Shown piece by piece: positions 1-64,000 of a stretch of 64,000 bases of DNA. The stretch covers positions 415,745 to 479,744 of the forward strand of contig NW_005434653.1 in NCBI RefSeq assembly GCF_000315625.1, in the 5' to 3' direction. A program made the translations under genes and the position numbers. Position 1 is the first letter of the stretch. Every line of letters starts with the position of its first letter. This stretch comes from Guillardia theta CCMP2712 (Eukaryota > Protista > Cryptophyta). Below the pieces are notes generated by a model. That model searched no databases and had not been told where the DNA came from. It worked only from the letters and a program-made list of their open reading frames with translations.

Positions 1-61
1 GTAAAAGAGGTGAATGATTGATACCTTATGAAAAACGATTTACTTACTCCTTCTGTTTTAG

Positions 62-919
62 ATGCCAGTGGATCGGGATGAGAAGAGAAAGGACATGGCA
101 CTTCGCGAAATGGTCACAATGTTTGGGATCGATCACGCTGGAATCGTGGCTTGTCACAATGTTTTCTACTCCAAGAACATGTTTCATATCGCCATGGAGT
201 ACATGGATGCAGGATCGCTTCTTGATGCAATGCGGAGGACCTGTCGCCAATCGGGGAGCTACACGATGCCTTTGCCTGCCCTGGCGCATGTTTGCCAAAA
301 GGTTCTCAGTGCCCTGGACTTCCTGCATGAAGGCATGCAACTAGTGCATCGGGACGTAAAGCCTGGAAACATTTTGCTTTCTGTCCAAGGGGAGGTGAAG
401 CTCGCTGATCTTGGTATTTGTGCACAGCCGATTACAGAGGGTGGATTGCAAGAGGAAAGTACCGGGGTTTGTGCGACACCTGTTACAGAATGGATCGGAA
501 CAGTGACGTACATGTCTCCTGAGAGGTTGTTGGGAGAGGCCTACGGCTACAGCGCAGACATGTGGAGTCTGGGGCTTGTGCTGGTCGAGGCTGCCATGGG
601 GAGATACCCTCTGACGCCTTCGGACTTTCAGGGAAACTTGCAATTCTGGGATCTTCTTGACATCGTGATGTCTGAGTCAACTTGCGCTTTCAAGCTGCTT
701 GAGGGACTCGACAGGGAATATGATGAACTTCGCACTTTCACAGATGCTTGCTTGATCAAGGACGGAGTTACCAGACCCTTGGCTCGAGATCTGTTTGGAC
801 ATCCGCTTTTGAACTCTGCAGACCAGTCTGTGTTTGCACAGTGGGTTTCCAGAAGTTTGACAGAGCGGGGTTGTGACATTCCTGATTCCCAGTGTCTTGA
901 GGTTGATGGTTGGGCTTAG
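62..919 (+). CDS. MAP kinase kinase (STE7/MEK-like) protein kinase, last exon; 5' part lies upstream of the window
   Basis: HRDVKPGNILL, LADLG, GTVTYMSPER and DMWSLG kinase motifs typical of MAP2Ks. Bases 1-61 read GT...TTTTAG (an intron), so the ATG at 62 is probably an internal exon start. Confidence 0.85.
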   Translation: MPVDRDEKRKDMALREMVTMFGIDHAGIVACHNVFYSKNMFHIAMEYMDAGSLLDAMRRTCRQSGSYTMPLPALAHVCQKVLSALDFLHEGMQLVHRDVKPGNILLSVQGEVKLADLGICAQPITEGGLQEESTGVCATPVTEWIGTVTYMSPERLLGEAYGYSADMWSLGLVLVEAAMGRYPLTPSDFQGNLQFWDLLDIVMSESTCAFKLLEGLDREYDELRTFTDACLIKDGVTRPLARDLFGHPLLNSADQSVFAQWVSRSLTERGCDIPDSQCLEVDGWA

Positions 920-1029
920 GAAGATTCTCATTTTCGTGCTTTGAGAGCTTTAGCTGATTTTGCATTTATGTTATTCATTACACTGTACTTTGTTTGTTAC
1001 CCAATGCTTGTGTGCTGTCGACGGTCACG

Positions 1030-1530
1030 TTTGCAAAGTGCGTCCCGGACTCCCGTCTGAGAGTCCGCGGCACTCAGTGACTTCGGCTGAGTCCCATTAC
1101 GAGGATCGGACACGGTGTATGATCGGATGATCCGTGGCATGAGCCAAGTGCGCCGGGGGCTCCACGCACCGCACGCGGCTAGCGGCACCCCCGCGGGCCG
1201 GGGGCCGGCCGCCGCTCCTGTCGTAGACGGTGATTATTCTGCCAGAGCCCGGCGGGCTGATGACCATACTAGTGACCAGTGACTTTAGTAGTGACTAGAA
1301 TGGCACTGCAACTTAGCCTACTACGGTACATAGCGCCCCCCCCGCAGTGCTCAGCAGAGTAGCCTGCTACCCCGCTATGGGCGCGGCCTACCCGGCCGCC
1401 AGCCCGGCTGGCATACGGTGACCCGGCCGCCCGGCGCAGCGCGGCCGCTTGAACGGTCACGCGGCGTCAGTCTCGGCGATCGGACGGCCGCGGCGGCGGC
1501 GCTGGGCCCGGCGGCCCGGCGCTGAGTTGG
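1030..1530. repeat. GC-rich intergenic island rich in short palindromes and GAGTC/GACTC words
   Basis: Dense ccggcc, gcggccgc, gggccc, actagt and ctgagtc words; no credible ORF; same texture recurs at four other intergenic sites. Confidence 0.5.
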
Positions 1531-1554
1531 TCCGGGCAGTGAAGGGGATGAGGG

Positions 1555-2255
1555 ATGCAGTGGCCTTTCACAATGCACAGGATGATGCGTGAGTTGGGTG
1601 GGGTGCCGGCAGTAGCCGCGTTGGTCAGTGGGCTTCTCCTTGTCATGATGGTGATGTCCTTGAGACCGAGTCCCACTGAGAGGGTTCTGCTGGAACGAAA
1701 GCATGCTATGCCTACTATCTCCCGGCGATTGCGCTTCCAGGTATGAAGGAATTTTTAAGTACCTTGGCGTCAATTCTTCGATGAAACTTGATGTCTGTGC
1801 TGAGTCATATGAAGATACGTTGTAATCATTGTTGTCTCTTGTTCTGCTCCAAGACTTTGAGCTCTACCTGTTGGCAGTCATGTGCGTCGTGTTGAAAACT
1901 CTCGATGCTCAATGGTGCATGATCCATTTTGACTTTCTCTCTCCAGAAATCAGCAAGGCTTGCATATTTAAATAGTCCAGGTACTGAAAGCATTATGAAC
2001 TTTGCAGAAGATTTGACATCCGATTGGTTTACAGTAGGAGCGAGGCAAACAGCACTTTGGGATTTCGAGGAGGGGGGGCCGACGGTGGCGGACGTAGCAG
2101 GAACAAACTACAACCCTGTTGTGCTCGACGACGCAGTACGTTTCGCTCTCTTGATTGTAACTTTCGATGAGATACTGAACAGGTGTCAAGGAGAGGTTAT
2201 CCGCCTCTCAACAGCGGCTGGGAGGAGTGGGGCTGTGGAGGGAGCGATAGCATGA
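1555..2255 (+). CDS. Small hypothetical membrane/secreted protein, multi-exon (boundaries approximate)
   Basis: Hydrophobic N-terminal segment (AVAALVSGLLLVMMVMSL), donor CAG|GTATG at 1741, downstream coding-like segment ESIMNFAEDLTSDWF...NYNPVVLDDA. Confidence 0.45.
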
Positions 2256-2539
2256 TGAACGAATACCCTTGCTCGCACTATTACTATGATGACTGAGGCA
2301 GAGGCAGTTATAAGCAAGAGAATGTACATTAATGATTTGTTTTGCCGAAACCAAGGCTCCACATGCGAACTGCCGAAGTCCAAGATTAGAAGATGTCGGT
2401 CTGATCGCTGATCTTGGCAGTTCAGGACCAACGCGAATGCTGGTAGAGGCTAGTGCAAAGAATGAAATAACAACGAACATTGAGATGAAAGTTTCAAGAT
2501 CCATGGAGTAATCTAACACCCCACTTGCTCGTTGGGCTA

Positions 2540-3826
2540 TCATGATATTCTCAAAAGAGCATGGACTCCCATCTCTGTGTCGAAAGCTTCGCTCCGTGAC
2601 CCCACCTGCTCGCACCCATTACTTGATAGTTGGTCTACCAAATTCAGAGAGCGCGCATCTGTCGTCAAGGATCTCACCGCCAGCTTTTCGGCTATTCGCT
2701 TGAACGAAGAAGGCATGTTGGCAAATTCATCCGTCGTCTGTTCCTCGTCATTTCACCAGGCAGGCGAGCAAAGACGACAGAAGAAGAGGTTGTTAACAAG
2801 GCTTAAGACAAGAGAGAGGAGGGAATTGAGTTTCAGATGCGCATACCATTTCTCCAAATACTTTGTAACTTTGACTGTCGCTGACTCTTGCGGTTAACTG
2901 ATGCAATTCAGTTTCGAAACCCTCACAACTCCTTTCACCACCTGGTCGAAAGTTATCTCCCCGTGTTTTACATCGCGCAGGTATCCCTTCATAAGGCGAA
3001 TCGCATCCGCCTGATCCACAACATCACCTTCCTCACAACACGTAAAACTGACGACTTACCTTGCTTCTTGCCTTGATTTCCTTGCCCTTGGGATCTCTGT
3101 CTGACACAGGATCCGCCACTCCGCTAAATTTCAGGAGGACATGTTTGACTTTCATCTGGCATGCAGGCATTTACATGGGAAAAATCCTGCAGAGCCAAAT
3201 CCTCTCACTGGGCCATCTGCCTTTTCCTTCTTCACGGGCTTCTCTGTGTCCCCGACCGTATCCCTTCCTCGCTTCGAGCTGCTCGCTGATTCAACCTGCA
3301 GGAATTTAGCACACTCAGCCTCCTACGGTCATAGTCCACAACATGGAACAGCGCGCCTCCATCCTTCGCACCCAATCGTACTTGATCCCCTCCCTGCAGC
3401 CTTGTCGGCTCCTCAGGCGAAATCCTCTTCACAAGATGATTGTTAGACACCACATCGCAAGAGGTTCTCCAGTTGCGAACCTTTCCGTTCAGGTAAGTGC
3501 CATGAGCAGAGGACTTGTCCATTATGTACACCTTGCCATCATCCTTTTTATTCGTCACATTTCCATGGACAGAACACTCCTCCTCAAACCTTCTTGTAAG
3601 CGATGATCGCATGCACCCTTGAGCATGTGGGGTAGCTCAATGTGCAATTAGCATCTGTGTTCGATCGCCCGAGGACGAGGTAGGGCCTGTAGCAAGCAAG
3701 GCACTTAGAGAGATCTTGCACAAGGTCTCAGCTCAGACCTTCCATCAAAGCGAATCGTTTTGGGTCCCTCGCTGCCCGGTTCCAAGTTTTAGTGCGAGTT
3801 AGGACAACGTGGAGTATTGGTTGCAT
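2540..3826 (-). CDS. FHA-domain + parvulin (Pin1-like) peptidyl-prolyl isomerase, multi-exon
   Basis: Hand-spliced exons give FHA motifs (YLVLGRS, CSRVHAII, DKSSAHGTYLNG, LQGGDQVRLG) followed by a parvulin domain (VKHVLLKFSG, ADAIRLMKGYLRDVKHGEITFDQL, SDSQS, DTEMGVHALLRIS*) that parallels Pin1 segment by segment. Confidence 0.75.
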
Positions 3827-3936
3827 GCATCACTGTATCTCCAGCTAATCATGATCTATCTTCCACTTTCATCTCTGTCTTTTTTGCCGTTGCTATGGCT
3901 TTGACTGTATTTCTTGCTCAATAACCTTCACATTTC

Positions 3937-3986
3937 AAGTAGCACTGAATTGTCAAGAGGATCCTCTTGACAATTCAGTGCTACTT
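3937..3986. repeat. Perfect 50-bp palindrome
   Basis: aagtagcactgaattgtcaagagga|tcctcttgacaattcagtgctactt is its own reverse complement, with no spacer. Confidence 0.95.
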
Positions 3987-4746
3987 CGCTCCAAATACAA
4001 CCTGTCTTTATAAGACGTATTCCTCTCTTCTACCCTCCTTCATTCTGCTCTCACCCAATCATCTCATCATGACCCTATTTCATCGCCTTCAATTTTGACA
4101 AGGTGTGCAGGAGGGACAAGGATGGAGACGGGTAGAAGGGAAATCGTAGATGAGGTGAGAATGGCATGCGGAACGAAGAGAAATGCTGAGGATAGAGATC
4201 CATTTATCCTAACTTCAGCTCTTACCTCAGCATGTTTGTCATCTGAAACTCGTCGTTCGGCGGCGCTACTGCCCATCCGGGCATGCCACCTGCTGCCATT
4301 GGATCCTTTCCTTCTTGATAGCCCTCTTCCCCGCTCCTGCCTCCCGGCAGGCCCGCGCATGTTTGCCGGGGCTCCAAACAACACTGCCGGCAGTGGGCCA
4401 CTCCACCCACCCCACCCACCCCACCCACCCCACCCCACCCACCCTTTCATTGTAGGTGCCACCACACCCTACCCCACCCCGACATTCTAATAAAAGTACC
4501 TTCAGAAAGGGGGTGCAATGGAATATTCCAGAGGATGATGAGATGGACCGGCGTGTGCAAAGGTGAGTTTGCATTTTGTACCGGGGTGACCCGTTCGTTT
4601 CGTTTCAACTTGAAAATCAAGATAAACAATTTCAAGAGTATGGTTTTTATTTCAAATTTTACGAAGTGATGAGAAATTTTGAGAGGTGCAAAACGGGACA
4701 TCAAAAGGGGTGGGGGTAGTGGGTGGAACCCCAAGAGACGCGGCAA

Positions 4747-6350
4747 TGTTCGAGTTTGTGGCGGCAGCACTTCAGGCGATTGGCAGCGACGGCCATGCAG
4801 TTCAGTTGGACTCAGCTGACTGCTCTTACTTCTCTTGCGACCACAGTGAGTTTTCTTGACAAAAAGCCTGCAGATATGCATGCATGTCTTTTCCACCCGT
4901 TACAAGTATTATGGCATAGAAGTGGAACAGAGGATTTTTGTTTGGGTCTTGTATCGTGTCCCGATGTTTGCAAGAAACCGTGTGACTGATTATTCTGACG
5001 TACCTTCAGGCAGCGACTATGTTGGCACCCTCTCGAATGGGGCAGATGACAAGCTGACCACCGACGGAGTGATCTACCCTGCCTACAGCAGTGGAGCCCA
5101 GGATGCAGGAAGCAGTCAGCTGACTCTGGTTGATGATGGCAAGACTGCTTTGTATGAGCTCCCGGACAACAGCGCTGACTACGTTGGCACTCCTCCTGAG
5201 CCCTTGACTGGAGACGGAGTGATCTACCCTGCCTACGATCCGTCGTACTCGGCAGTGCCCAACGACGTCAACGCTGCTTTGTATGAGCTCCCGGACAACA
5301 GCGCTGACTATGTCGGCACTCCTCCTGAGCCCTTGACTGGAGACGGAGTGATCTACCCTGCCTACGATCCGTCGTACTCGGCAGTGCCCAACGACGGCAA
5401 CACTGCTTTGTATGAGCTCCCGGACAACAGCGCTGACTATGTCGGCACTCCTCCTGAGCCCTTGACTGGAGACGGAGTGATCTACCCTGCCTACGATCCG
5501 TCGTACTCGGCAGTGCCCAACGACGGCAACGCTGCTTTGTATGAGCTCCCGGACAACAGTGGAGACTATGTCGGAAGCGATGGTTCCCTTCTTGGGGACG
5601 GAGTGATCTACCCTGCCCAGGTAACATCGGTCGCTCTCCTTGCTTCCTTGCTAATAGCATATTCAGGAGAAGGCTATCCCTGTCTCTATGCTCGCAGAAT
5701 CTGCAAGCCATGATGGTGCCTATTATTGCGCTGACACCTCCGATCTTCCCGCCGACGCTCAATGCGGAACTGAGGTGGTTGATCCGGTACTTGGCCCAAT
5801 GAACACATTCATCTGGTAATGTTCGTTGTCCCAGGTTCTCAAGCCGATCGAGTACCCTGTGGCTGCTGAATTGGCTGCTCCTGTTGTTACTGCGGTACCT
5901 GCCAAAGCCGGATCTCTCGCCAAACCGGCCCGTCCAACTCCAGGCCACTTTGTAATTTACGTCGAATCGAAACTTCTTTGTGGTGACAACAAATCAGGTG
6001 CTCATGGCTCCAGCTGCTTTGTTTGGAGCTGCTGAGGCTACCATGAGCAAGCTCTCGGTGAGTTTTCAAGTTGCATCTGCTTACTACCATGGAAGGGTGT
6101 AGGTGTTCTCATGCAAAAGTTGCGCAGGACCCTAAGGAAACTCGTGGTTGGACCGAGTTGTTTGCGGAGAAGACCACTGCAGCTGCGAATGCTGTTACAC
6201 CTGTTGGAGGTTATATCCTAAAGTCTGCTCTAAAGGTCAACACTACTGTTTCTTTCGCGTCGGAGTAACATCGTGTGCAGGCTTAAGTTCCTCGTCAACT
6301 CTATGGAACAGTTAAGTGAGGGGGATGGTTAAGCGTGCCTTGAAAAATGT
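4747..6350 (+). CDS. Hypothetical acidic tandem-repeat protein (43-aa DYVG/DGVIYPA repeats), multi-exon; ends approximate
   Basis: ORF 4856-5713 contains LYELPDNSADYVGTPPEPLTGDGVIYPAYDPSYSAVPNDGNAA repeats. Candidate first exon MFEFVAAALQAIG.. ending at GTGAG 4846; further GT-AG exons to about 6350. Confidence 0.6.
5145..5620 (+). repeat. 129-bp coding tandem repeat, about 3.7 near-identical units (degenerate unit upstream from about 5010)
   Basis: ctgctttgtatgagctcccggacaacag recurs at 5145, 5274, 5403 and 5532. Confidence 0.95.
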
Positions 6351-6658
6351 GAAGGTGTGCGTTCCTTTTCTGTCGTAGGATGTTGTGAAACTGTTTCAAA
6401 CAACGCCCTTCAATTATATACAAACGCATAAACGACAGCGATTGCTCAATCACAGTTTCACATGCTACATCCAAGTGTGCTGTCCCTGCATATGGTTCAA
6501 AGTCCATAGGCTGCTGTCAAACAAACCATCCATGTAGCAAGTACAACCGAGTATATGCACAGTCTAACTGTCATCGAATAACCAAGAAGCTTCCAGAACA
6601 TGGTCATGATTCATAACATGTGCTTGAAAATGAGGAAGCGAGATTCTAGACGTGGCAT

Positions 6659-7307
6659 TTATCTCCTGAACTTTCCAAAAATGTGCAGGAGAATAACGAA
6701 GGCAATGAAGAGCAAGGAGACGACAAGAACTGTCGTCGGGCCGCTGTGCAACGTGAAAGTCAATGCGGAGTAAAATAATGTGTGAAAAACAAGTGAATGG
6801 CATGGTTGTACTCACATTTTCAATCCCGCTGCGTCATCGGTGTAGTACCTCCAGATGCCTCCACCTCCACCTCCTCCACGATTGCCGCTTCCAGAGTATC
6901 TCTTCACAGCACCCCCGGTTCTGAACGTATTTGTCAGGAAGAAAGTTACTTTGGTCAGGTGCCGAAGTGGCATTCGACAGACATATGGAAACAAACAACC
7001 TTCCCAACTTAGAATCAAGTAATGGTGCAATAGAGTCACAGAGATTTCATCATGTGAAGAGATGAACAGCAATTGAAATAAACTTGCCGCAGCCATTCAC
7101 ACCTAACTGAGTACCAGTCGCCCCCTCACACCAACCGGCCTCCCTCACACAATCCCATATCCAATGCTCTGGACATAGCAAGATCGGGAGCACGAATGAG
7201 AAGATCGTCGTTCAATACCTGTTGCCCTGCTTGGAGGGAGTGTTGCTGCTGTTTCCTCCTCCTCCTCCGCGCTTGCTCACAGCTGTTGATCCCGACCTGC
7301 TCTGCAT
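6659..7307 (-). CDS. SEC61B: Protein translocon subunit Sec61 beta (exons 7307-7219, 6920-6816, 6743-6659)
   Basis: In-phase GT-AG splicing gives MQSRSGSTAV...[42 protein letters not shown], the canonical Sec61-beta C-terminus. Confidence 0.93.
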
Positions 7308-7680
7308 CCTCGGCTTTGCCACGTCCACCCTACCCTACCCACCCCTCCTTTTGAGAATACTACCCCTCGAATTTCCTGAACCCTAGAACATTCGTGCTCT
7401 AAGGTTCAAATCGAAATCTTCAACAGGGATCAGAGTGACACTACTTGATTTTTACTTGAGGCTCATAGCTGATATTTCTTCTCTATGGTGCTATCCGTTG
7501 AGTACGAAACACCCACCCACCTTTTGATACGGGTTGTCACCCCCCACCTTCAATTTTTTTCATACACCCATCCATTGGAGGCCGCGCGTGCGTCTTTCTT
7601 GTTCCGTTACAATGTAACGGCATGATTCAAAGCTCGCCCGCCACTTGAAGTTCCTCCTGATTGTCCTCGTACCGTGCTTT

Positions 7681-8030
7681 TTAACTTCACTTTGAGTAAA
7701 GTGAAGTTCGCATCATTGATATCCGATGCATCATATGCCTTCGCCGCCGCTGTCGGACTCCGAGCCGAGTCTGAGTCGGCGACCCCGGCGGCCCGGTCAC
7801 CCCGTCCCGTTGCCAGGCCGGGGTGGGCATAGCGATGCGTCACTGAGTGTGGCAGGCCCCGCCGGGCTCCGAGCAGTGACCGGACTCGGGACTGTGACCA
7901 ACTCCGGCAGCCGCTGGAGTCCGACTCACGGTTATCATTGTGAATATAACCTGCCAGGCGCCCTGGTACTGCGGTAGCCGGACGGTACCGCCGGGCCCGG
8001 CCGTGATCACTTACCATATGCTCACTGTGG
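7681..8030. repeat. GC-rich intergenic island with flanking TTTACTCAAAG motif and hairpin
   Basis: Hairpin aacttcacttt-gagt-aaagtgaagtt at 7683-7708, then a palindrome-rich GC stretch. Confidence 0.55.
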
Positions 8031-8343
8031 AGGCTGGGTTTGAAATGGTGCAGCCTCAGTCCCTCAGATCCACCAATTCTGTTCAAAACCGTATCAACAG
8101 AGTCTCGTGATGTCAATGCTGCTATGAATATCAGGCTATTGTGCTACATGTCTCTACCAGCACGACCAGATTTTCTGAAACGGCCTTGAATCACACATGG
8201 GTCTGGTTATACTTCAACCTGTTCTTCATAGAAAGGATGAAGTACGAGTCAGACACAAGGAAATATTGGCGTGTGGGTCTTCCATGTCGGATCCATAATT
8301 TCGACGGAAATTTAGAATTTTGAAATTTTATGTTTTGTGTCGT

Positions 8344-10293
8344 TTAGCTAATAAGAGGACTCTGTTTGTCCAGAAGCCTCTCCACGTCTACGAAGACGGC
8401 GCCATACTCGTTCTTTAACCTTTCAAGCTCTGCTATCAATGCGCTCCTCCTCGGCCCATGCTGAGAGTCGATGGTGCTCTTCAGTCTAGCCCAGGCATCT
8501 TCAATGGCATCCTGGTATGGGTGCGTGTAGCTTATCTCAAACGTCGACGTGTTGAAATAATACGTCTTCCCATCGATCTTCCCCGTCTGCGGAACCCAAC
8601 CAGTCAAAGGATTTTGTTTGATGATTTCTTGTTTACGTTGCATTGCTTTTCTGCGAAAGAGCTCCTCTGACTTCTGACTTTGCAGCTCCATTTCTTTTCG
8701 GCACATCATAATCTTTCGCTCAAGTGTGGTGTACTTGGTCAAGAGATCAAGTTCGTCAGTCGCACATTCGCAAGCTACTGTCCATTGTGAGATCAGTTTC
8801 TTGTGATTGGCTCCCAATCGTTTGAGGGCTTTGTAGTGTCTCTGCGCAGCACTTGCCCGCATGCCTAGCCATCGTCGATAGCACCTTTGGATGACCAGCG
8901 CGGCCTCCGGTAACGACTTGAGGAGCTTTCGAGCAATGCAAGATCGGAAAGCACATTGCAGAGTTCTGACTGCCTCGTACGATCTCGCCTTTTCGAAACT
9001 TTCTTCACAACCAAACATTCGAATCCTGTACTTCCAGATGTTGTACTGATCTTCCTGGCTCTTTATCATGTCCATGTGCTCTACCATTCGGATTCTGATC
9101 AGCTCTTTCACCTTGGCATGCTGAACATGTATCCTCTCCAGGTATCTTCTTTTTCGGAGCCACCGCCTCACATGGCTTTGAAGTTTGTAGATGGTCTTTT
9201 CGAAATTTGTCATGGAATAAATCTGAATTTCTTCCAGGGGCTTTCGAAGTACGATCGACCCCATGCGCAAAGACCGTCTTCCAGTGCTCTTGTCGTTGGA
9301 GGGCTGACTCCTGATTTCGCTGTCGGGGTTGAAATCTTCGTGGAGGAGCTCTAGAACTTGAGAGTGCGGGAACGTTGGGGCTTCTCCTTCACTCTCGTAC
9401 TTGGGATGGCTCGAAACTTCAGCAAGGTATTGATGCCTGTCGATGTACTCCATGTCGTTTGATGGAGACGTGGTCGACGACATAGCTTCCATCTGCTGCA
9501 GCTGGTTCAAGTCATCTTCAGAGATCTCGTATTGCAAAGTCCACTTTCCCTCCTGCAACGCGCTCCTTTCTAATGATGGAGAAGGGCTCCTTACCCCAGA
9601 CTTTAGGCTCTGCCGAAGAGTTTTTCCAAGGAGAGTCGTGGAGTTGACCAACGAGTCCATGTTCTCAACGTCAGAGCCGCAGATTTCACCCCACAGTCTA
9701 GAGATGTTTTTCCTTGATTCCAGCAGTGACGACACGGCCAGACGGACCTCCATCGACACGTTGGAACCTTGGTCGTTGGATATCAAGGTTTCCAGTTCAT
9801 GGGCGACACGGGGCGAATTGCTATAGACCAGCTCGTCTGTCCTTGCCCCTCGTCCACCTCCATGTACTGATCGCTCCTTTCCTGTCCATGGTCTCGACCC
9901 TTTCTTCGGGGACATGCTGAGCCGCATGAAGCGTCTGGTATTCTCCCTCCTCACTTCATCCCGCTGCCTGGCTGAAACCGCTCTTCTCTGCCCATCACCA
10001 TGTGATCGACGTGTCGCAATGACCCTACATATCCTCGTGTGCAGATTCGTCAGTATTTCATCTTCCAGCTTCCTTCTGGACTCTTCTCGCAGTCCGATAT
10101 CTACTAGATCATGCTCGCCGCTCGGCAAATCATTTGTCATCATCCTCCTCACATCTGAATTTCTTTTTGCGATCATGGTGGTGAGCATCTTCACGACGAA
10201 AGCATCGCTGACATCTCCTTGCGACAATGTTGCACTTCTGCTCAGTCTCTCCTGCATGGTCGGTTGTATGTACGACAGTGGTGATGTGTTCAT
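8344..10293 (-). CDS. IQ-motif and WW-domain coiled-coil protein
   Basis: 649-aa ORF with IQ-like motifs (LQSHVRRWLRKR, LQCAFRSCIARK, IQRCYRRWLGMR) and a WW-like domain (GWVPQTGKIDGKTYYFNTSTFEISYTHP). Confidence 0.75.
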   Translation of the reverse strand: MNTSPLSYIQPTMQERLSRSATLSQGDVSDAFVVKMLTTMIAKRNSDVRRMMTNDLPSGEHDLVDIGLREESRRKLEDEILTNLHTRICRVIATRRSHGDGQRRAVSARQRDEVRRENTRRFMRLSMSPKKGSRPWTGKERSVHGGGRGARTDELVYSNSPRVAHELETLISNDQGSNVSMEVRLAVSSLLESRKNISRLWGEICGSDVENMDSLVNSTTLLGKTLRQSLKSGVRSPSPSLERSALQEGKWTLQYEISEDDLNQLQQMEAMSSTTSPSNDMEYIDRHQYLAEVSSHPKYESEGEAPTFPHSQVLELLHEDFNPDSEIRSQPSNDKSTGRRSLRMGSIVLRKPLEEIQIYSMTNFEKTIYKLQSHVRRWLRKRRYLERIHVQHAKVKELIRIRMVEHMDMIKSQEDQYNIWKYRIRMFGCEESFEKARSYEAVRTLQCAFRSCIARKLLKSLPEAALVIQRCYRRWLGMRASAAQRHYKALKRLGANHKKLISQWTVACECATDELDLLTKYTTLERKIMMCRKEMELQSQKSEELFRRKAMQRKQEIIKQNPLTGWVPQTGKIDGKTYYFNTSTFEISYTHPYQDAIEDAWARLKSTIDSQHGPRRSALIAELERLKNEYGAVFVDVERLLDKQSPLIS

Positions 10294-11118
10294 TCTCGGG
10301 GTTTGAAAGATGTCTCCTCAACAGTCTTAATCCCCCCAGCGCAGTGAAGGCTTCGCTACATTAAAGTTTGGACTACGTTGCTCATATTGGCAAGCACTTC
10401 ATGCCAAACTTCTCTTCACCATCAGAACACCATGCTCTGTTTGCGTTCTCTCCACCGCTTCCCTGCGGTTGAAGCATAGAGTAGGGGCTGAAAGGGCCCT
10501 CGGTACCCCTACCCCCCCTAACAAAGCATACTACCCCGACATTCATCGACCCATCAAACCCTCTGAGGCGGAGGCGCTGGGATTTCCCCGATAAAGATCA
10601 TCCCGACATGGCGAAGAGGGGAGGAGAGGGAGGGAGGAGGAGGAGGGTCAAGGGGAGCGGAAAGAGGGAGAGCAAGAGTCAATGAAGAATGCGCACTTTG
10701 ACAAAGAGAAACAGATACAGGGGAGCACGAAAGATCGAGCGAGCGTGAGATTAGGAGTGAGTGTTTATCTGGAAACAAGTTCTTGTTTCCGATTTTTTCA
10801 TGGGTAAATGAGGAAAATTGTGGAAAATCGATCATGTTATTCTAAGTTTTAATGTTACATCTCATCGATGTCATGGTTCTTCTCATGGATTTTCCTCCTC
10901 CTTCTTTGCACATCCCTTAGAACCCTTGTTTTCTCAATGCCTCCTATTTCTGATCCCATTTCTCGACCATTGTCCTTTCACCGCGTCAAGTCAAGTCTTT
11001 GCTGTCAACATCTCAACATGCTGGAAGATGAGAGTGGCTCAAAAACTGACATGTTTCTTGCAGGAATGTCAAACACCCGAACACACACAGTCTTCTAGCC
11101 GACCAGCTCTCAGAAGCC

Positions 11119-16374
<5,256 letters not shown>

Positions 16375-16467
16375 TATCTTGCGATAAACGGATCCCCCTC
16401 TACTTCTCCTCCTCCTATTCCTCCTTTGCCCTCTACTCCTCCCCCCCCCCCCTTCCCTGCTGTCTCC

Positions 16468-18480
16468 TCAAGCTTCCTCGTTCCGAGCGAACCCGTCTGA
16501 GATCAGCCTCACAGCCCTGTCCTGGCAACCGCAGAGGATGTAGCCATCGGCGCTCCTGCTGCCCCTCTCGCACGCGTTCGTCTTGATCAGGTGGAGGGAC
16601 TTCACCTCAGATCCTATCACGATCGTCTTTGCGCTCTCCCTCCTCTCCGGCTTGTCTACGGCAGCTGCGAGTTGGCTGCCTCCCTCGCCCTTGTTGCAAG
16701 CGAACGCCTGCGTGAAGTTCCACATGCTGCAGCCCCGTCAGCGCTAGAGCAAGCAATACCCCTCCTTCTTACCGCACACTCCCGTCCATGGACCCGGTCA
16801 CCAGCCACGAGCCGTAGGCAGTGAGAGCTGCGCGCCCATGTGTCACGTAAGGAGGAGAAGGAGAACAGGCGAGCAAAGAAACTTTGAAGGCCAAAACAGG
16901 AGGTGAACACGAGGTTTTGAAGACTTTGGAAGGCAGACGAAGAGAAGAACAGAATGACAGAACGAGGGGAGGGGCAAGGTGGCAGGAGAAGCAGCACGTG
17001 ATGGAGCAGGTGGAGTAGGAGCAGAAGGAGATGATGATGATAATGATGATGATGATGATGATGATGGAGGAGGAGAAGGGGCAGGGATTGCACCCGAAAC
17101 AGCGTCATCATGGCACTGGAGGTTTGCGACGCAGGTCAAAGTCTCTGAGCACCAGACTCGGATTGCTCCACTCTTGTGACCGCTAAAGATCCTGCAGGAA
17201 GCAGCTGTGAGGGAGGAGAGGAACACGGATGGGAGACCTGAGGAGAGGAATGGAGAGGAGCAGCAGGAAAGGACAAAGGACGAGGAGGAAACGATGGGCA
17301 GGAAACAGGAGGGACGAGGACACACAAAGGAACGAAGGAGATGAAAGGATGGTCTTGGCGGAGGGAAGGCGAGGAAGAGCGGCAGGGAGGAAGAGGAGGA
17401 GGAGGTGGAGGAGGAGGAGGATTTCGATACCTCTCCTCAGGTCTGAAGATCCAAGAAGATCCACCCGTGGTCGCTCGTGGACCAGACCCGACGGCGACGC
17501 AAGTGACAGGATCGGAACCGGAGAAGAAAACAAGAGGAAGCGATTCTTTCCTCTCCTCCTCCTCCTTCTCCTCCTCCTTCCGTGGCTCATCTAACACCAA
17601 GTGCCAGGCTGACTCTAGCCCAGCGGCGACGATGGCGCGGGAGAGAGAGCAGATGGAGAGGACGGGGCCGTGCTGGCTGCTGATGACTCGCTTGCAGGAG
17701 AAGGACGAGAGGTCCCACTGTCTGACTGTGCGGTCCCAAGACCCACTGAAGAGATCGACCTCGTTCCTGGTGAGGCACATGACGGCATCTTTATGCCCCT
17801 GCCGACTTGTGAGCGAGGGAGAGAACGAGAGGGGGGGAAGGGAGAGTGGGGAGAAGGTGAAGATGAATGCGGAGGCTGAGGCAGCGACAGAGGCGGAGGA
17901 AGAGAGCTGTGAGGCAGAAGGAGGGACGGAGGAGCTGTGCATGGGGAGGAAAGTGGAAAGAAGAGGACAAGGGAGGAGGAGGACAAGAGAAGAGGAGGGG
18001 GGTGCGGGCGGGGGAGGGGGAGGTAACTACCTCCAGCTCCTTGACGTGTCTCCTGGTGAGCAGGTTCCACACATTGAGCGGAGCGATTCCCAGCTTCATC
18101 TGCCCTGCCGTCACCAGCACGTCTCCGTGCTGCAGCATCGCATACACCGCCCCCAGCTGCCGCTGAGACTCTCGGGGGTGGGGGGTGAAGTGAAGGGACC
18201 CCTCCATCTTCCCTGACGTGAGGTTGACGAGCTTGATGCTGCCGTCGTGAGACGCACTGACTATCATGCCCTCATGGAAGGCGAGCGCCGCTACTGCCCC
18301 AGCATGATGCTTCATCTCCCTTGTTACCCGGAGCCGCCGGATCACGTCGTAGCCTGCCCATCGTCAAGGTCATGGTTGTGGAGGAGAAAAGCGAAATAGT
18401 CATTTTGCCATCATCATCAAAATCATCATCATCTTCTTCTCCATCATCATCAAAAACATCATCATCAAAAACATCATCAT

Positions 18481-18534
<54 letters not shown>

Positions 18535-20960
18535 GAACAAAAAAACAAACAATGGCAACAAAAACATCATCGTCATCACCATCGACCTACGCATCATCCT
18601 GTAAACACTTCGAACTCACCGGGTCCACTTCCACCTCTGTGAGACCTGTAGCTGTTTGGAAACTTAGACAAATCTCCAACAAACTGTGCCAGCAGCGAGC
18701 AGGATTCACTGGATGCACACTTCAGCATCAGGTCCTGTCCACAGATGTCACGTGTCAGTGCAAACACATACACCTGCCTGACATCACCTCGACAAACTGA
18801 TGGTGGATGAGATTCCATCGGATAGAAGAGATCATCTTAGAGCTGAATTGTCGCCGAGAGCGATCACAGTCCAGTTCCATCTCTTCGTTCATCCCGTGCC
18901 CCTGGTTGTCGCTGTCCGCACTCACTCCATCCTCTTCAGCTCTGCCCAACTCAAGTTAGCAGGAAGAATCTGATTTTTCCTCTCCCTCCCTCCCTCCTCC
19001 CTCTCTCTCCCTCCCTCTTTCCGTCCTCCTTCTCCCTCCCAATCTCTCCCTCCTCCTTCTCCCTCTCATTCTTCTCTCCCCCTCCCTCCGCCTTCTCCCC
19101 CCCTCTTCTCCTCCCTGCCTTTTCTCTGACCTTGCATTGGAGCACGATGTTTCTCCTTTTTCTGCCTCATGATCTTGGTGGCATCCTTCGAGCCAGCGGA
19201 GGATGGACAAGACGATATCCTGTGAATGATGACAGGTTACAAGAAGGGAGGAGGAGGAGGAAGGGCGGTGAGACAAGGATGGTGGAAGGAGGAAGGAGAC
19301 TGGCGGAAGGAGGGAGAGGCTGAGAGGAATGAAGGAAGCGGAAGGAGGGAGGACAAACATGCCTCCTCTTTGTGCACTCTCAGGCGATCATCGTCCACGA
19401 GATCCTCAAGAATGTCCTGCACAAGTTCTCTGCTTCACCACGGCGGCCAAGAGGGGAGGAGACAAGAACCTGGTGAAGGGAAGCAAACCAAGGGGAATGC
19501 GACACCTCTTCATAGTGGTCAAGAGCAAACTGGAAGCAAAGTTCCTCCAGCTCGGGCAGCCCTGAGTCCCTGCTGGAGGTGTCAAGTTGCCCTCCCTCCC
19601 TCCCTCCCTCCCTCCCTCCCTCCCTCCCTCCCTCCCTCCCTCCCTCCCTCCCACTTGTCTCCTGCCCTCCCACCCTCCCTCATTCATCCACTCTCCTCCA
19701 TTTCTCCTCCCATCTCAACCTGCTCGCGTTCAAGAACGCCACGCACGTATCAACATCCAGCATCTTGCTCGATTCTCGGATCACTGTCTCCCTGCTCCCC
19801 ACATTTCAGCAACGGTGAGGCAGAGGCCACAAGGCTGAGAGAACGAAGACCTGAGACTCGTCACGTCAAGCCGATCTGCAAGCCTCCCGATAGCCACCAG
19901 CTCCTTTGTCCAAAGTCATCGTCGTCATCGTCATCGTCGTCGTAATCATCATCGTAGCAGCAGCAGCAGCAGCAGCAGCGGCAGCAGCAGGTACCTCAAC
20001 ATCGTTGTGAATACGTGCTGATCCCGTGTAAACGAAGTCCACAAACGCCTCGAGCACGTTGCTATCGACCTGAGGAGCAACGAGGGTTAGAAAAAGTTAC
20101 AGGACAGAGTGAGATGGGAAAGAAAGAAGTGTGCATGAGGGGGGAATGGAAAGCGCCTGCAGACTAAGGAATGAAGCGAGATAATAGTGTAGAGGTCAGA
20201 GGAGGACAGAGAAGGGGGAGGGAAGAAGTGGGAACTGGGGGGAAGGAGGAGGAAGAGCAGGAACAGGAATGGAGGTGATGAGTCGGGAATGGGGGAAAGG
20301 GGGAGGAAGAAGAGGAAGATGAAATGAGAGTATTTCAGGTAATCATTCTGACTCCTGCTCCAAGGCAGCAGCTCAACTACTAACCTCTTCCAGCTGCAGC
20401 TCAATCACCCTCCGGTTAGCTTTACACCTGTCAAGGCACACGGGCAAGTCAGCGGAGAACTCTATCTGCAATGGGTCTGTTTGCAATGGGGATGGGGCGG
20501 TTGTCCAACCTTGCTTGCTCCCATGAAATCATCCTAGAACAGAACATGTCAGCCTCCATGACAAACATGATTCCGAAAGACATATGGAACATGGCACATC
20601 AAAGCATGCCGCAGGGAACTAGGGCACACCTTCGCAGGACTGGAGACACGAGCGCCATGATGACTGAGTGCGCTCTCTTAGCAGTCATTTGATCGCATCC
20701 TTTCCTGATAATACATCATCAATCAAACTTCTTGCATGCCAAGATCTGGCATCACTTCTTCGACAAAATCTCGAGGTCAAGCAGTTCCCCATTGCCGTAT
20801 ATTTCCTGTAAACCGTAATGAGACAGTGTATGGCAGGAGAAGAGTTTGATGGACAAATATGCATTGCCTGCAAAGTTTCGATCGGTAGTGCATAGCACGG
20901 CTTGACAACAGACTCGATCACGAACTGACAAGGAAAGTTGTCACATTGTTGCAGCTCGGA
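16468..20960 (-). CDS. BTB/POZ - BACK - WD40 repeat protein, multi-exon; start approximate
   Basis: BTB (AHSVIMALVSPVLRR, VLEAFVDFVYTG), BACK-like (LEELCFQFALDHYEE, LEDLVDDDRLRVHKEEDIVLSILRWL) and WD40 repeats (HAGAVAALAF..SASHDGSIKL, GHKDAVMCL..FSGSWDRTVRQWD, CGCQDRAVRL). Confidence 0.7.
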
Positions 20961-21762
20961 CAACAGTAAATACCTCTTTCATCGTCGATACTCGTCAAAC
21001 TGATCTACTTTCCCGCACCACCTTGCATCCAATCTGGGCAGGAAATCCATCAGGACAGGTCATCAGTATACTGACCGTCTCAAGTGCACATTCATGAGGA
21101 CCCTCCCAACCCCAAGAATTGACTGGCACATAATCCGGGTATCATCGACCCTCCTGTGCTCGACAAACCATGCAGATCAACCGGAACCCTATCATCGCTG
21201 TCACCGTATCCTGTTCTAGCATTCCTATCCTCCCTGCCTCTCCCCAACTCCACTTCCCAACCTCCCTGTTGCCATACTCGCACACATGGGGGAACATGGT
21301 AAAAGCGATAATGTAATTTCTAGAATATTTTTAGGCCGTAATTATTCATTTTAGGGCGCACTCGTCCTTGAGTCTCTGAAAAGCTATGTTTTCAGTTTAG
21401 AATATTGCCCCCTTTCTACACCCCCACCCCTCCCTTGCACCCCAATCTGTATGACCCCCTTATGTGTAAAACAGGAAATGTTTTAAAACTAAAAATGTTA
21501 ATACCCCACCCACAGTTTTCTTGAAGACAATAGGCAACAAGGATCCAACAGTCCCACCCCTACCCCTAGTTTATGACAACCAAGAAAAACGGCTTCGAAT
21601 ATTATTGAAATCTTGTCTTATAATTTCAAATTTAGATTATGAATTTGTATATTGTTTTACATTCCTATATATTTATTACATAATATTATTAATATTCCCT
21701 TGTTGCGGTGGGACGCAAAATTGAGGAAACAGGAAAAAATACGGGAAGGGAGTGTAAATAAA

Positions 21763-21912
<150 letters not shown>

Positions 21913-22668
21913 ATGAAGGAAGAGACGCAGCAAGATCAAGGGAAGGAAGAGCAGACGAAGGAACAACAAAGACAGACGATGTGCATAAAAGGAGCACTAT
22001 GAAGCTGGAAGAGAAGAATGAGCTCGGGATGACTGTAGGGACTGTAAGGAGGGATGCATGCAAGCAGAAGTAGAGACAGTAGAGAGACGACCAGAACGAG
22101 GCGCTGAGAACCGTTGCTGGAGTACACAAGTGGGTGCAGGGGCTAGATAAGAGGGAGAAGGGGAAGGGGAAGGAGGTTATGTCAAATGCAGAAGACAGGG
22201 ACTGGAGACAAGAGGACCTGGTAGACAGGATGTATCTCATGGATAGCTAGTGCAGATATGATTAGGTTTGACGTGGAGAACCGAAACAATCATGAGATTT
22301 TACTGGAGTCTTCAGCCTATCTTTGAGGCCTTGCCATCCTGTTGACATCCATGGAATGCCTTGAGCTGATGTGTCAAGAAAATGGCCAGGGTGAATCGAG
22401 AGTCGAGTGAGCGTAGTGACTGTAGTGGAGATGAGTTTTGCTTCTTCTCTCGAAGTATTCTTGTTTGTGACTCTCTTGAAGAGTTGATGTGATCTTACCC
22501 CACCACTCAGTTGCTGCTCACCAACTCCTCTTGCTGCTGGTTCCAGCTGGATGCTGTGCTGTCTCGTAAGTGCTCATTCCCATGGACGCAGAGCTTGCTT
22601 GAGTTCATTTCTATTCATTCGGTTGCGCACAAAGTTTAGAATACAAAGAGTTTGATGAATTTCGCGTC

Positions 22669-23739
22669 TCATCTCTTGTCAGAGACCGTTGGGCTGTAGC
22701 TGGAGGCAGCATAATGGTTAGTCATCCACTCTCGGATCTTAGAGTCGCTCTCGAGCCTTTCCTGGTGGTCGGTCAGAGCATGAAAGTTCTTGTAGACATT
22801 CGTCGGGATCCCGTCCAGCAGGCCACTCGTGATCCAGCCCAGCAGTCTCCAGACCGCGATGTCCGCTACTGTGATTTTGTCCCCCACGAAGAAGCCGTTG
22901 CTCTTGTTGGCCTTGAGCTGCAGCTCCAGGTAGGAGAACCACTTGGGCAGCGTCGCCTCCCTCAGGATAGACCGCATCTCCATCTTCTTCTCCCGGTCTT
23001 CCTCGCGCATGCTGACGCTGATCACGTTGGTGAGCTCCGAGCAAGCCTCGATGATCATGTCGACCTGCGCAGCCTCGCTCTTGCTCTCGGGCGTCAGCCC
23101 AGCGACGTCAGCGCAATACCTCGCCATGGCTCCGGTGTACGCTATCCTCCTGCCGTCCACCTCCATGAAGGGAAACTGGCCGAAGGGGGCGATGGGGCCG
23201 GCGGTAGCAAGGAGCTCACGGTATGACAGCCTGATGTCTTCGAAGGGGACGTCGCCGAGGAAGAGAGCCAGGCGGCAGACCTCTGCCCGCCAGAAGGGCA
23301 TGTCGGTGTAGAAGAACTTGATCCTGCTCCAGCGTGACTAGAATGTAGATGATGATGCATGGAAAATGGTGCGATCAGCAATGAAATGAGATGAACGAGT
23401 ATATTTTTGGGGGTAGTTATGTGCACAGCCATGTCGAGATCGAAATGTTCATGGAACATCTGGATACTAGAGAACCAACTATGTATGAAACACTTTCTCT
23501 CAAGGCCATCCTCCCATCATCAAGCATGAACATGACATGTATCATCTCCTCTGCTCGTCTTGTTTCTGGCGACATTCTAGTCGCGCCCCACCACTCCTTC
23601 ACTGCACACCATCGTCGGGGCACAGGCACTACATCCTCATCCTGTTCCTCCTTTCGTCACTCTCTTCTCCCCCTCCTCCTCTCTCCATCCAAGCTTCGCT
23701 CCCCCTCCCCTTCCCCCCTACGGGGACCTACCTGGGCAT
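22669..23739 (-). CDS. Glutathione S-transferase, sigma-like (exons 23739-23732, 23323-22669)
   Basis: Spliced MPRIKFFYTDMPFWRAEVCRLAL..PFGQFP..DGRRIAYTGAMARY..FFVGDKITVADI; GST N- and C-domain motifs. Confidence 0.9.
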
Positions 23740-24029
23740 GTCGGTGGAGCTACCGGCTGAAAGAGAAGGGCACAAAAAAAATCCTCTGCAGTCCTGGATG
23801 AGTTGAGAGGGGGGAAGGTGGGGGCGGTGAGTGGAAGGAGAGTGGGAGATTGAGGATGCTGGGGTAGAGGAAGGCGAGAAAAGACAGACAGAGAAGGGGG
23901 GAGGAGTACGAGGAGTACGAGGAACTGAAGACGACAGGATGACTTGTTGTATGTGCTACTGTAACGACAACTGTAAAGAATAGAGAGATGTAAAGAAGGC
24001 TCTCCAAGTGCTGGCAAGGTTGTTGTGTG

Positions 24030-26858
24030 TCAAACATTAACAGGAGGAGTTCGTGATTGTATCCGAGAGGAGGAGTGCTCGCGCACAAAGTTCACCTCAG
24101 TCCACCAGACAGCCAGCGTTTCCTCTACATCCTCCCACTCACTAGCGAGGGATCCTCCCAGTCTGTCCTCCTGCTCTCGGAGTTTCTCCCGCGCCACATT
24201 GCGGCACCTCCCTGCCCGAAAACTCTCGAGGGAGCAGAAGACGAACAGTTTGAACCGAACAAGAGGCATCCTGAAGCGCTCTATCGCCTCCTCAAGTAGC
24301 ATTGCGCGCATTTCGCTCACGGCATAGCAGGCAGGAACTTGGAGCAAGAAGGGGTCTCCATCGACCTGACGCGAGTACACTAGCTCAACCAGCCCTTCCT
24401 CGCTTCTCCTAGCTCCCCATGTCTGCACGTCCTCCTTCAGCCAGACCTCTTCTGCCCCTCCCTCCTCCCCGAACGTGAGGAAACAAACGGTCCTGTCCTC
24501 AGCTCGTGGGTGCACGAACAGGAACGTGATCCAGACCGGAGGCCCTGGGAACGTCTTGTCCCACATAGCTGACTTGTTGAGAGTGACCAGGTGGCACCAT
24601 CGCGACCCGTAGCACTCGTTGATAGGAGGCAGCACGAACGTCGTCGACCATCGACCCTCGCAGCTGGCAAGGAAGAGAGATTCGTGCCCCTCGATCAGGC
24701 AGTCTGACCTGCCTGCTCCGTCGCACAACATCTCGATCTTGGTCGGAATCAAGCTGAATTGAGTGATGAGGCAGAGTTGCACCGATCGCACCTGAGAGCA
24801 GACGGGGAATCTTAGAAGCTCTCGAGCCTCCTGGTCAGAGAGCAAGAGGAGGTCCCCGTGCGGTGACTTGACACATTCAGAGGCAGAAGAGTCCTGTTGC
24901 CCCCTCAAGTACACGTGGTGGATGTACGAGTTGTCTGTGCTGCCATTGCCGACGACCGGCACCACGATATACCGATTCATCTGCGACCATATGGACGAGG
25001 AAGATTGGTACTCAGCACAATGAGACACGATCGGTCTGTGAAGACGAAGAAATGGCTTTCCGCCCTGCCTACTCGCCTCCAGGACATTCCGCGCAACATC
25101 TGAACCCCAGTACTCATCCTAGAGGGAGCAAGTGCGTCAGGAAGGAGAAGGATGATGTTACAGGGATGAACAGAGACGGACAGGGGAGGTTCGAACCTGA
25201 TAGAAGGCAGGAGTGTTGAGAACATACGCCTCGAGGTGGCCTCTTTCGATGAGCATGGGAAGCATGTTGTCGATCGCTCCAAAGATAGGCCTGCAGAGCC
25301 TGAGGACGTTGCGAGCGCCTTGCTCTGTGAAGATGATCGCTCCCGAGCAGTACGGTCTGTGAGCACGAGAGATGTGCTGAAATTTCGAGGACTTGCTGCA
25401 GAGTTTGCTGCAGTTTTCGAAACAATATTCGAGAAACAGCATGTCAGCCGATGGCGGTAGCTCCTGCAGCGCTCCTGCTATCCTTGACTTGATCCTCCCT
25501 GGCTCGTCCTGCAGCATCAGGTCGTCTTCGAAGATGCCGACAAGCTTCCTGCCTGCTCTCAGCGCCTCCTCTAGGGTCTTGAGATGGTCCATGGCACGAG
25601 CGATGTAGGAGGGAAGAGCCTTCTCCTTGATCCAATCCATTTGCATCATGAGCCTGACCCCTTCTGACGACACCCATCCTTGTTCTATGAGGTCTTTGAG
25701 CGAGATGTCTTGGACGAGAGTGACATTGGGAAAGCAGATCGAAGAGAAGCCGACAGTCTCCAGAAGCTTTGCGGTATGGCGTTTCTTGTCCCCGCGCCAA
25801 GGGAGGTTCACAACAAAGATTTGAATGTCTGAGAAGGGAGAGGAATCCCCGGCAAGAGAAGAAAAATCTCCACGATTGAAACGGCATGCGGTCATGATTG
25901 CTTGTCCGATGATGTCAAACACGTCTGCAGAATGTATCTCAGATTTACATTGCGTATCGTTATAACAGCTCCCGTCCCGCGCGCACGAGCAGAAAATGTT
26001 GGAGCAAAACAGTTCAACTCTGGGGGTAAGCGAAACTCGAATGTCTCGACGTAAACCGAAGCACACTTTGAAGCTTTTCGTCTGATGATGGTTAAAAACT
26101 TGCTGCTGCATGTTGGAAAATGCTAGTGCTGTTGAATTTAGAGTGAAAGAGAAGTTGTGACAACCTGGTGGTACCTTCAGCTCATGCTTCAAGCGGACGT
26201 GCTGGGGATAGAGCATCTGCCGAGAAGAAATTCCTCCATCTTCTAACTTGTCCGACTCACGATGTACCACCATGTCGCCGACTAAAATCTCCACAGCATA
26301 AATCCGCAGAAACCTCGAGGTCGTATCCGTGTGAACAGTGAACTCCGTTTGGAATTCCGCCTCCTGCCCCTTCATGGCATGATCGGCCTCTGGTCTGGGT
26401 TTTACGATGACAACATGCGGGATTCTGAGAACAAGAAGATCATGAGATTGCGCTCCTAGATAGAGACTGGGCGACACCGCACTGCTGAAGAATGAAACAT
26501 TCACCTTGTACCTCCCCTCCACTACTCGGTTGAGGTCAACCATACAAGACAACGAGCCGATACCGTGAGTTTCCTGGCAATGAGAATCAATAGGCAAGGG
26601 TTCGCTCGGCCCAAGGCTGCATCGCGCAGCGGAAGGACTCATGGCGTCCTGCAATGAAACCCTGAAGCTCCAAAGGTGCTTCTGTGTCCTGAAGCTTCCG
26701 TGAAGATGAAGCTGAAACTGTAGAACCAGCGTTCCCTCGTTCCAACAAGCCTCATCACAGCTGAGGACTGAGGAAGGAAAGATGACCTCGAAGGGCTCCG
26801 AGCCTCCCAGAGGCGCCTGGTGCGCCAACAGAAGCAGCACAAGGCACCAGCCCGGCAT
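24030..26858 (-). CDS. Secreted/Golgi glycosyltransferase family 25-like protein with uncharacterised N- and C-terminal extensions (intron about 25120-25195)
   Basis: Signal peptide MPGWCLVLLLLAHQA; GT25-like motifs IFVVNLPWRGDKKRH, HLKTLEEAL, IFEDD, CSGAIIFTEQGARNVL, AIDNML. ORF 24030-25028 probably continues the gene after a short intron. Confidence 0.65.
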
Positions 26859-26939
26859 GGTGCCTCATGTCAGCGCATAATCGGGTCGCGCTCGAAAACT
26901 CATTGACGCAATTTTGTATCGTAAGCGCGATTCTGCTAC

Positions 26940-27480
26940 TGAGGCCCAGCCTGTCCGGCCGCCGGCCCGGACTCCGGGACTCACGGCCCGGTGTTTGACA
27001 AGTTGAACGGTGGCAAGTTTGTCACAGTTCCAAGTCAAGTTGAGTTTCGTGTTCGAGGATGAGCCTTCACTGAACTTCGAAGTCTGAAGAGCCGCTGGCC
27101 CAGCCCGCGACCGGGGGGCCGCCGGCCCGGCGCCCAACCTGATGGCACTCAGCCGCAAGGCCGGCCGCCGGCGGCCCGGCCACTGAAAGGGCCATGCAGT
27201 GCCGCGCCGCCGTCCCGCCGGGCGGTGTTGAACCCTCACAGTTTACTCAAAGGTAAGTTAATAAGCAGTTTACTCACCGCCATAAAAAGCCTGACTCAGT
27301 GAGTCACACCCGGGTTCCCGGGCCCAGCCTTCAAGTCAGTGACTTCAGCCTGCCGCCGGACTCGCCAGGCCCGGGCCCGGCGGCTCACTGCCGCCGCATT
27401 GCGGCACGGCCGGTCGAACGAAAGAATTTAGTCATTTGGCATCGGAACTTGCCGATCAAAGCCTGCAACAGTCACGGGCC
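26940..27480. repeat. GC-rich palindromic intergenic island containing TTTACTCAAAGGTAAGTTAA (27242-27261)
   Basis: Direct observation. Confidence 0.55.
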
Positions 27481-28072
27481 GAAGTTTTACCTCGAGTCAG
27501 CACAAGCACAAGATCAAGGTGATTATAAACGCGGAATACCTGACCGTTGGACCCCCTACCCTTGTCGACCAGACATTCCGAATGAGTACCCCTTCCCAGG
27601 GATACCAGAGACCTCTGTGCGGGGGGTCACTCAACCCCATCTATTCCCCACTACCACCCATACCATTGTAAGGGGTCCAGATGGAACTTCTCCCCTCGCA
27701 AGCGATCTCCGGGGCGCGGGACTTACGTCCCTATAGCCAGGCGCTCAACCTCAAGATTGACTGGACCCCTACCAGTCGATTCCAAGTAAAAACCACCGGT
27801 TAGTTAAACCTGTTGAAATCTTGAGGTGTCCCTTGGTTTTACTCCTGCAGGGGCTCCGGTATCTCTTGCAATCTCAAGCTGTTGTTCGTCAGCGGTCCTC
27901 ACTTACGACCCTCGTGCCCCTCTTTCTCCAGAACCCTGCTTCCCCGCACCGAGCGGCATCCCCATCACAACTGCATCGCCTCCATAGCCCTCATCCTGAA
28001 CGGTCTCAGCACTTCGTGTCATTCTGCTTCTCAACCTCCGTATTCGCATCAAGTGAGTTCACCCTGCTAAAG

Positions 28073-28590
28073 ATGCAAGCGGCATCCGTCAAAGTCAACT
28101 CTCGCAAGCGCATGAACGCTGCGGGAGCCTCTACACGGCCAGTGGAAATCACTCTCGACAAGTTGAGGCCCCTCTTCCATATGCGGCAAGAAATAGCAGC
28201 TGACATGCTGGTATCTCCTTTTTCCGTCTAGGCCATAGCCTGATAGATTGTTGACAGGGAGTGTCGCTGTCAAGTCTGAAATCATCTTGCCGTCGTCTCG
28301 GACTGACCAGATGGCCATACACAAGGTTTGTATCCAATGAAGGAAGCTCATTCAAATCGGTCCTAGTAGAGAGCAGCATAGATGCAGAATCTTCCGTTGC
28401 ATCATCTGACACGGTGATCGCGCCAACTGAGAACGTGAACCACCCTGCAGAAGAAGAAGAGGAAACTCAAGACGAACCCTGTCACAGCCCTCAATCAGAC
28501 TCAACCATGATTGACGGAGAATTCATATTGGATCCTATATGGATATCTTGGTATGTCAGTCTAGACGAATCCGATGCTGAAGAGATATGA
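28073..28590 (+). CDS. RWP-RK transcription factor 1 (exons 28073-28210, 28258-28590)
   Basis: ITLDKLRPLFHMRQEIAADML|GVSLSSLKSSCRRLGLTRWPY; in-phase 47-bp GT-AG intron. Confidence 0.9.
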
Positions 28591-29031
28591 GCAAACATTC
28601 GAAAATGAGCTTCTCAAACACGAGAATGTTTGAAAGTTGCGAGTGCATCAACCGCAAGGATCAATGGGACATAAACAGCAGGAATCCAGTCATGACAACA
28701 CTTAGCATCTGCTTTTCTGCCGCATACCGGTTCGGTGAATGTTCACGCTAGTTGTTTATTTGTTTTGTACAAGTGTTCTGATGATAGTAAAAGACCTCAT
28801 CAATTACATTTTGACCCTCAATTACATTTTTGTGTTACCCCAATTACATTGTAACATTAAATCATTATTTAGTGGTATTCGATTGAGTCATACCTCATAA
28901 GATAAAGCGACATGAAGGGATACAAAGCCCTCATGAAAAATTATGCCACCGAAATATCTTGATGGATACTCTACGTACAATTTTCGAATCCAAAACCTCT
29001 TGCAACTCGCTGTATACCAGTCTTTGTCCAG

Positions 29032-29684
29032 TCAAATCCAGTCAAGCCAGGTAGCCTCGATGCCATGAGAGCTGGACTCCCACAAAAATGCTTGTATTTC
29101 GTTTGCTTCTGTGATTTCGTTCGCATCAGTTCGGATTTCGGAGATATTCTGAGTCGCATCCGTCTTGTCATGAGCGATTACTGTAGTTTCCTTAGAAAAA
29201 ATGAATCGTTGATCGTATAAAGTAGATTCGAGATCAATTCTGGAGATTTCGTCTCTGTGGTCGTCATCTCCCTCTATTGCGAAATTGAGGTCTTGGTGGC
29301 CCCCGTCCGTGCAGCCGCCAGAACATGCAAGTGCGGCAGATTCTCCAGCTTCGCTCGATTCTGGCACGTCCTGCCTAGCAACTGTTGGAGAATCCATAGG
29401 GCTAGCAGGTGAGTCAATGCGGCTTCTAGTATAGGGCCATCGTTTGATCCCAAGCCTTCTGCACGCGCTCTTGAGACTTGAAAGCGAGACACCCTGAGGT
29501 AACATTTCACAACAAGTTCACAACTTGCAGGAGAATTTTCTATCCTTACCAAGTATTGTGCAGCATCTTCCTGGCGAATGCCAAAAAGTGGTCTCAAGAC
29601 ACTCTCTTGCAGTTGGACCTTGCGGACTGTAATATATCCATTTGCATTCCTCGGTCTTGCATTTACTTGAACTGCACTCGACAT
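29032..29684 (-). CDS. RWP-RK transcription factor 2 (exons 29684-29550, 29493-29032)
   Basis: LRPLFGIRQEDAAQYL|GVSLSSLKSACRRLGIKRWPY; intron at the same position as in gene 1. Confidence 0.9.
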
Positions 29685-31235
29685 CGGGAGAATCCACTTT
29701 GAAAAGTTACCAAAGGTTTCAGAGCTATCGAGTGACAGAACTGTCAAGTACTGTAGTCTAAGTCAAGCTTTTCAGCACGGCAGGTTGCTCTGATATTCAG
29801 CGATACGAATCGCCGAGGAGGCAGGAAGGGGGGGCTATAATATTGTTGCACAGCAGACCACCGGTGTGAAGGGGGAAGGAGCAAGCGGAAATCCGGAGAG
29901 TTCCGCGATTGGATATATCCATTGACAAGGGTCTTCAGAGGGGCAGACATGGGTGGGTAGGTGCTCCGAGAGTGACGTGTTGAAGATGTTTTAGGGGTAG
30001 TGGAGAGGGAAACAAAATTTGGACTAGGAAACACCGGGTAAAAGTCGAGAAATGAAGGGGTGGTCCAGCATGGGGGAAAGTTGTAGGGAGTGGGTCCTTT
30101 GACCACTGGATATTGTGTTGATATGAAGAGTATGGGGGTGGTGTCAGCATCACGAATGGTTTTAAAAACATATATTCCTCGGAATGTACCCAAGTACCGA
30201 ACATGGCTCTTTTAAAACCTTAATAAATATACATTCTTTTTCTTGAGCTAAAATACAGATATAGCTTTACCTTTCAATTCAATGATCCTGAAAACAATCG
30301 TTTTCGGGAAGTCTGCACAGCGGAAAAACATGTAGCACCACATTGAGCTGCCAGGGAGATTTGCGACCCATGGGGGCATCGAAGGTCGGAGGGACCCCAC
30401 CATAGGTCGTATGTCCACCCCCTGGTACCCGTGTTTGAACCCACCCGTTTACAGACTGTCATCAGAGTTTAAGCCCTCCGTCGGCCCCCGGAACAGTTTT
30501 AGACCAAGGAAATGCGACCTATGTCCTAGGTCTCTAGAGTAAAAGCTCTGTGATCTTCTGTGATTCGCTCCTGCGTAGAATTTAAAAAGAATGACAACTT
30601 TTCCTTACCAAAACGAGGCAACAAATGCAAAGTTTCAAAGTTTGTTCACATCCTATTATGCTCTACTATCATTCACATAGACACAGTACAGTACAGTTCA
30701 GGTGTGCCAGCTCAGGCCACTCATGACTGCTTTTGAGCGGATCATTACTGAGTGAAACTTGCAAGTAGGTGTCGCAGCCACTCGTGTTGATTGTGTTGAT
30801 ATTGAACATGGGTAGCGGGCCAGTGTTCTTGGCGGGCCAGTTGAATCCAATCGACGGTCATTCAAGTCATCTTGTTCACTAGTTCAATGGCATTCAGCAT
30901 AATTCATCGACGCCTAAATCATTCCTCGACAGCAATCCAGAGGCTTTGTTCTAACAAACTTCGAGTTGGAACATGATCTGAAATATCACGACTGGACTGG
31001 ATGATATATTATCTGCACTATGCAAGAATGCATCAAGAAATATCCTGAAATATTTGCATGGTTCCAAGTGCAATACAGCAATACGGCCGTGCCAGTGTAG
31101 GTATGAAATTTTATAATTTACAAATCGCAGAACAATCACACGTTCCTACGCACTACGCAATTGAACAGTTATCTAAAAGAGAAGTGATGAACAGTTATCT
31201 AAAAGAGAAGTGTTGTAAAAGAAAGAATTCAAAAA

Positions 31236-31745
31236 TTATGGAAACAACGGTGTTTCATTATCAATGATGTCACTGTCTCCCACTTCAATGAACCAGCGAA
31301 TCCACTTCGAATCCACAACTTCAGCACCTTCTGCCGATTCTGTGTGTTCACTTCCACTCTCTGAAAGCCCTTCAATATTGTCCTCATGGTCATCCTCTTG
31401 GTCCTTCATTTCTTGTGATGAGGAATCACTGCTAGTTTGGGAATGCTGGAAGTCTTGCTCGTTTGAAAGTGAAAAACTCTCATCTCCATTGTTCAAGAGC
31501 ACGCTGACGAAGGTATCATGCTCCTCGTTTCGCTTTCGAGAGTATGGCCATCGCGAAATTCCTAGCCTACGACAGGAGGACTTAAGGCTCGAGAGGGAAA
31601 CTCCCAAAATGGCTGCTGCGTCTTCCTGCCTCATGTGATAGAATTGCTCTAGTGCGTTGACTGTCAACTCAACCTTCCTTGTCTTACGTCCAGAACCGTC
31701 CTGTACTCTTGTCCTCGCGTTAACCTTCACCGCAGCAGCTTGCAT
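31236..31745 (-). CDS. RWP-RK transcription factor 3 (intronless)
   Basis: LEQFYHMRQEDAAAILGVSLSSLKSSCRRLGISRWPYSRK in a single ORF. Confidence 0.92.
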   Translation of the reverse strand: MQAAAVKVNARTRVQDGSGRKTRKVELTVNALEQFYHMRQEDAAAILGVSLSSLKSSCRRLGISRWPYSRKRNEEHDTFVSVLLNNGDESFSLSNEQDFQHSQTSSDSSSQEMKDQEDDHEDNIEGLSESGSEHTESAEGAEVVDSKWIRWFIEVGDSDIIDNETPLFP

Positions 31746-32356
31746 GGTTTTGGAGTCAATTGGAGTCCCCGTGCTGGAAATAACAGGTTGTGGGTTCTAT
31801 TTCCACCTGACCCTGACTTTTATCTCTTGTCCCCCTGTACCCAGTACCCCAATTTCTCCTGTGCACTACCCTGTCTATTTCCTTCTTTCTTGCCACCCCA
31901 CCACCAATAGAGTTTCGGCCCCCTTTCCCAAAGTAAAAAGCACCCCACCTCCCTCGAACAATATTTAGGGACCCTGTAATGGGATTGTGAATACCCCCAC
32001 CCTTCTTTTCTCTGTCAAGAAACCCCACATCCTGACCTGTTTGCGAACTATTTCCGACCCCTACCCCTGTTTCCTGTTGGAGTACCCTACCATTTGCAAG
32101 AAAGTCTTAGACAATATCCTCTTCTGGACCATTCTAGGATTTTACTACATCAACAATCTCCTCCGTATCTCCACTACAACGTTTTATTTCTGACAGTCAA
32201 ACCCCAGGTGTTGACTCCCACCCCACCCTTGAGAGTCAGCGTCCGGAAGCCAGGTTCGGAGGGCCCAGAGGGGGTATAGGTACGATTGAAGGGAAGACGC
32301 ATCTCAAGAAGCTGCAAGGGCGGCCGCGTAAAGTAAAGGAAGCGATCATATTGGTC

Positions 32357-33170
32357 TTTACTCAAAGTTAAGTTAAACATTACTACGCCCCCGGCTGTTG
32401 ACTACCCTTCTATACAGAAAGGCCGGGCGGAAGTGGCGGCACGGCACGGACTCCAAACCGTGACGGTGACGGGTCAAAAAACCTTTCAAAGTTAAAACTG
32501 TTAAGTAACAAACTTAGGCAACGAGGACACCCAGGAGACTCGGTACTTCAGAGGACTGTAACGGTGAGAACCAACAGTGCCGACTGCTGTCCCCCAAACT
32601 TAACTGATACCTTCACTTCAGTAACTACTACCTTAACCGTTCAGTGAAATGGACACCGCCCCCCCGCGGAGCCTCGGATCATATCGGATGCCCAAAGTCA
32701 TCCTCACGGACTCCGGCGGATGGCATCGTCAGGCACGTTACTCAGTGTCTCAGTGACGACTACCGGGCCGTACTCCGTGCTGCGGCGTACCGTAGTACGG
32801 TACCGTACGGTACCATGACCGTACCATGACAGTGACATGATACTAGTAGGCCGACGCGCTGTGTCGACGCGCGGCCCAGTGACCGTACGGTGATCGGATC
32901 GGACCGTCCGAATCCGTGGCCCTGTGGGGTGCCGGGACTCATGATCCGAGCCCAGACGGACGGGAGTCAGTATGGAAGGACCATGCTACCGTCGTGCCGG
33001 ATGCCAGATTGACCGTGAGTGTACTACCGTAACTTGGCTACTACTGACAGTCACCGAGGCTAGTCACAGCGATCGGGATCGGAGCCCCCGCCGCCCAGCC
33101 TGGATTCCGTGCCATGGCATCAAGAAATCGTCGCCTTCCCTGAGCAAGCGGTTGAAAAAGTCACTCAGTG
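32357..33170. repeat. Palindrome-rich intergenic island beginning with TTTACTCAAAGTTAAGTTAA
   Basis: Motif at 32357-32376; nested micro-palindromes such as taccgtagtacggtaccgtacggta, tactagta and accgtacggt. Confidence 0.55.
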
Positions 33171-33171
33171 A

Positions 33172-34560
33172 CTACATGATCAGCTGTACCGTAGTCTGAC
33201 CTGCCGTTTCATCCATCATGACTTGAATGGCCTGTTCGCGGATCTCTTCTTCTAAACATGTGCCCAATCAGATCCTGAGATGCCAGCGTGCGCCGCTGAC
33301 TCACCCACGTTCACTTTAAAAGCAACGTCCTCGCCAAAGTTCTCGTCTTCGATGATCCTGATCAGAACAGCGATCATGATCGAAGCACTGGACCGCAGGT
33401 GGACTGCTCACCCTCCCAGGGCTTCGAGGGATGATCGCAACTTTGCATAGAGTCCATAATCGACACCAGATACAGCCAGCCTGACGCGGAAGACTCGCTC
33501 CACTGTCTTGGAGCCCAAGAGAGTTACCTGCCGTAGGGTGAGGTAAGGTGCTTAGACCCTGGAACGTCCTCCTCTCGTACCTGTGCACACTCGGTGTATG
33601 CCTTGACTAGACCTCCTGTTCCTAACTTGGTCCCACCGAAGTATCTTGTCACCACCTTCACACCTCCGTCAGCAAAGAAGGCCTACGCTAGGGGATCAAG
33701 TACCAGTGTGCAATCAGTGACAGAACTGCCGGCAATGACGTTGAGGATGGGCCTGCCTGCAGAATAATTCCTTACTTCAACATGTCTCCTCTCTGTTACA
33801 TCACGAGCACCTGCTGTTCCCGATGGCTCCCCGTCATCGCTCATGCCCTCGATCGAGCTGTATAGAGCAATTAATACTCGACCACAGTGTCATCAGTCGA
33901 TCCCTACCTTGATGCATCGCCGATCTTGAAAGCTGTGCATACCATCATAGAACATGTCAGAGTTGCAGTTTGATGGAGCGGCAGGCGGTATACTCATCCC
34001 CGGCCTTACCGTAGCAGTTATGCCTTGCGTCGGGATAGCGCACTTTCATGTCAGCGATGAATTTCCTGTACTCCCTCAGGGCAAGGAGCACCTCGAAGCT
34101 CTTTCATTCACCTCGCATCTTCAACTGAAGGAGTGTATGCTAACGTCCCAATGAAGCGGCTATTCTTCACCTTGATTTCTGCTGATGTTTCTTCAGCAGG
34201 CGTAAACCAGGCGGACTTTCCTTCGCTGGCCATCATTCTAGGAGATGCATTTCTACTTCCTCTCGTGTTACTCTTCTTGGAAGAAAGGAATCGACCCAGT
34301 ACAACCGAACGGCATGATCTCATCCTCCCCTGTCCATTGCAAGCCGCTGCACCGAACGTGTGCCCATGGACCAGAAGCGCGAACCCATGCGCTGCTGGGA
34401 ACCGGCAAAGAGCGATCATGCTGATGAGGGAAAGAGTAAGGAGCAGCTTCAGGCAAGAAGAAGCTCGTCGGGATCGGATCTCTGTCCCTCGTCCTCGACC
34501 CTCTTGGAAGCGCCAGAAGGTCCTGAGAGCATGCGCATCGCCGCACTCCTCTCCGCTCAT
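33172..34560 (-). CDS. YigZ/IMPACT (UPF0029) family protein, multi-exon, possibly plastid-targeted
   Basis: EIKVKNSRFIG, YPDARHNCY, SDDGEPSGTAG-RPIL, VVTRYFGGTKLGTGGLVKAY; hydrophobic segment ending AAHG-F followed by an S/R-rich stretch. Confidence 0.85.
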
Positions 34561-34750
34561 CCCATGGCCTCCCCGTCGCAATCTGAAAGTTCACTCATTA
34601 TAGAAGACTAAAGTTTCTTGTACAAATATTCTGTTGATAAACTCATCCTTTATAAGAACAATGTGTCCGCCTCAGTGCCAAAAATAGAAATTGCAAAAAG
34701 GCAGAAGCATTTTGGAGATCGAGTGAGGAATTTCGGACCTGTCGGACGCC

Positions 34751-37700
34751 ATGGAGGAGGAGGAGCCAGGGTCAATGATCATGATGGGAGGAGGACAGGA
34801 AGGGATCGATCGAGACGAAGCTCGCACGAGATCGTGCTGGTCATGGTGGATGACAGCGCATGACTGCTGGAGGCGAGGCGAGGCCCATGAGTGTGGAGAA
34901 GCGCTGAAACGAGCGAGGGGAGCCGGGCTATCGGAGGAAGCGAATGTACGTTGAATCTCCCCCCCGTTACTTGAACTACCCGCTGCCTGCACCTCCTGGA
35001 CGAAGTTTCATCGACAGCCTCCGGTGGCGGCAGAGCTTCGGACTCCCTGCCTTCGAGAGCCTGACACCAACTCAAAGCAAGTGTTGGCTTCGGTGTGATG
35101 AAGAACATTTCAACATACCCTCGCAACGTACATGATCAACGACGCGTTGTTTCCTTACATTATCTATATGCCNNNNNNNNNNNNNNNNNNNNNNNNNNNN
35201 NNNNNNNNNNNNNNNNNNNNNNNNNNNNNNNNNNNNNNNNNNNNNNNNNNNNNNNNNNNNNNNNNNNNNNNNCCCCCCCCCCCCCCCCCCCCCCCCCCCC
35301 CTTCTCCCCTCTCCCCTCTCCCCTCTCCCCTCTCTCCTCATGCAGTGAAAAGTTGCTGAACCTTGAGACATCAGCTTAGTTGTCTTCTATGGAAGTTCCC
35401 GCTTCAGGTCGACTCAGTCGCCAACGAGGCCCTTGCAAGGTGTCAAGTCATCGTGCGGGTCCTTCTATGACAACTGGTTGTTTATCTGCAGTCTCAAGGT
35501 GCTGAACAATGCTCGGAGCTTCCAAGGAGGCAACGAGCATCAGGCGGCATACCGAGAACTCAGGAAGTCCGTCGTTCGAATGAAATCGCTAGTATTCATC
35601 CTTGGCTACTTCTTCCTCGCTCGCCTGACGACGCTGAGCAGATACAGGAGGGAGTCTCGCTGTCATCGCAAGAGGACTGGCAGTTAGGGAGAGGAGCCGT
35701 TCTCACTCTGATCGACTCGTGCAAGTGCTTTGCATCGATGAGTCTGATAGTTGCAAACTTGCGTGGGGATCACGAACAGGGCAGGAGCAGCATCTTGCAA
35801 GACAGTGCCGATGCTCTTGCTCTCGTTACCGGACGGATTGCCAGCATGTTCAATGGTGGGAGGTGTGCAGGAGATGGGGTAATGCTGGGCAGTCCTGTGA
35901 CGCCTGAGCAGGTGCTGGGAGGATGTGGCGAGTCAGGCCGGGTCCGGCATGGAGCTACTTCAAGGGACCGAGGTGCTTGCTTTCGATCTTGTGGTGCTGC
36001 TCTGAACCCGAGGAAACGACAGAGATGCTTGCAATGTCTTGAGCAGTGGTTGTGCGATGCCATGAATGAGCCTCCCAGAGCTCCTTCTTGGCGCAAGTCG
36101 CACTTTGTTGTTTGGAACACAATCCGTGAAGGTCGCACAAGGACGGAATTGCAAAGTGAGCTCACGGGTTCTGTACCAGATTCTGATTCAAGTCTTGTTT
36201 GCTTGCATGCGTTGGACCTGATCCTTGTTTCCCTCTCTACCATCATGTACATGAACAAGCCAAGTACACAGGACCATGTCAAGGGTCTCCTGCATAAGGT
36301 CGACATGTTGATTTTCTGACTCGTTGTGTTGAAACGTTCAACATCCAGCTTCAAAGTCTCACATGCAAGTTTATGACCCCAAAGAATGTCAAGAGGAGGG
36401 CAGGTGAGTCTGACACAATCCGTCAGCTCCTTGTGTGGAGGAGAGATAGAGGTGCACAACAAACTGGATCCACCGCAGACGAAGATGCAGCTGCGCAGCC
36501 CAAGATATCCTTCCGATGCTACTTATCTCTCCTGCACTCCAAGTGCTGCTACATCCTTGCATGTATCACCGCATGTCGACATGTGGCATGCAGGATGACT
36601 TTGCTGGTGTCAGGTTGTCACTTCCTCCAAGGTAGTTTCCAGGAATCCCTCGAGGCTGTGAAGAGCTCGGTGCAGTCCACTACAGACTGTCTCCTACCCG
36701 CCCTGATGCTGTCGGGCAGGACTTACTGCAACCGCACGTGCTGTACCTGGAAGGCTGCCTGAGGCTTCTCTTGTCCCAGGAGTTGGTGCAAGGTGAACTG
36801 CAAGCATCGCACAAGCCCTTGCAGGAAGACGAGGGCAGCGAGGAAAGCAGAGAGGATGGTCGTCCTGCCAAACGGCAGAGGAAGGAGGGGAAGGAAGAGA
36901 CTGGGAGGACGCGAGGACGCGAGCATCTTGTGCGAGCGATAGAAGCATTTCGATCGTGCGAGGCAAAGAAGGTCCTTGAGTTGCTTCGTGCTGGCTGATG
37001 GCTGATGGGGAGTTTGAACCATCAGTATCGTCCTACTGAAGCCCTCAATGCATCTGCTCAGTGCCTCGCGATCTTGGCCGACATGTCGAGGAGGTCGAAC
37101 TTATCGGAAGGTCGTGACCGCATGAGTCAGAAAGGAGCAGAGGCAACCAGTGAGCGTCCTGCTGCTTCTCTCAACCAGAGCGTTCCCATGAATCACTCGG
37201 ATCTAGAAACAATACAAGAGTTCGAGAAGTGCCTGAAGCAAAGTGAGTTGTGACTTTGCCAGCCTGCTGTGGAGAAGATGGTGCTGAACGAGGAGAGCAG
37301 GTGAGGATGCATCTGGCTCACTCTTGTCTTCATGGGTTCTTGTAAATATATCCCGGATGTATCGACATGTTGGAAACATTGACATGGAAGAGACAATGCT
37401 GCGCAATTTTCTCCAGGTGACGAAGACGACGAAGACGACGAGGAATATGACGATGGTCGAGATTATGATGATGATGATGATGATGATGATGGTTTTGGTG
37501 GTGATGTTGGCTACCATTGGGTCTTGGTGTAGGAGGAGGAGGAAAGGAGGAGGAGGAGGAGGAGGAGGAGGAGGAGATCTCAATATGACTTCTGTATCTA
37601 TATCTCAGTCTGGAACTCAACAAAAAGTCGGCCAGCTTACAAGCAATCGTCACCGTATTCCTTTACAACCTCCCCATCGCCAAGAGGCTTCTTTCTCGTC

Positions 37701-38121
37701 TACAGCTCTTCAGTATGGCAGAAACGGAATCCTCCTCCTTCTCACGTTCCATACCTCCTCTTTCTTTTCTCCCTCCCCCTATTCTCCCTCCTTCTCGTCA
37801 TCTCGTTCCACCTTCTCCTCCTCCTCCTCCTCCTCCTCCTCCTCGTTTTCCTCCCCTTACCCTTTCTCTTCCTCCTCCTCCCCTCTCTCCCCCTCCTCCT
37901 CTTTCCATTCCTGATTATTCTTTAACAACGTGCTGAAGGTCACGGCATGCAAGAGTCAAAATGCTGCAAGGAGATGTCAATGAGGTTGGTCGGATTGCAC
38001 GTCTGCCTATCATCATCAACTTCTACTTCGTCAGCTATCATTTCTAACAACTCCACCATCGGCATCATCACTACCACTCTCATCGTAATCGTCGGCCGCG
38101 TCCTCCTCCTCCTCCTCCTCC

Positions 38122-38166
<45 letters not shown>

Positions 38167-39974
38167 CTTCTTCACAGGCAGAAAAGCTGTACGCGCGTCT
38201 CCTCCATAGGAAGGAAGAGCAAGAAGGTCAGCCCTCAACAGCCTATCAACTCTGATTGACAAGTTGCAGACGCCGCATGGGCCAAGGAGATGCAAGCAAA
38301 CTCTTGGCTGCCGCACGGTGGAGCATACTTGTCTTGTCTTTACAGCTTACAGCCTCTCAGCCGAGGAGGAAGCTGCCGATGAAGTCGCCATGAAGGAGGA
38401 TTACATTTACCTCCTCCTCTCCTCCGGGGAGCCCGAGCGAGCATTGCAGGTGTCCCGAAGTTCCTCCTGCCTTCCCCCACCCGCCTCCTCCTCTCCGTCT
38501 CCCTTCACTCTCTCTCCCTTCCTCTCTTTCCCTCTTGTCCTCTCTCACTCCCTCCCTCCCTCCCTCCCTCACTCACTCACTCACTCCCTCCCTCCCTCAC
38601 TCCCTCCCTCCCTCCCTCACTCACTCACTCACTCACTCACTCACTCACTATCACTCACTCACTCACTCACTCTTGCCCCTTCCTTTCCCTCCCTCCCCCC
38701 AATCTCGGTCATTGTTTCCCTCCTCGTCCTCACTCGCTCCTCAGCTCTGCCTTCAAGTGTTGGCGCAAGAGCCCAACAGCGTCAACGCGCTCAAGTATCA
38801 GGCTGATGCGCTTGTCTGCCTCGAGCGAGCCGAGGTCAACCAACGACGCTCCATCCCGAACTCCTCCTGCTCCTGCTCCTCCTGCTCCACAACCACCACC
38901 ACAGCTCCTCCTCCTCCTCCTCCTCCTCCTCCTCCTCCTCTCCTTGGACACGCGTGCTCCTTTTGCTCCACTCCTACCTTGGTTGCTCCTCCTGCCCTGC
39001 CTTATCTCTCCTCTTTCTCTTCTCACGTCATTTCAGGAGGCGCTACCTCCTCTGGATACCCTGGCTGCTCTGCTCCTGGAGGCGATCGACAGCCTGGAGA
39101 AGGAGGGAAGAGAAACAGGAGGAGGCGACGAGCTTCTCTCCTCGTACAGAGAGGCTCTTGCTGAATGCTACAACAATCACTCCCTAGTCCTCACCTGCCT
39201 CAACCAGTCGGAAGCTGCTGCTCTCGTTCTCAACAAGAGCCTCCAACTATCTCCCAATCTGTCTGCTGCCGCATACAACGTTAGGATATCACCCTCGATT
39301 CCTTTCCTCGGCTCTCTCCATTTCCTGCGCACCTCCCCTCCCCTCCCCTCTCCTTCTCTCCTCCCCTTTTCTTTTACCATCTCCTTTCCTCCCCTCTCCT
39401 TGCCTCCCTTCTCCTCTCCTCTCCTCCCCTCCCCTCCCCTCCCCTCCCCTCTCCTCTCCTCCTGACCCTGATGACGGCAGCACACGCTGATGCTCCTCCC
39501 CTCCCCGCCCCTCTCCTCTCTACCCCTCTCCTCTCCTCCCCTCCCCTCCCCTCTCCTCTCCTCTCCTCTCCTCTCCTCCTGACCCAGATGACGGCAGCAC
39601 ACGCTGATGCTGTGGACGAGGGAGCAGCATATGGACGCCAGCTCCTTCTGGCTGAACCAGCGGAGCGTCGGCCCGAGGTGAGGAGGAGAGCAGCGACTGC
39701 GAGAGCATGAACATCCAGCAGGGGCGACCTTGTTACCCTCCAGCAGCATCGTGCGCATGCCATACAGGAGCTGGAAGCAAGCGATGCAAGGATAGTGTCG
39801 CACGTTGCGGGCTACTTGACCCCGTCGATGGTGTGCAAACCTTCAAGTCACTTACTATCTAACTTTACATATGTACAGGTGTACGCCCTCGACGTCATGG
39901 TCTTGGACTATTGCATCAGGGAGATCGAGGACTTGCAGTCTGCGTGCCTGCTAGAAAGTTTCTCACAACCCTGA
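34751..39974 (+). CDS. TPR-repeat protein, many exons, spans the assembly gap
   Basis: TPR-like helices (VLAQEPNSVNALKYQADALVCLER, AECYNNHSLVLTCLNQSEAAALVLNKSLQLSPNLSAAAYN). The model is approximate and could be two genes. Confidence 0.55.
35173..35272. other. Assembly gap (100 N)
   Basis: Run of N next to a poly-C tract. Confidence 1.
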
Positions 39975-39976
39975 CC

Positions 39977-42900
39977 TCACAGCTGATGCGAAGAATCTTT
40001 CAAGCTCTCAATCCAACTGTCCACCTCCTCCTTGCTCTTGCAGATGAACTCATACGTCCTGTTGTTCTGCACGTCCCTGATCACGAAGCTTCGCTCGTCC
40101 TGCCCGTGGTCCACCAGGCAGGCGGGGAGGAACAGAACTCGCTTCGGGATCGCGTTCGCCTTGAGCGCTTCGGCCCCTTCGAAGCACTTGAGCCTGTTTC
40201 CCACTAGGACGAAGAACCTCTCCTTGAGCACCGAAGTGAAGAACCCCTTCTGCCTCATCCAGCCTCTTTTCCTCTCGTAGGGCTTCGCCTGGTGACTCAG
40301 GCTCGACCTCCGGTCCTTGTCGCTCCACGTGCCCGCAAAGTTCTCCTTGAGAAAGTCTCGGATGTCATAGGCGAGGAGGCTGCTGAGGAGCTGCAGGAAC
40401 TGAGCACAGACCAGCCGCGTCCTCGGGTCCCTTGATGCGTACAGCTGCTGCATGGAGGTGCCAGGCAGCTCAAGGAGGATGTTGACATGAAAGCTTCCTG
40501 TCTGGTGCATGTAGGTAGCCGCTGCCTTTCCTTGCACGTAGTTGGACAGGCCGAAGTAGGAGCCTTTCCTGACCACCTTGTGAACCCCCTCACTCCTGTA
40601 CAGCTGGACTTCTCCTGAGTGGACGAAGAAGAGGCTGGAGCAGTTCTGAGCCGCCTCGATGGGCTCTCGAGCTCCCAGGCGGTGGACGATGCCGTACTTG
40701 CGGAGGAGGTAGGCGACCGAGGGGTTGTGGAAGACGTCCTCTTTGGACATCCTCCGAGACTCGGTGGCTGTCTCAGCGATCCTCTTGAGCAGGTTGTGGA
40801 CGTGATAGGCCTTGTAGGGGCTGGTGAAGGTAAGCTCAACCCAGTAGACCATCTCGTCGTGTAGCGCGTCCAGGTCCTCGGCGAACTCGATCGCGATGGT
40901 GGTGATCTGGAACTTGTGGGCGAAGGAAACCTTGAGGATCTGGTTATTCTGTATCAAGAGAGCCTTGGAGTCTACTAGCGGCCCGAAGATCATCGGGTCC
41001 AAGACGATGTAGTGGCTGAGGAAGATAATCCTCGACCTGAAGCTCTTGCCGATGCCGATGCGCTTGCAATGGCACTTGAAGCTCTGAACGAACCTCTGGC
41101 TCAGCGGCAGCGAGAACGTCTTGATGCAACTGAACGCACAGACGTCATGTTCACATCGCGACAAGACAAGAGATAGAGTGACCTCTGTCGCAGCTGCTCC
41201 TTGCTGTCTTGGTCGCCCACCACCGACTGCCTGTCAGTGAAAGCCTTCAGACATGCCATCCTGATCGCTTCGTTCTGAATCCTCTCCAGGTAGAGCGAAA
41301 GCTCGATGCTGACACCGTGATAGAACGTGACCAGGTCGACTTGGTCTACACCACCTACATCGATGGACTTGGTAGAATGGGCGGTAGAGTCCATGGCCTC
41401 CTTGTAGATGTCTTGCAGTAACTTCTTGTCTGCAAAGTTCAACATCTCCCCTTGCAACCTCGTCGACTCCTTCCTCAACAGCAACTTGGACGCGATCTTC
41501 TCGTACATCGTCTGCCCCCCGGACACGTCGGGCAGAGTTGAGTCAGTCCATGACGGCTGCCGCTCTAGGAACCTCTTGACGAGGCTCTTGGTGTGGCGGA
41601 ACTTGTTCGTGCCCTTGTCTTGTTGCTTGCTCTCAGCAGAGGACGAGCTGGACTTCAGGTGGACTTCTATCACCTCCGCCTCTCCCTCTCGCACCCTGTA
41701 CGCCATGGACGGCTGAGAGTTAAGAAACTGAGACAAGCCCAGTATGCTGCCCTCGCTATGGATACAAAACAGCGGGACTCGGACGTCGCCGTCCAAGGAG
41801 GCGTCAGGTACGCAGGTACCAAGGGGATGGTAGTTCTGAGCAGAGTCTGATCTCCGCACGACTCCTTCTACCACTCCACTCTTGACGAGAAAGATCTTAT
41901 CCTCCACGTAGCCCTCTGGTATGATGACCTCGTGCTTGCGGAAAGTTCTGACCGTTGCCATCGGGTTGTTCTCGAACAGCTTGAAGAACTTCTTCTTGTC
42001 GAAGTAAGGAACGTTCAGAGTCTCGTCGCCCACCAGGATTTCCTCCGTGCTCGTGTGCAGCGCAATCTGAAAGTTGGGGTCGCAAACAGCATGCGCCATG
42101 TCCCTGTGCAGCAGGTCGATGCTTCTCTTCCGAAAGACGATAATCTTCTGATCTTCATAGAAGGATGTGTTGAAGTGGAAGAAGCAGAACGTCTTTCGAG
42201 CTCCCGTCCTCCTACGGCTCTGTACATCTCAAAGTCACGGAGGAGAGGTCTTGAGATCAGATCGTTACCTGGTGCGTGAAAACTTCAACCCTCACGTCTC
42301 CTCGTACAATGACGTTGCACTGATAAACCCTGTGCCTCCACGACTCTTTACTCAACCCCTGAGAAATCACAAAGGGAACTCCGTATCGTTTGAGCGAGTC
42401 GAAGACAACAACTCTTTGGGAGATGATCACAAAGCTGTGGAGAACATCAACTCGGCACTGCACAAACAGTTCACCTCTCACCTGAAAACAAAGTCTTGCT
42501 TTCCGTTCAGCAGCCTTTCAGCCAAGAGTTCAAGTCTGTCCAGAGACATCTGTCTCACGGACCACGGATCTATCCCGCTGTACAGCACCGCCTCCACGTA
42601 GTGCACATATCGCTGCTGGCTCGGCCCCTCCACGCTCTGGTTGTGCTTCACCTGCTTCCTCCACATGCAGCTCGACCCCTCGTTCGTCACCTCGTCCAGC
42701 TCGTCGTCAGGGTTGAAGTCCTCCGTCCTCCTGTACGCGAACAGCTCCAGCGCGTCCAGCGCTGACCTACGATGCCCCGTCCACATCAGCAGGGCCGCGA
42801 TCATGACGCCTGTCCTGCCCTTGCCTCCCTTGCAGTGCACCACCACCACGTTCTTCCTGTCCCTCTGCAGCCACGACGACGCTTCCTGGCAGAAGTAGAT

Positions 42901-44613
42901 CAGCTCCGCCAGCAGAGGAGGCGCGTGATCCTCGAACGGGATGCGCTGGACTTGGTTGTAGAGCATCTGGGGATGGTAGTTCCCCATGGACCCGTCGGAG
43001 GAGGTATAGGTGTCGCAGAGGTTGAACACGAAGAACTTCCCGTGATGCCGCAGCGACAGGAAGCGAGCCACCACATGGATGTCGTTGCGGTACGCCGTGT
43101 GCCCGCCGAAGGCAGGAGCGGACATGGCGATGACGCGGTTGGTGATGTAGGTGAGGTCGAGGTCGTAGCCGTGCTTCTTGTACCTGCGCTTGTTCTGCGA
43201 GACTGCGGTCCTGAGCTTCTGGTTGACGGCGCCGCTGATCTTCCTTGCCCTGCGTATGCCGAGGAGGATACGGAGGACCCTTGCTCCGACAGCGACACGG
43301 GAGAGGATGCGGAGGCCGGAGGTTGGGTTGGTCCCCTTGACAAGGTACTGATCGAAGGCACCGGCTTCGTACAAGAGCCTTGAAGTCACTGCAAAGGTGC
43401 TGAACCAGATGACGACGAAGTCGAAGATGTTCCAAGAGACCATCCAGAAGCGCCTGCCAAGAGCCAGTTGCCTGAGGGATAGCTCGAGAACGAAGACGAA
43501 GCCAATGCTCACGTTGATGCCAATCTGCACGGGAGTCTGATGATCGGACTCGTTAGAGTCAAAGGCAAACAAGAGAACATTGATAACATCCGTGATGACA
43601 AGAACAAGTATAATGGCGTTGACCCACAATGACTCGATCGCGTTGGCTAAACTTTCTTTCCAGTATTTCACATCGTCATTCTCGTTTTCAACCAATTGCT
43701 CCCACTCGAGAAACACATCGTTGAGTTTTCCGCCAACAAACTCAAATGCTGTCGAGATCATGGCTTCAGACGAAGCCACGGCTGCTGCCTCGTTGTGTAC
43801 CGAAGCTTTCAGCTGGATACCACCTTCGATAGCCTCCAGAGTATCAGCAAGCGCAGGGACTTGCCATGTTGAAAGCTTCTGGATCGGAAACGTTGCAAGA
43901 GTGAAATGAAGCTGTGTCGGACTTCCACTGTGTCCCATAACTCTCTCCCCGCTCTGAGCTGCGAGATTGAACTTGAGGTCGAGCTCGGTTGAAGAGAAGG
44001 GAAGGATACGTGTCAGGTCCAACACGACGCGCCCGATCAATTCAGTCCTTGCGCTGTCCCAATGATACACAGAGATCGTGAGATTGCTGGCCTCCCCTCC
44101 TGATTCCAACTCACATCTTCTCCGCGCCCTGTCGAAATGATGCTCATGAACAAAGATTTCAAAAGTTTCGTTCCAGGTGTATTCAAGAGCACTGAACTTG
44201 ACGCTGCTCTGAAACTCTTGGCTATCAAAGGAAAACGTGCAGAAGCAATCACACGTGGTATCCGAACCTGTGCTCGGCAAGTCGACGGCTGATTTCAAGT
44301 TGATCAGGAGAGTCTGATGCAATGGTGCCGGCCCAGACCTCGGCTGGGGCGGGTTACCTTCATCCGTGATATCATGCTGCTCAATGAACTCTGCATCTGT
44401 GAAAGGATATATCTTCTCACCGGCCTCCAATGTTTCATTTCCTGTCCTGTGTCTTTCAGGTAGCTTCTTCTCTTTCCGTACATAATTGATGGAGAGCGGG
44501 TTGTTGATCACCACATCCAGGGTCTCGCATTCTTCCAGGACTATGTCCGAAGACAGGTCTCCATTGCCCTCGTGAGCTCCGTGGTATGGTCCAGCTTCAA
44601 CTCTGTACTCCAT
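39977..44613 (-). CDS. Voltage-sensing phosphatase (VSP/TPTE-like) copy A: C2-VSD-PTEN phosphatase-PTEN C2-cNMP-like-GRAM-cNMP-like-PH
   Basis: S1-S4 (LVITDVI, FVLELSLR, WNIFDFVV, LRILSRVAVGARVLRIL), VSQNKRRY..DLDLTYIT, PFEDHAPP, HCKGGKGRTG, VEGPSQQRYV, FHFNTSF, EVIIPEG..IFLVKSG, GRAM-like FSLPLSQRFVQSFKC, PH GWMRQKG..ERFFVL..VDSWIESL; three short GT-AG introns link ORFs 42478-44646, 42257-42481, 41101-42099 and 39977-41164. Confidence 0.88.
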
Positions 44614-47600
44614 ATTGAGGAGAATTTCAAACTCTTTCTCTGACAATCCTGTTCCTCAAGGTTCTAATTAACTTCGATGTCACTTTCCATCCTGGCTCAC
44701 AACTCCCTTGTTCTGCTGTCCTTCCCTGCGATGAATGAGATCGGAGATCAACTCATTCAAGAGAGTTACAACCTTACTCTTATTGAATCTTCTCAACCAT
44801 GGCGCGCTCCCTGCTTCTGATCCCTTGCGCCTTCAGTATGGTCCTGACTGTACCATGGTTCGCAATTTGGGTCCCCATACCACCCCTTCATTTCAGGTAT
44901 TCGAAGGGGTGGGGGTGATGAAGGAAGTGGGGTCGGTCAATCCGGGACGGCTGAGACTCAAGTACCCCACCCCCAACCCAACTCCAATCTTTTTGCCACC
45001 CTTTTTGAGAGCACAGATGAGGGGGTCCTTTCATAGCCTCTCAATTAGTGAAAGTCACTGAGAGTGGTGAATCAGGAGTTCTGCCCGGGGTCACTGAGGG
45101 GTGGGGGTAGGGGGGTACTACGGTACCGGCAGTGCTCAAAAAAGTGAGGAAAGAAAAACGCAACTTCGAACTGACAGCTGAAATATTAGTCAATCCTCTT
45201 CACGCTCTCAGCCTTTTTTACTCAAAGTTAATGCCCGGCCGCGGCCGCAGTGCGCCGGGCCCGGGGTCACCGTACGGTGGTGATGGTCGGACTGAGCCCG
45301 GCCTGGAGTCTGCCGCCGGCCGCGCAGTGCTCCGAGGCTACTCCGGTGACCGGGGCCCGGGGAGTCCGAGGCTCACTGAGTCAGGCTCGGAGCGCCCGGG
45401 CCCTCTGAGTGACCGTCGGCGAGGCTCAGAACTGAGGCCTCAGCGAGTTGACTCGGAACTGAGCCGGGCGGGCCCCCGGGCGGCCCCACCGGTCGCTCAG
45501 CTGATTTTTTTTATAATAGAGTTTTATCATTCTAGGTCGACAGGCATAGATCATAGATACTCGGGAGTAGGGGAATTCATTATTGGGTATTAATATTATA
45601 ATGGTACAAACAGTTATAGCTTACTGGTAGCTAGAGATGACCTTTTTCTACCAGGCTGGGAGATATTTCAGAAACAGCGCTACTGTTGCTTCTTTCTTAT
45701 AACACATTTAATGTACAAAACTTTAAAATTATTTTTCCTTTAAAAGTTACAGGGCAAAGGACCATGGCAGGACGCCTGCTAGAGGAGGGTTTGGTCTGAG
45801 ATGGAAGGAGGCGGGGCAAGACGAGTGGCACGTGGCGTGCATGGTTGAAAGAAGATCTCGATTTCGCTCGTGTGAAGATGAAGGAATGAAGCTCTGAGGA
45901 ACGAACTCCTGTCGCAGTCGACGAGGAACAGCATGAATACCCAGCGGACGTTGTAGTTCAACACAACATGCCTAAAGAATCGGTTGTGTTGGAGGTGGAT
46001 ATACAGGACGAAGGTCCTATCGTCTCTATAGCTGAGGACGATTCAGGAGCAACATCAGGCAAAGGGCTGAACATCCCCCTTGAGCCAACTGTCTCCCTAA
46101 GTACCGTGAGGGTCAAAAAGCACAAGCTGCGCGCCCCGGACTTTCCTCTGCCGCCGCCTCCTGCTAGAGATCGCACGGGGATAGAAGTGCTCCAGCCTGG
46201 AGAGAAGATCTATCCTTACACTGATGCTGAATTCATCGAGCAGAACGACATCACTGATGAAGGCATCCCCCCCGAGCCGCGCGCTGGACCGCCGGCCGAC
46301 CACCAGAGGCTGCGCATGCTTGTGAGGTCGGCGACGGATCTCCCTCAGATGGACCTTGCAGGAAAGTGCGACTGCTACTGCAAGGTGTCCTTTGACAATC
46401 AGGAGCATCAATCTACGATCAAGTTCAACTGCTTCGACTGCTCCTGGAACGAGACGTTCGAGTTCTTCCTGCACGAGGCTAACATCAACTTTGCCAAGTT
46501 GTGTGGGCCCAGTGGGAGCTGCGGCAAGACCATCATGGTTGCCTTGTATGATTGGGACAGGCTGAAGAGAGCGGATCTCGTCGGAAGGATCTCCATCGAC
46601 CTTGCTCAGATCGTCAACATGTCATCGGAGGGCCAGGACTTCACTGTTGCTCTGATGTCTCAGACGGGAGAAGACGTGATAGGGCACAACGGAAGGGCGA
46701 CGCAGGTCTCATTCCACATACAGATGTTGCCCATCGCTCAGATGAGGCACTGGCAACCGCCTTCGCTGTCACAGACTCTGTCGACAGTAGGAGGAGAGTC
46801 GAAACTCAAGGGCGACTTCACTCGAACAAGCTCGACGATGAGCGGCCTGATTCGAAGCAACGCATCTGTTCAGACAGTTGGAAACACGATCAATGATATG
46901 TTCTTGGAATGGGAGGACGTGGAGCAGGAGGAGAACGACAATGACAAGTACTGGAGGGAGCAGCTGGCCAGAGCGATGGAGTCCCTGTGGATCAATGCCC
47001 TTGTCCTTTGTCTGGTAGTTACCGACGTTGTCAGCATCCTTGTGTTTCTGAACGACAGCTCAACCTCCAGCGAGCCTCCTGTACAGATCGGCATCAACAT
47101 GAGCGTGGGAAGTGTCTTTGTCATAGAGCTCACTTTGAGGCAACTTGCGCTCAGAAGGCGGTTCTGGTTCAGCATCTGGAACATCTTTGACTTCGTCGTC
47201 ATCTGGTTCAGCGCCGGAATCATGATCTCACGCTTCATCATGGTGGATGGAGCAGGAGGGATAACAGGAGGTCTCTCAGGCACAAACACAGCCTCCGGCC
47301 TCCGCATCCTCTCCCGTGTCGCTGTCGGAGCAAGGGTCCTCCGTATCCTCCTCGGCATACGCAGGGCAAGGAAGATCAGCGGCGCCGTCAACCAGAAGCT
47401 CAGGACCGCAGTCTCGCAGAACAAGCGCAGGTACAAGAAGCACGGCTACGACCTCGACCTCACCTACATCACCAACCGCGTCATCGCCATGTCCGCTCCT
47501 GCCTTCGGCGGGCACACTGCCTACCGCAACGACATCCATGTGGTGGCTCGCTTCCTGTCGCTGCGGCATCACGGGAAGTTCTTCGTGTTCAACCTCTGCG

Positions 47601-48052
47601 ACACCTATACCTCCTCCGACGGGTCCATGGGGAACTACCATCCCCAGATGCTCTACAACCAAGTCCAGCGCATCCCGTTCGAGGATCACGCGCCTCCTCT
47701 GCTGGCGGAGCTGATCTACTTCTGCCAGGAAGCGTCGTCGTGGCTGCAGAGGGACAGGAAGAACGTGGTGGTGGTGCACTGCAAGGGAGGCAAGGGCAGG
47801 ACAGGCGTCATGATCGCGGCCCTGCTGATGTGGACGGGGCATCGTAGGTCAGCGCTGGACGCGCTGGAGCTGTTCGCGTACAGGAGGACGGAGGACTTCA
47901 ACCCTGACGACGAGCTGGACGAGGTGACGAACGAGGGGTCGAGCTGCATGTGGAGGAAGCAGGTGAAGCACAACCAGAGCGTGGAGGGGCCGAGCCAGCA
48001 GCGATATGTGCACTACGTGGAGGCGGTGCTGTACAGCGGGATAGACCCGTGG
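42562..48052. repeat. Near-perfect inverted repeat, arms 42562-43322 and 47292-48052 (about 760 bp), spacer about 4 kb
   Basis: Arms are reverse complements. Only three differences noticed by eye, all synonymous (ACG/ACT, GCG/GCC, GAT/GAC). Confidence 0.9.
45217..45500. repeat. GC-rich palindromic island between the divergent VSP genes, starting with TTTACTCAAAGTTAA
   Basis: Direct observation; contains the symmetry axis (about 45307) of the inverted repeat. Confidence 0.55.
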
Positions 48053-51000
48053 GTTAACCAGCGGCTGTTTCTGTCGGGGATAGAGTTGTGCGGGTCCCGG
48101 CTCTTCGATGGAAAGAGGAATGTATTCTTAAGGTGAACAAGAGAATGAGGAGAGGAGAGAGGGGGGAGAGAGAGGAGGGGAGGGGAGAGTGAAGGAAAGG
48201 GGTCATGAGAGAAGAGTGGAAAGGTGCCTATGTGTGTTTGTGACTTCTCTTTTGTGCTCTGCAGCTATACGGTGAGCTGTCAAAGAATCATGATTCTGGA
48301 CTCTCTCAAGAGATTTCGGATTCCCCAACAAATTTCTCCCCCTGTAGGACTTCAGGGGTTGAAAGCCATTCTACCAAGTGAAGCTGTTCTGTGGGGAGAT
48401 GTTCGGATAGAATTCTTCGCACATAAGGTGAAATAGTTTCCTCTTTCGCATTGCTCTACTCGCTCTTGTCTTCCAACCTTCCAAGTCTCCCTTCTCATGC
48501 TGCCGTTCTGATGCCCTTCCATTGTTGAGTTGTTGTTTTCCTCTGTCTGCTCTCTCGGAGACTTTTCATGTTCTTCCCTGCTGACTTCGAATGGTTTAGA
48601 ACTTGAACACGAACAAGAGAAAGCTCATCTGGTTCATCACCTTCAACACCGCTTTCCATTCGAGGACGGATAAACTGGTATTCCCAAAGAGAAGCATAGA
48701 CATGCTGCACAAAGACAAGAACAACACTGTCTGCGACATTGGCTTCAAGATCACCCTAACGCTCTCCTCCTCCATCGTCCGTTTCCACAGCCAAAAGATG
48801 CTCAGTGACGCCTCGTCGCACATCACAGACCTCAAGGCGTTCTTCGACCTCTTCACCAACAACCCATGTGCGAGGAGGATCTGCCTGAAGAAGGACCAGT
48901 ACTTGATCACGGAGGGAGCGAGGGAGGAGAGGCTGTTCATGGTGGAGAGCGGTGTCCTCGAGGGAGTGATCGTGAGCTCCCGGGATGATTCCGTCTCCTA
49001 CCATGCTCTCGGGAGCTGCGTGCCGCAGTCGGGAGGGCAGCAGAACCTGAGGGTCCCGGTGATCTGCATCCATGGCAAGGGGGCGATTATCGGGGCCTCG
49101 CAGTTTCTGAACCGCAGCTCTGCCTTCGGGTATCGCGTGAGAGGACAGGAGGCTGTGGTGATCGAGGTGCTGAAAGACAAGCGCGATGAGGAGGAGCCGG
49201 AGATCTTGCCTTCTCCCACCGTGGACTCCAACGGCAACGGGATGGTGCGAGCATCGATGGAGTCGACGGGCTCGCAGAGGTCGACGATGGAGGATGCACT
49301 GCACAGGCTGTCGTCCTTCCTGCGCGGGGAGTCGTCGTCGAGGATCACGAGGAGGTTTCATGCGGAGGAGGACAGGCGGCTGCTGGAGGAGATCTTCTAC
49401 AACTCCACAGTCTCCAGCGCCTCCGTGCGATTCGATCTGTCGGACGTGAGGGTCCTCGGGGTCAGCGATGCAGAGCTGCAGCACTTCTATCATGGTCTGA
49501 GCATAAGCCTTTCCATCAAGCTCGACCGATCGCAGCTCGAAGCAACGCGCATCGCGAGCCTGAAGTCATTCACTGACGCGCAGACTGCAGTAGGCAACCA
49601 GGATGTCCGGGAGAAGCTCCGAGATAGGTGTTAATTCCCCTCATCCCTTGACTTGCCTCCCTCCCTCCCTCTTGATCCCTTCCTCTCCCTTCATTCTCAT
49701 TCTTATTCTCATCACAACCTCCCCTGCTTCCAAAATCTCCCTTACTCCTCTGGCATCTAATCTTTCCTTTCATCTCCTCCTTTACGTTGAATGCGTCCAT
49801 CTCAATCGCTCCCTTCTCCCCTCTCTTCGCTCCCTCCTGCGCGCAACCTTCTGACGGGCCTGGGCAGCTGCATCAAGACCTTCGACCTGCCGCTCAATCA
49901 GAAGCTCCTCCAATGCTTCAAGTGTCACTTCAAGAGGATGGGAGACAACAAGTCAAACAGGACGCGCATCATCTTTCTCAATCAGTTTGTCATCATCGAT
50001 CCTCTCATCTTCGGCCCCCTCGTTGACTCGAGCTCCATCCTCCTCCACCACTCTCAGATCCATGGCGTCGCCTTCGCCAACCAGTTCCAGGCCACCACCG
50101 TCGTCGTCCACTTCTCGGAGCAGAAAGATGACGTCACCGAGGACGTACAGTTCTCCTGCGAGCTCACCTTCCAGAATGCCAGCCGGGCCCACCAGATCCT
50201 GAACTTGTTCGAGAAGATCATCAGGATTTCAGCCGAGTCGGGCTTCGCCGACAGGGAGCTGGTCTACCAGAACCCGGCAGTCGCCTACATCCTCCACAAG
50301 TGCGGCAAGGTGCACCACGTGGGCAAGAAGGAGCTCTTCCGAGCGGCCCGCAACTCCACCAGCCTCTTCTTCGTGTATGCTGGAGAAATCAAGTTGTGCC
50401 GGCCCGACGGGGTTCACAAGATCGTCAGGAAGGGGTTCTTCTTCGGGATGTCCAACTTCGTGCAGTGCAAGCCGGCTGCCACCTACACGGCGCAAGGAGG
50501 AACGACGAGGACCAATATCGTGCTCGAGCTCCCCAACGACTCCGTCGCTGTTCTCCAGGAGATCCCCAGCGGCTCTTCAGCGACCTCGCGCAGCTACATG
50601 CATGCGAGGTTCTTCCACTACCTCTGCACCCTGCTCGAGAGAGAGTACAGGTCTGTTCCTGTTGGTGGGGAGGGGAGGGAAAGGGAGGGGGGAAAGAAGG
50701 GAGAGGTAGTGAGGAGGGTAGCAGGAAGGAGGGAGGGGGGGGGGAGAAGGGGAAAGTGGAGGAGGAGGATGTAGAGGAGGATGAGATGCTGACAAAGAGA
50801 AACAGGGACGTGCTCAAGGAGATTTTTCCCGGCAGCTGGTGTCAGTCGGACTTTCACATGCCAGAGAGCCAGGGGGCGAAGAAGGGGGAGAGGAAACATG
50901 GATGGATGAAGCAGAAGGGCTACTTCAGTGCGGTATGGAAGCAAAGGTTCTTCGTGCTCGACAAGGACGTGCTCAACTGCTTCACGGAGAGCGATGCGCT

Positions 51001-51214
51001 GCGGCAGAACGCTACTCCCAAGAGGAGGCTGCTGCTTGCTGACTGCGAGGTGGAGTATGACGGCGAGGGCTCCTCGTTCATGCTGCGCGACAACTGCAAC
51101 AAGAGGGACTTTCATCTTGTCTGCTCCTCCCAGCTCGAGGCGAGCGAGTGGGTGTCATCGATCAAGTCGGGCATCGCAGCTGCTGCTGCCCAACCTCGTC
51201 GATGGCGAGTGTAA
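45968..51214 (+). CDS. Voltage-sensing phosphatase copy B, same domain order (exons about 45968-48132, 48265-48427, 48600-49627, 49868-50650, 50806-51214)
   Basis: Same motifs as copy A; C2 DLPQMDLAGKCDCY..YDWDRLKRAD; PH HGWMKQKG..QRFFVL..EASEWVSSI. Confidence 0.88.
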
Positions 51215-51959
51215 TGGAGCGAGCAGGAGAACGAGTGGGAGGAGGAGAACGAGTGGGAGGAAGAGAACCAGTGGGAGGAAGAGAAGTTTTTGAACATTTT
51301 GGAGGAGAAAGGAGTTTTTCCGGATGTGAGAAGAGGGCAGAAAGGGATGTAGGGAGGGAGGGAGGATGAGATTTTGTGAATGTCCGTGAATGTTGTTGAT
51401 GTTTCATTAAGAGGCAACTTGTCGAATTTGATTGAATAAAACTAATGAAATGAACGATTTTTGACAAGCTTGCAGGAAGTTATTACTACCCCCACCCCTT
51501 ACTATTACAGGAGTCCTCTTATCCAGATAGACCACCCCTTGTGCGGACCCAGGAAATGCTGGGCCGTTGACGTTGACCAGAAGGAGAGTCGTGAAGGATG
51601 AAGATGGAGAAGGAGAGCGTGAGGGGAAGGCTGCGAAGAGAGGAGGGAGGAGGAGCAGGAGGAGAGAACAAGGGAGAGGAAGAGGAAAAGAAAGGAGACG
51701 AGAGAAGGGGAAGGAAGAGAGAGGGACAGGGACAAGTAGAGGGAGAGCGCGCGGGGGGGGAAGGGGAGGGGGAGGGGAATCGAAGCAATAAAGACGGGTA
51801 TCAGAAAGCAAGGACAAGGACAAGGACGAGGACAAGGAAAAGGAAAAGGAAAAGGAAAAGGACGAGGACAAGGAAAAGGACAATAGGAGGGAGCATGGCC
51901 CCGAAACATCAAGCAGATGCCATTGAAACATATTCGAGTGCCGATGATCTCCCTGACGT

Positions 51960-54900
51960 TGCAGCAGATTTTAGCCGCAGGACGAGCAGCAGCATGAACT
52001 GAAAACGCCCCATGAGCATAACAGGCTCAGGCTCCAACCTGCTCGCTCAGGTGCTGCTCGAGCGCGGGCACAGCTTCTCTCAGGTGCCCTCATCACCCCC
52101 ATGGTGGAGGAGGGGAAGTGACGTGAAGACCTGCAGGAGGCTGGTGTGTCGGACCTTTCGCAGCTGATCTCGAAATGTGAGCTGCTCTGTGAGACCCTGA
52201 GGAGGCAGGAGGGTCACCCACAAGGTCGGCAGATGGGAGATGGAGCGATGGCGCTGACATGTGTCGGCAGGACGGGGGGAGGGGAGGGGAGCGCGAGACG
52301 AGTTTGACAGGTGGCTCGGGCGATGTCAGGACATAGCCCGGAGTGTGCAGGATGAATCGAGGAGGATGCAAGATAGAATGAGCATCGCCGAGCATCAGCG
52401 GCAGGGCAGGCGGTCGTGGCTAGAGGAGAAGAGGAGCAAGCAGCTCAAGACTATGAGCCTTGCTGGGAAAGTTTGGAGCAGGTGGATGGAGACTGCTGCG
52501 CTCTCAAGGGAGGTCAGGATCTTCTCGAGGAGAGAGATCGCGATGGGGAGGTCGGAGCTCCAGACAAGGTGGGTGATGAGGGAGAGGAAGAGAGGGACGA
52601 TGCTGTGGTGGCTTCACGTGGCGAGGACAAAGCGGGAGAGGAGGGAGGAGCTTCTTCGACAGACTCTCTCCCTGAAAGTGAGGGAGTCAAAGACCAAGTG
52701 CTTCTACATCTCAAGGCTCTTCTTTCACGGCTGGACGGAGCTGGTGGTGTCGTGCAAGTACAGCAGGAGGGTTGTGTCTGCTGTGCTGCGGAAGAGGAGG
52801 ATGAATGTGTTGAGGGCTGTGCTCGAGGAGTGGTTGGACCATGTCAACGACGCAGTTGGCTTCTTTGCTGTGAAGAGATTCTTCGATGGGGATGGGAAGC
52901 TGATGAGATGTCGACCTGGTAGGACAACTTCACTCTCCTCGCTGATCTTGACGCCTCCTCGCAGTCGGGCTTCATCTCTCTGACGCGGCGGTGGAGGAGG
53001 CACACGATCGAAGCGCAGGAGGTGAGAAGAGATGCTGCTGCAGCTGCAACGAGGCTGACGAGCTGTGCCAGTCGAGCGCTCTGGCAAGGCAGAGACAAGC
53101 CCGCTGGAGATGTCATGGAGGGCATGCCGGCTGAGTTGGGTAACAGCAAGGGCATGCAAGGAAGCGCCAGTGACGCGTTGCTGCTGCCTTGCAGGCGCTC
53201 ATGTCGCGGAGGTGGGAGGAGAAGATCAGGCTGGTCAAGATGGTAGTGGTGATGTTAGCTGTGTGGCTAGGAGCACCTGCTGGTGACCTGCTGGGGGTTG
53301 ACAGGTGTGCAAGTGGAGCTTCTGCGTGCGGGAGAGGTGAGTGTTTCGAAATCTCTGCAAGCAATTTTCAAATTCTCTGCAGCAAACTTCGGGCCGAGCA
53401 AGAGATTACAGGTACTTGACATCCCTTGCGTTGAACCGACTGATTTCCGTGCTTTTCATCGTCCAGGAGCTGCGGCAGCGTGCTATGCATCCGAGTAGAA
53501 GAGGAGGAGGGAGGAGAGAGGAGGGAGGAGGGAGGAGGGAGGAGAGGCCCGGGAGGAGTAAGAAGGAGCTGCGGAGGAGGGGGGGGGAGTAGAAGGAGGA
53601 TGGGGGAGAAAGAAATGCTCTGATTGGCTTCTCAGTTTGAACGTCAAACACTGCAAGAAGTTGAAGAAGTGCTCTCTTGTTCAACTTGTCGCCCATCGAT
53701 GGTACAGGCAAGAGCAGCGATGAATTCTGAGGCTTTGACTGACTTCTTGTCAGATCGTACTGGACGCAGGCAGCGAGGAGGAGGTGAAGGGGGTGGGAGG
53801 AGGTCACAGACGCCACTGACGCTTGTCGGACTCTCAAGGTGGATCCTGTCTCAGTGTCTCTTGGCCATGAGGAGGCTGGAGAGAGTTCAGAGGTGACGCT
53901 CCTGCCAACATGCTCCCGCACGCGCTCATATCATCCCCCAGGGTCGTCAAGTCCTGCGCTGCTGGCCGACGGGACAGGTCGTACATGCAGAGGAGGTGCG
54001 TGCGATCCCAGGATGACAGCCGGGCAGGAGCATGCGGATGGTGCTGCAGGTGTGGGAGGTGTCGCTAGCGCTGTCCAGGCACGAGAAGGCTTCTGATCAG
54101 TGAGCCCTGCGGCCCTCGGGGCTGGCGCGCGCGGCCCTGACGCTGCCGGCCAGGCTGACCAGCGAGCTGCGAACGGTGAGCTCGAGGCGGGACGAGCTTG
54201 TTGCGGAGAGGGACCAGAGCATCTCGGAGGTGCAAGACGCTTGTCGGGAGCAGGTGGACACTGGAGGCTCCTGCTTGCCCGGCCCCTTGACTTGTGGATC
54301 AGGTCGGCACCCTTGAACATGCTCTCAACTGCAGTGTGAAAGAGAACCAGCAGCTGCTCGAGGAGAACAAGGAAGGACAAGCTGCTGCTGCATGGTTGCC
54401 GCTGACTTGTGGATCAGAGCCTGTTGGAGGATTTGCAGAAGTGGACGGGGAGGATGGTGGAGAGAGGTGAGAAATGGAGGGAGAGCGATATAGAGACAGA
54501 AAAGGAGGAAGAGGAAGAAGAGGAGGAAGATCATGATGACGATGATAGGAACTATGATGATTTGGTAGAGGCATCGATGACCATGATGCTTACGATGACA
54601 ATGACGATGATTGAAATGAGGAGGAGGAGGAGGAGGAAATCAGAAAGAATAAGATGGAAATGATGCAGGTCATCGAGCAATCCAAGAGAATCTGAGTCCG
54701 AGGAAGAAGAAGGTCTGCAAAGAAAACCTCTCCTGCTCTCAGACTGACTTGTGTCAAACAGAGCTTTCGCAGTAAGATGGAGCAGATCATCAATGCAAGT
54801 GACGATGAGAGGTCTTCCTCCTTCCTCCACCCGTCCTCCTTCTTCCTGCCTCCTTCCTGCCTCCTTCCTGCCTCCTTCCTCTCTAGTCGTCATCTCTTCC

Positions 54901-56416
54901 TCCTTCCACCTTCCACCTTCCTCCTTCCTCCTTTTCTAGTCGTCCTCGTCTCTTTCTCCGTCCTCTTGCGTCCTCCTCTCGCTGTCCACTTCTCTATCCT
55001 CTCTGAATCTTTCTTTCTGCCCCTCCTCCCGATCCCTGCTCCTTGTTTTCATCCTACTCTCAGCCATGTTTCCTCGTTTTTTCATCCTCATTGCCTTGTA
55101 ATGCTCCTCTCCTTCCCGTCTGTCCTCTTCCCGTCTTCCTCTTCTCCTCTGTCCTCTCCGAACTTCTTCATCACCATCGTCGTCTCTTCATCACATTTGC
55201 TCACCCTCCCTCCAGGACTTCGTTGCTCATCCACTACCTTCGAGTCTGCTTCGCCCATGAGACTCAAATCGACAAGTTGAAAGCAAAACTCGCGGTTAGG
55301 ACGATAGACCATGTTTGAGTGTGTTGCGACAAACATGTTGACTGTGGTAGCAGACACAGAAAGATGCAACGAAAGAAGAAAACGCAAGCACGAATGTCAC
55401 GAATGCCCAGAAACCGCCCAGGTACAGCGACATTCCATCATCCTCAGTGTTCTTCCTACTTCCCAGCCTTGCCCATCGCTGTTTCACGGACCTCTCTTCC
55501 CTCCCATCCTCTCATCTCATCCCGCAGAGGAAACAAAGAAGCCGTCGGTCAACCTCGCAAGCACAAGGTCTCGACAGTCGCGACATCTGACCTCTAACGG
55601 CTCATCTCAACAGACTGCAAAGGATGTCAACGATCAGCCGAAGGCAAACTTCAAGTTCCGACAAAGACAGCTGGGTATGTTTGCAGTGTTCCAACATGTG
55701 AATCTGAGCGTGAAGATAGACAAAGAGAATTTGAAGCAGAACATGCAGCCTGCAAGAGAGAGGGATGATCTTTGTGACGACCGACCTCTCAACTTCCCGA
55801 ACATATCAACAAGTGGGCTGTACAACTACCTGCTGACAAAGAGAAGAGAAGAGGTCCAAGGAGTCGCTGACGAACAAGCGATACCATGGACGATGCAGCT
55901 GCAACACGCGGACAGTCTAGGAGGAACAGGACAAAATGTGTCCGGTGAAAATCCCTCAATGACGATCATTCGCTCACTCACTTTGCCACCTGAAGTTGTG
56001 AGATCCTCCCACTTCTACCCTGTCCCTCCTGATCTCTACGGAACTCGACAAGTAATGTGCAGACTGATCGCCGAACTTCCACTGATGTCACTCTGCAGCG
56101 GCCGAGGAGCGCGTACGTGATGAGTGAAGGGATGCGAAGACGGTGGATACAGCATGAAAGGCAGGAGACGACTGGTCTCGGCCTTCCAACGGCCGCAGTG
56201 CAGAAGTTGAGGGACAGGAGGCCAGTCGTAGTGAGCAAGCAAGTCAGTGACTATGAGGAAGCATCGGGCGACTGTCGTGAGAACCATTTACTTGGAATGA
56301 GCAGTAGGACTGACTTCATTCCAGGTCCTGAAACTAAAGAATATCATCATCCGATCCCATCGATCCGATTGAATGTGAATGCTGCGTTCGCCATGCTCGC
56401 ACTTAGAAGTTACTGA
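51960..56416 (+). CDS. Large multi-exon coiled-coil protein with Sfi1-like Trp-periodic repeats (boundaries uncertain; possibly more than one gene)
   Basis: Basic helical repeats ending in W (KVWSRWME, RLFFHGWTE, RAVLEEWLD) in ORF 52261-52983; further + strand exon-like ORFs to 56416. Confidence 0.35.
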
Positions 56417-56439
56417 CTCTTGTCTTGCCGGCTGTTCCA

Positions 56440-57700
56440 ACAGAACGAAGAGGCCAACCAAGGATTCATAGATGTCCCTCAAGACATACAAGAGTTCTTC
56501 CAGTCTTGTGCCAGTGAGGCATCGGCGCTCCTCTCTGCTCCAAGTCATCTTGTCGCAGGTTACGATAGAAAAGTTGAACGGGCTATGAGCGGCGAATAAC
56601 AATCGGAATGCATCCATCCTCCGTCTTCGTTCGCTCCTCCCCCTCCTCCTCTCCCCTCTTCCATCCCTCCGCCACATGTACATGTCCACTCCCGCCCTTC
56701 TGCCCCTCTTCCTTGCCCCCTCAGATGCGCAGAGTTCGTCGGATAGCAGGGCTCGAAGGAGACGACTTGGCGCTGCCGCTTGTCGGTGTATCCTGGAGGG
56801 GCCAACGTCAGACGGAGCAGCTGAGAGTGGAGCGGAGCAGCTGGGAGCGGAGCGGAGCGAGCGGAGGGGAAAGGGGCGAGAGGGATTACCGAAGGTGATC
56901 TGTGCTTGGACGAGGGAAGTGCTGTGGACGCGTCAGCAACGTGCTGGGTAAGAGCTGGGGAGGGCTGACCGTCGGATCTAGAGGACATTCTGCGGTAGGG
57001 AGGACCTTTCACGGCTGCTCGCTACCGATCGCGTCATCAGAGCTCTCCCTGGTCAGCCACCTCTTACCAGTTTGTTGGCCAAGTTGCTGTGGCCTTGCAT
57101 GTCCGCTAGCTGCGCGGCTGTGAAGCCTTCGGCGGTCTTGCTGCTCATTGACCGTCACAGAGCAGAAAGCGGAGGCGGCAGACTCACATGGTAGCGTCAG
57201 CACCGTGATGGAGCATGACGTCGACAGCCTCTGCGCTGCCATGATAGCTTGCGACGTGAATGGGCTGGCGATTCGAATGACTGACAGCAGGATGTAGGGA
57301 CTGAGTTACCGCATATCCATCGCCATCAAGGAAATTCAGATAGACAAATCCTCCAAGATGCTCGCCTGCTCGCGATGTAAGAAAGTTGAAACATTTCGGT
57401 AAAATGTCACATAAATGATTTATCCCCTCGGCATAGTCTTGAGCAGCGTACTCATAGACTTTGAGCTTTACAGCATCTTTCTGTGGGATGAGAACAGCAT
57501 TAGCTTGATTCATACACTCAGAAGTGAAAGACAATGCACATCACATGGGACCAAAGCTTCATCTTCTTTGTGATCAGCCTCTCTTGCTCGGTCGTCGTGT
57601 TTGCTCCCCTCACAGGTCGTCTGACATTCTCCTCCATGTGGCAACACTTGTGAAAGATTTCTGTCGTCTGCCATGTCGGCATCCTCCCGTCCTCTCCCGG
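56440..57700 (-). CDS. Ankyrin-repeat protein, multi-exon (approximate)
   Basis: QPIHVASYHGSAEAVDVMLHHGADAT and GFTAAQLADMQGHSNLANKL ankyrin-like segments. Confidence 0.55.
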
Positions 57701-58028
57701 CATGCACGACAAAGCTACCCCCATGCCGCCAAACTTCGGAGTCGGCCTGAGGTACGGTCAAGGCGATGTATCGGGCCTATCGAGGACAGCAAATGTTCAT
57801 CTACTCGATATTTAAAGAAAAAAATTCTCTGACCTTCAACTTTTACTAAAAGATACCTGAGGGGAGCTCATTGTTGTGAATCAAAGTATTCTTCAAAGTT
57901 GGAGTATTGCTTGATATTTTTCATTTATATTTCAAAATTTAAAGATACTATTTGAAAGGAAAAAGTTGAAGTTGAACCCACTTTACCTGAAAGAGCGAAG
58001 GCAGTTTGGTCTTAGGAGGGCCGGTGCT

Positions 58029-60690
58029 ATGGCAGCCCAAGGAAAGCGCCGCGTGACAATGCTGTGTGAAATCGAGGTGAGTGAACGTAACTCGGGTGAT
58101 CTGAGAATGTTTCTGCACATGATCGTCATATCCTTCATCCTCCTTCTCCTCAAGACTGCATTGCGTGAGAAACCTCTGCAGATAGAACGGGTGGAGGCAG
58201 CTCACGTTTCAGACGGCAGCCACATCCTGCTATCCGTCTCGAGAGGTAGTCAGATGCAAGAGACACTTCCGACTTATGGCGATTATGGCAGGAGCTATTG
58301 CTGCTTCCACGACGCCCATGAAGGCGATCGGTACTGCAAACGCTGAAGTCGATGCACGGTAACGGCAGGAGCAGGTGGGATCTGCTATGGGGAGAAGAGA
58401 GCAAGGATGCGATTTGTGGTCAACCTTGACGGGGAACAGGATAGCAAGAAAGACTTCAAGTTGTCGGTGAGCTCAATACCAGTCGTGATCGATCCTATCT
58501 GATTGCTGTTGTTCAGGCGAAACAAGTGCGAGTCAATCGACGTGGCAAGAGTGAAGTAGAGAAATCCCTCGGACACGTTTACTTGAACACAAGTGATCTT
58601 GTCTCTGAATCCACGAGTCGCAATTACAAATGGAAGATTGTTGGGAAGCGATCTCCACCCGATCACTTCGTCCAGGTCCATGCATCGACAAGCGCTAGTT
58701 ATGTCAAGGAGAAGGCAACTCATGGTATCAGTGAAGATTCAGAAATATCTGAAGTGAGCAGCCAAAGTGAGACTGAAGAGACAGGTATCGAACTCAAACT
58801 CATGGCTCCTACAACAGTTCTCACTTTGGGACATGCAGGGGTAACGGAGATCAAAACTTCGACTGATTTCCTTCACAGCTCGCTGACATATCCGTCACCA
58901 AACTCTATGCCTCTTGACTTCGAGACCATGATGAACTCAATGGCTGCTTCGACTCCAGAGCCGACTCCCTACAGCAGAAGCGAGAGCTACCTTGATAGCG
59001 TCTCCCCCCAGAGCCGCTCCGATGACAACAACTCTCCCTTGAACATACATGAGAAGACCTTCAAGAAATATGTACTTGTGCGTGAACTCACTCCAAGCTT
59101 CTGACACCTTCTCATCAGCAACAGAGTTTCAGCAAAACCTGCGAGCGAGCGAAATTTGACATCCTAAACACCGCCAGGTACTTGCTTGTTCCGTTTGCAA
59201 ACTCCCTTGGTGTCTGAAGGTAGAAAAACTACAGCAAACTTCAAATACAAATTAACAGTGGGACGTGCGAGCGATCAACTTCACCTGCGACCGGTTGTGA
59301 CATCGCAAATGCTGGAACAGTAGGGAGTGATCGTTCGGCCTCAAGTATGGATAAGGACGTTTTCAAGCTCATGACAGAGCAATTCAATGAACTTGAGATC
59401 ACTTTGAAACAGATCTCATCGGAACTACTTGATCGTCAGATCAAGCTGCAGAAACATCCTCCGATGTTGTCAGCAAAGGAATCAGCCATCATTGAAAGCG
59501 CAATAGTGCAGGAGCTCAAGGTCGACCTTGTTAGTGCTCGGGGTACTGCCCGGGATTTGGAGCTGGAACTCCGCAGTATTGTAGAGCAACAGTCAGCACG
59601 ACACTTCAGTGCCGCCAATATCGCACAGTTCTTCAAAGAGTTCGAGGTATTCTTCCTTGCCATCGACGTTATCGTGAGGAACCTCCAAGAAACCGTGCTT
59701 GGTTTGTCTTCAAGACAAGTTCTGCAGTCTGAACCGCCTCCTGCCCTGGGGTTGAACAAGACGATTGAGAACAATATCATTGAGAACAAGAAAATAGAAA
59801 AGGACCCGTCACCATCTGAAGACCAATTTTCAAACTTTGACGCGAATCCTTCAGGCCATGTGGAATACATTCTATCAGAAGATAGGAAGGAAGAACAGAG
59901 GACATCTGTGACCTTGATGGAAGAAACCTCTGCCTCCCACAACAGGCCGGACCATGACGTGCAACCTGAGAGGATCAGAGAGCTCGAGAAGGAGGTTGAA
60001 CGATTGAAGAAGCTCTTGGACGTCGAGGCTCAGGTTTCCAAGAGCAGGAGGGACCAGGTGACCAGCAGTTGCTCCTTCAACCCCTCCCCTCTGATCATGC
60101 CCCACAAAGTTGAACGATGCCGTCGACAAGCGTCGGGGGCTTGAAGGAAGCGCGAAGCAGCTGGAGACTGAGCTGGAGGACGCCAGGGACAAGAATGCAG
60201 ACATGCTGAAGCTGATACAGACATTGGTCGATGAGAAACAGGCAGCTCAGCAGCTCTGTTGGGAGAAGGTGATGACATTTACATGACAAATACATTTACA
60301 TGACAGTTACATTACAATCATCCCGATAGTCACCGTGACGACTTTGTGGTAGGTTGAAGATGAGGTCTACCAGTATCACCAAGACATCATACAACAAGTA
60401 CCTCGCCCGTGTTGACCGCTGCTAGCAACTGAGACGTGTGCAGTTGATAGACGCGAGGATGAAGCATGCGGAGGCCTCTACTTTGCTCCTTGAGGTCAAA
60501 CGGCAGAATCATGTATACAGGGGGAAAATGCAAAAGGTGTTGCAGACATGCTGTTTGCTAAAATCAAAAGTTTCTGACATGCTTGCGAACAGATGAAGGA
60601 GAAATTGACGGATTTAGAAGTACAACATTGCAATGTACGAATGATGTTGCTGCAAGGCTGTCCGATCTAATCATGGCTGGTTCCAGGCCA
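58029..60690 (+). CDS. Hypothetical coiled-coil protein, multi-exon (approximate)
   Basis: Long + strand ORFs 58526-59104 and 59347-60144 with heptad character, linked by GT-AG introns. Confidence 0.5.
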
Positions 60691-60789
60691 ACTTGAAACA
60701 TGAAGGGGGGAGGCGATCCTTGAGAAGATTTGGAAAGACAATATTTGGAATGAAGGAATGAAACTCGTCCTCAAAACAGACATCTACAA

Positions 60790-61410
60790 GTCAAACTCCT
60801 TAACCAAGAAAACGTTGTATTGCTACTGGGCGGAGGCTCAATTTCTGCCGGATCCTCCTCAATTACCTTGGCCGATTCCTTACAGAAAATCAGCTAAGGA
60901 AGGAACGAGCACAGAGCACGCTCACACTCGAAATCAGAGGGATTCTCTCTACCGTCTCGGGATTTTCTGCGTTGTGATTGAGCTCAGAAAGCTCTACTTC
61001 ACGCTCTTGCCGGGCAACCTGGACATCTGGACAGCCATCTCTATCAGCAGCTGGAGCTAGGACGCATTCTCCTTACCTTCGTAGCCTCTCTTCGCCTGGG
61101 ATCGGGCAAGGAGCTGGGTCAGAAAGCTCAGGTGCTCGGAGGAATCCTGCAAGATCCCTGATGAATCTTCGACTGGAGGAGGAGCTGCTTTCAAACGAGC
61201 TCGAACCCCTCCCTCGCGCAAGCTGGGCAGAAACTTTAGATGCACTCCCCCTCGCCGTGTTTGCCTACCTTTCATCCCCAGGTTTTGGCGCGGCCTTCTT
61301 CTTTGGGAGAAAATCTTTCAACTGGCCGAAGCTCCCGTCGAGCTTTATGCATTCTGACACACTCGTTCCCTCCGAAGGCTGAACTTCGCTTTCCACATCT
61401 ATCTCCATCT
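60790..61410 (-). CDS. Small hypothetical protein, multi-exon (approximate)
   Basis: Exon-like segments MEIDVESEVQPSEG..KKKAAPKPGDE, SLREGGVRARLK.., AADRDGCP.. bounded by GT-AG. Confidence 0.35.
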
Positions 61411-61925
61411 CCTCCTCATCCGATAAATGATGTTGACTTGGGGCTCACGCTCTTTCGTTGTCAATGTCTCTCATTCTCTTGTCTTGTGCCTCCGAGTGCC
61501 CTTGTTTCCGTTTCCACCCCCCCCCCTGTCCTGTTCTGTCCTGCCCTCTCCAGTCCTCTCCTCTCTCCTATCCTATCCTATCCTATCCTTTCTCGTCTCG
61601 TCTCCTCTCCTCTCCTCTCCTCTCCTCTTCTCCTCCCTCGTCTCCTCTTTCTCCTGCTCAAGTCTCCTTGCAATAAAACAAAAAAAGAAAAAGTGTCTGT
61701 AAAATGTTTATAACGGAAATAACGGATTGTTCGTTGAGCGGTTGAGGGAGGAGATCTGAAGCAAGAGACCAAGAGAGGAGAGAAGAGAGAAGAGACTAGA
61801 GGAAGGAGAGAGAGGGAGGAGAGAGGGAGGAGAGAAGAAGCGAGGAGAGAGAGAGAAGAAAGACGAACAGAGGGATACAATAGTGATGGGAGTACCAGGG
61901 AAGTAGAGCAATCGGTGACTCTATC

Positions 61926-63769
61926 ATGCCTGGGAAGGATGGAGAGAGCGAATCGATCGCAGACAAGTACTTTGTCTGCACAGAATGCCTGGTGGAAGGA
62001 AACGTGCAGAGCTTCGTAGATCTCTTCTACCTTACTCACTCTCAAGACGCCGCCAAGGAGCAGTCGCAGCAGCAGCAGCAGCAGCAGAGCCAACAGCAGG
62101 CATTGAATGAAGAAAGCACAACGAGTTTCGCCACGTATGATGTCTTGCAGTTCCTCAAGAACAAGCTGACGGAGGCGGAGGTGGCACAGCGGGAGGGAGG
62201 ATACGACATCGTCTTCGAGTCGTTCATGGAGACAGCTAGGCACTTCAAGAGCAAGTCGGACCACAAGAGGGTTATCTACTTCCTCACAAAGTGCCTTGAG
62301 GTCGCCAGGCTGTCACAGGATGTTGCGAGGGAGGCAGAGGCGAACGAGATGCTGGGGCTGACCAAGGAGGAGATGGGGCAGCTCAAGGAGGCGATACAGT
62401 ACCACGAGGCGCACAGGGACCTTGTCTCTTCCTACGGGAGGGAGATGACCGACCAGGCAGGGCACAACCTGATCCGAGCATACCGGCGGCTGGCGGAGGA
62501 GCTGCAGAAGCAGGGGGATGTCGAAGGTTCCATCATGTACTTCCAGAAGAGCCTCAAGTCTGCCATAGACATCAACGACCAGGAGGAGGAGGGGAAGTCG
62601 TACCGGCTGCTGGGATCGGCGTACCTGCTGCTGCAGGATTACGAGCTGTCGGCGTCCAACTTCCACAAGTTCCTGAGCATCTGCCAGGAGACGCAGGACA
62701 GAGTGTCGGAGGGGCTCGCATGCTCGCACCTGGCGACCGCGTACGAGGCGAAGGGGGACAGAGCGTCGTCGATCAAGTTCCTGGAGGAGTATTACGAGAT
62801 TGCACTGTCGACCGGGGAGCTGAACTCGCAGCGAGAGGCTTGCGGAAGGTGGGAGGAGGGTGAGGGTGCAGGGAGGAGGAGAAGATGGAGGGCGAAAGAG
62901 GAATGGAGAAGGAGGGGCAAGGTGGGGGGCAAGGGGAGAGAAGGGGAACGGGCAGGGGGAGGGGGGAGGGAAGGACGGGTTTCAGAAAGGAGGGGAGGGG
63001 AAGGTTGGGAGGGGAGGAGGGAGGAGAATGGGGGGGAGAGGAAGAGAGGGGAATCGATTTGACAGCACATGACAAGGTTGGGGATTATCTTCAATGCGGC
63101 CGCAGACTTCAATCGGTCGGTGGAGTATTTCACGAAAGCGTTTGAAAGTGAGAGGAGAGGAGGAGAAGCCGTAGCTGTAAATTGACGCTCCTTCTGCTCA
63201 GTCTCGCGCTCCCTTGGGGATAAAAAGGCCATCGACGTTGATAGGTATATCCCCGCTATATACCCGCTCTCCCTTGCTCTGGGTTCTTCTGCTCCTTATT
63301 CCCTTCCCTGCATCTCCTCCCCCCCCCTTACGTCTTCTTTCCTCTTTCATTCAGCCTTGTTAGTTGTCTTGAACTGCTACCTCGCGCGATAGCTAGTTCT
63401 CTTCTTCCTCTCTCCCCCGTACTGTTCTCCCCTTGCCAGCTCTCGTCCTTGTCTGCTTCCTCAGTTTCGTGCAGAGTCAACCTGGGCATAGCACGAGGAT
63501 GCGCGAAGCAGAAAGACTACATCAGGGTGAGAGGAGGAAGAGGGAAAGTTGGGTGAAGAGGAGGAGGAGGAGGAGGAGGAGGAGGAGGAGGAGGAGGAGG
63601 AGGAGGAGCTTGAAGGAGATCAGGAGGAGGAGGGGAGGACGGTTGAGGGAGAAGAGAGGGGGGAGCAGAGGAGGTGAAGGTGGTTTGACCTGTACCTCAG
63701 GTTGTCAACTCAGAGTTCACCTCCCTTATGAGCTGGAAAAGTCGCCGGATCCCCTTCGAGCGAGAGTGA
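61926..63769 (+). CDS. TTC29: Tetratricopeptide repeat protein 29-like (flagellar/axonemal TPR protein)
   Basis: VCTECLVEGNVQSFVDLFYL, LTEAEVAQREG, multiple TPRs, C-terminal LMSWKSRR; layout as recalled for TTC29. Confidence 0.75.
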
Positions 63770-64000
63770 GCGAGGAAGGAGGGGAGGAGATGAGAGCGGG
63801 AGAGAAGAGAGAGTGGACAAGGGAGAAGAGGAAAGGGAGAGAGGAGGGAGAGGAGGTGAGAAAAGAGAGGAGGAGAACTTTGGGGATGTGGGTTTTCTTT
63901 TCTGTGGGCTAACTTAATCCTTTCAATCTACACGAGAAAGTATCTACCTCCACCCTCCTTTCCATGCCACTACCCCTCCTCCCGCTCCTCATGCGCGAAG

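Follow-up and report, generated by a model that had tools for sequence, protein, structure and literature searches.

Introduction

Voltage-sensing phosphatases (VSPs) such as Ci-VSP and human TPTE2/TPTE place a four-helix sensor directly on a phospholipid-binding motif (PBM; SQNKRRY...DLDLTY), which leads into a phosphatase with a CX5R active site, a P-loop Gly and a TI-loop Glu and Gln, followed by a PTEN-type C2. The same phospholipid-binding motif forms the N-terminus of PTEN. Voltage sensors also share a polypeptide with a CNB-fold domain in SLC9C1, HCN and KCNH proteins, and myotubularins combine a GRAM-type PH-fold domain with a cysteine-based phosphoinositide phosphatase. The furthest predicted VSP found in the literature is that of a choanoflagellate (PMC3440755).

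Two paralogues of Guillardia theta CCMP2712, here called genes A and B, occupy positions 39977-51214 of the window, the whole 64,000-nt stretch that was analysed, where they diverge on opposite strands as first noted. Each encodes a protein of ~1,500 residues, in which a complete animal-type VSP core is accompanied by five additional sensor-type domains: a C2 at the N-terminus and four domains in a tail of 680 residues. The domain order is the same in both: C2, four-helix voltage sensor, PBM linker, PTEN-type phosphatase, PTEN-C2, CNB-like domain, GRAM-like PH fold, a further CNB-like domain and PH. According to Pfam, profiles, an AlphaFold model and alignments, this eight-domain layout, proposed in the initial annotation, is present in both genes; its claim of novelty also stands, as full-text literature searches returned no published description of this domain architecture.

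The likeness to VSPs covers all of the features named above; the enzyme is 40-45% identical, and sensor and enzyme together match at E 1e-42. Unlike VSPs, genes A and B add the N-terminal C2 and the CNB-like/GRAM-like/CNB-like/PH tail, carry an acidic insertion of ~20 residues in the phosphatase, ahead of the TI loop, where Ci-VSP and PTEN have none, and belong to an algal multigene family. Myotubularins differ in phosphatase subfamily and substrate, in the N-terminal place of their GRAM domain and in having no transmembrane sensor. Where SLC9C1, HCN and KCNH proteins have a pore or exchanger as effector, genes A and B have a lipid phosphatase, and they carry two CNB-like domains, with a PH-fold domain between them and no canonical ligand residues. 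Genes A and B share with PTEN the folds of the phosphatase and C2 domains, a basic lipid-binding motif at the N-terminus of the enzyme and a WPD-like loop, FEDH. PTEN, in contrast, is a soluble protein with no voltage sensor, whose P-loop contains Ala and whose TI loop contains Thr-Ile (PMC4322731).

Gene structure and transcripts

The spliced coding sequence of gene B spans 5 exons and encodes 1,515 aa, with one stop, at its end. A single 4,862-nt contig from RNA run X1 covers 45769-51329 in five pieces and lacks exactly the four predicted GT..AG introns; the splice joints are identical in run X2 (depth 281), and the introns are retained in the DNA-like run X13. Because this one contig runs from the 5' UTR to the 3' UTR, the transcript, which starts at 45769 or earlier, does not stop after the PTEN-C2, and the splicing into one transcript that had been supposed is thereby borne out for gene B. 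The predicted product of gene A is about 1,495 aa long and is encoded by 4 exons. Its predicted introns of 47, 49 and 53 nt are bounded by GT..AG, with positions and phases homologous to those of introns 1-3 of gene B, and three in-frame stops lie directly upstream of the open reading frame. The two start codons are 1,354 bp apart (Table 1). Genes A and B are best explained as expressed nuclear paralogues of this cryptophyte, a view that forms part of the overall reading given below.

Table 1. Features of genes A and B and of the region between them, in window coordinates
Feature	Coordinates	Strand	Remarks
Gene A CDS, predicted	39977..44613	-	exons 44613-42482, 42434-42269, 42219-41183, 41129-39977
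Gene A N-terminal C2	44005..44313	-	PF00168 E 6e-11; Ca2+ ligands partly replaced
Gene A voltage sensor S1-S4	43240..43632	-	PF00520
Gene A arm of gene-conversion tract	42562..43335	-	S4, linker, entire phosphatase domain
Gene A PTEN-type phosphatase	42562-43146	-	counterpart of gene B domain
Gene A PTEN-type C2	42049-42561	-	counterpart of gene B domain
Gene A CNB-like 1	41650-42000	-	counterpart of gene B CNB-like 1
Gene A GRAM-like PH-superfold domain	40760..41128	-	model and fold search; gene B 49869-50237
Gene A CNB-like 2	40358..40732	-	cassette Glu and Arg replaced; gene B 50265-50650
Gene A C-terminal PH	39992..40276	-	PF00169 5.7e-10
Shared divergent intergenic region	44614..45967	.	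between both start codons; presumed bidirectional promoter
Gene B mRNA	45769..51329	+	RNA assembly; 5' UTR about 199 nt, 3' UTR about 115 nt
Gene B CDS	45968..51214	+	exons 45968-48132, 48265-48427, 48600-49627, 49868-50650, 50806-51214; frame open after splicing; joints agree with reads
Gene B N-terminal C2	46307..46612	+	PF00168 E 1e-16; aligned to 2r83
Gene B voltage sensor S1-S4	46982..47374	+	PF00520; aligned to TPTE2 9c49, Ci-VSP 4g7v, Nav domain IV
Gene B arm of gene-conversion tract	47279..48052	+	aa 438-695: S4, linker, entire phosphatase domain
Gene B sensor-phosphatase linker	47375..47467	+	phospholipid-binding motif SQNKRRY...DLDLTY
Gene B PTEN-type phosphatase	47468..48052	+	P-loop HCKGGKGR 47777-47806; TI loop VEGPSQ 47981-48007
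Gene B PTEN-type C2	48053..48770	+	split by introns 1 and 2; PF10409 5e-5
Gene B CNB-like 1	48828..49181	+	profile against PDB
Gene B conserved helix segment	49485..49625	+	FYHG...LK.F.D, ahead of GRAM-like domain; gene A 41185-41325
Gene B C-terminal PH	50888..51172	+	PF00169 1.1e-13

Voltage sensor, linker and phosphatase

The S1-S4 region is recognised by the Pfam Ion_trans model with E 1.5e-7 in gene B and 9e-9 in gene A. In gene B, the Phe, Glu and Arg of S2 (Phe-x-x-Glu...Arg) and the Asn and Asp of S3 (Asn-x-x-Asp) align with those of the TPTE2 and Nav domain IV sensors, so that the charge-transfer-centre residues, S2 Phe and Glu and S3 Asp, are kept. Its S4 carries seven Arg and a terminal Lys spaced as in TPTE2; one site that is Arg in Ci-VSP is apparently Leu here, judged by eye in the alignment with TPTE2. 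Taken alone, the sensor matches Nav domain IV (1.6e-7) a little ahead of TPTE2 (3.7e-6) and Ci-VSP (6.4e-5). The core may therefore share its descent with animal VSPs or stem from a separate joining of a sensor to a PTEN. Over sensor and enzyme together, the closest solved relative is human TPTE2 (1.4e-42, query 305-643), followed by Ci-VSP (5e-39), and a coral TPTE2-like cluster also matches across sensor and enzyme at 40% identity (query 314-644). PTEN is matched at 1e-33.

The motifs SQNKRRY, HCKGGKGRTG and VEGPSQ all occur in both genes. The linker, SQNKRRYKKHGYDLDLTY, can be aligned gap-free with Ci-VSP and TPTE2, a residue-by-residue match that upholds the coupling linker originally proposed; the P-loop matches both in the same way. 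The Pfam PTP/DSP P-loop is found at E about 5e-10. In Ci-VSP, the P-loop Gly is G365, and the TI-loop Glu and Gln are E411 and Q415 (PMC4322731). Against this reference and the Ci-VSP and TPTE2 alignments, a VSP-type active site is found in both genes, with CX5R, the P-loop Gly and TI-loop Glu pointed out at the outset, and a TI-loop Gln; the TI-loop register relative to Ci-VSP was set by eye, as a 62-aa query gave no alignment. Among the best 150 library matches, a Gly P-loop accompanies 25 of the 26 sensor-bearing proteins, and none of the 39 PTEN-type proteins with Ala and Thr has a detectable sensor. The PTEN_C2 family (PF10409) is matched in gene B only, with the third exon taken alone, and remains below threshold there because introns interrupt the domain; in collinear relatives, it is matched at 1e-10 to 4e-14.

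Gene-conversion tract

Within the tract, genes A and B differ at 7 of 774 nt, and its core (47292-48045) contains 2 mismatches, both synonymous, while the flanks show 46-70% identity between the paralogues. The tract assembles separately, as a 754-nt contig whose depth is raised in both X13 and X2; two identical copies would produce this. Gene conversion keeps S4, linker and phosphatase domain near-identical across the paralogues.

Accessory domains

The N-terminal C2 had been considered a possible Ca2+/lipid input in both proteins. In gene B, all five of the synaptotagmin-1 C2A loop Asp positions, which coordinate Ca2+, align with Asp, whereas in gene A two of the five are His and Glu (a motif placed partly by eye), and the domain has only a weak match to PDB entries. 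The proposal thus holds for gene B, where Ca2+ sensing through the C2 is plausible, and is set aside for gene A.

The C-terminal PH domain scores 52 bits in gene B and 40 bits in gene A, against a PF00169 cut-off of 25.1. A basic K-x-R-F-F motif was seen in these domains by eye. The helix segment FYHG...LK.F.D is kept in all paralogues and in cryptophyte relatives.

An AlphaFold model of the last exon of gene A (pLDDT 70.7) covers the GRAM-like and second CNB-like domains. Residues 1-125 are modelled at pLDDT 80-93 as seven strands and a helix, in the manner of a PH-like beta sandwich with its closing C-terminal helix, with Z 11-12.5 to PH domains, including the PH-like domain of Lam6 (5yqr, Z 11.5, 15% identity). 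Pfam GRAM (PF02893) gave no match at E<=0.1 in either gene. With ESM features, the best match was a GRAM cluster at 0.76, which lies below the level where chance matches are rare and serves as a lead only. The segment F-x-L-P...K-C at the N-terminus of the domain resembles GRAM by eye. Of the GRAM domain first proposed, the PH superfold and a GRAM-like N-terminal motif are retained, and a Pfam match is not.

All four CNB-like instances fall below the cNMP_binding (PF00027) cut-off of 27.5, at 17.6-21.7 bits (2e-4 to 4e-3). The profile of the first domain has 68 matches in PDB, all of the CNB fold (best 9e-6), confined to the first strands of the roll; that of the second matches CNB-fold proteins only (best 1.3e-5). 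In the model, residues 130-266 superpose on CAP with Z 13.2 and rmsd 2.5 A over 123 residues, and Foldseek returned at least 428 matches at E<=1e-3, of which the top 50 listed all have the CNB fold; the second domain is thus predicted to form the eight-stranded beta-roll of that fold, with its flanking helices. The FGE of PKG aligns with FGL in gene A and FGM in gene B, so that the cassette Glu becomes Leu or Met, and the place of the canonical cassette Arg, counted from the cassette Gly, is Ala in 8/8 aligned family sequences. In nucleotide-binding CNB domains, these two residues hold the ribose and the cyclic phosphate. The earlier view of these domains as ligand sensors is therefore weakened: the fold is there, with the canonical Glu and Arg replaced in both genes. 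KCNH CNB-homology domains, which are not known to bind nucleotide, and the SLC9C1 CNBD are among the profile and model matches of the second domain, and the CNB-like domains here look like the non-binding KCNH type. Since they are without canonical ligand residues, one supposed input may not exist.

Distribution in cryptophytes

At least three further loci of the Guillardia theta genome have the same layout. The search for the architecture in other cryptophytes, advised at the outset, yielded full-length relatives: the collinear layout occurs in Teleaulax (1,716 aa), in an MMETSP transcript and in environmental contigs, and complete transcript ORFs of other cryptophytes, 1,412-1,716 aa long, have an identical domain order. 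In the Teleaulax orthologue, the second CNB-like domain exceeds the cNMP_binding cut-off with 46 bits and keeps the cassette Gly-Glu. Compared with an environmental relative that is 95% identical, the tail exon has a dN/dS of 0.09; the tail is under purifying selection.

Proposed mechanism and alternative explanations

It is reasonably probable, as judged from sequence, that genes A and B are members of a family of extended voltage-sensing phosphoinositide phosphatases in cryptophytes, which would work as follows. With both termini cytoplasmic, a change in membrane potential would move S4, the basic linker would then engage the membrane and the active site, and the enzyme would dephosphorylate PI(4,5)P2 or PI(3,4,5)P3, as Ci-VSP does. 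The accessory domains would tune the place and time of phosphatase action: the C2, at least in gene B, through Ca2+-dependent membrane docking, and the PH and GRAM-like domains by binding the lipid substrate or product. Both CNB-like domains would be intramolecular regulatory modules of the KCNH CNB-homology type rather than cAMP/cGMP receptors. From sequence likeness, we infer voltage dependence, substrate and gating direction. The signalling hub imagined at the outset, and a coupling of photocurrents to phosphoinositide turnover, are conjecture.

The four-helix domain might instead serve only to anchor the protein in the membrane, or be the vestige of a sensor, with control through Ca2+ and lipid (C2, PH, GRAM-like) rather than voltage. 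Three lipid- or Ca2+-binding modules around the core would suit such an enzyme, and as late as 2012 it had yet to be determined whether human VSPs are electrically active (PMC3440755). Yet the S4 charges at TPTE2 spacing, the retained S2 and S3 residues of the charge-transfer centre, and the position of S4 within a tract held identical between the paralogues make this explanation rather unlikely. The catalytic core raises a comparable question, namely whether the enzyme is a PTEN-like 3-phosphatase for tonic PIP3 removal rather than VSP-like on PI(4,5)P2. PTEN itself is a strong match and begins with the PBM at its own N-terminus. A single Gly-to-Ala change, moreover, leaves the specificity of Ci-VSP unswitched (PMC4322731). 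The P-loop Gly and TI-loop Glu are nevertheless the VSP states and track with the sensor-bearing library proteins, and PTEN-like activity is regarded as quite improbable.

If the CNB-like domains were true cAMP/cGMP receptors, the protein would be a cNMP-gated voltage-sensing phosphatase, a counterpart of HCN channels and SLC9C1. The replaced Glu in genes A and B, the Ala at the Arg place in every aligned family member, the restriction of the first domain's matches to the first strands of the roll and the non-binding KCNH domains among the matches render this improbable, despite the well-matched CNB fold, the Teleaulax domain above threshold with its cassette Gly-Glu, and the recurrence of a voltage sensor with a CNBD, as in SLC9C1 (PMC13095418). 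The idea that the long architecture results from faulty gene models, with the tail as a separate downstream gene, draws on the NCBI models of two paralogues of this genome, which are partial fragments of only 219 and 165 aa; it is scarcely credible in view of the gene B contig, with its introns out and its frame open across the joints, and of the equally ordered transcript ORFs in other cryptophytes. For gene B, a separate tail gene is ruled out by one spliced mRNA that spans core and tail.

The extended voltage-sensing phosphatase layout suggests that some algae may link membrane voltage to lipid signalling via a multi-input enzyme.

Gene Models and Transcription

The initial annotation described two large head-to-head genes, each encoding a C2 domain, a four-helix voltage sensor (S1-S4), a linker, a PTEN-type phosphatase, a PTEN-C2 domain, two CNB-like domains (cyclic-nucleotide-binding fold) flanking a GRAM domain, and a PH domain. 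This observation of the gene pair and its domain layout is confirmed, and the interpretation attached to it is supported in part. Open reading frames and GT..AG models place gene A and gene B on opposite strands, pointing apart (see the table). The gene B coding sequence of 4,548 nt gives 1,515 amino acids with a single, terminal stop, while the gene A product comprises about 1,495 amino acids counted from the first in-frame ATG, with three in-frame stops immediately upstream of its open reading frame. Introns 1-3 are homologous in position and phase between the two genes, measuring 47, 49, and 53 nt in gene A (predicted) versus 132, 172, and 240 nt in gene B; the fourth intron of gene B is missing from gene A.

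Coordinates of the gene pair, its domains and related features in Guillardia theta
Feature	Position	Strand	Evidence	Remark
Head-to-head gene pair	39977-51214		ORFs, GT..AG models	
Gene B exons	45968-48132, 48265-48427, 48600-49627, 49868-50650, 50806-51214	+	ORFs, GT..AG sites	
Gene B intron 4	50651-50805	+		155 nt, purine-rich; gene A contiguous at 40340-40400
Gene A exons (predicted)	44613-42482, 42434-42269, 42219-41183, 41129-39977	-	ORFs, GT..AG sites	
Inverted repeat	42562-43335 and 47279-48052			774 nt, 7 mismatches
Motif before C2	46190-46300 (gene B, aa ~78-110); 44320-44420 (gene A)			
C2			Pfam	gene B E 1e-16; gene A E 6e-11
Ion_trans, S1-S4			Pfam	gene B E 1.5e-7; gene A E 9e-9
PTP-type P-loop families			Pfam	both genes about 5e-10
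Acidic insertion	47900-47980 and identical stretch of gene A			~20 residues
PTEN_C2			Pfam	gene B E 5e-5, third exon alone; gene A no match
cNMP_binding			Pfam	sub-threshold in all four instances, genes A and B
PH			Pfam	gene B E 1e-13; gene A E 6e-10
Low-complexity tracts	38260-39800; 51220-52000			beside both 3' ends
Neighbouring ORFs	62-919; 8344-10293; 61926-63062			protein kinase domain (E 2e-40); IQ-motif protein; TPR protein
Collinear locus L013 (C150:25000-32500)	C150:26759-31541			PH between CNB-like 1 and conserved helix, not C-terminal
Collinear locus L014 (C14:647500-655500)	C14:649310-654337			PH between CNB-like 1 and conserved helix, not C-terminal
Collinear locus	C4:1133931-1138027			collinear layout
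Open frame	C48:142743-144890			993 aa; two matches to phosphatase part of query

In sequencing run X1, a single 4,862-nt contig spans 45769-51329 in five pieces, whose four joints coincide exactly with the GT..AG introns predicted for gene B, and the same joints recur in run X2 at a depth of 281; run X13, which behaves like DNA, reads through introns 2 and 3. Because four introns are removed in X1 and X2 and the frame stays open across all joints, gene B is spliced into a single transcript that includes the tail and does not stop after PTEN-C2. Gene A has its own contig in X2, at a depth of about 108, plus loose ends on both sides of a tract shared with gene B, so it is probably expressed too. 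The raw RNA-seq run X18 contributed 7 reads only on the region, too few to give a transcription start, a strand, or an expression level.

The long low-complexity tracts are strongly strand-skewed (GC skew -0.39 at 38-40 kb): one strand reads as Ser/Leu/Thr/His/Pro-type repeats, the other as Gly/Glu/Arg. The three neighbouring ORFs are not evidently linked in function to the two genes.

Gene Conversion and Origin of the Pair

The two genes share an inverted repeat, in whose core of 754 nt only two mismatches occur, both synonymous. Outside it, identity between the genes is 46-70% at the DNA level and about 40-50% at the protein level. The repeat extends from the end of the S3-S4 loop through the final residue of the phosphatase domain (amino acids 438-695). 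The two proteins are therefore identical over S4, the linker, and the complete enzyme; the sensor's S1-S3 and every accessory domain have diverged (only 40-60% identical). The tract is attributed to gene conversion. An assembly artefact was rejected: in runs X13 and X2 the tract forms a separate contig, and its depth is raised in DNA-like and RNA runs alike, which is what two genuine copies would give. In view of the spliceosomal introns, the cryptophyte relatives, and the identity of the scaffold as nuclear DNA of G. theta, a bacterial or viral origin of the pair was rejected too.

The Voltage-Sensing Phosphatase Core

Compared with solved structures, the first exon best matches human TPTE2 over sensor and enzyme (E 1.4e-42), followed by Ci-VSP (5e-39) and PTEN (1e-33). 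The signature of voltage-sensing phosphatases (VSPs) originally read from the sequence, namely HCKGGKGRTG, the SQNKRRY linker, and VEGPSQ, holds: the linker SQNKRRY...DLDLTY and the P-loop align gap-free with solved VSPs, and the Glu and Gln of VEGPSQ are spaced as E411 and Q415 of Ci-VSP. These two residues are the counterparts of PTEN T167 and Q171, and Ci-VSP carries G365 in place of the PTEN Ala (PMC4322731). A 62-residue query around the VEGPSQ-bearing TI loop gave no alignment against the PDB, and the loop register was therefore set by eye and from the same paper. In structure-library alignments, the sensor keeps the residues of the charge-transfer centre (S2 Phe-x-x-Glu...Arg, S3 Asn-x-x-Asp), and the spacing of the S4 arginines resembles that of TPTE2; taken by itself, the sensor reaches no better score with VSP sensors than with Nav domain IV.

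Among the best 150 matches in a library of 1.8 billion proteins, 26 combine a detectable sensor with a recognisable P-loop, and 25 of these carry Gly at the P-loop position of Ci-VSP G365. A detectable sensor was found in none of the 39 proteins carrying PTEN's Ala plus Thr (best 150 matches of the same library); the quick detector used misses some animal VSP sensors, so that the class without a sensor is impure.

Both phosphatase domains carry an acidic insertion after the P-loop helix and before the TI loop, which in the alignments has no counterpart in Ci-VSP, TPTE2, or PTEN. Relatives have insertions of varying length at the same site.

Accessory Domains

The C2 domain had been proposed as a Ca2+ input. 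This is plausible only for gene B, which keeps all five loop aspartates of synaptotagmin-1 C2A, the Ca2+-binding residues; gene A has His and Glu at two of the five places and barely matches solved C2 domains. Directly before C2 lies a short motif, Y-P-[YF]-T-D-A...D-[IV]-T-[DE]-[DE]-G-x-P-P-x-P-R-[AS], which is covered by no known domain and is kept in both genes and in Teleaulax and environmental relatives, more loosely in a relative from MMETSP.

In the tail, a CNB-like 1 profile built from nine family members matched 68 PDB sequences, all of CNB fold (best PKG, 9e-6), over the first strands of the roll only, and a family-specific insertion sits at the expected cassette site. The CNB-like 2 profile matched PKG (1.3e-5), a Crp/Fnr regulator, and KCNH CNB-homology domains. 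AlphaFold modelling of the last exon of gene A gave a pLDDT of 33 from the single sequence and a mean of 70.7 from an 11-row alignment, the version used here. In this model, residues 130-266 (CNB-like 2) match CAP (Z 13.2, rmsd 2.5 A), and Foldseek returned at least 428 matches at E<=1e-3 for the CNB part, with CNB-fold proteins making up 50 of the 50 among the matches listed. The ligand sensing initially suggested for these domains is weakened as far as cyclic nucleotides are concerned. The register set by the PKG alignment puts PKG Phe-Gly-Glu over Phe-Gly-Leu in gene A and Phe-Gly-Met in gene B, and the place of the cassette Arg, counted on from there, is Ala in all eight aligned family members; Gly-Glu is kept in the Teleaulax and P0228 proteins. 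With the canonical Glu and Arg replaced in CNB-like 2 and an insertion at the cassette site of CNB-like 1, canonical cAMP or cGMP binding appears unlikely, and both domains are similar to the CNB-homology domains found in KCNH channels.

The domain between them was originally called GRAM. Model residues 1-125 (pLDDT 80-93) form a seven-strand sandwich with a closing helix, matching PH domains at Z 11-12.5, with the Lam6 PH-like domain (Z 11.5, 15% identity) the highest in identity among PH-superfold matches. The PH fold thus stands; the Pfam GRAM model matched neither gene, and an ESM-feature search placed the GRAM cluster best at only 0.76, for which reasons it is named here a GRAM-like PH-fold domain.

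Family Members and Selection on the Tail

At least three further collinear loci exist in this genome. NCBI models of the paralogues on contigs C150 and C14 are partial fragments of 219 amino acids (GUITHDRAFT_80690) and 165 amino acids (GUITHDRAFT_44334), the former mapping to C150 without mismatch except for one model gap. An open frame on contig C48 also matches the phosphatase part.

A search for the architecture in other cryptophytes succeeded, with full-length relatives that include one from Teleaulax amphioxeia (1,716 amino acids, complete ORF, without the C-terminal PH), an MMETSP transcript (1,412 amino acids), and an environmental protein (1,638 amino acids, on many contigs); Hanusia phi and Baffinella frigidus yielded family fragments. 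The full-length sequences were found through cluster look-ups and through a region search that took the Teleaulax protein as its query. Word-indexed searches for which the query was the tail exon or an alignment of it, which miss relatives because of length limits and introns, returned one environmental ORF only (98% identical), and a metagenome locus scan with alignment A3 found nothing. The common core of the family is [C2]-sensor-phosphatase-C2-CNB-helix-GRAM-like-CNB, with a mobile PH.

The environmental contig L016 (ENA ERZ930064, metagenome, 2,147 bp) is 95.3% identical to the 3' part of gene A, which points to a close relative of Guillardia in the sample. The last exon differs by 27.5 synonymous and 9.5 non-synonymous changes (dN/dS 0.09), while the intron and 3' flank diverge faster; the 53-nt intron 3 lies at the same place, 15% diverged. 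By this measure of constraint, the tail is functional, although canonical nucleotide binding is unlikely.

Proposed Mechanism and Implications

VSPs serve as the textbook case of an enzyme that membrane potential controls directly; what they do physiologically remains a matter of debate. To our knowledge, they have been studied in animals only, where they comprise three modules; in the G. theta family, the sensor-linker-phosphatase unit is extended by modules of Ca2+ type, lipid-binding modules, and modules of CNB type. The architecture had been claimed as undescribed, and full-text literature searches agreed, turning up neither a described algal VSP nor an account of this architecture. The furthest VSP to be named there was one predicted in the choanoflagellate Monosiga (PMC3440755), and a 2024 review names VSPs and SLC9C1 as the non-channel voltage-sensor proteins (PMC13095418).

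Of the readings considered, a voltage-controlled phosphoinositide phosphatase that would work like Ci-VSP has the best support; from the parts and their order, which are observed, we infer the coupling and every input. Four transmembrane helices would leave both protein ends in the cytoplasm, so that C2, phosphatase, and tail could all reach the inner leaflet. The C2, PH, and GRAM-like domains may set membrane docking, and the CNB-like domains may serve intramolecular regulation. A further, rather improbable proposal is a polymodal enzyme that would turn over phosphoinositides only when depolarisation coincides with Ca2+ (through C2) and with its own lipid substrate or product (through PH and GRAM-like domains), with the linker between sensor and phosphatase locked intramolecularly by the two CNB-homology domains; given channelrhodopsins as the photoreceptors of this flagellate, it would convert photocurrents directly into a lipid signal.

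The family, whose public gene models are fragmentary, is of interest to the voltage-sensor and phosphoinositide fields. Its members are natural constructs for how extra inputs gate electrochemical coupling, and their domains may serve as new parts of voltage-controlled lipid tools. As a multigene family that is transcribed and kept by selection in an alga open to culture, it suggests that evolution has built on the VSP core, and the alga itself offers a unicellular system that could reveal a VSP phenotype through motility or responses to light.
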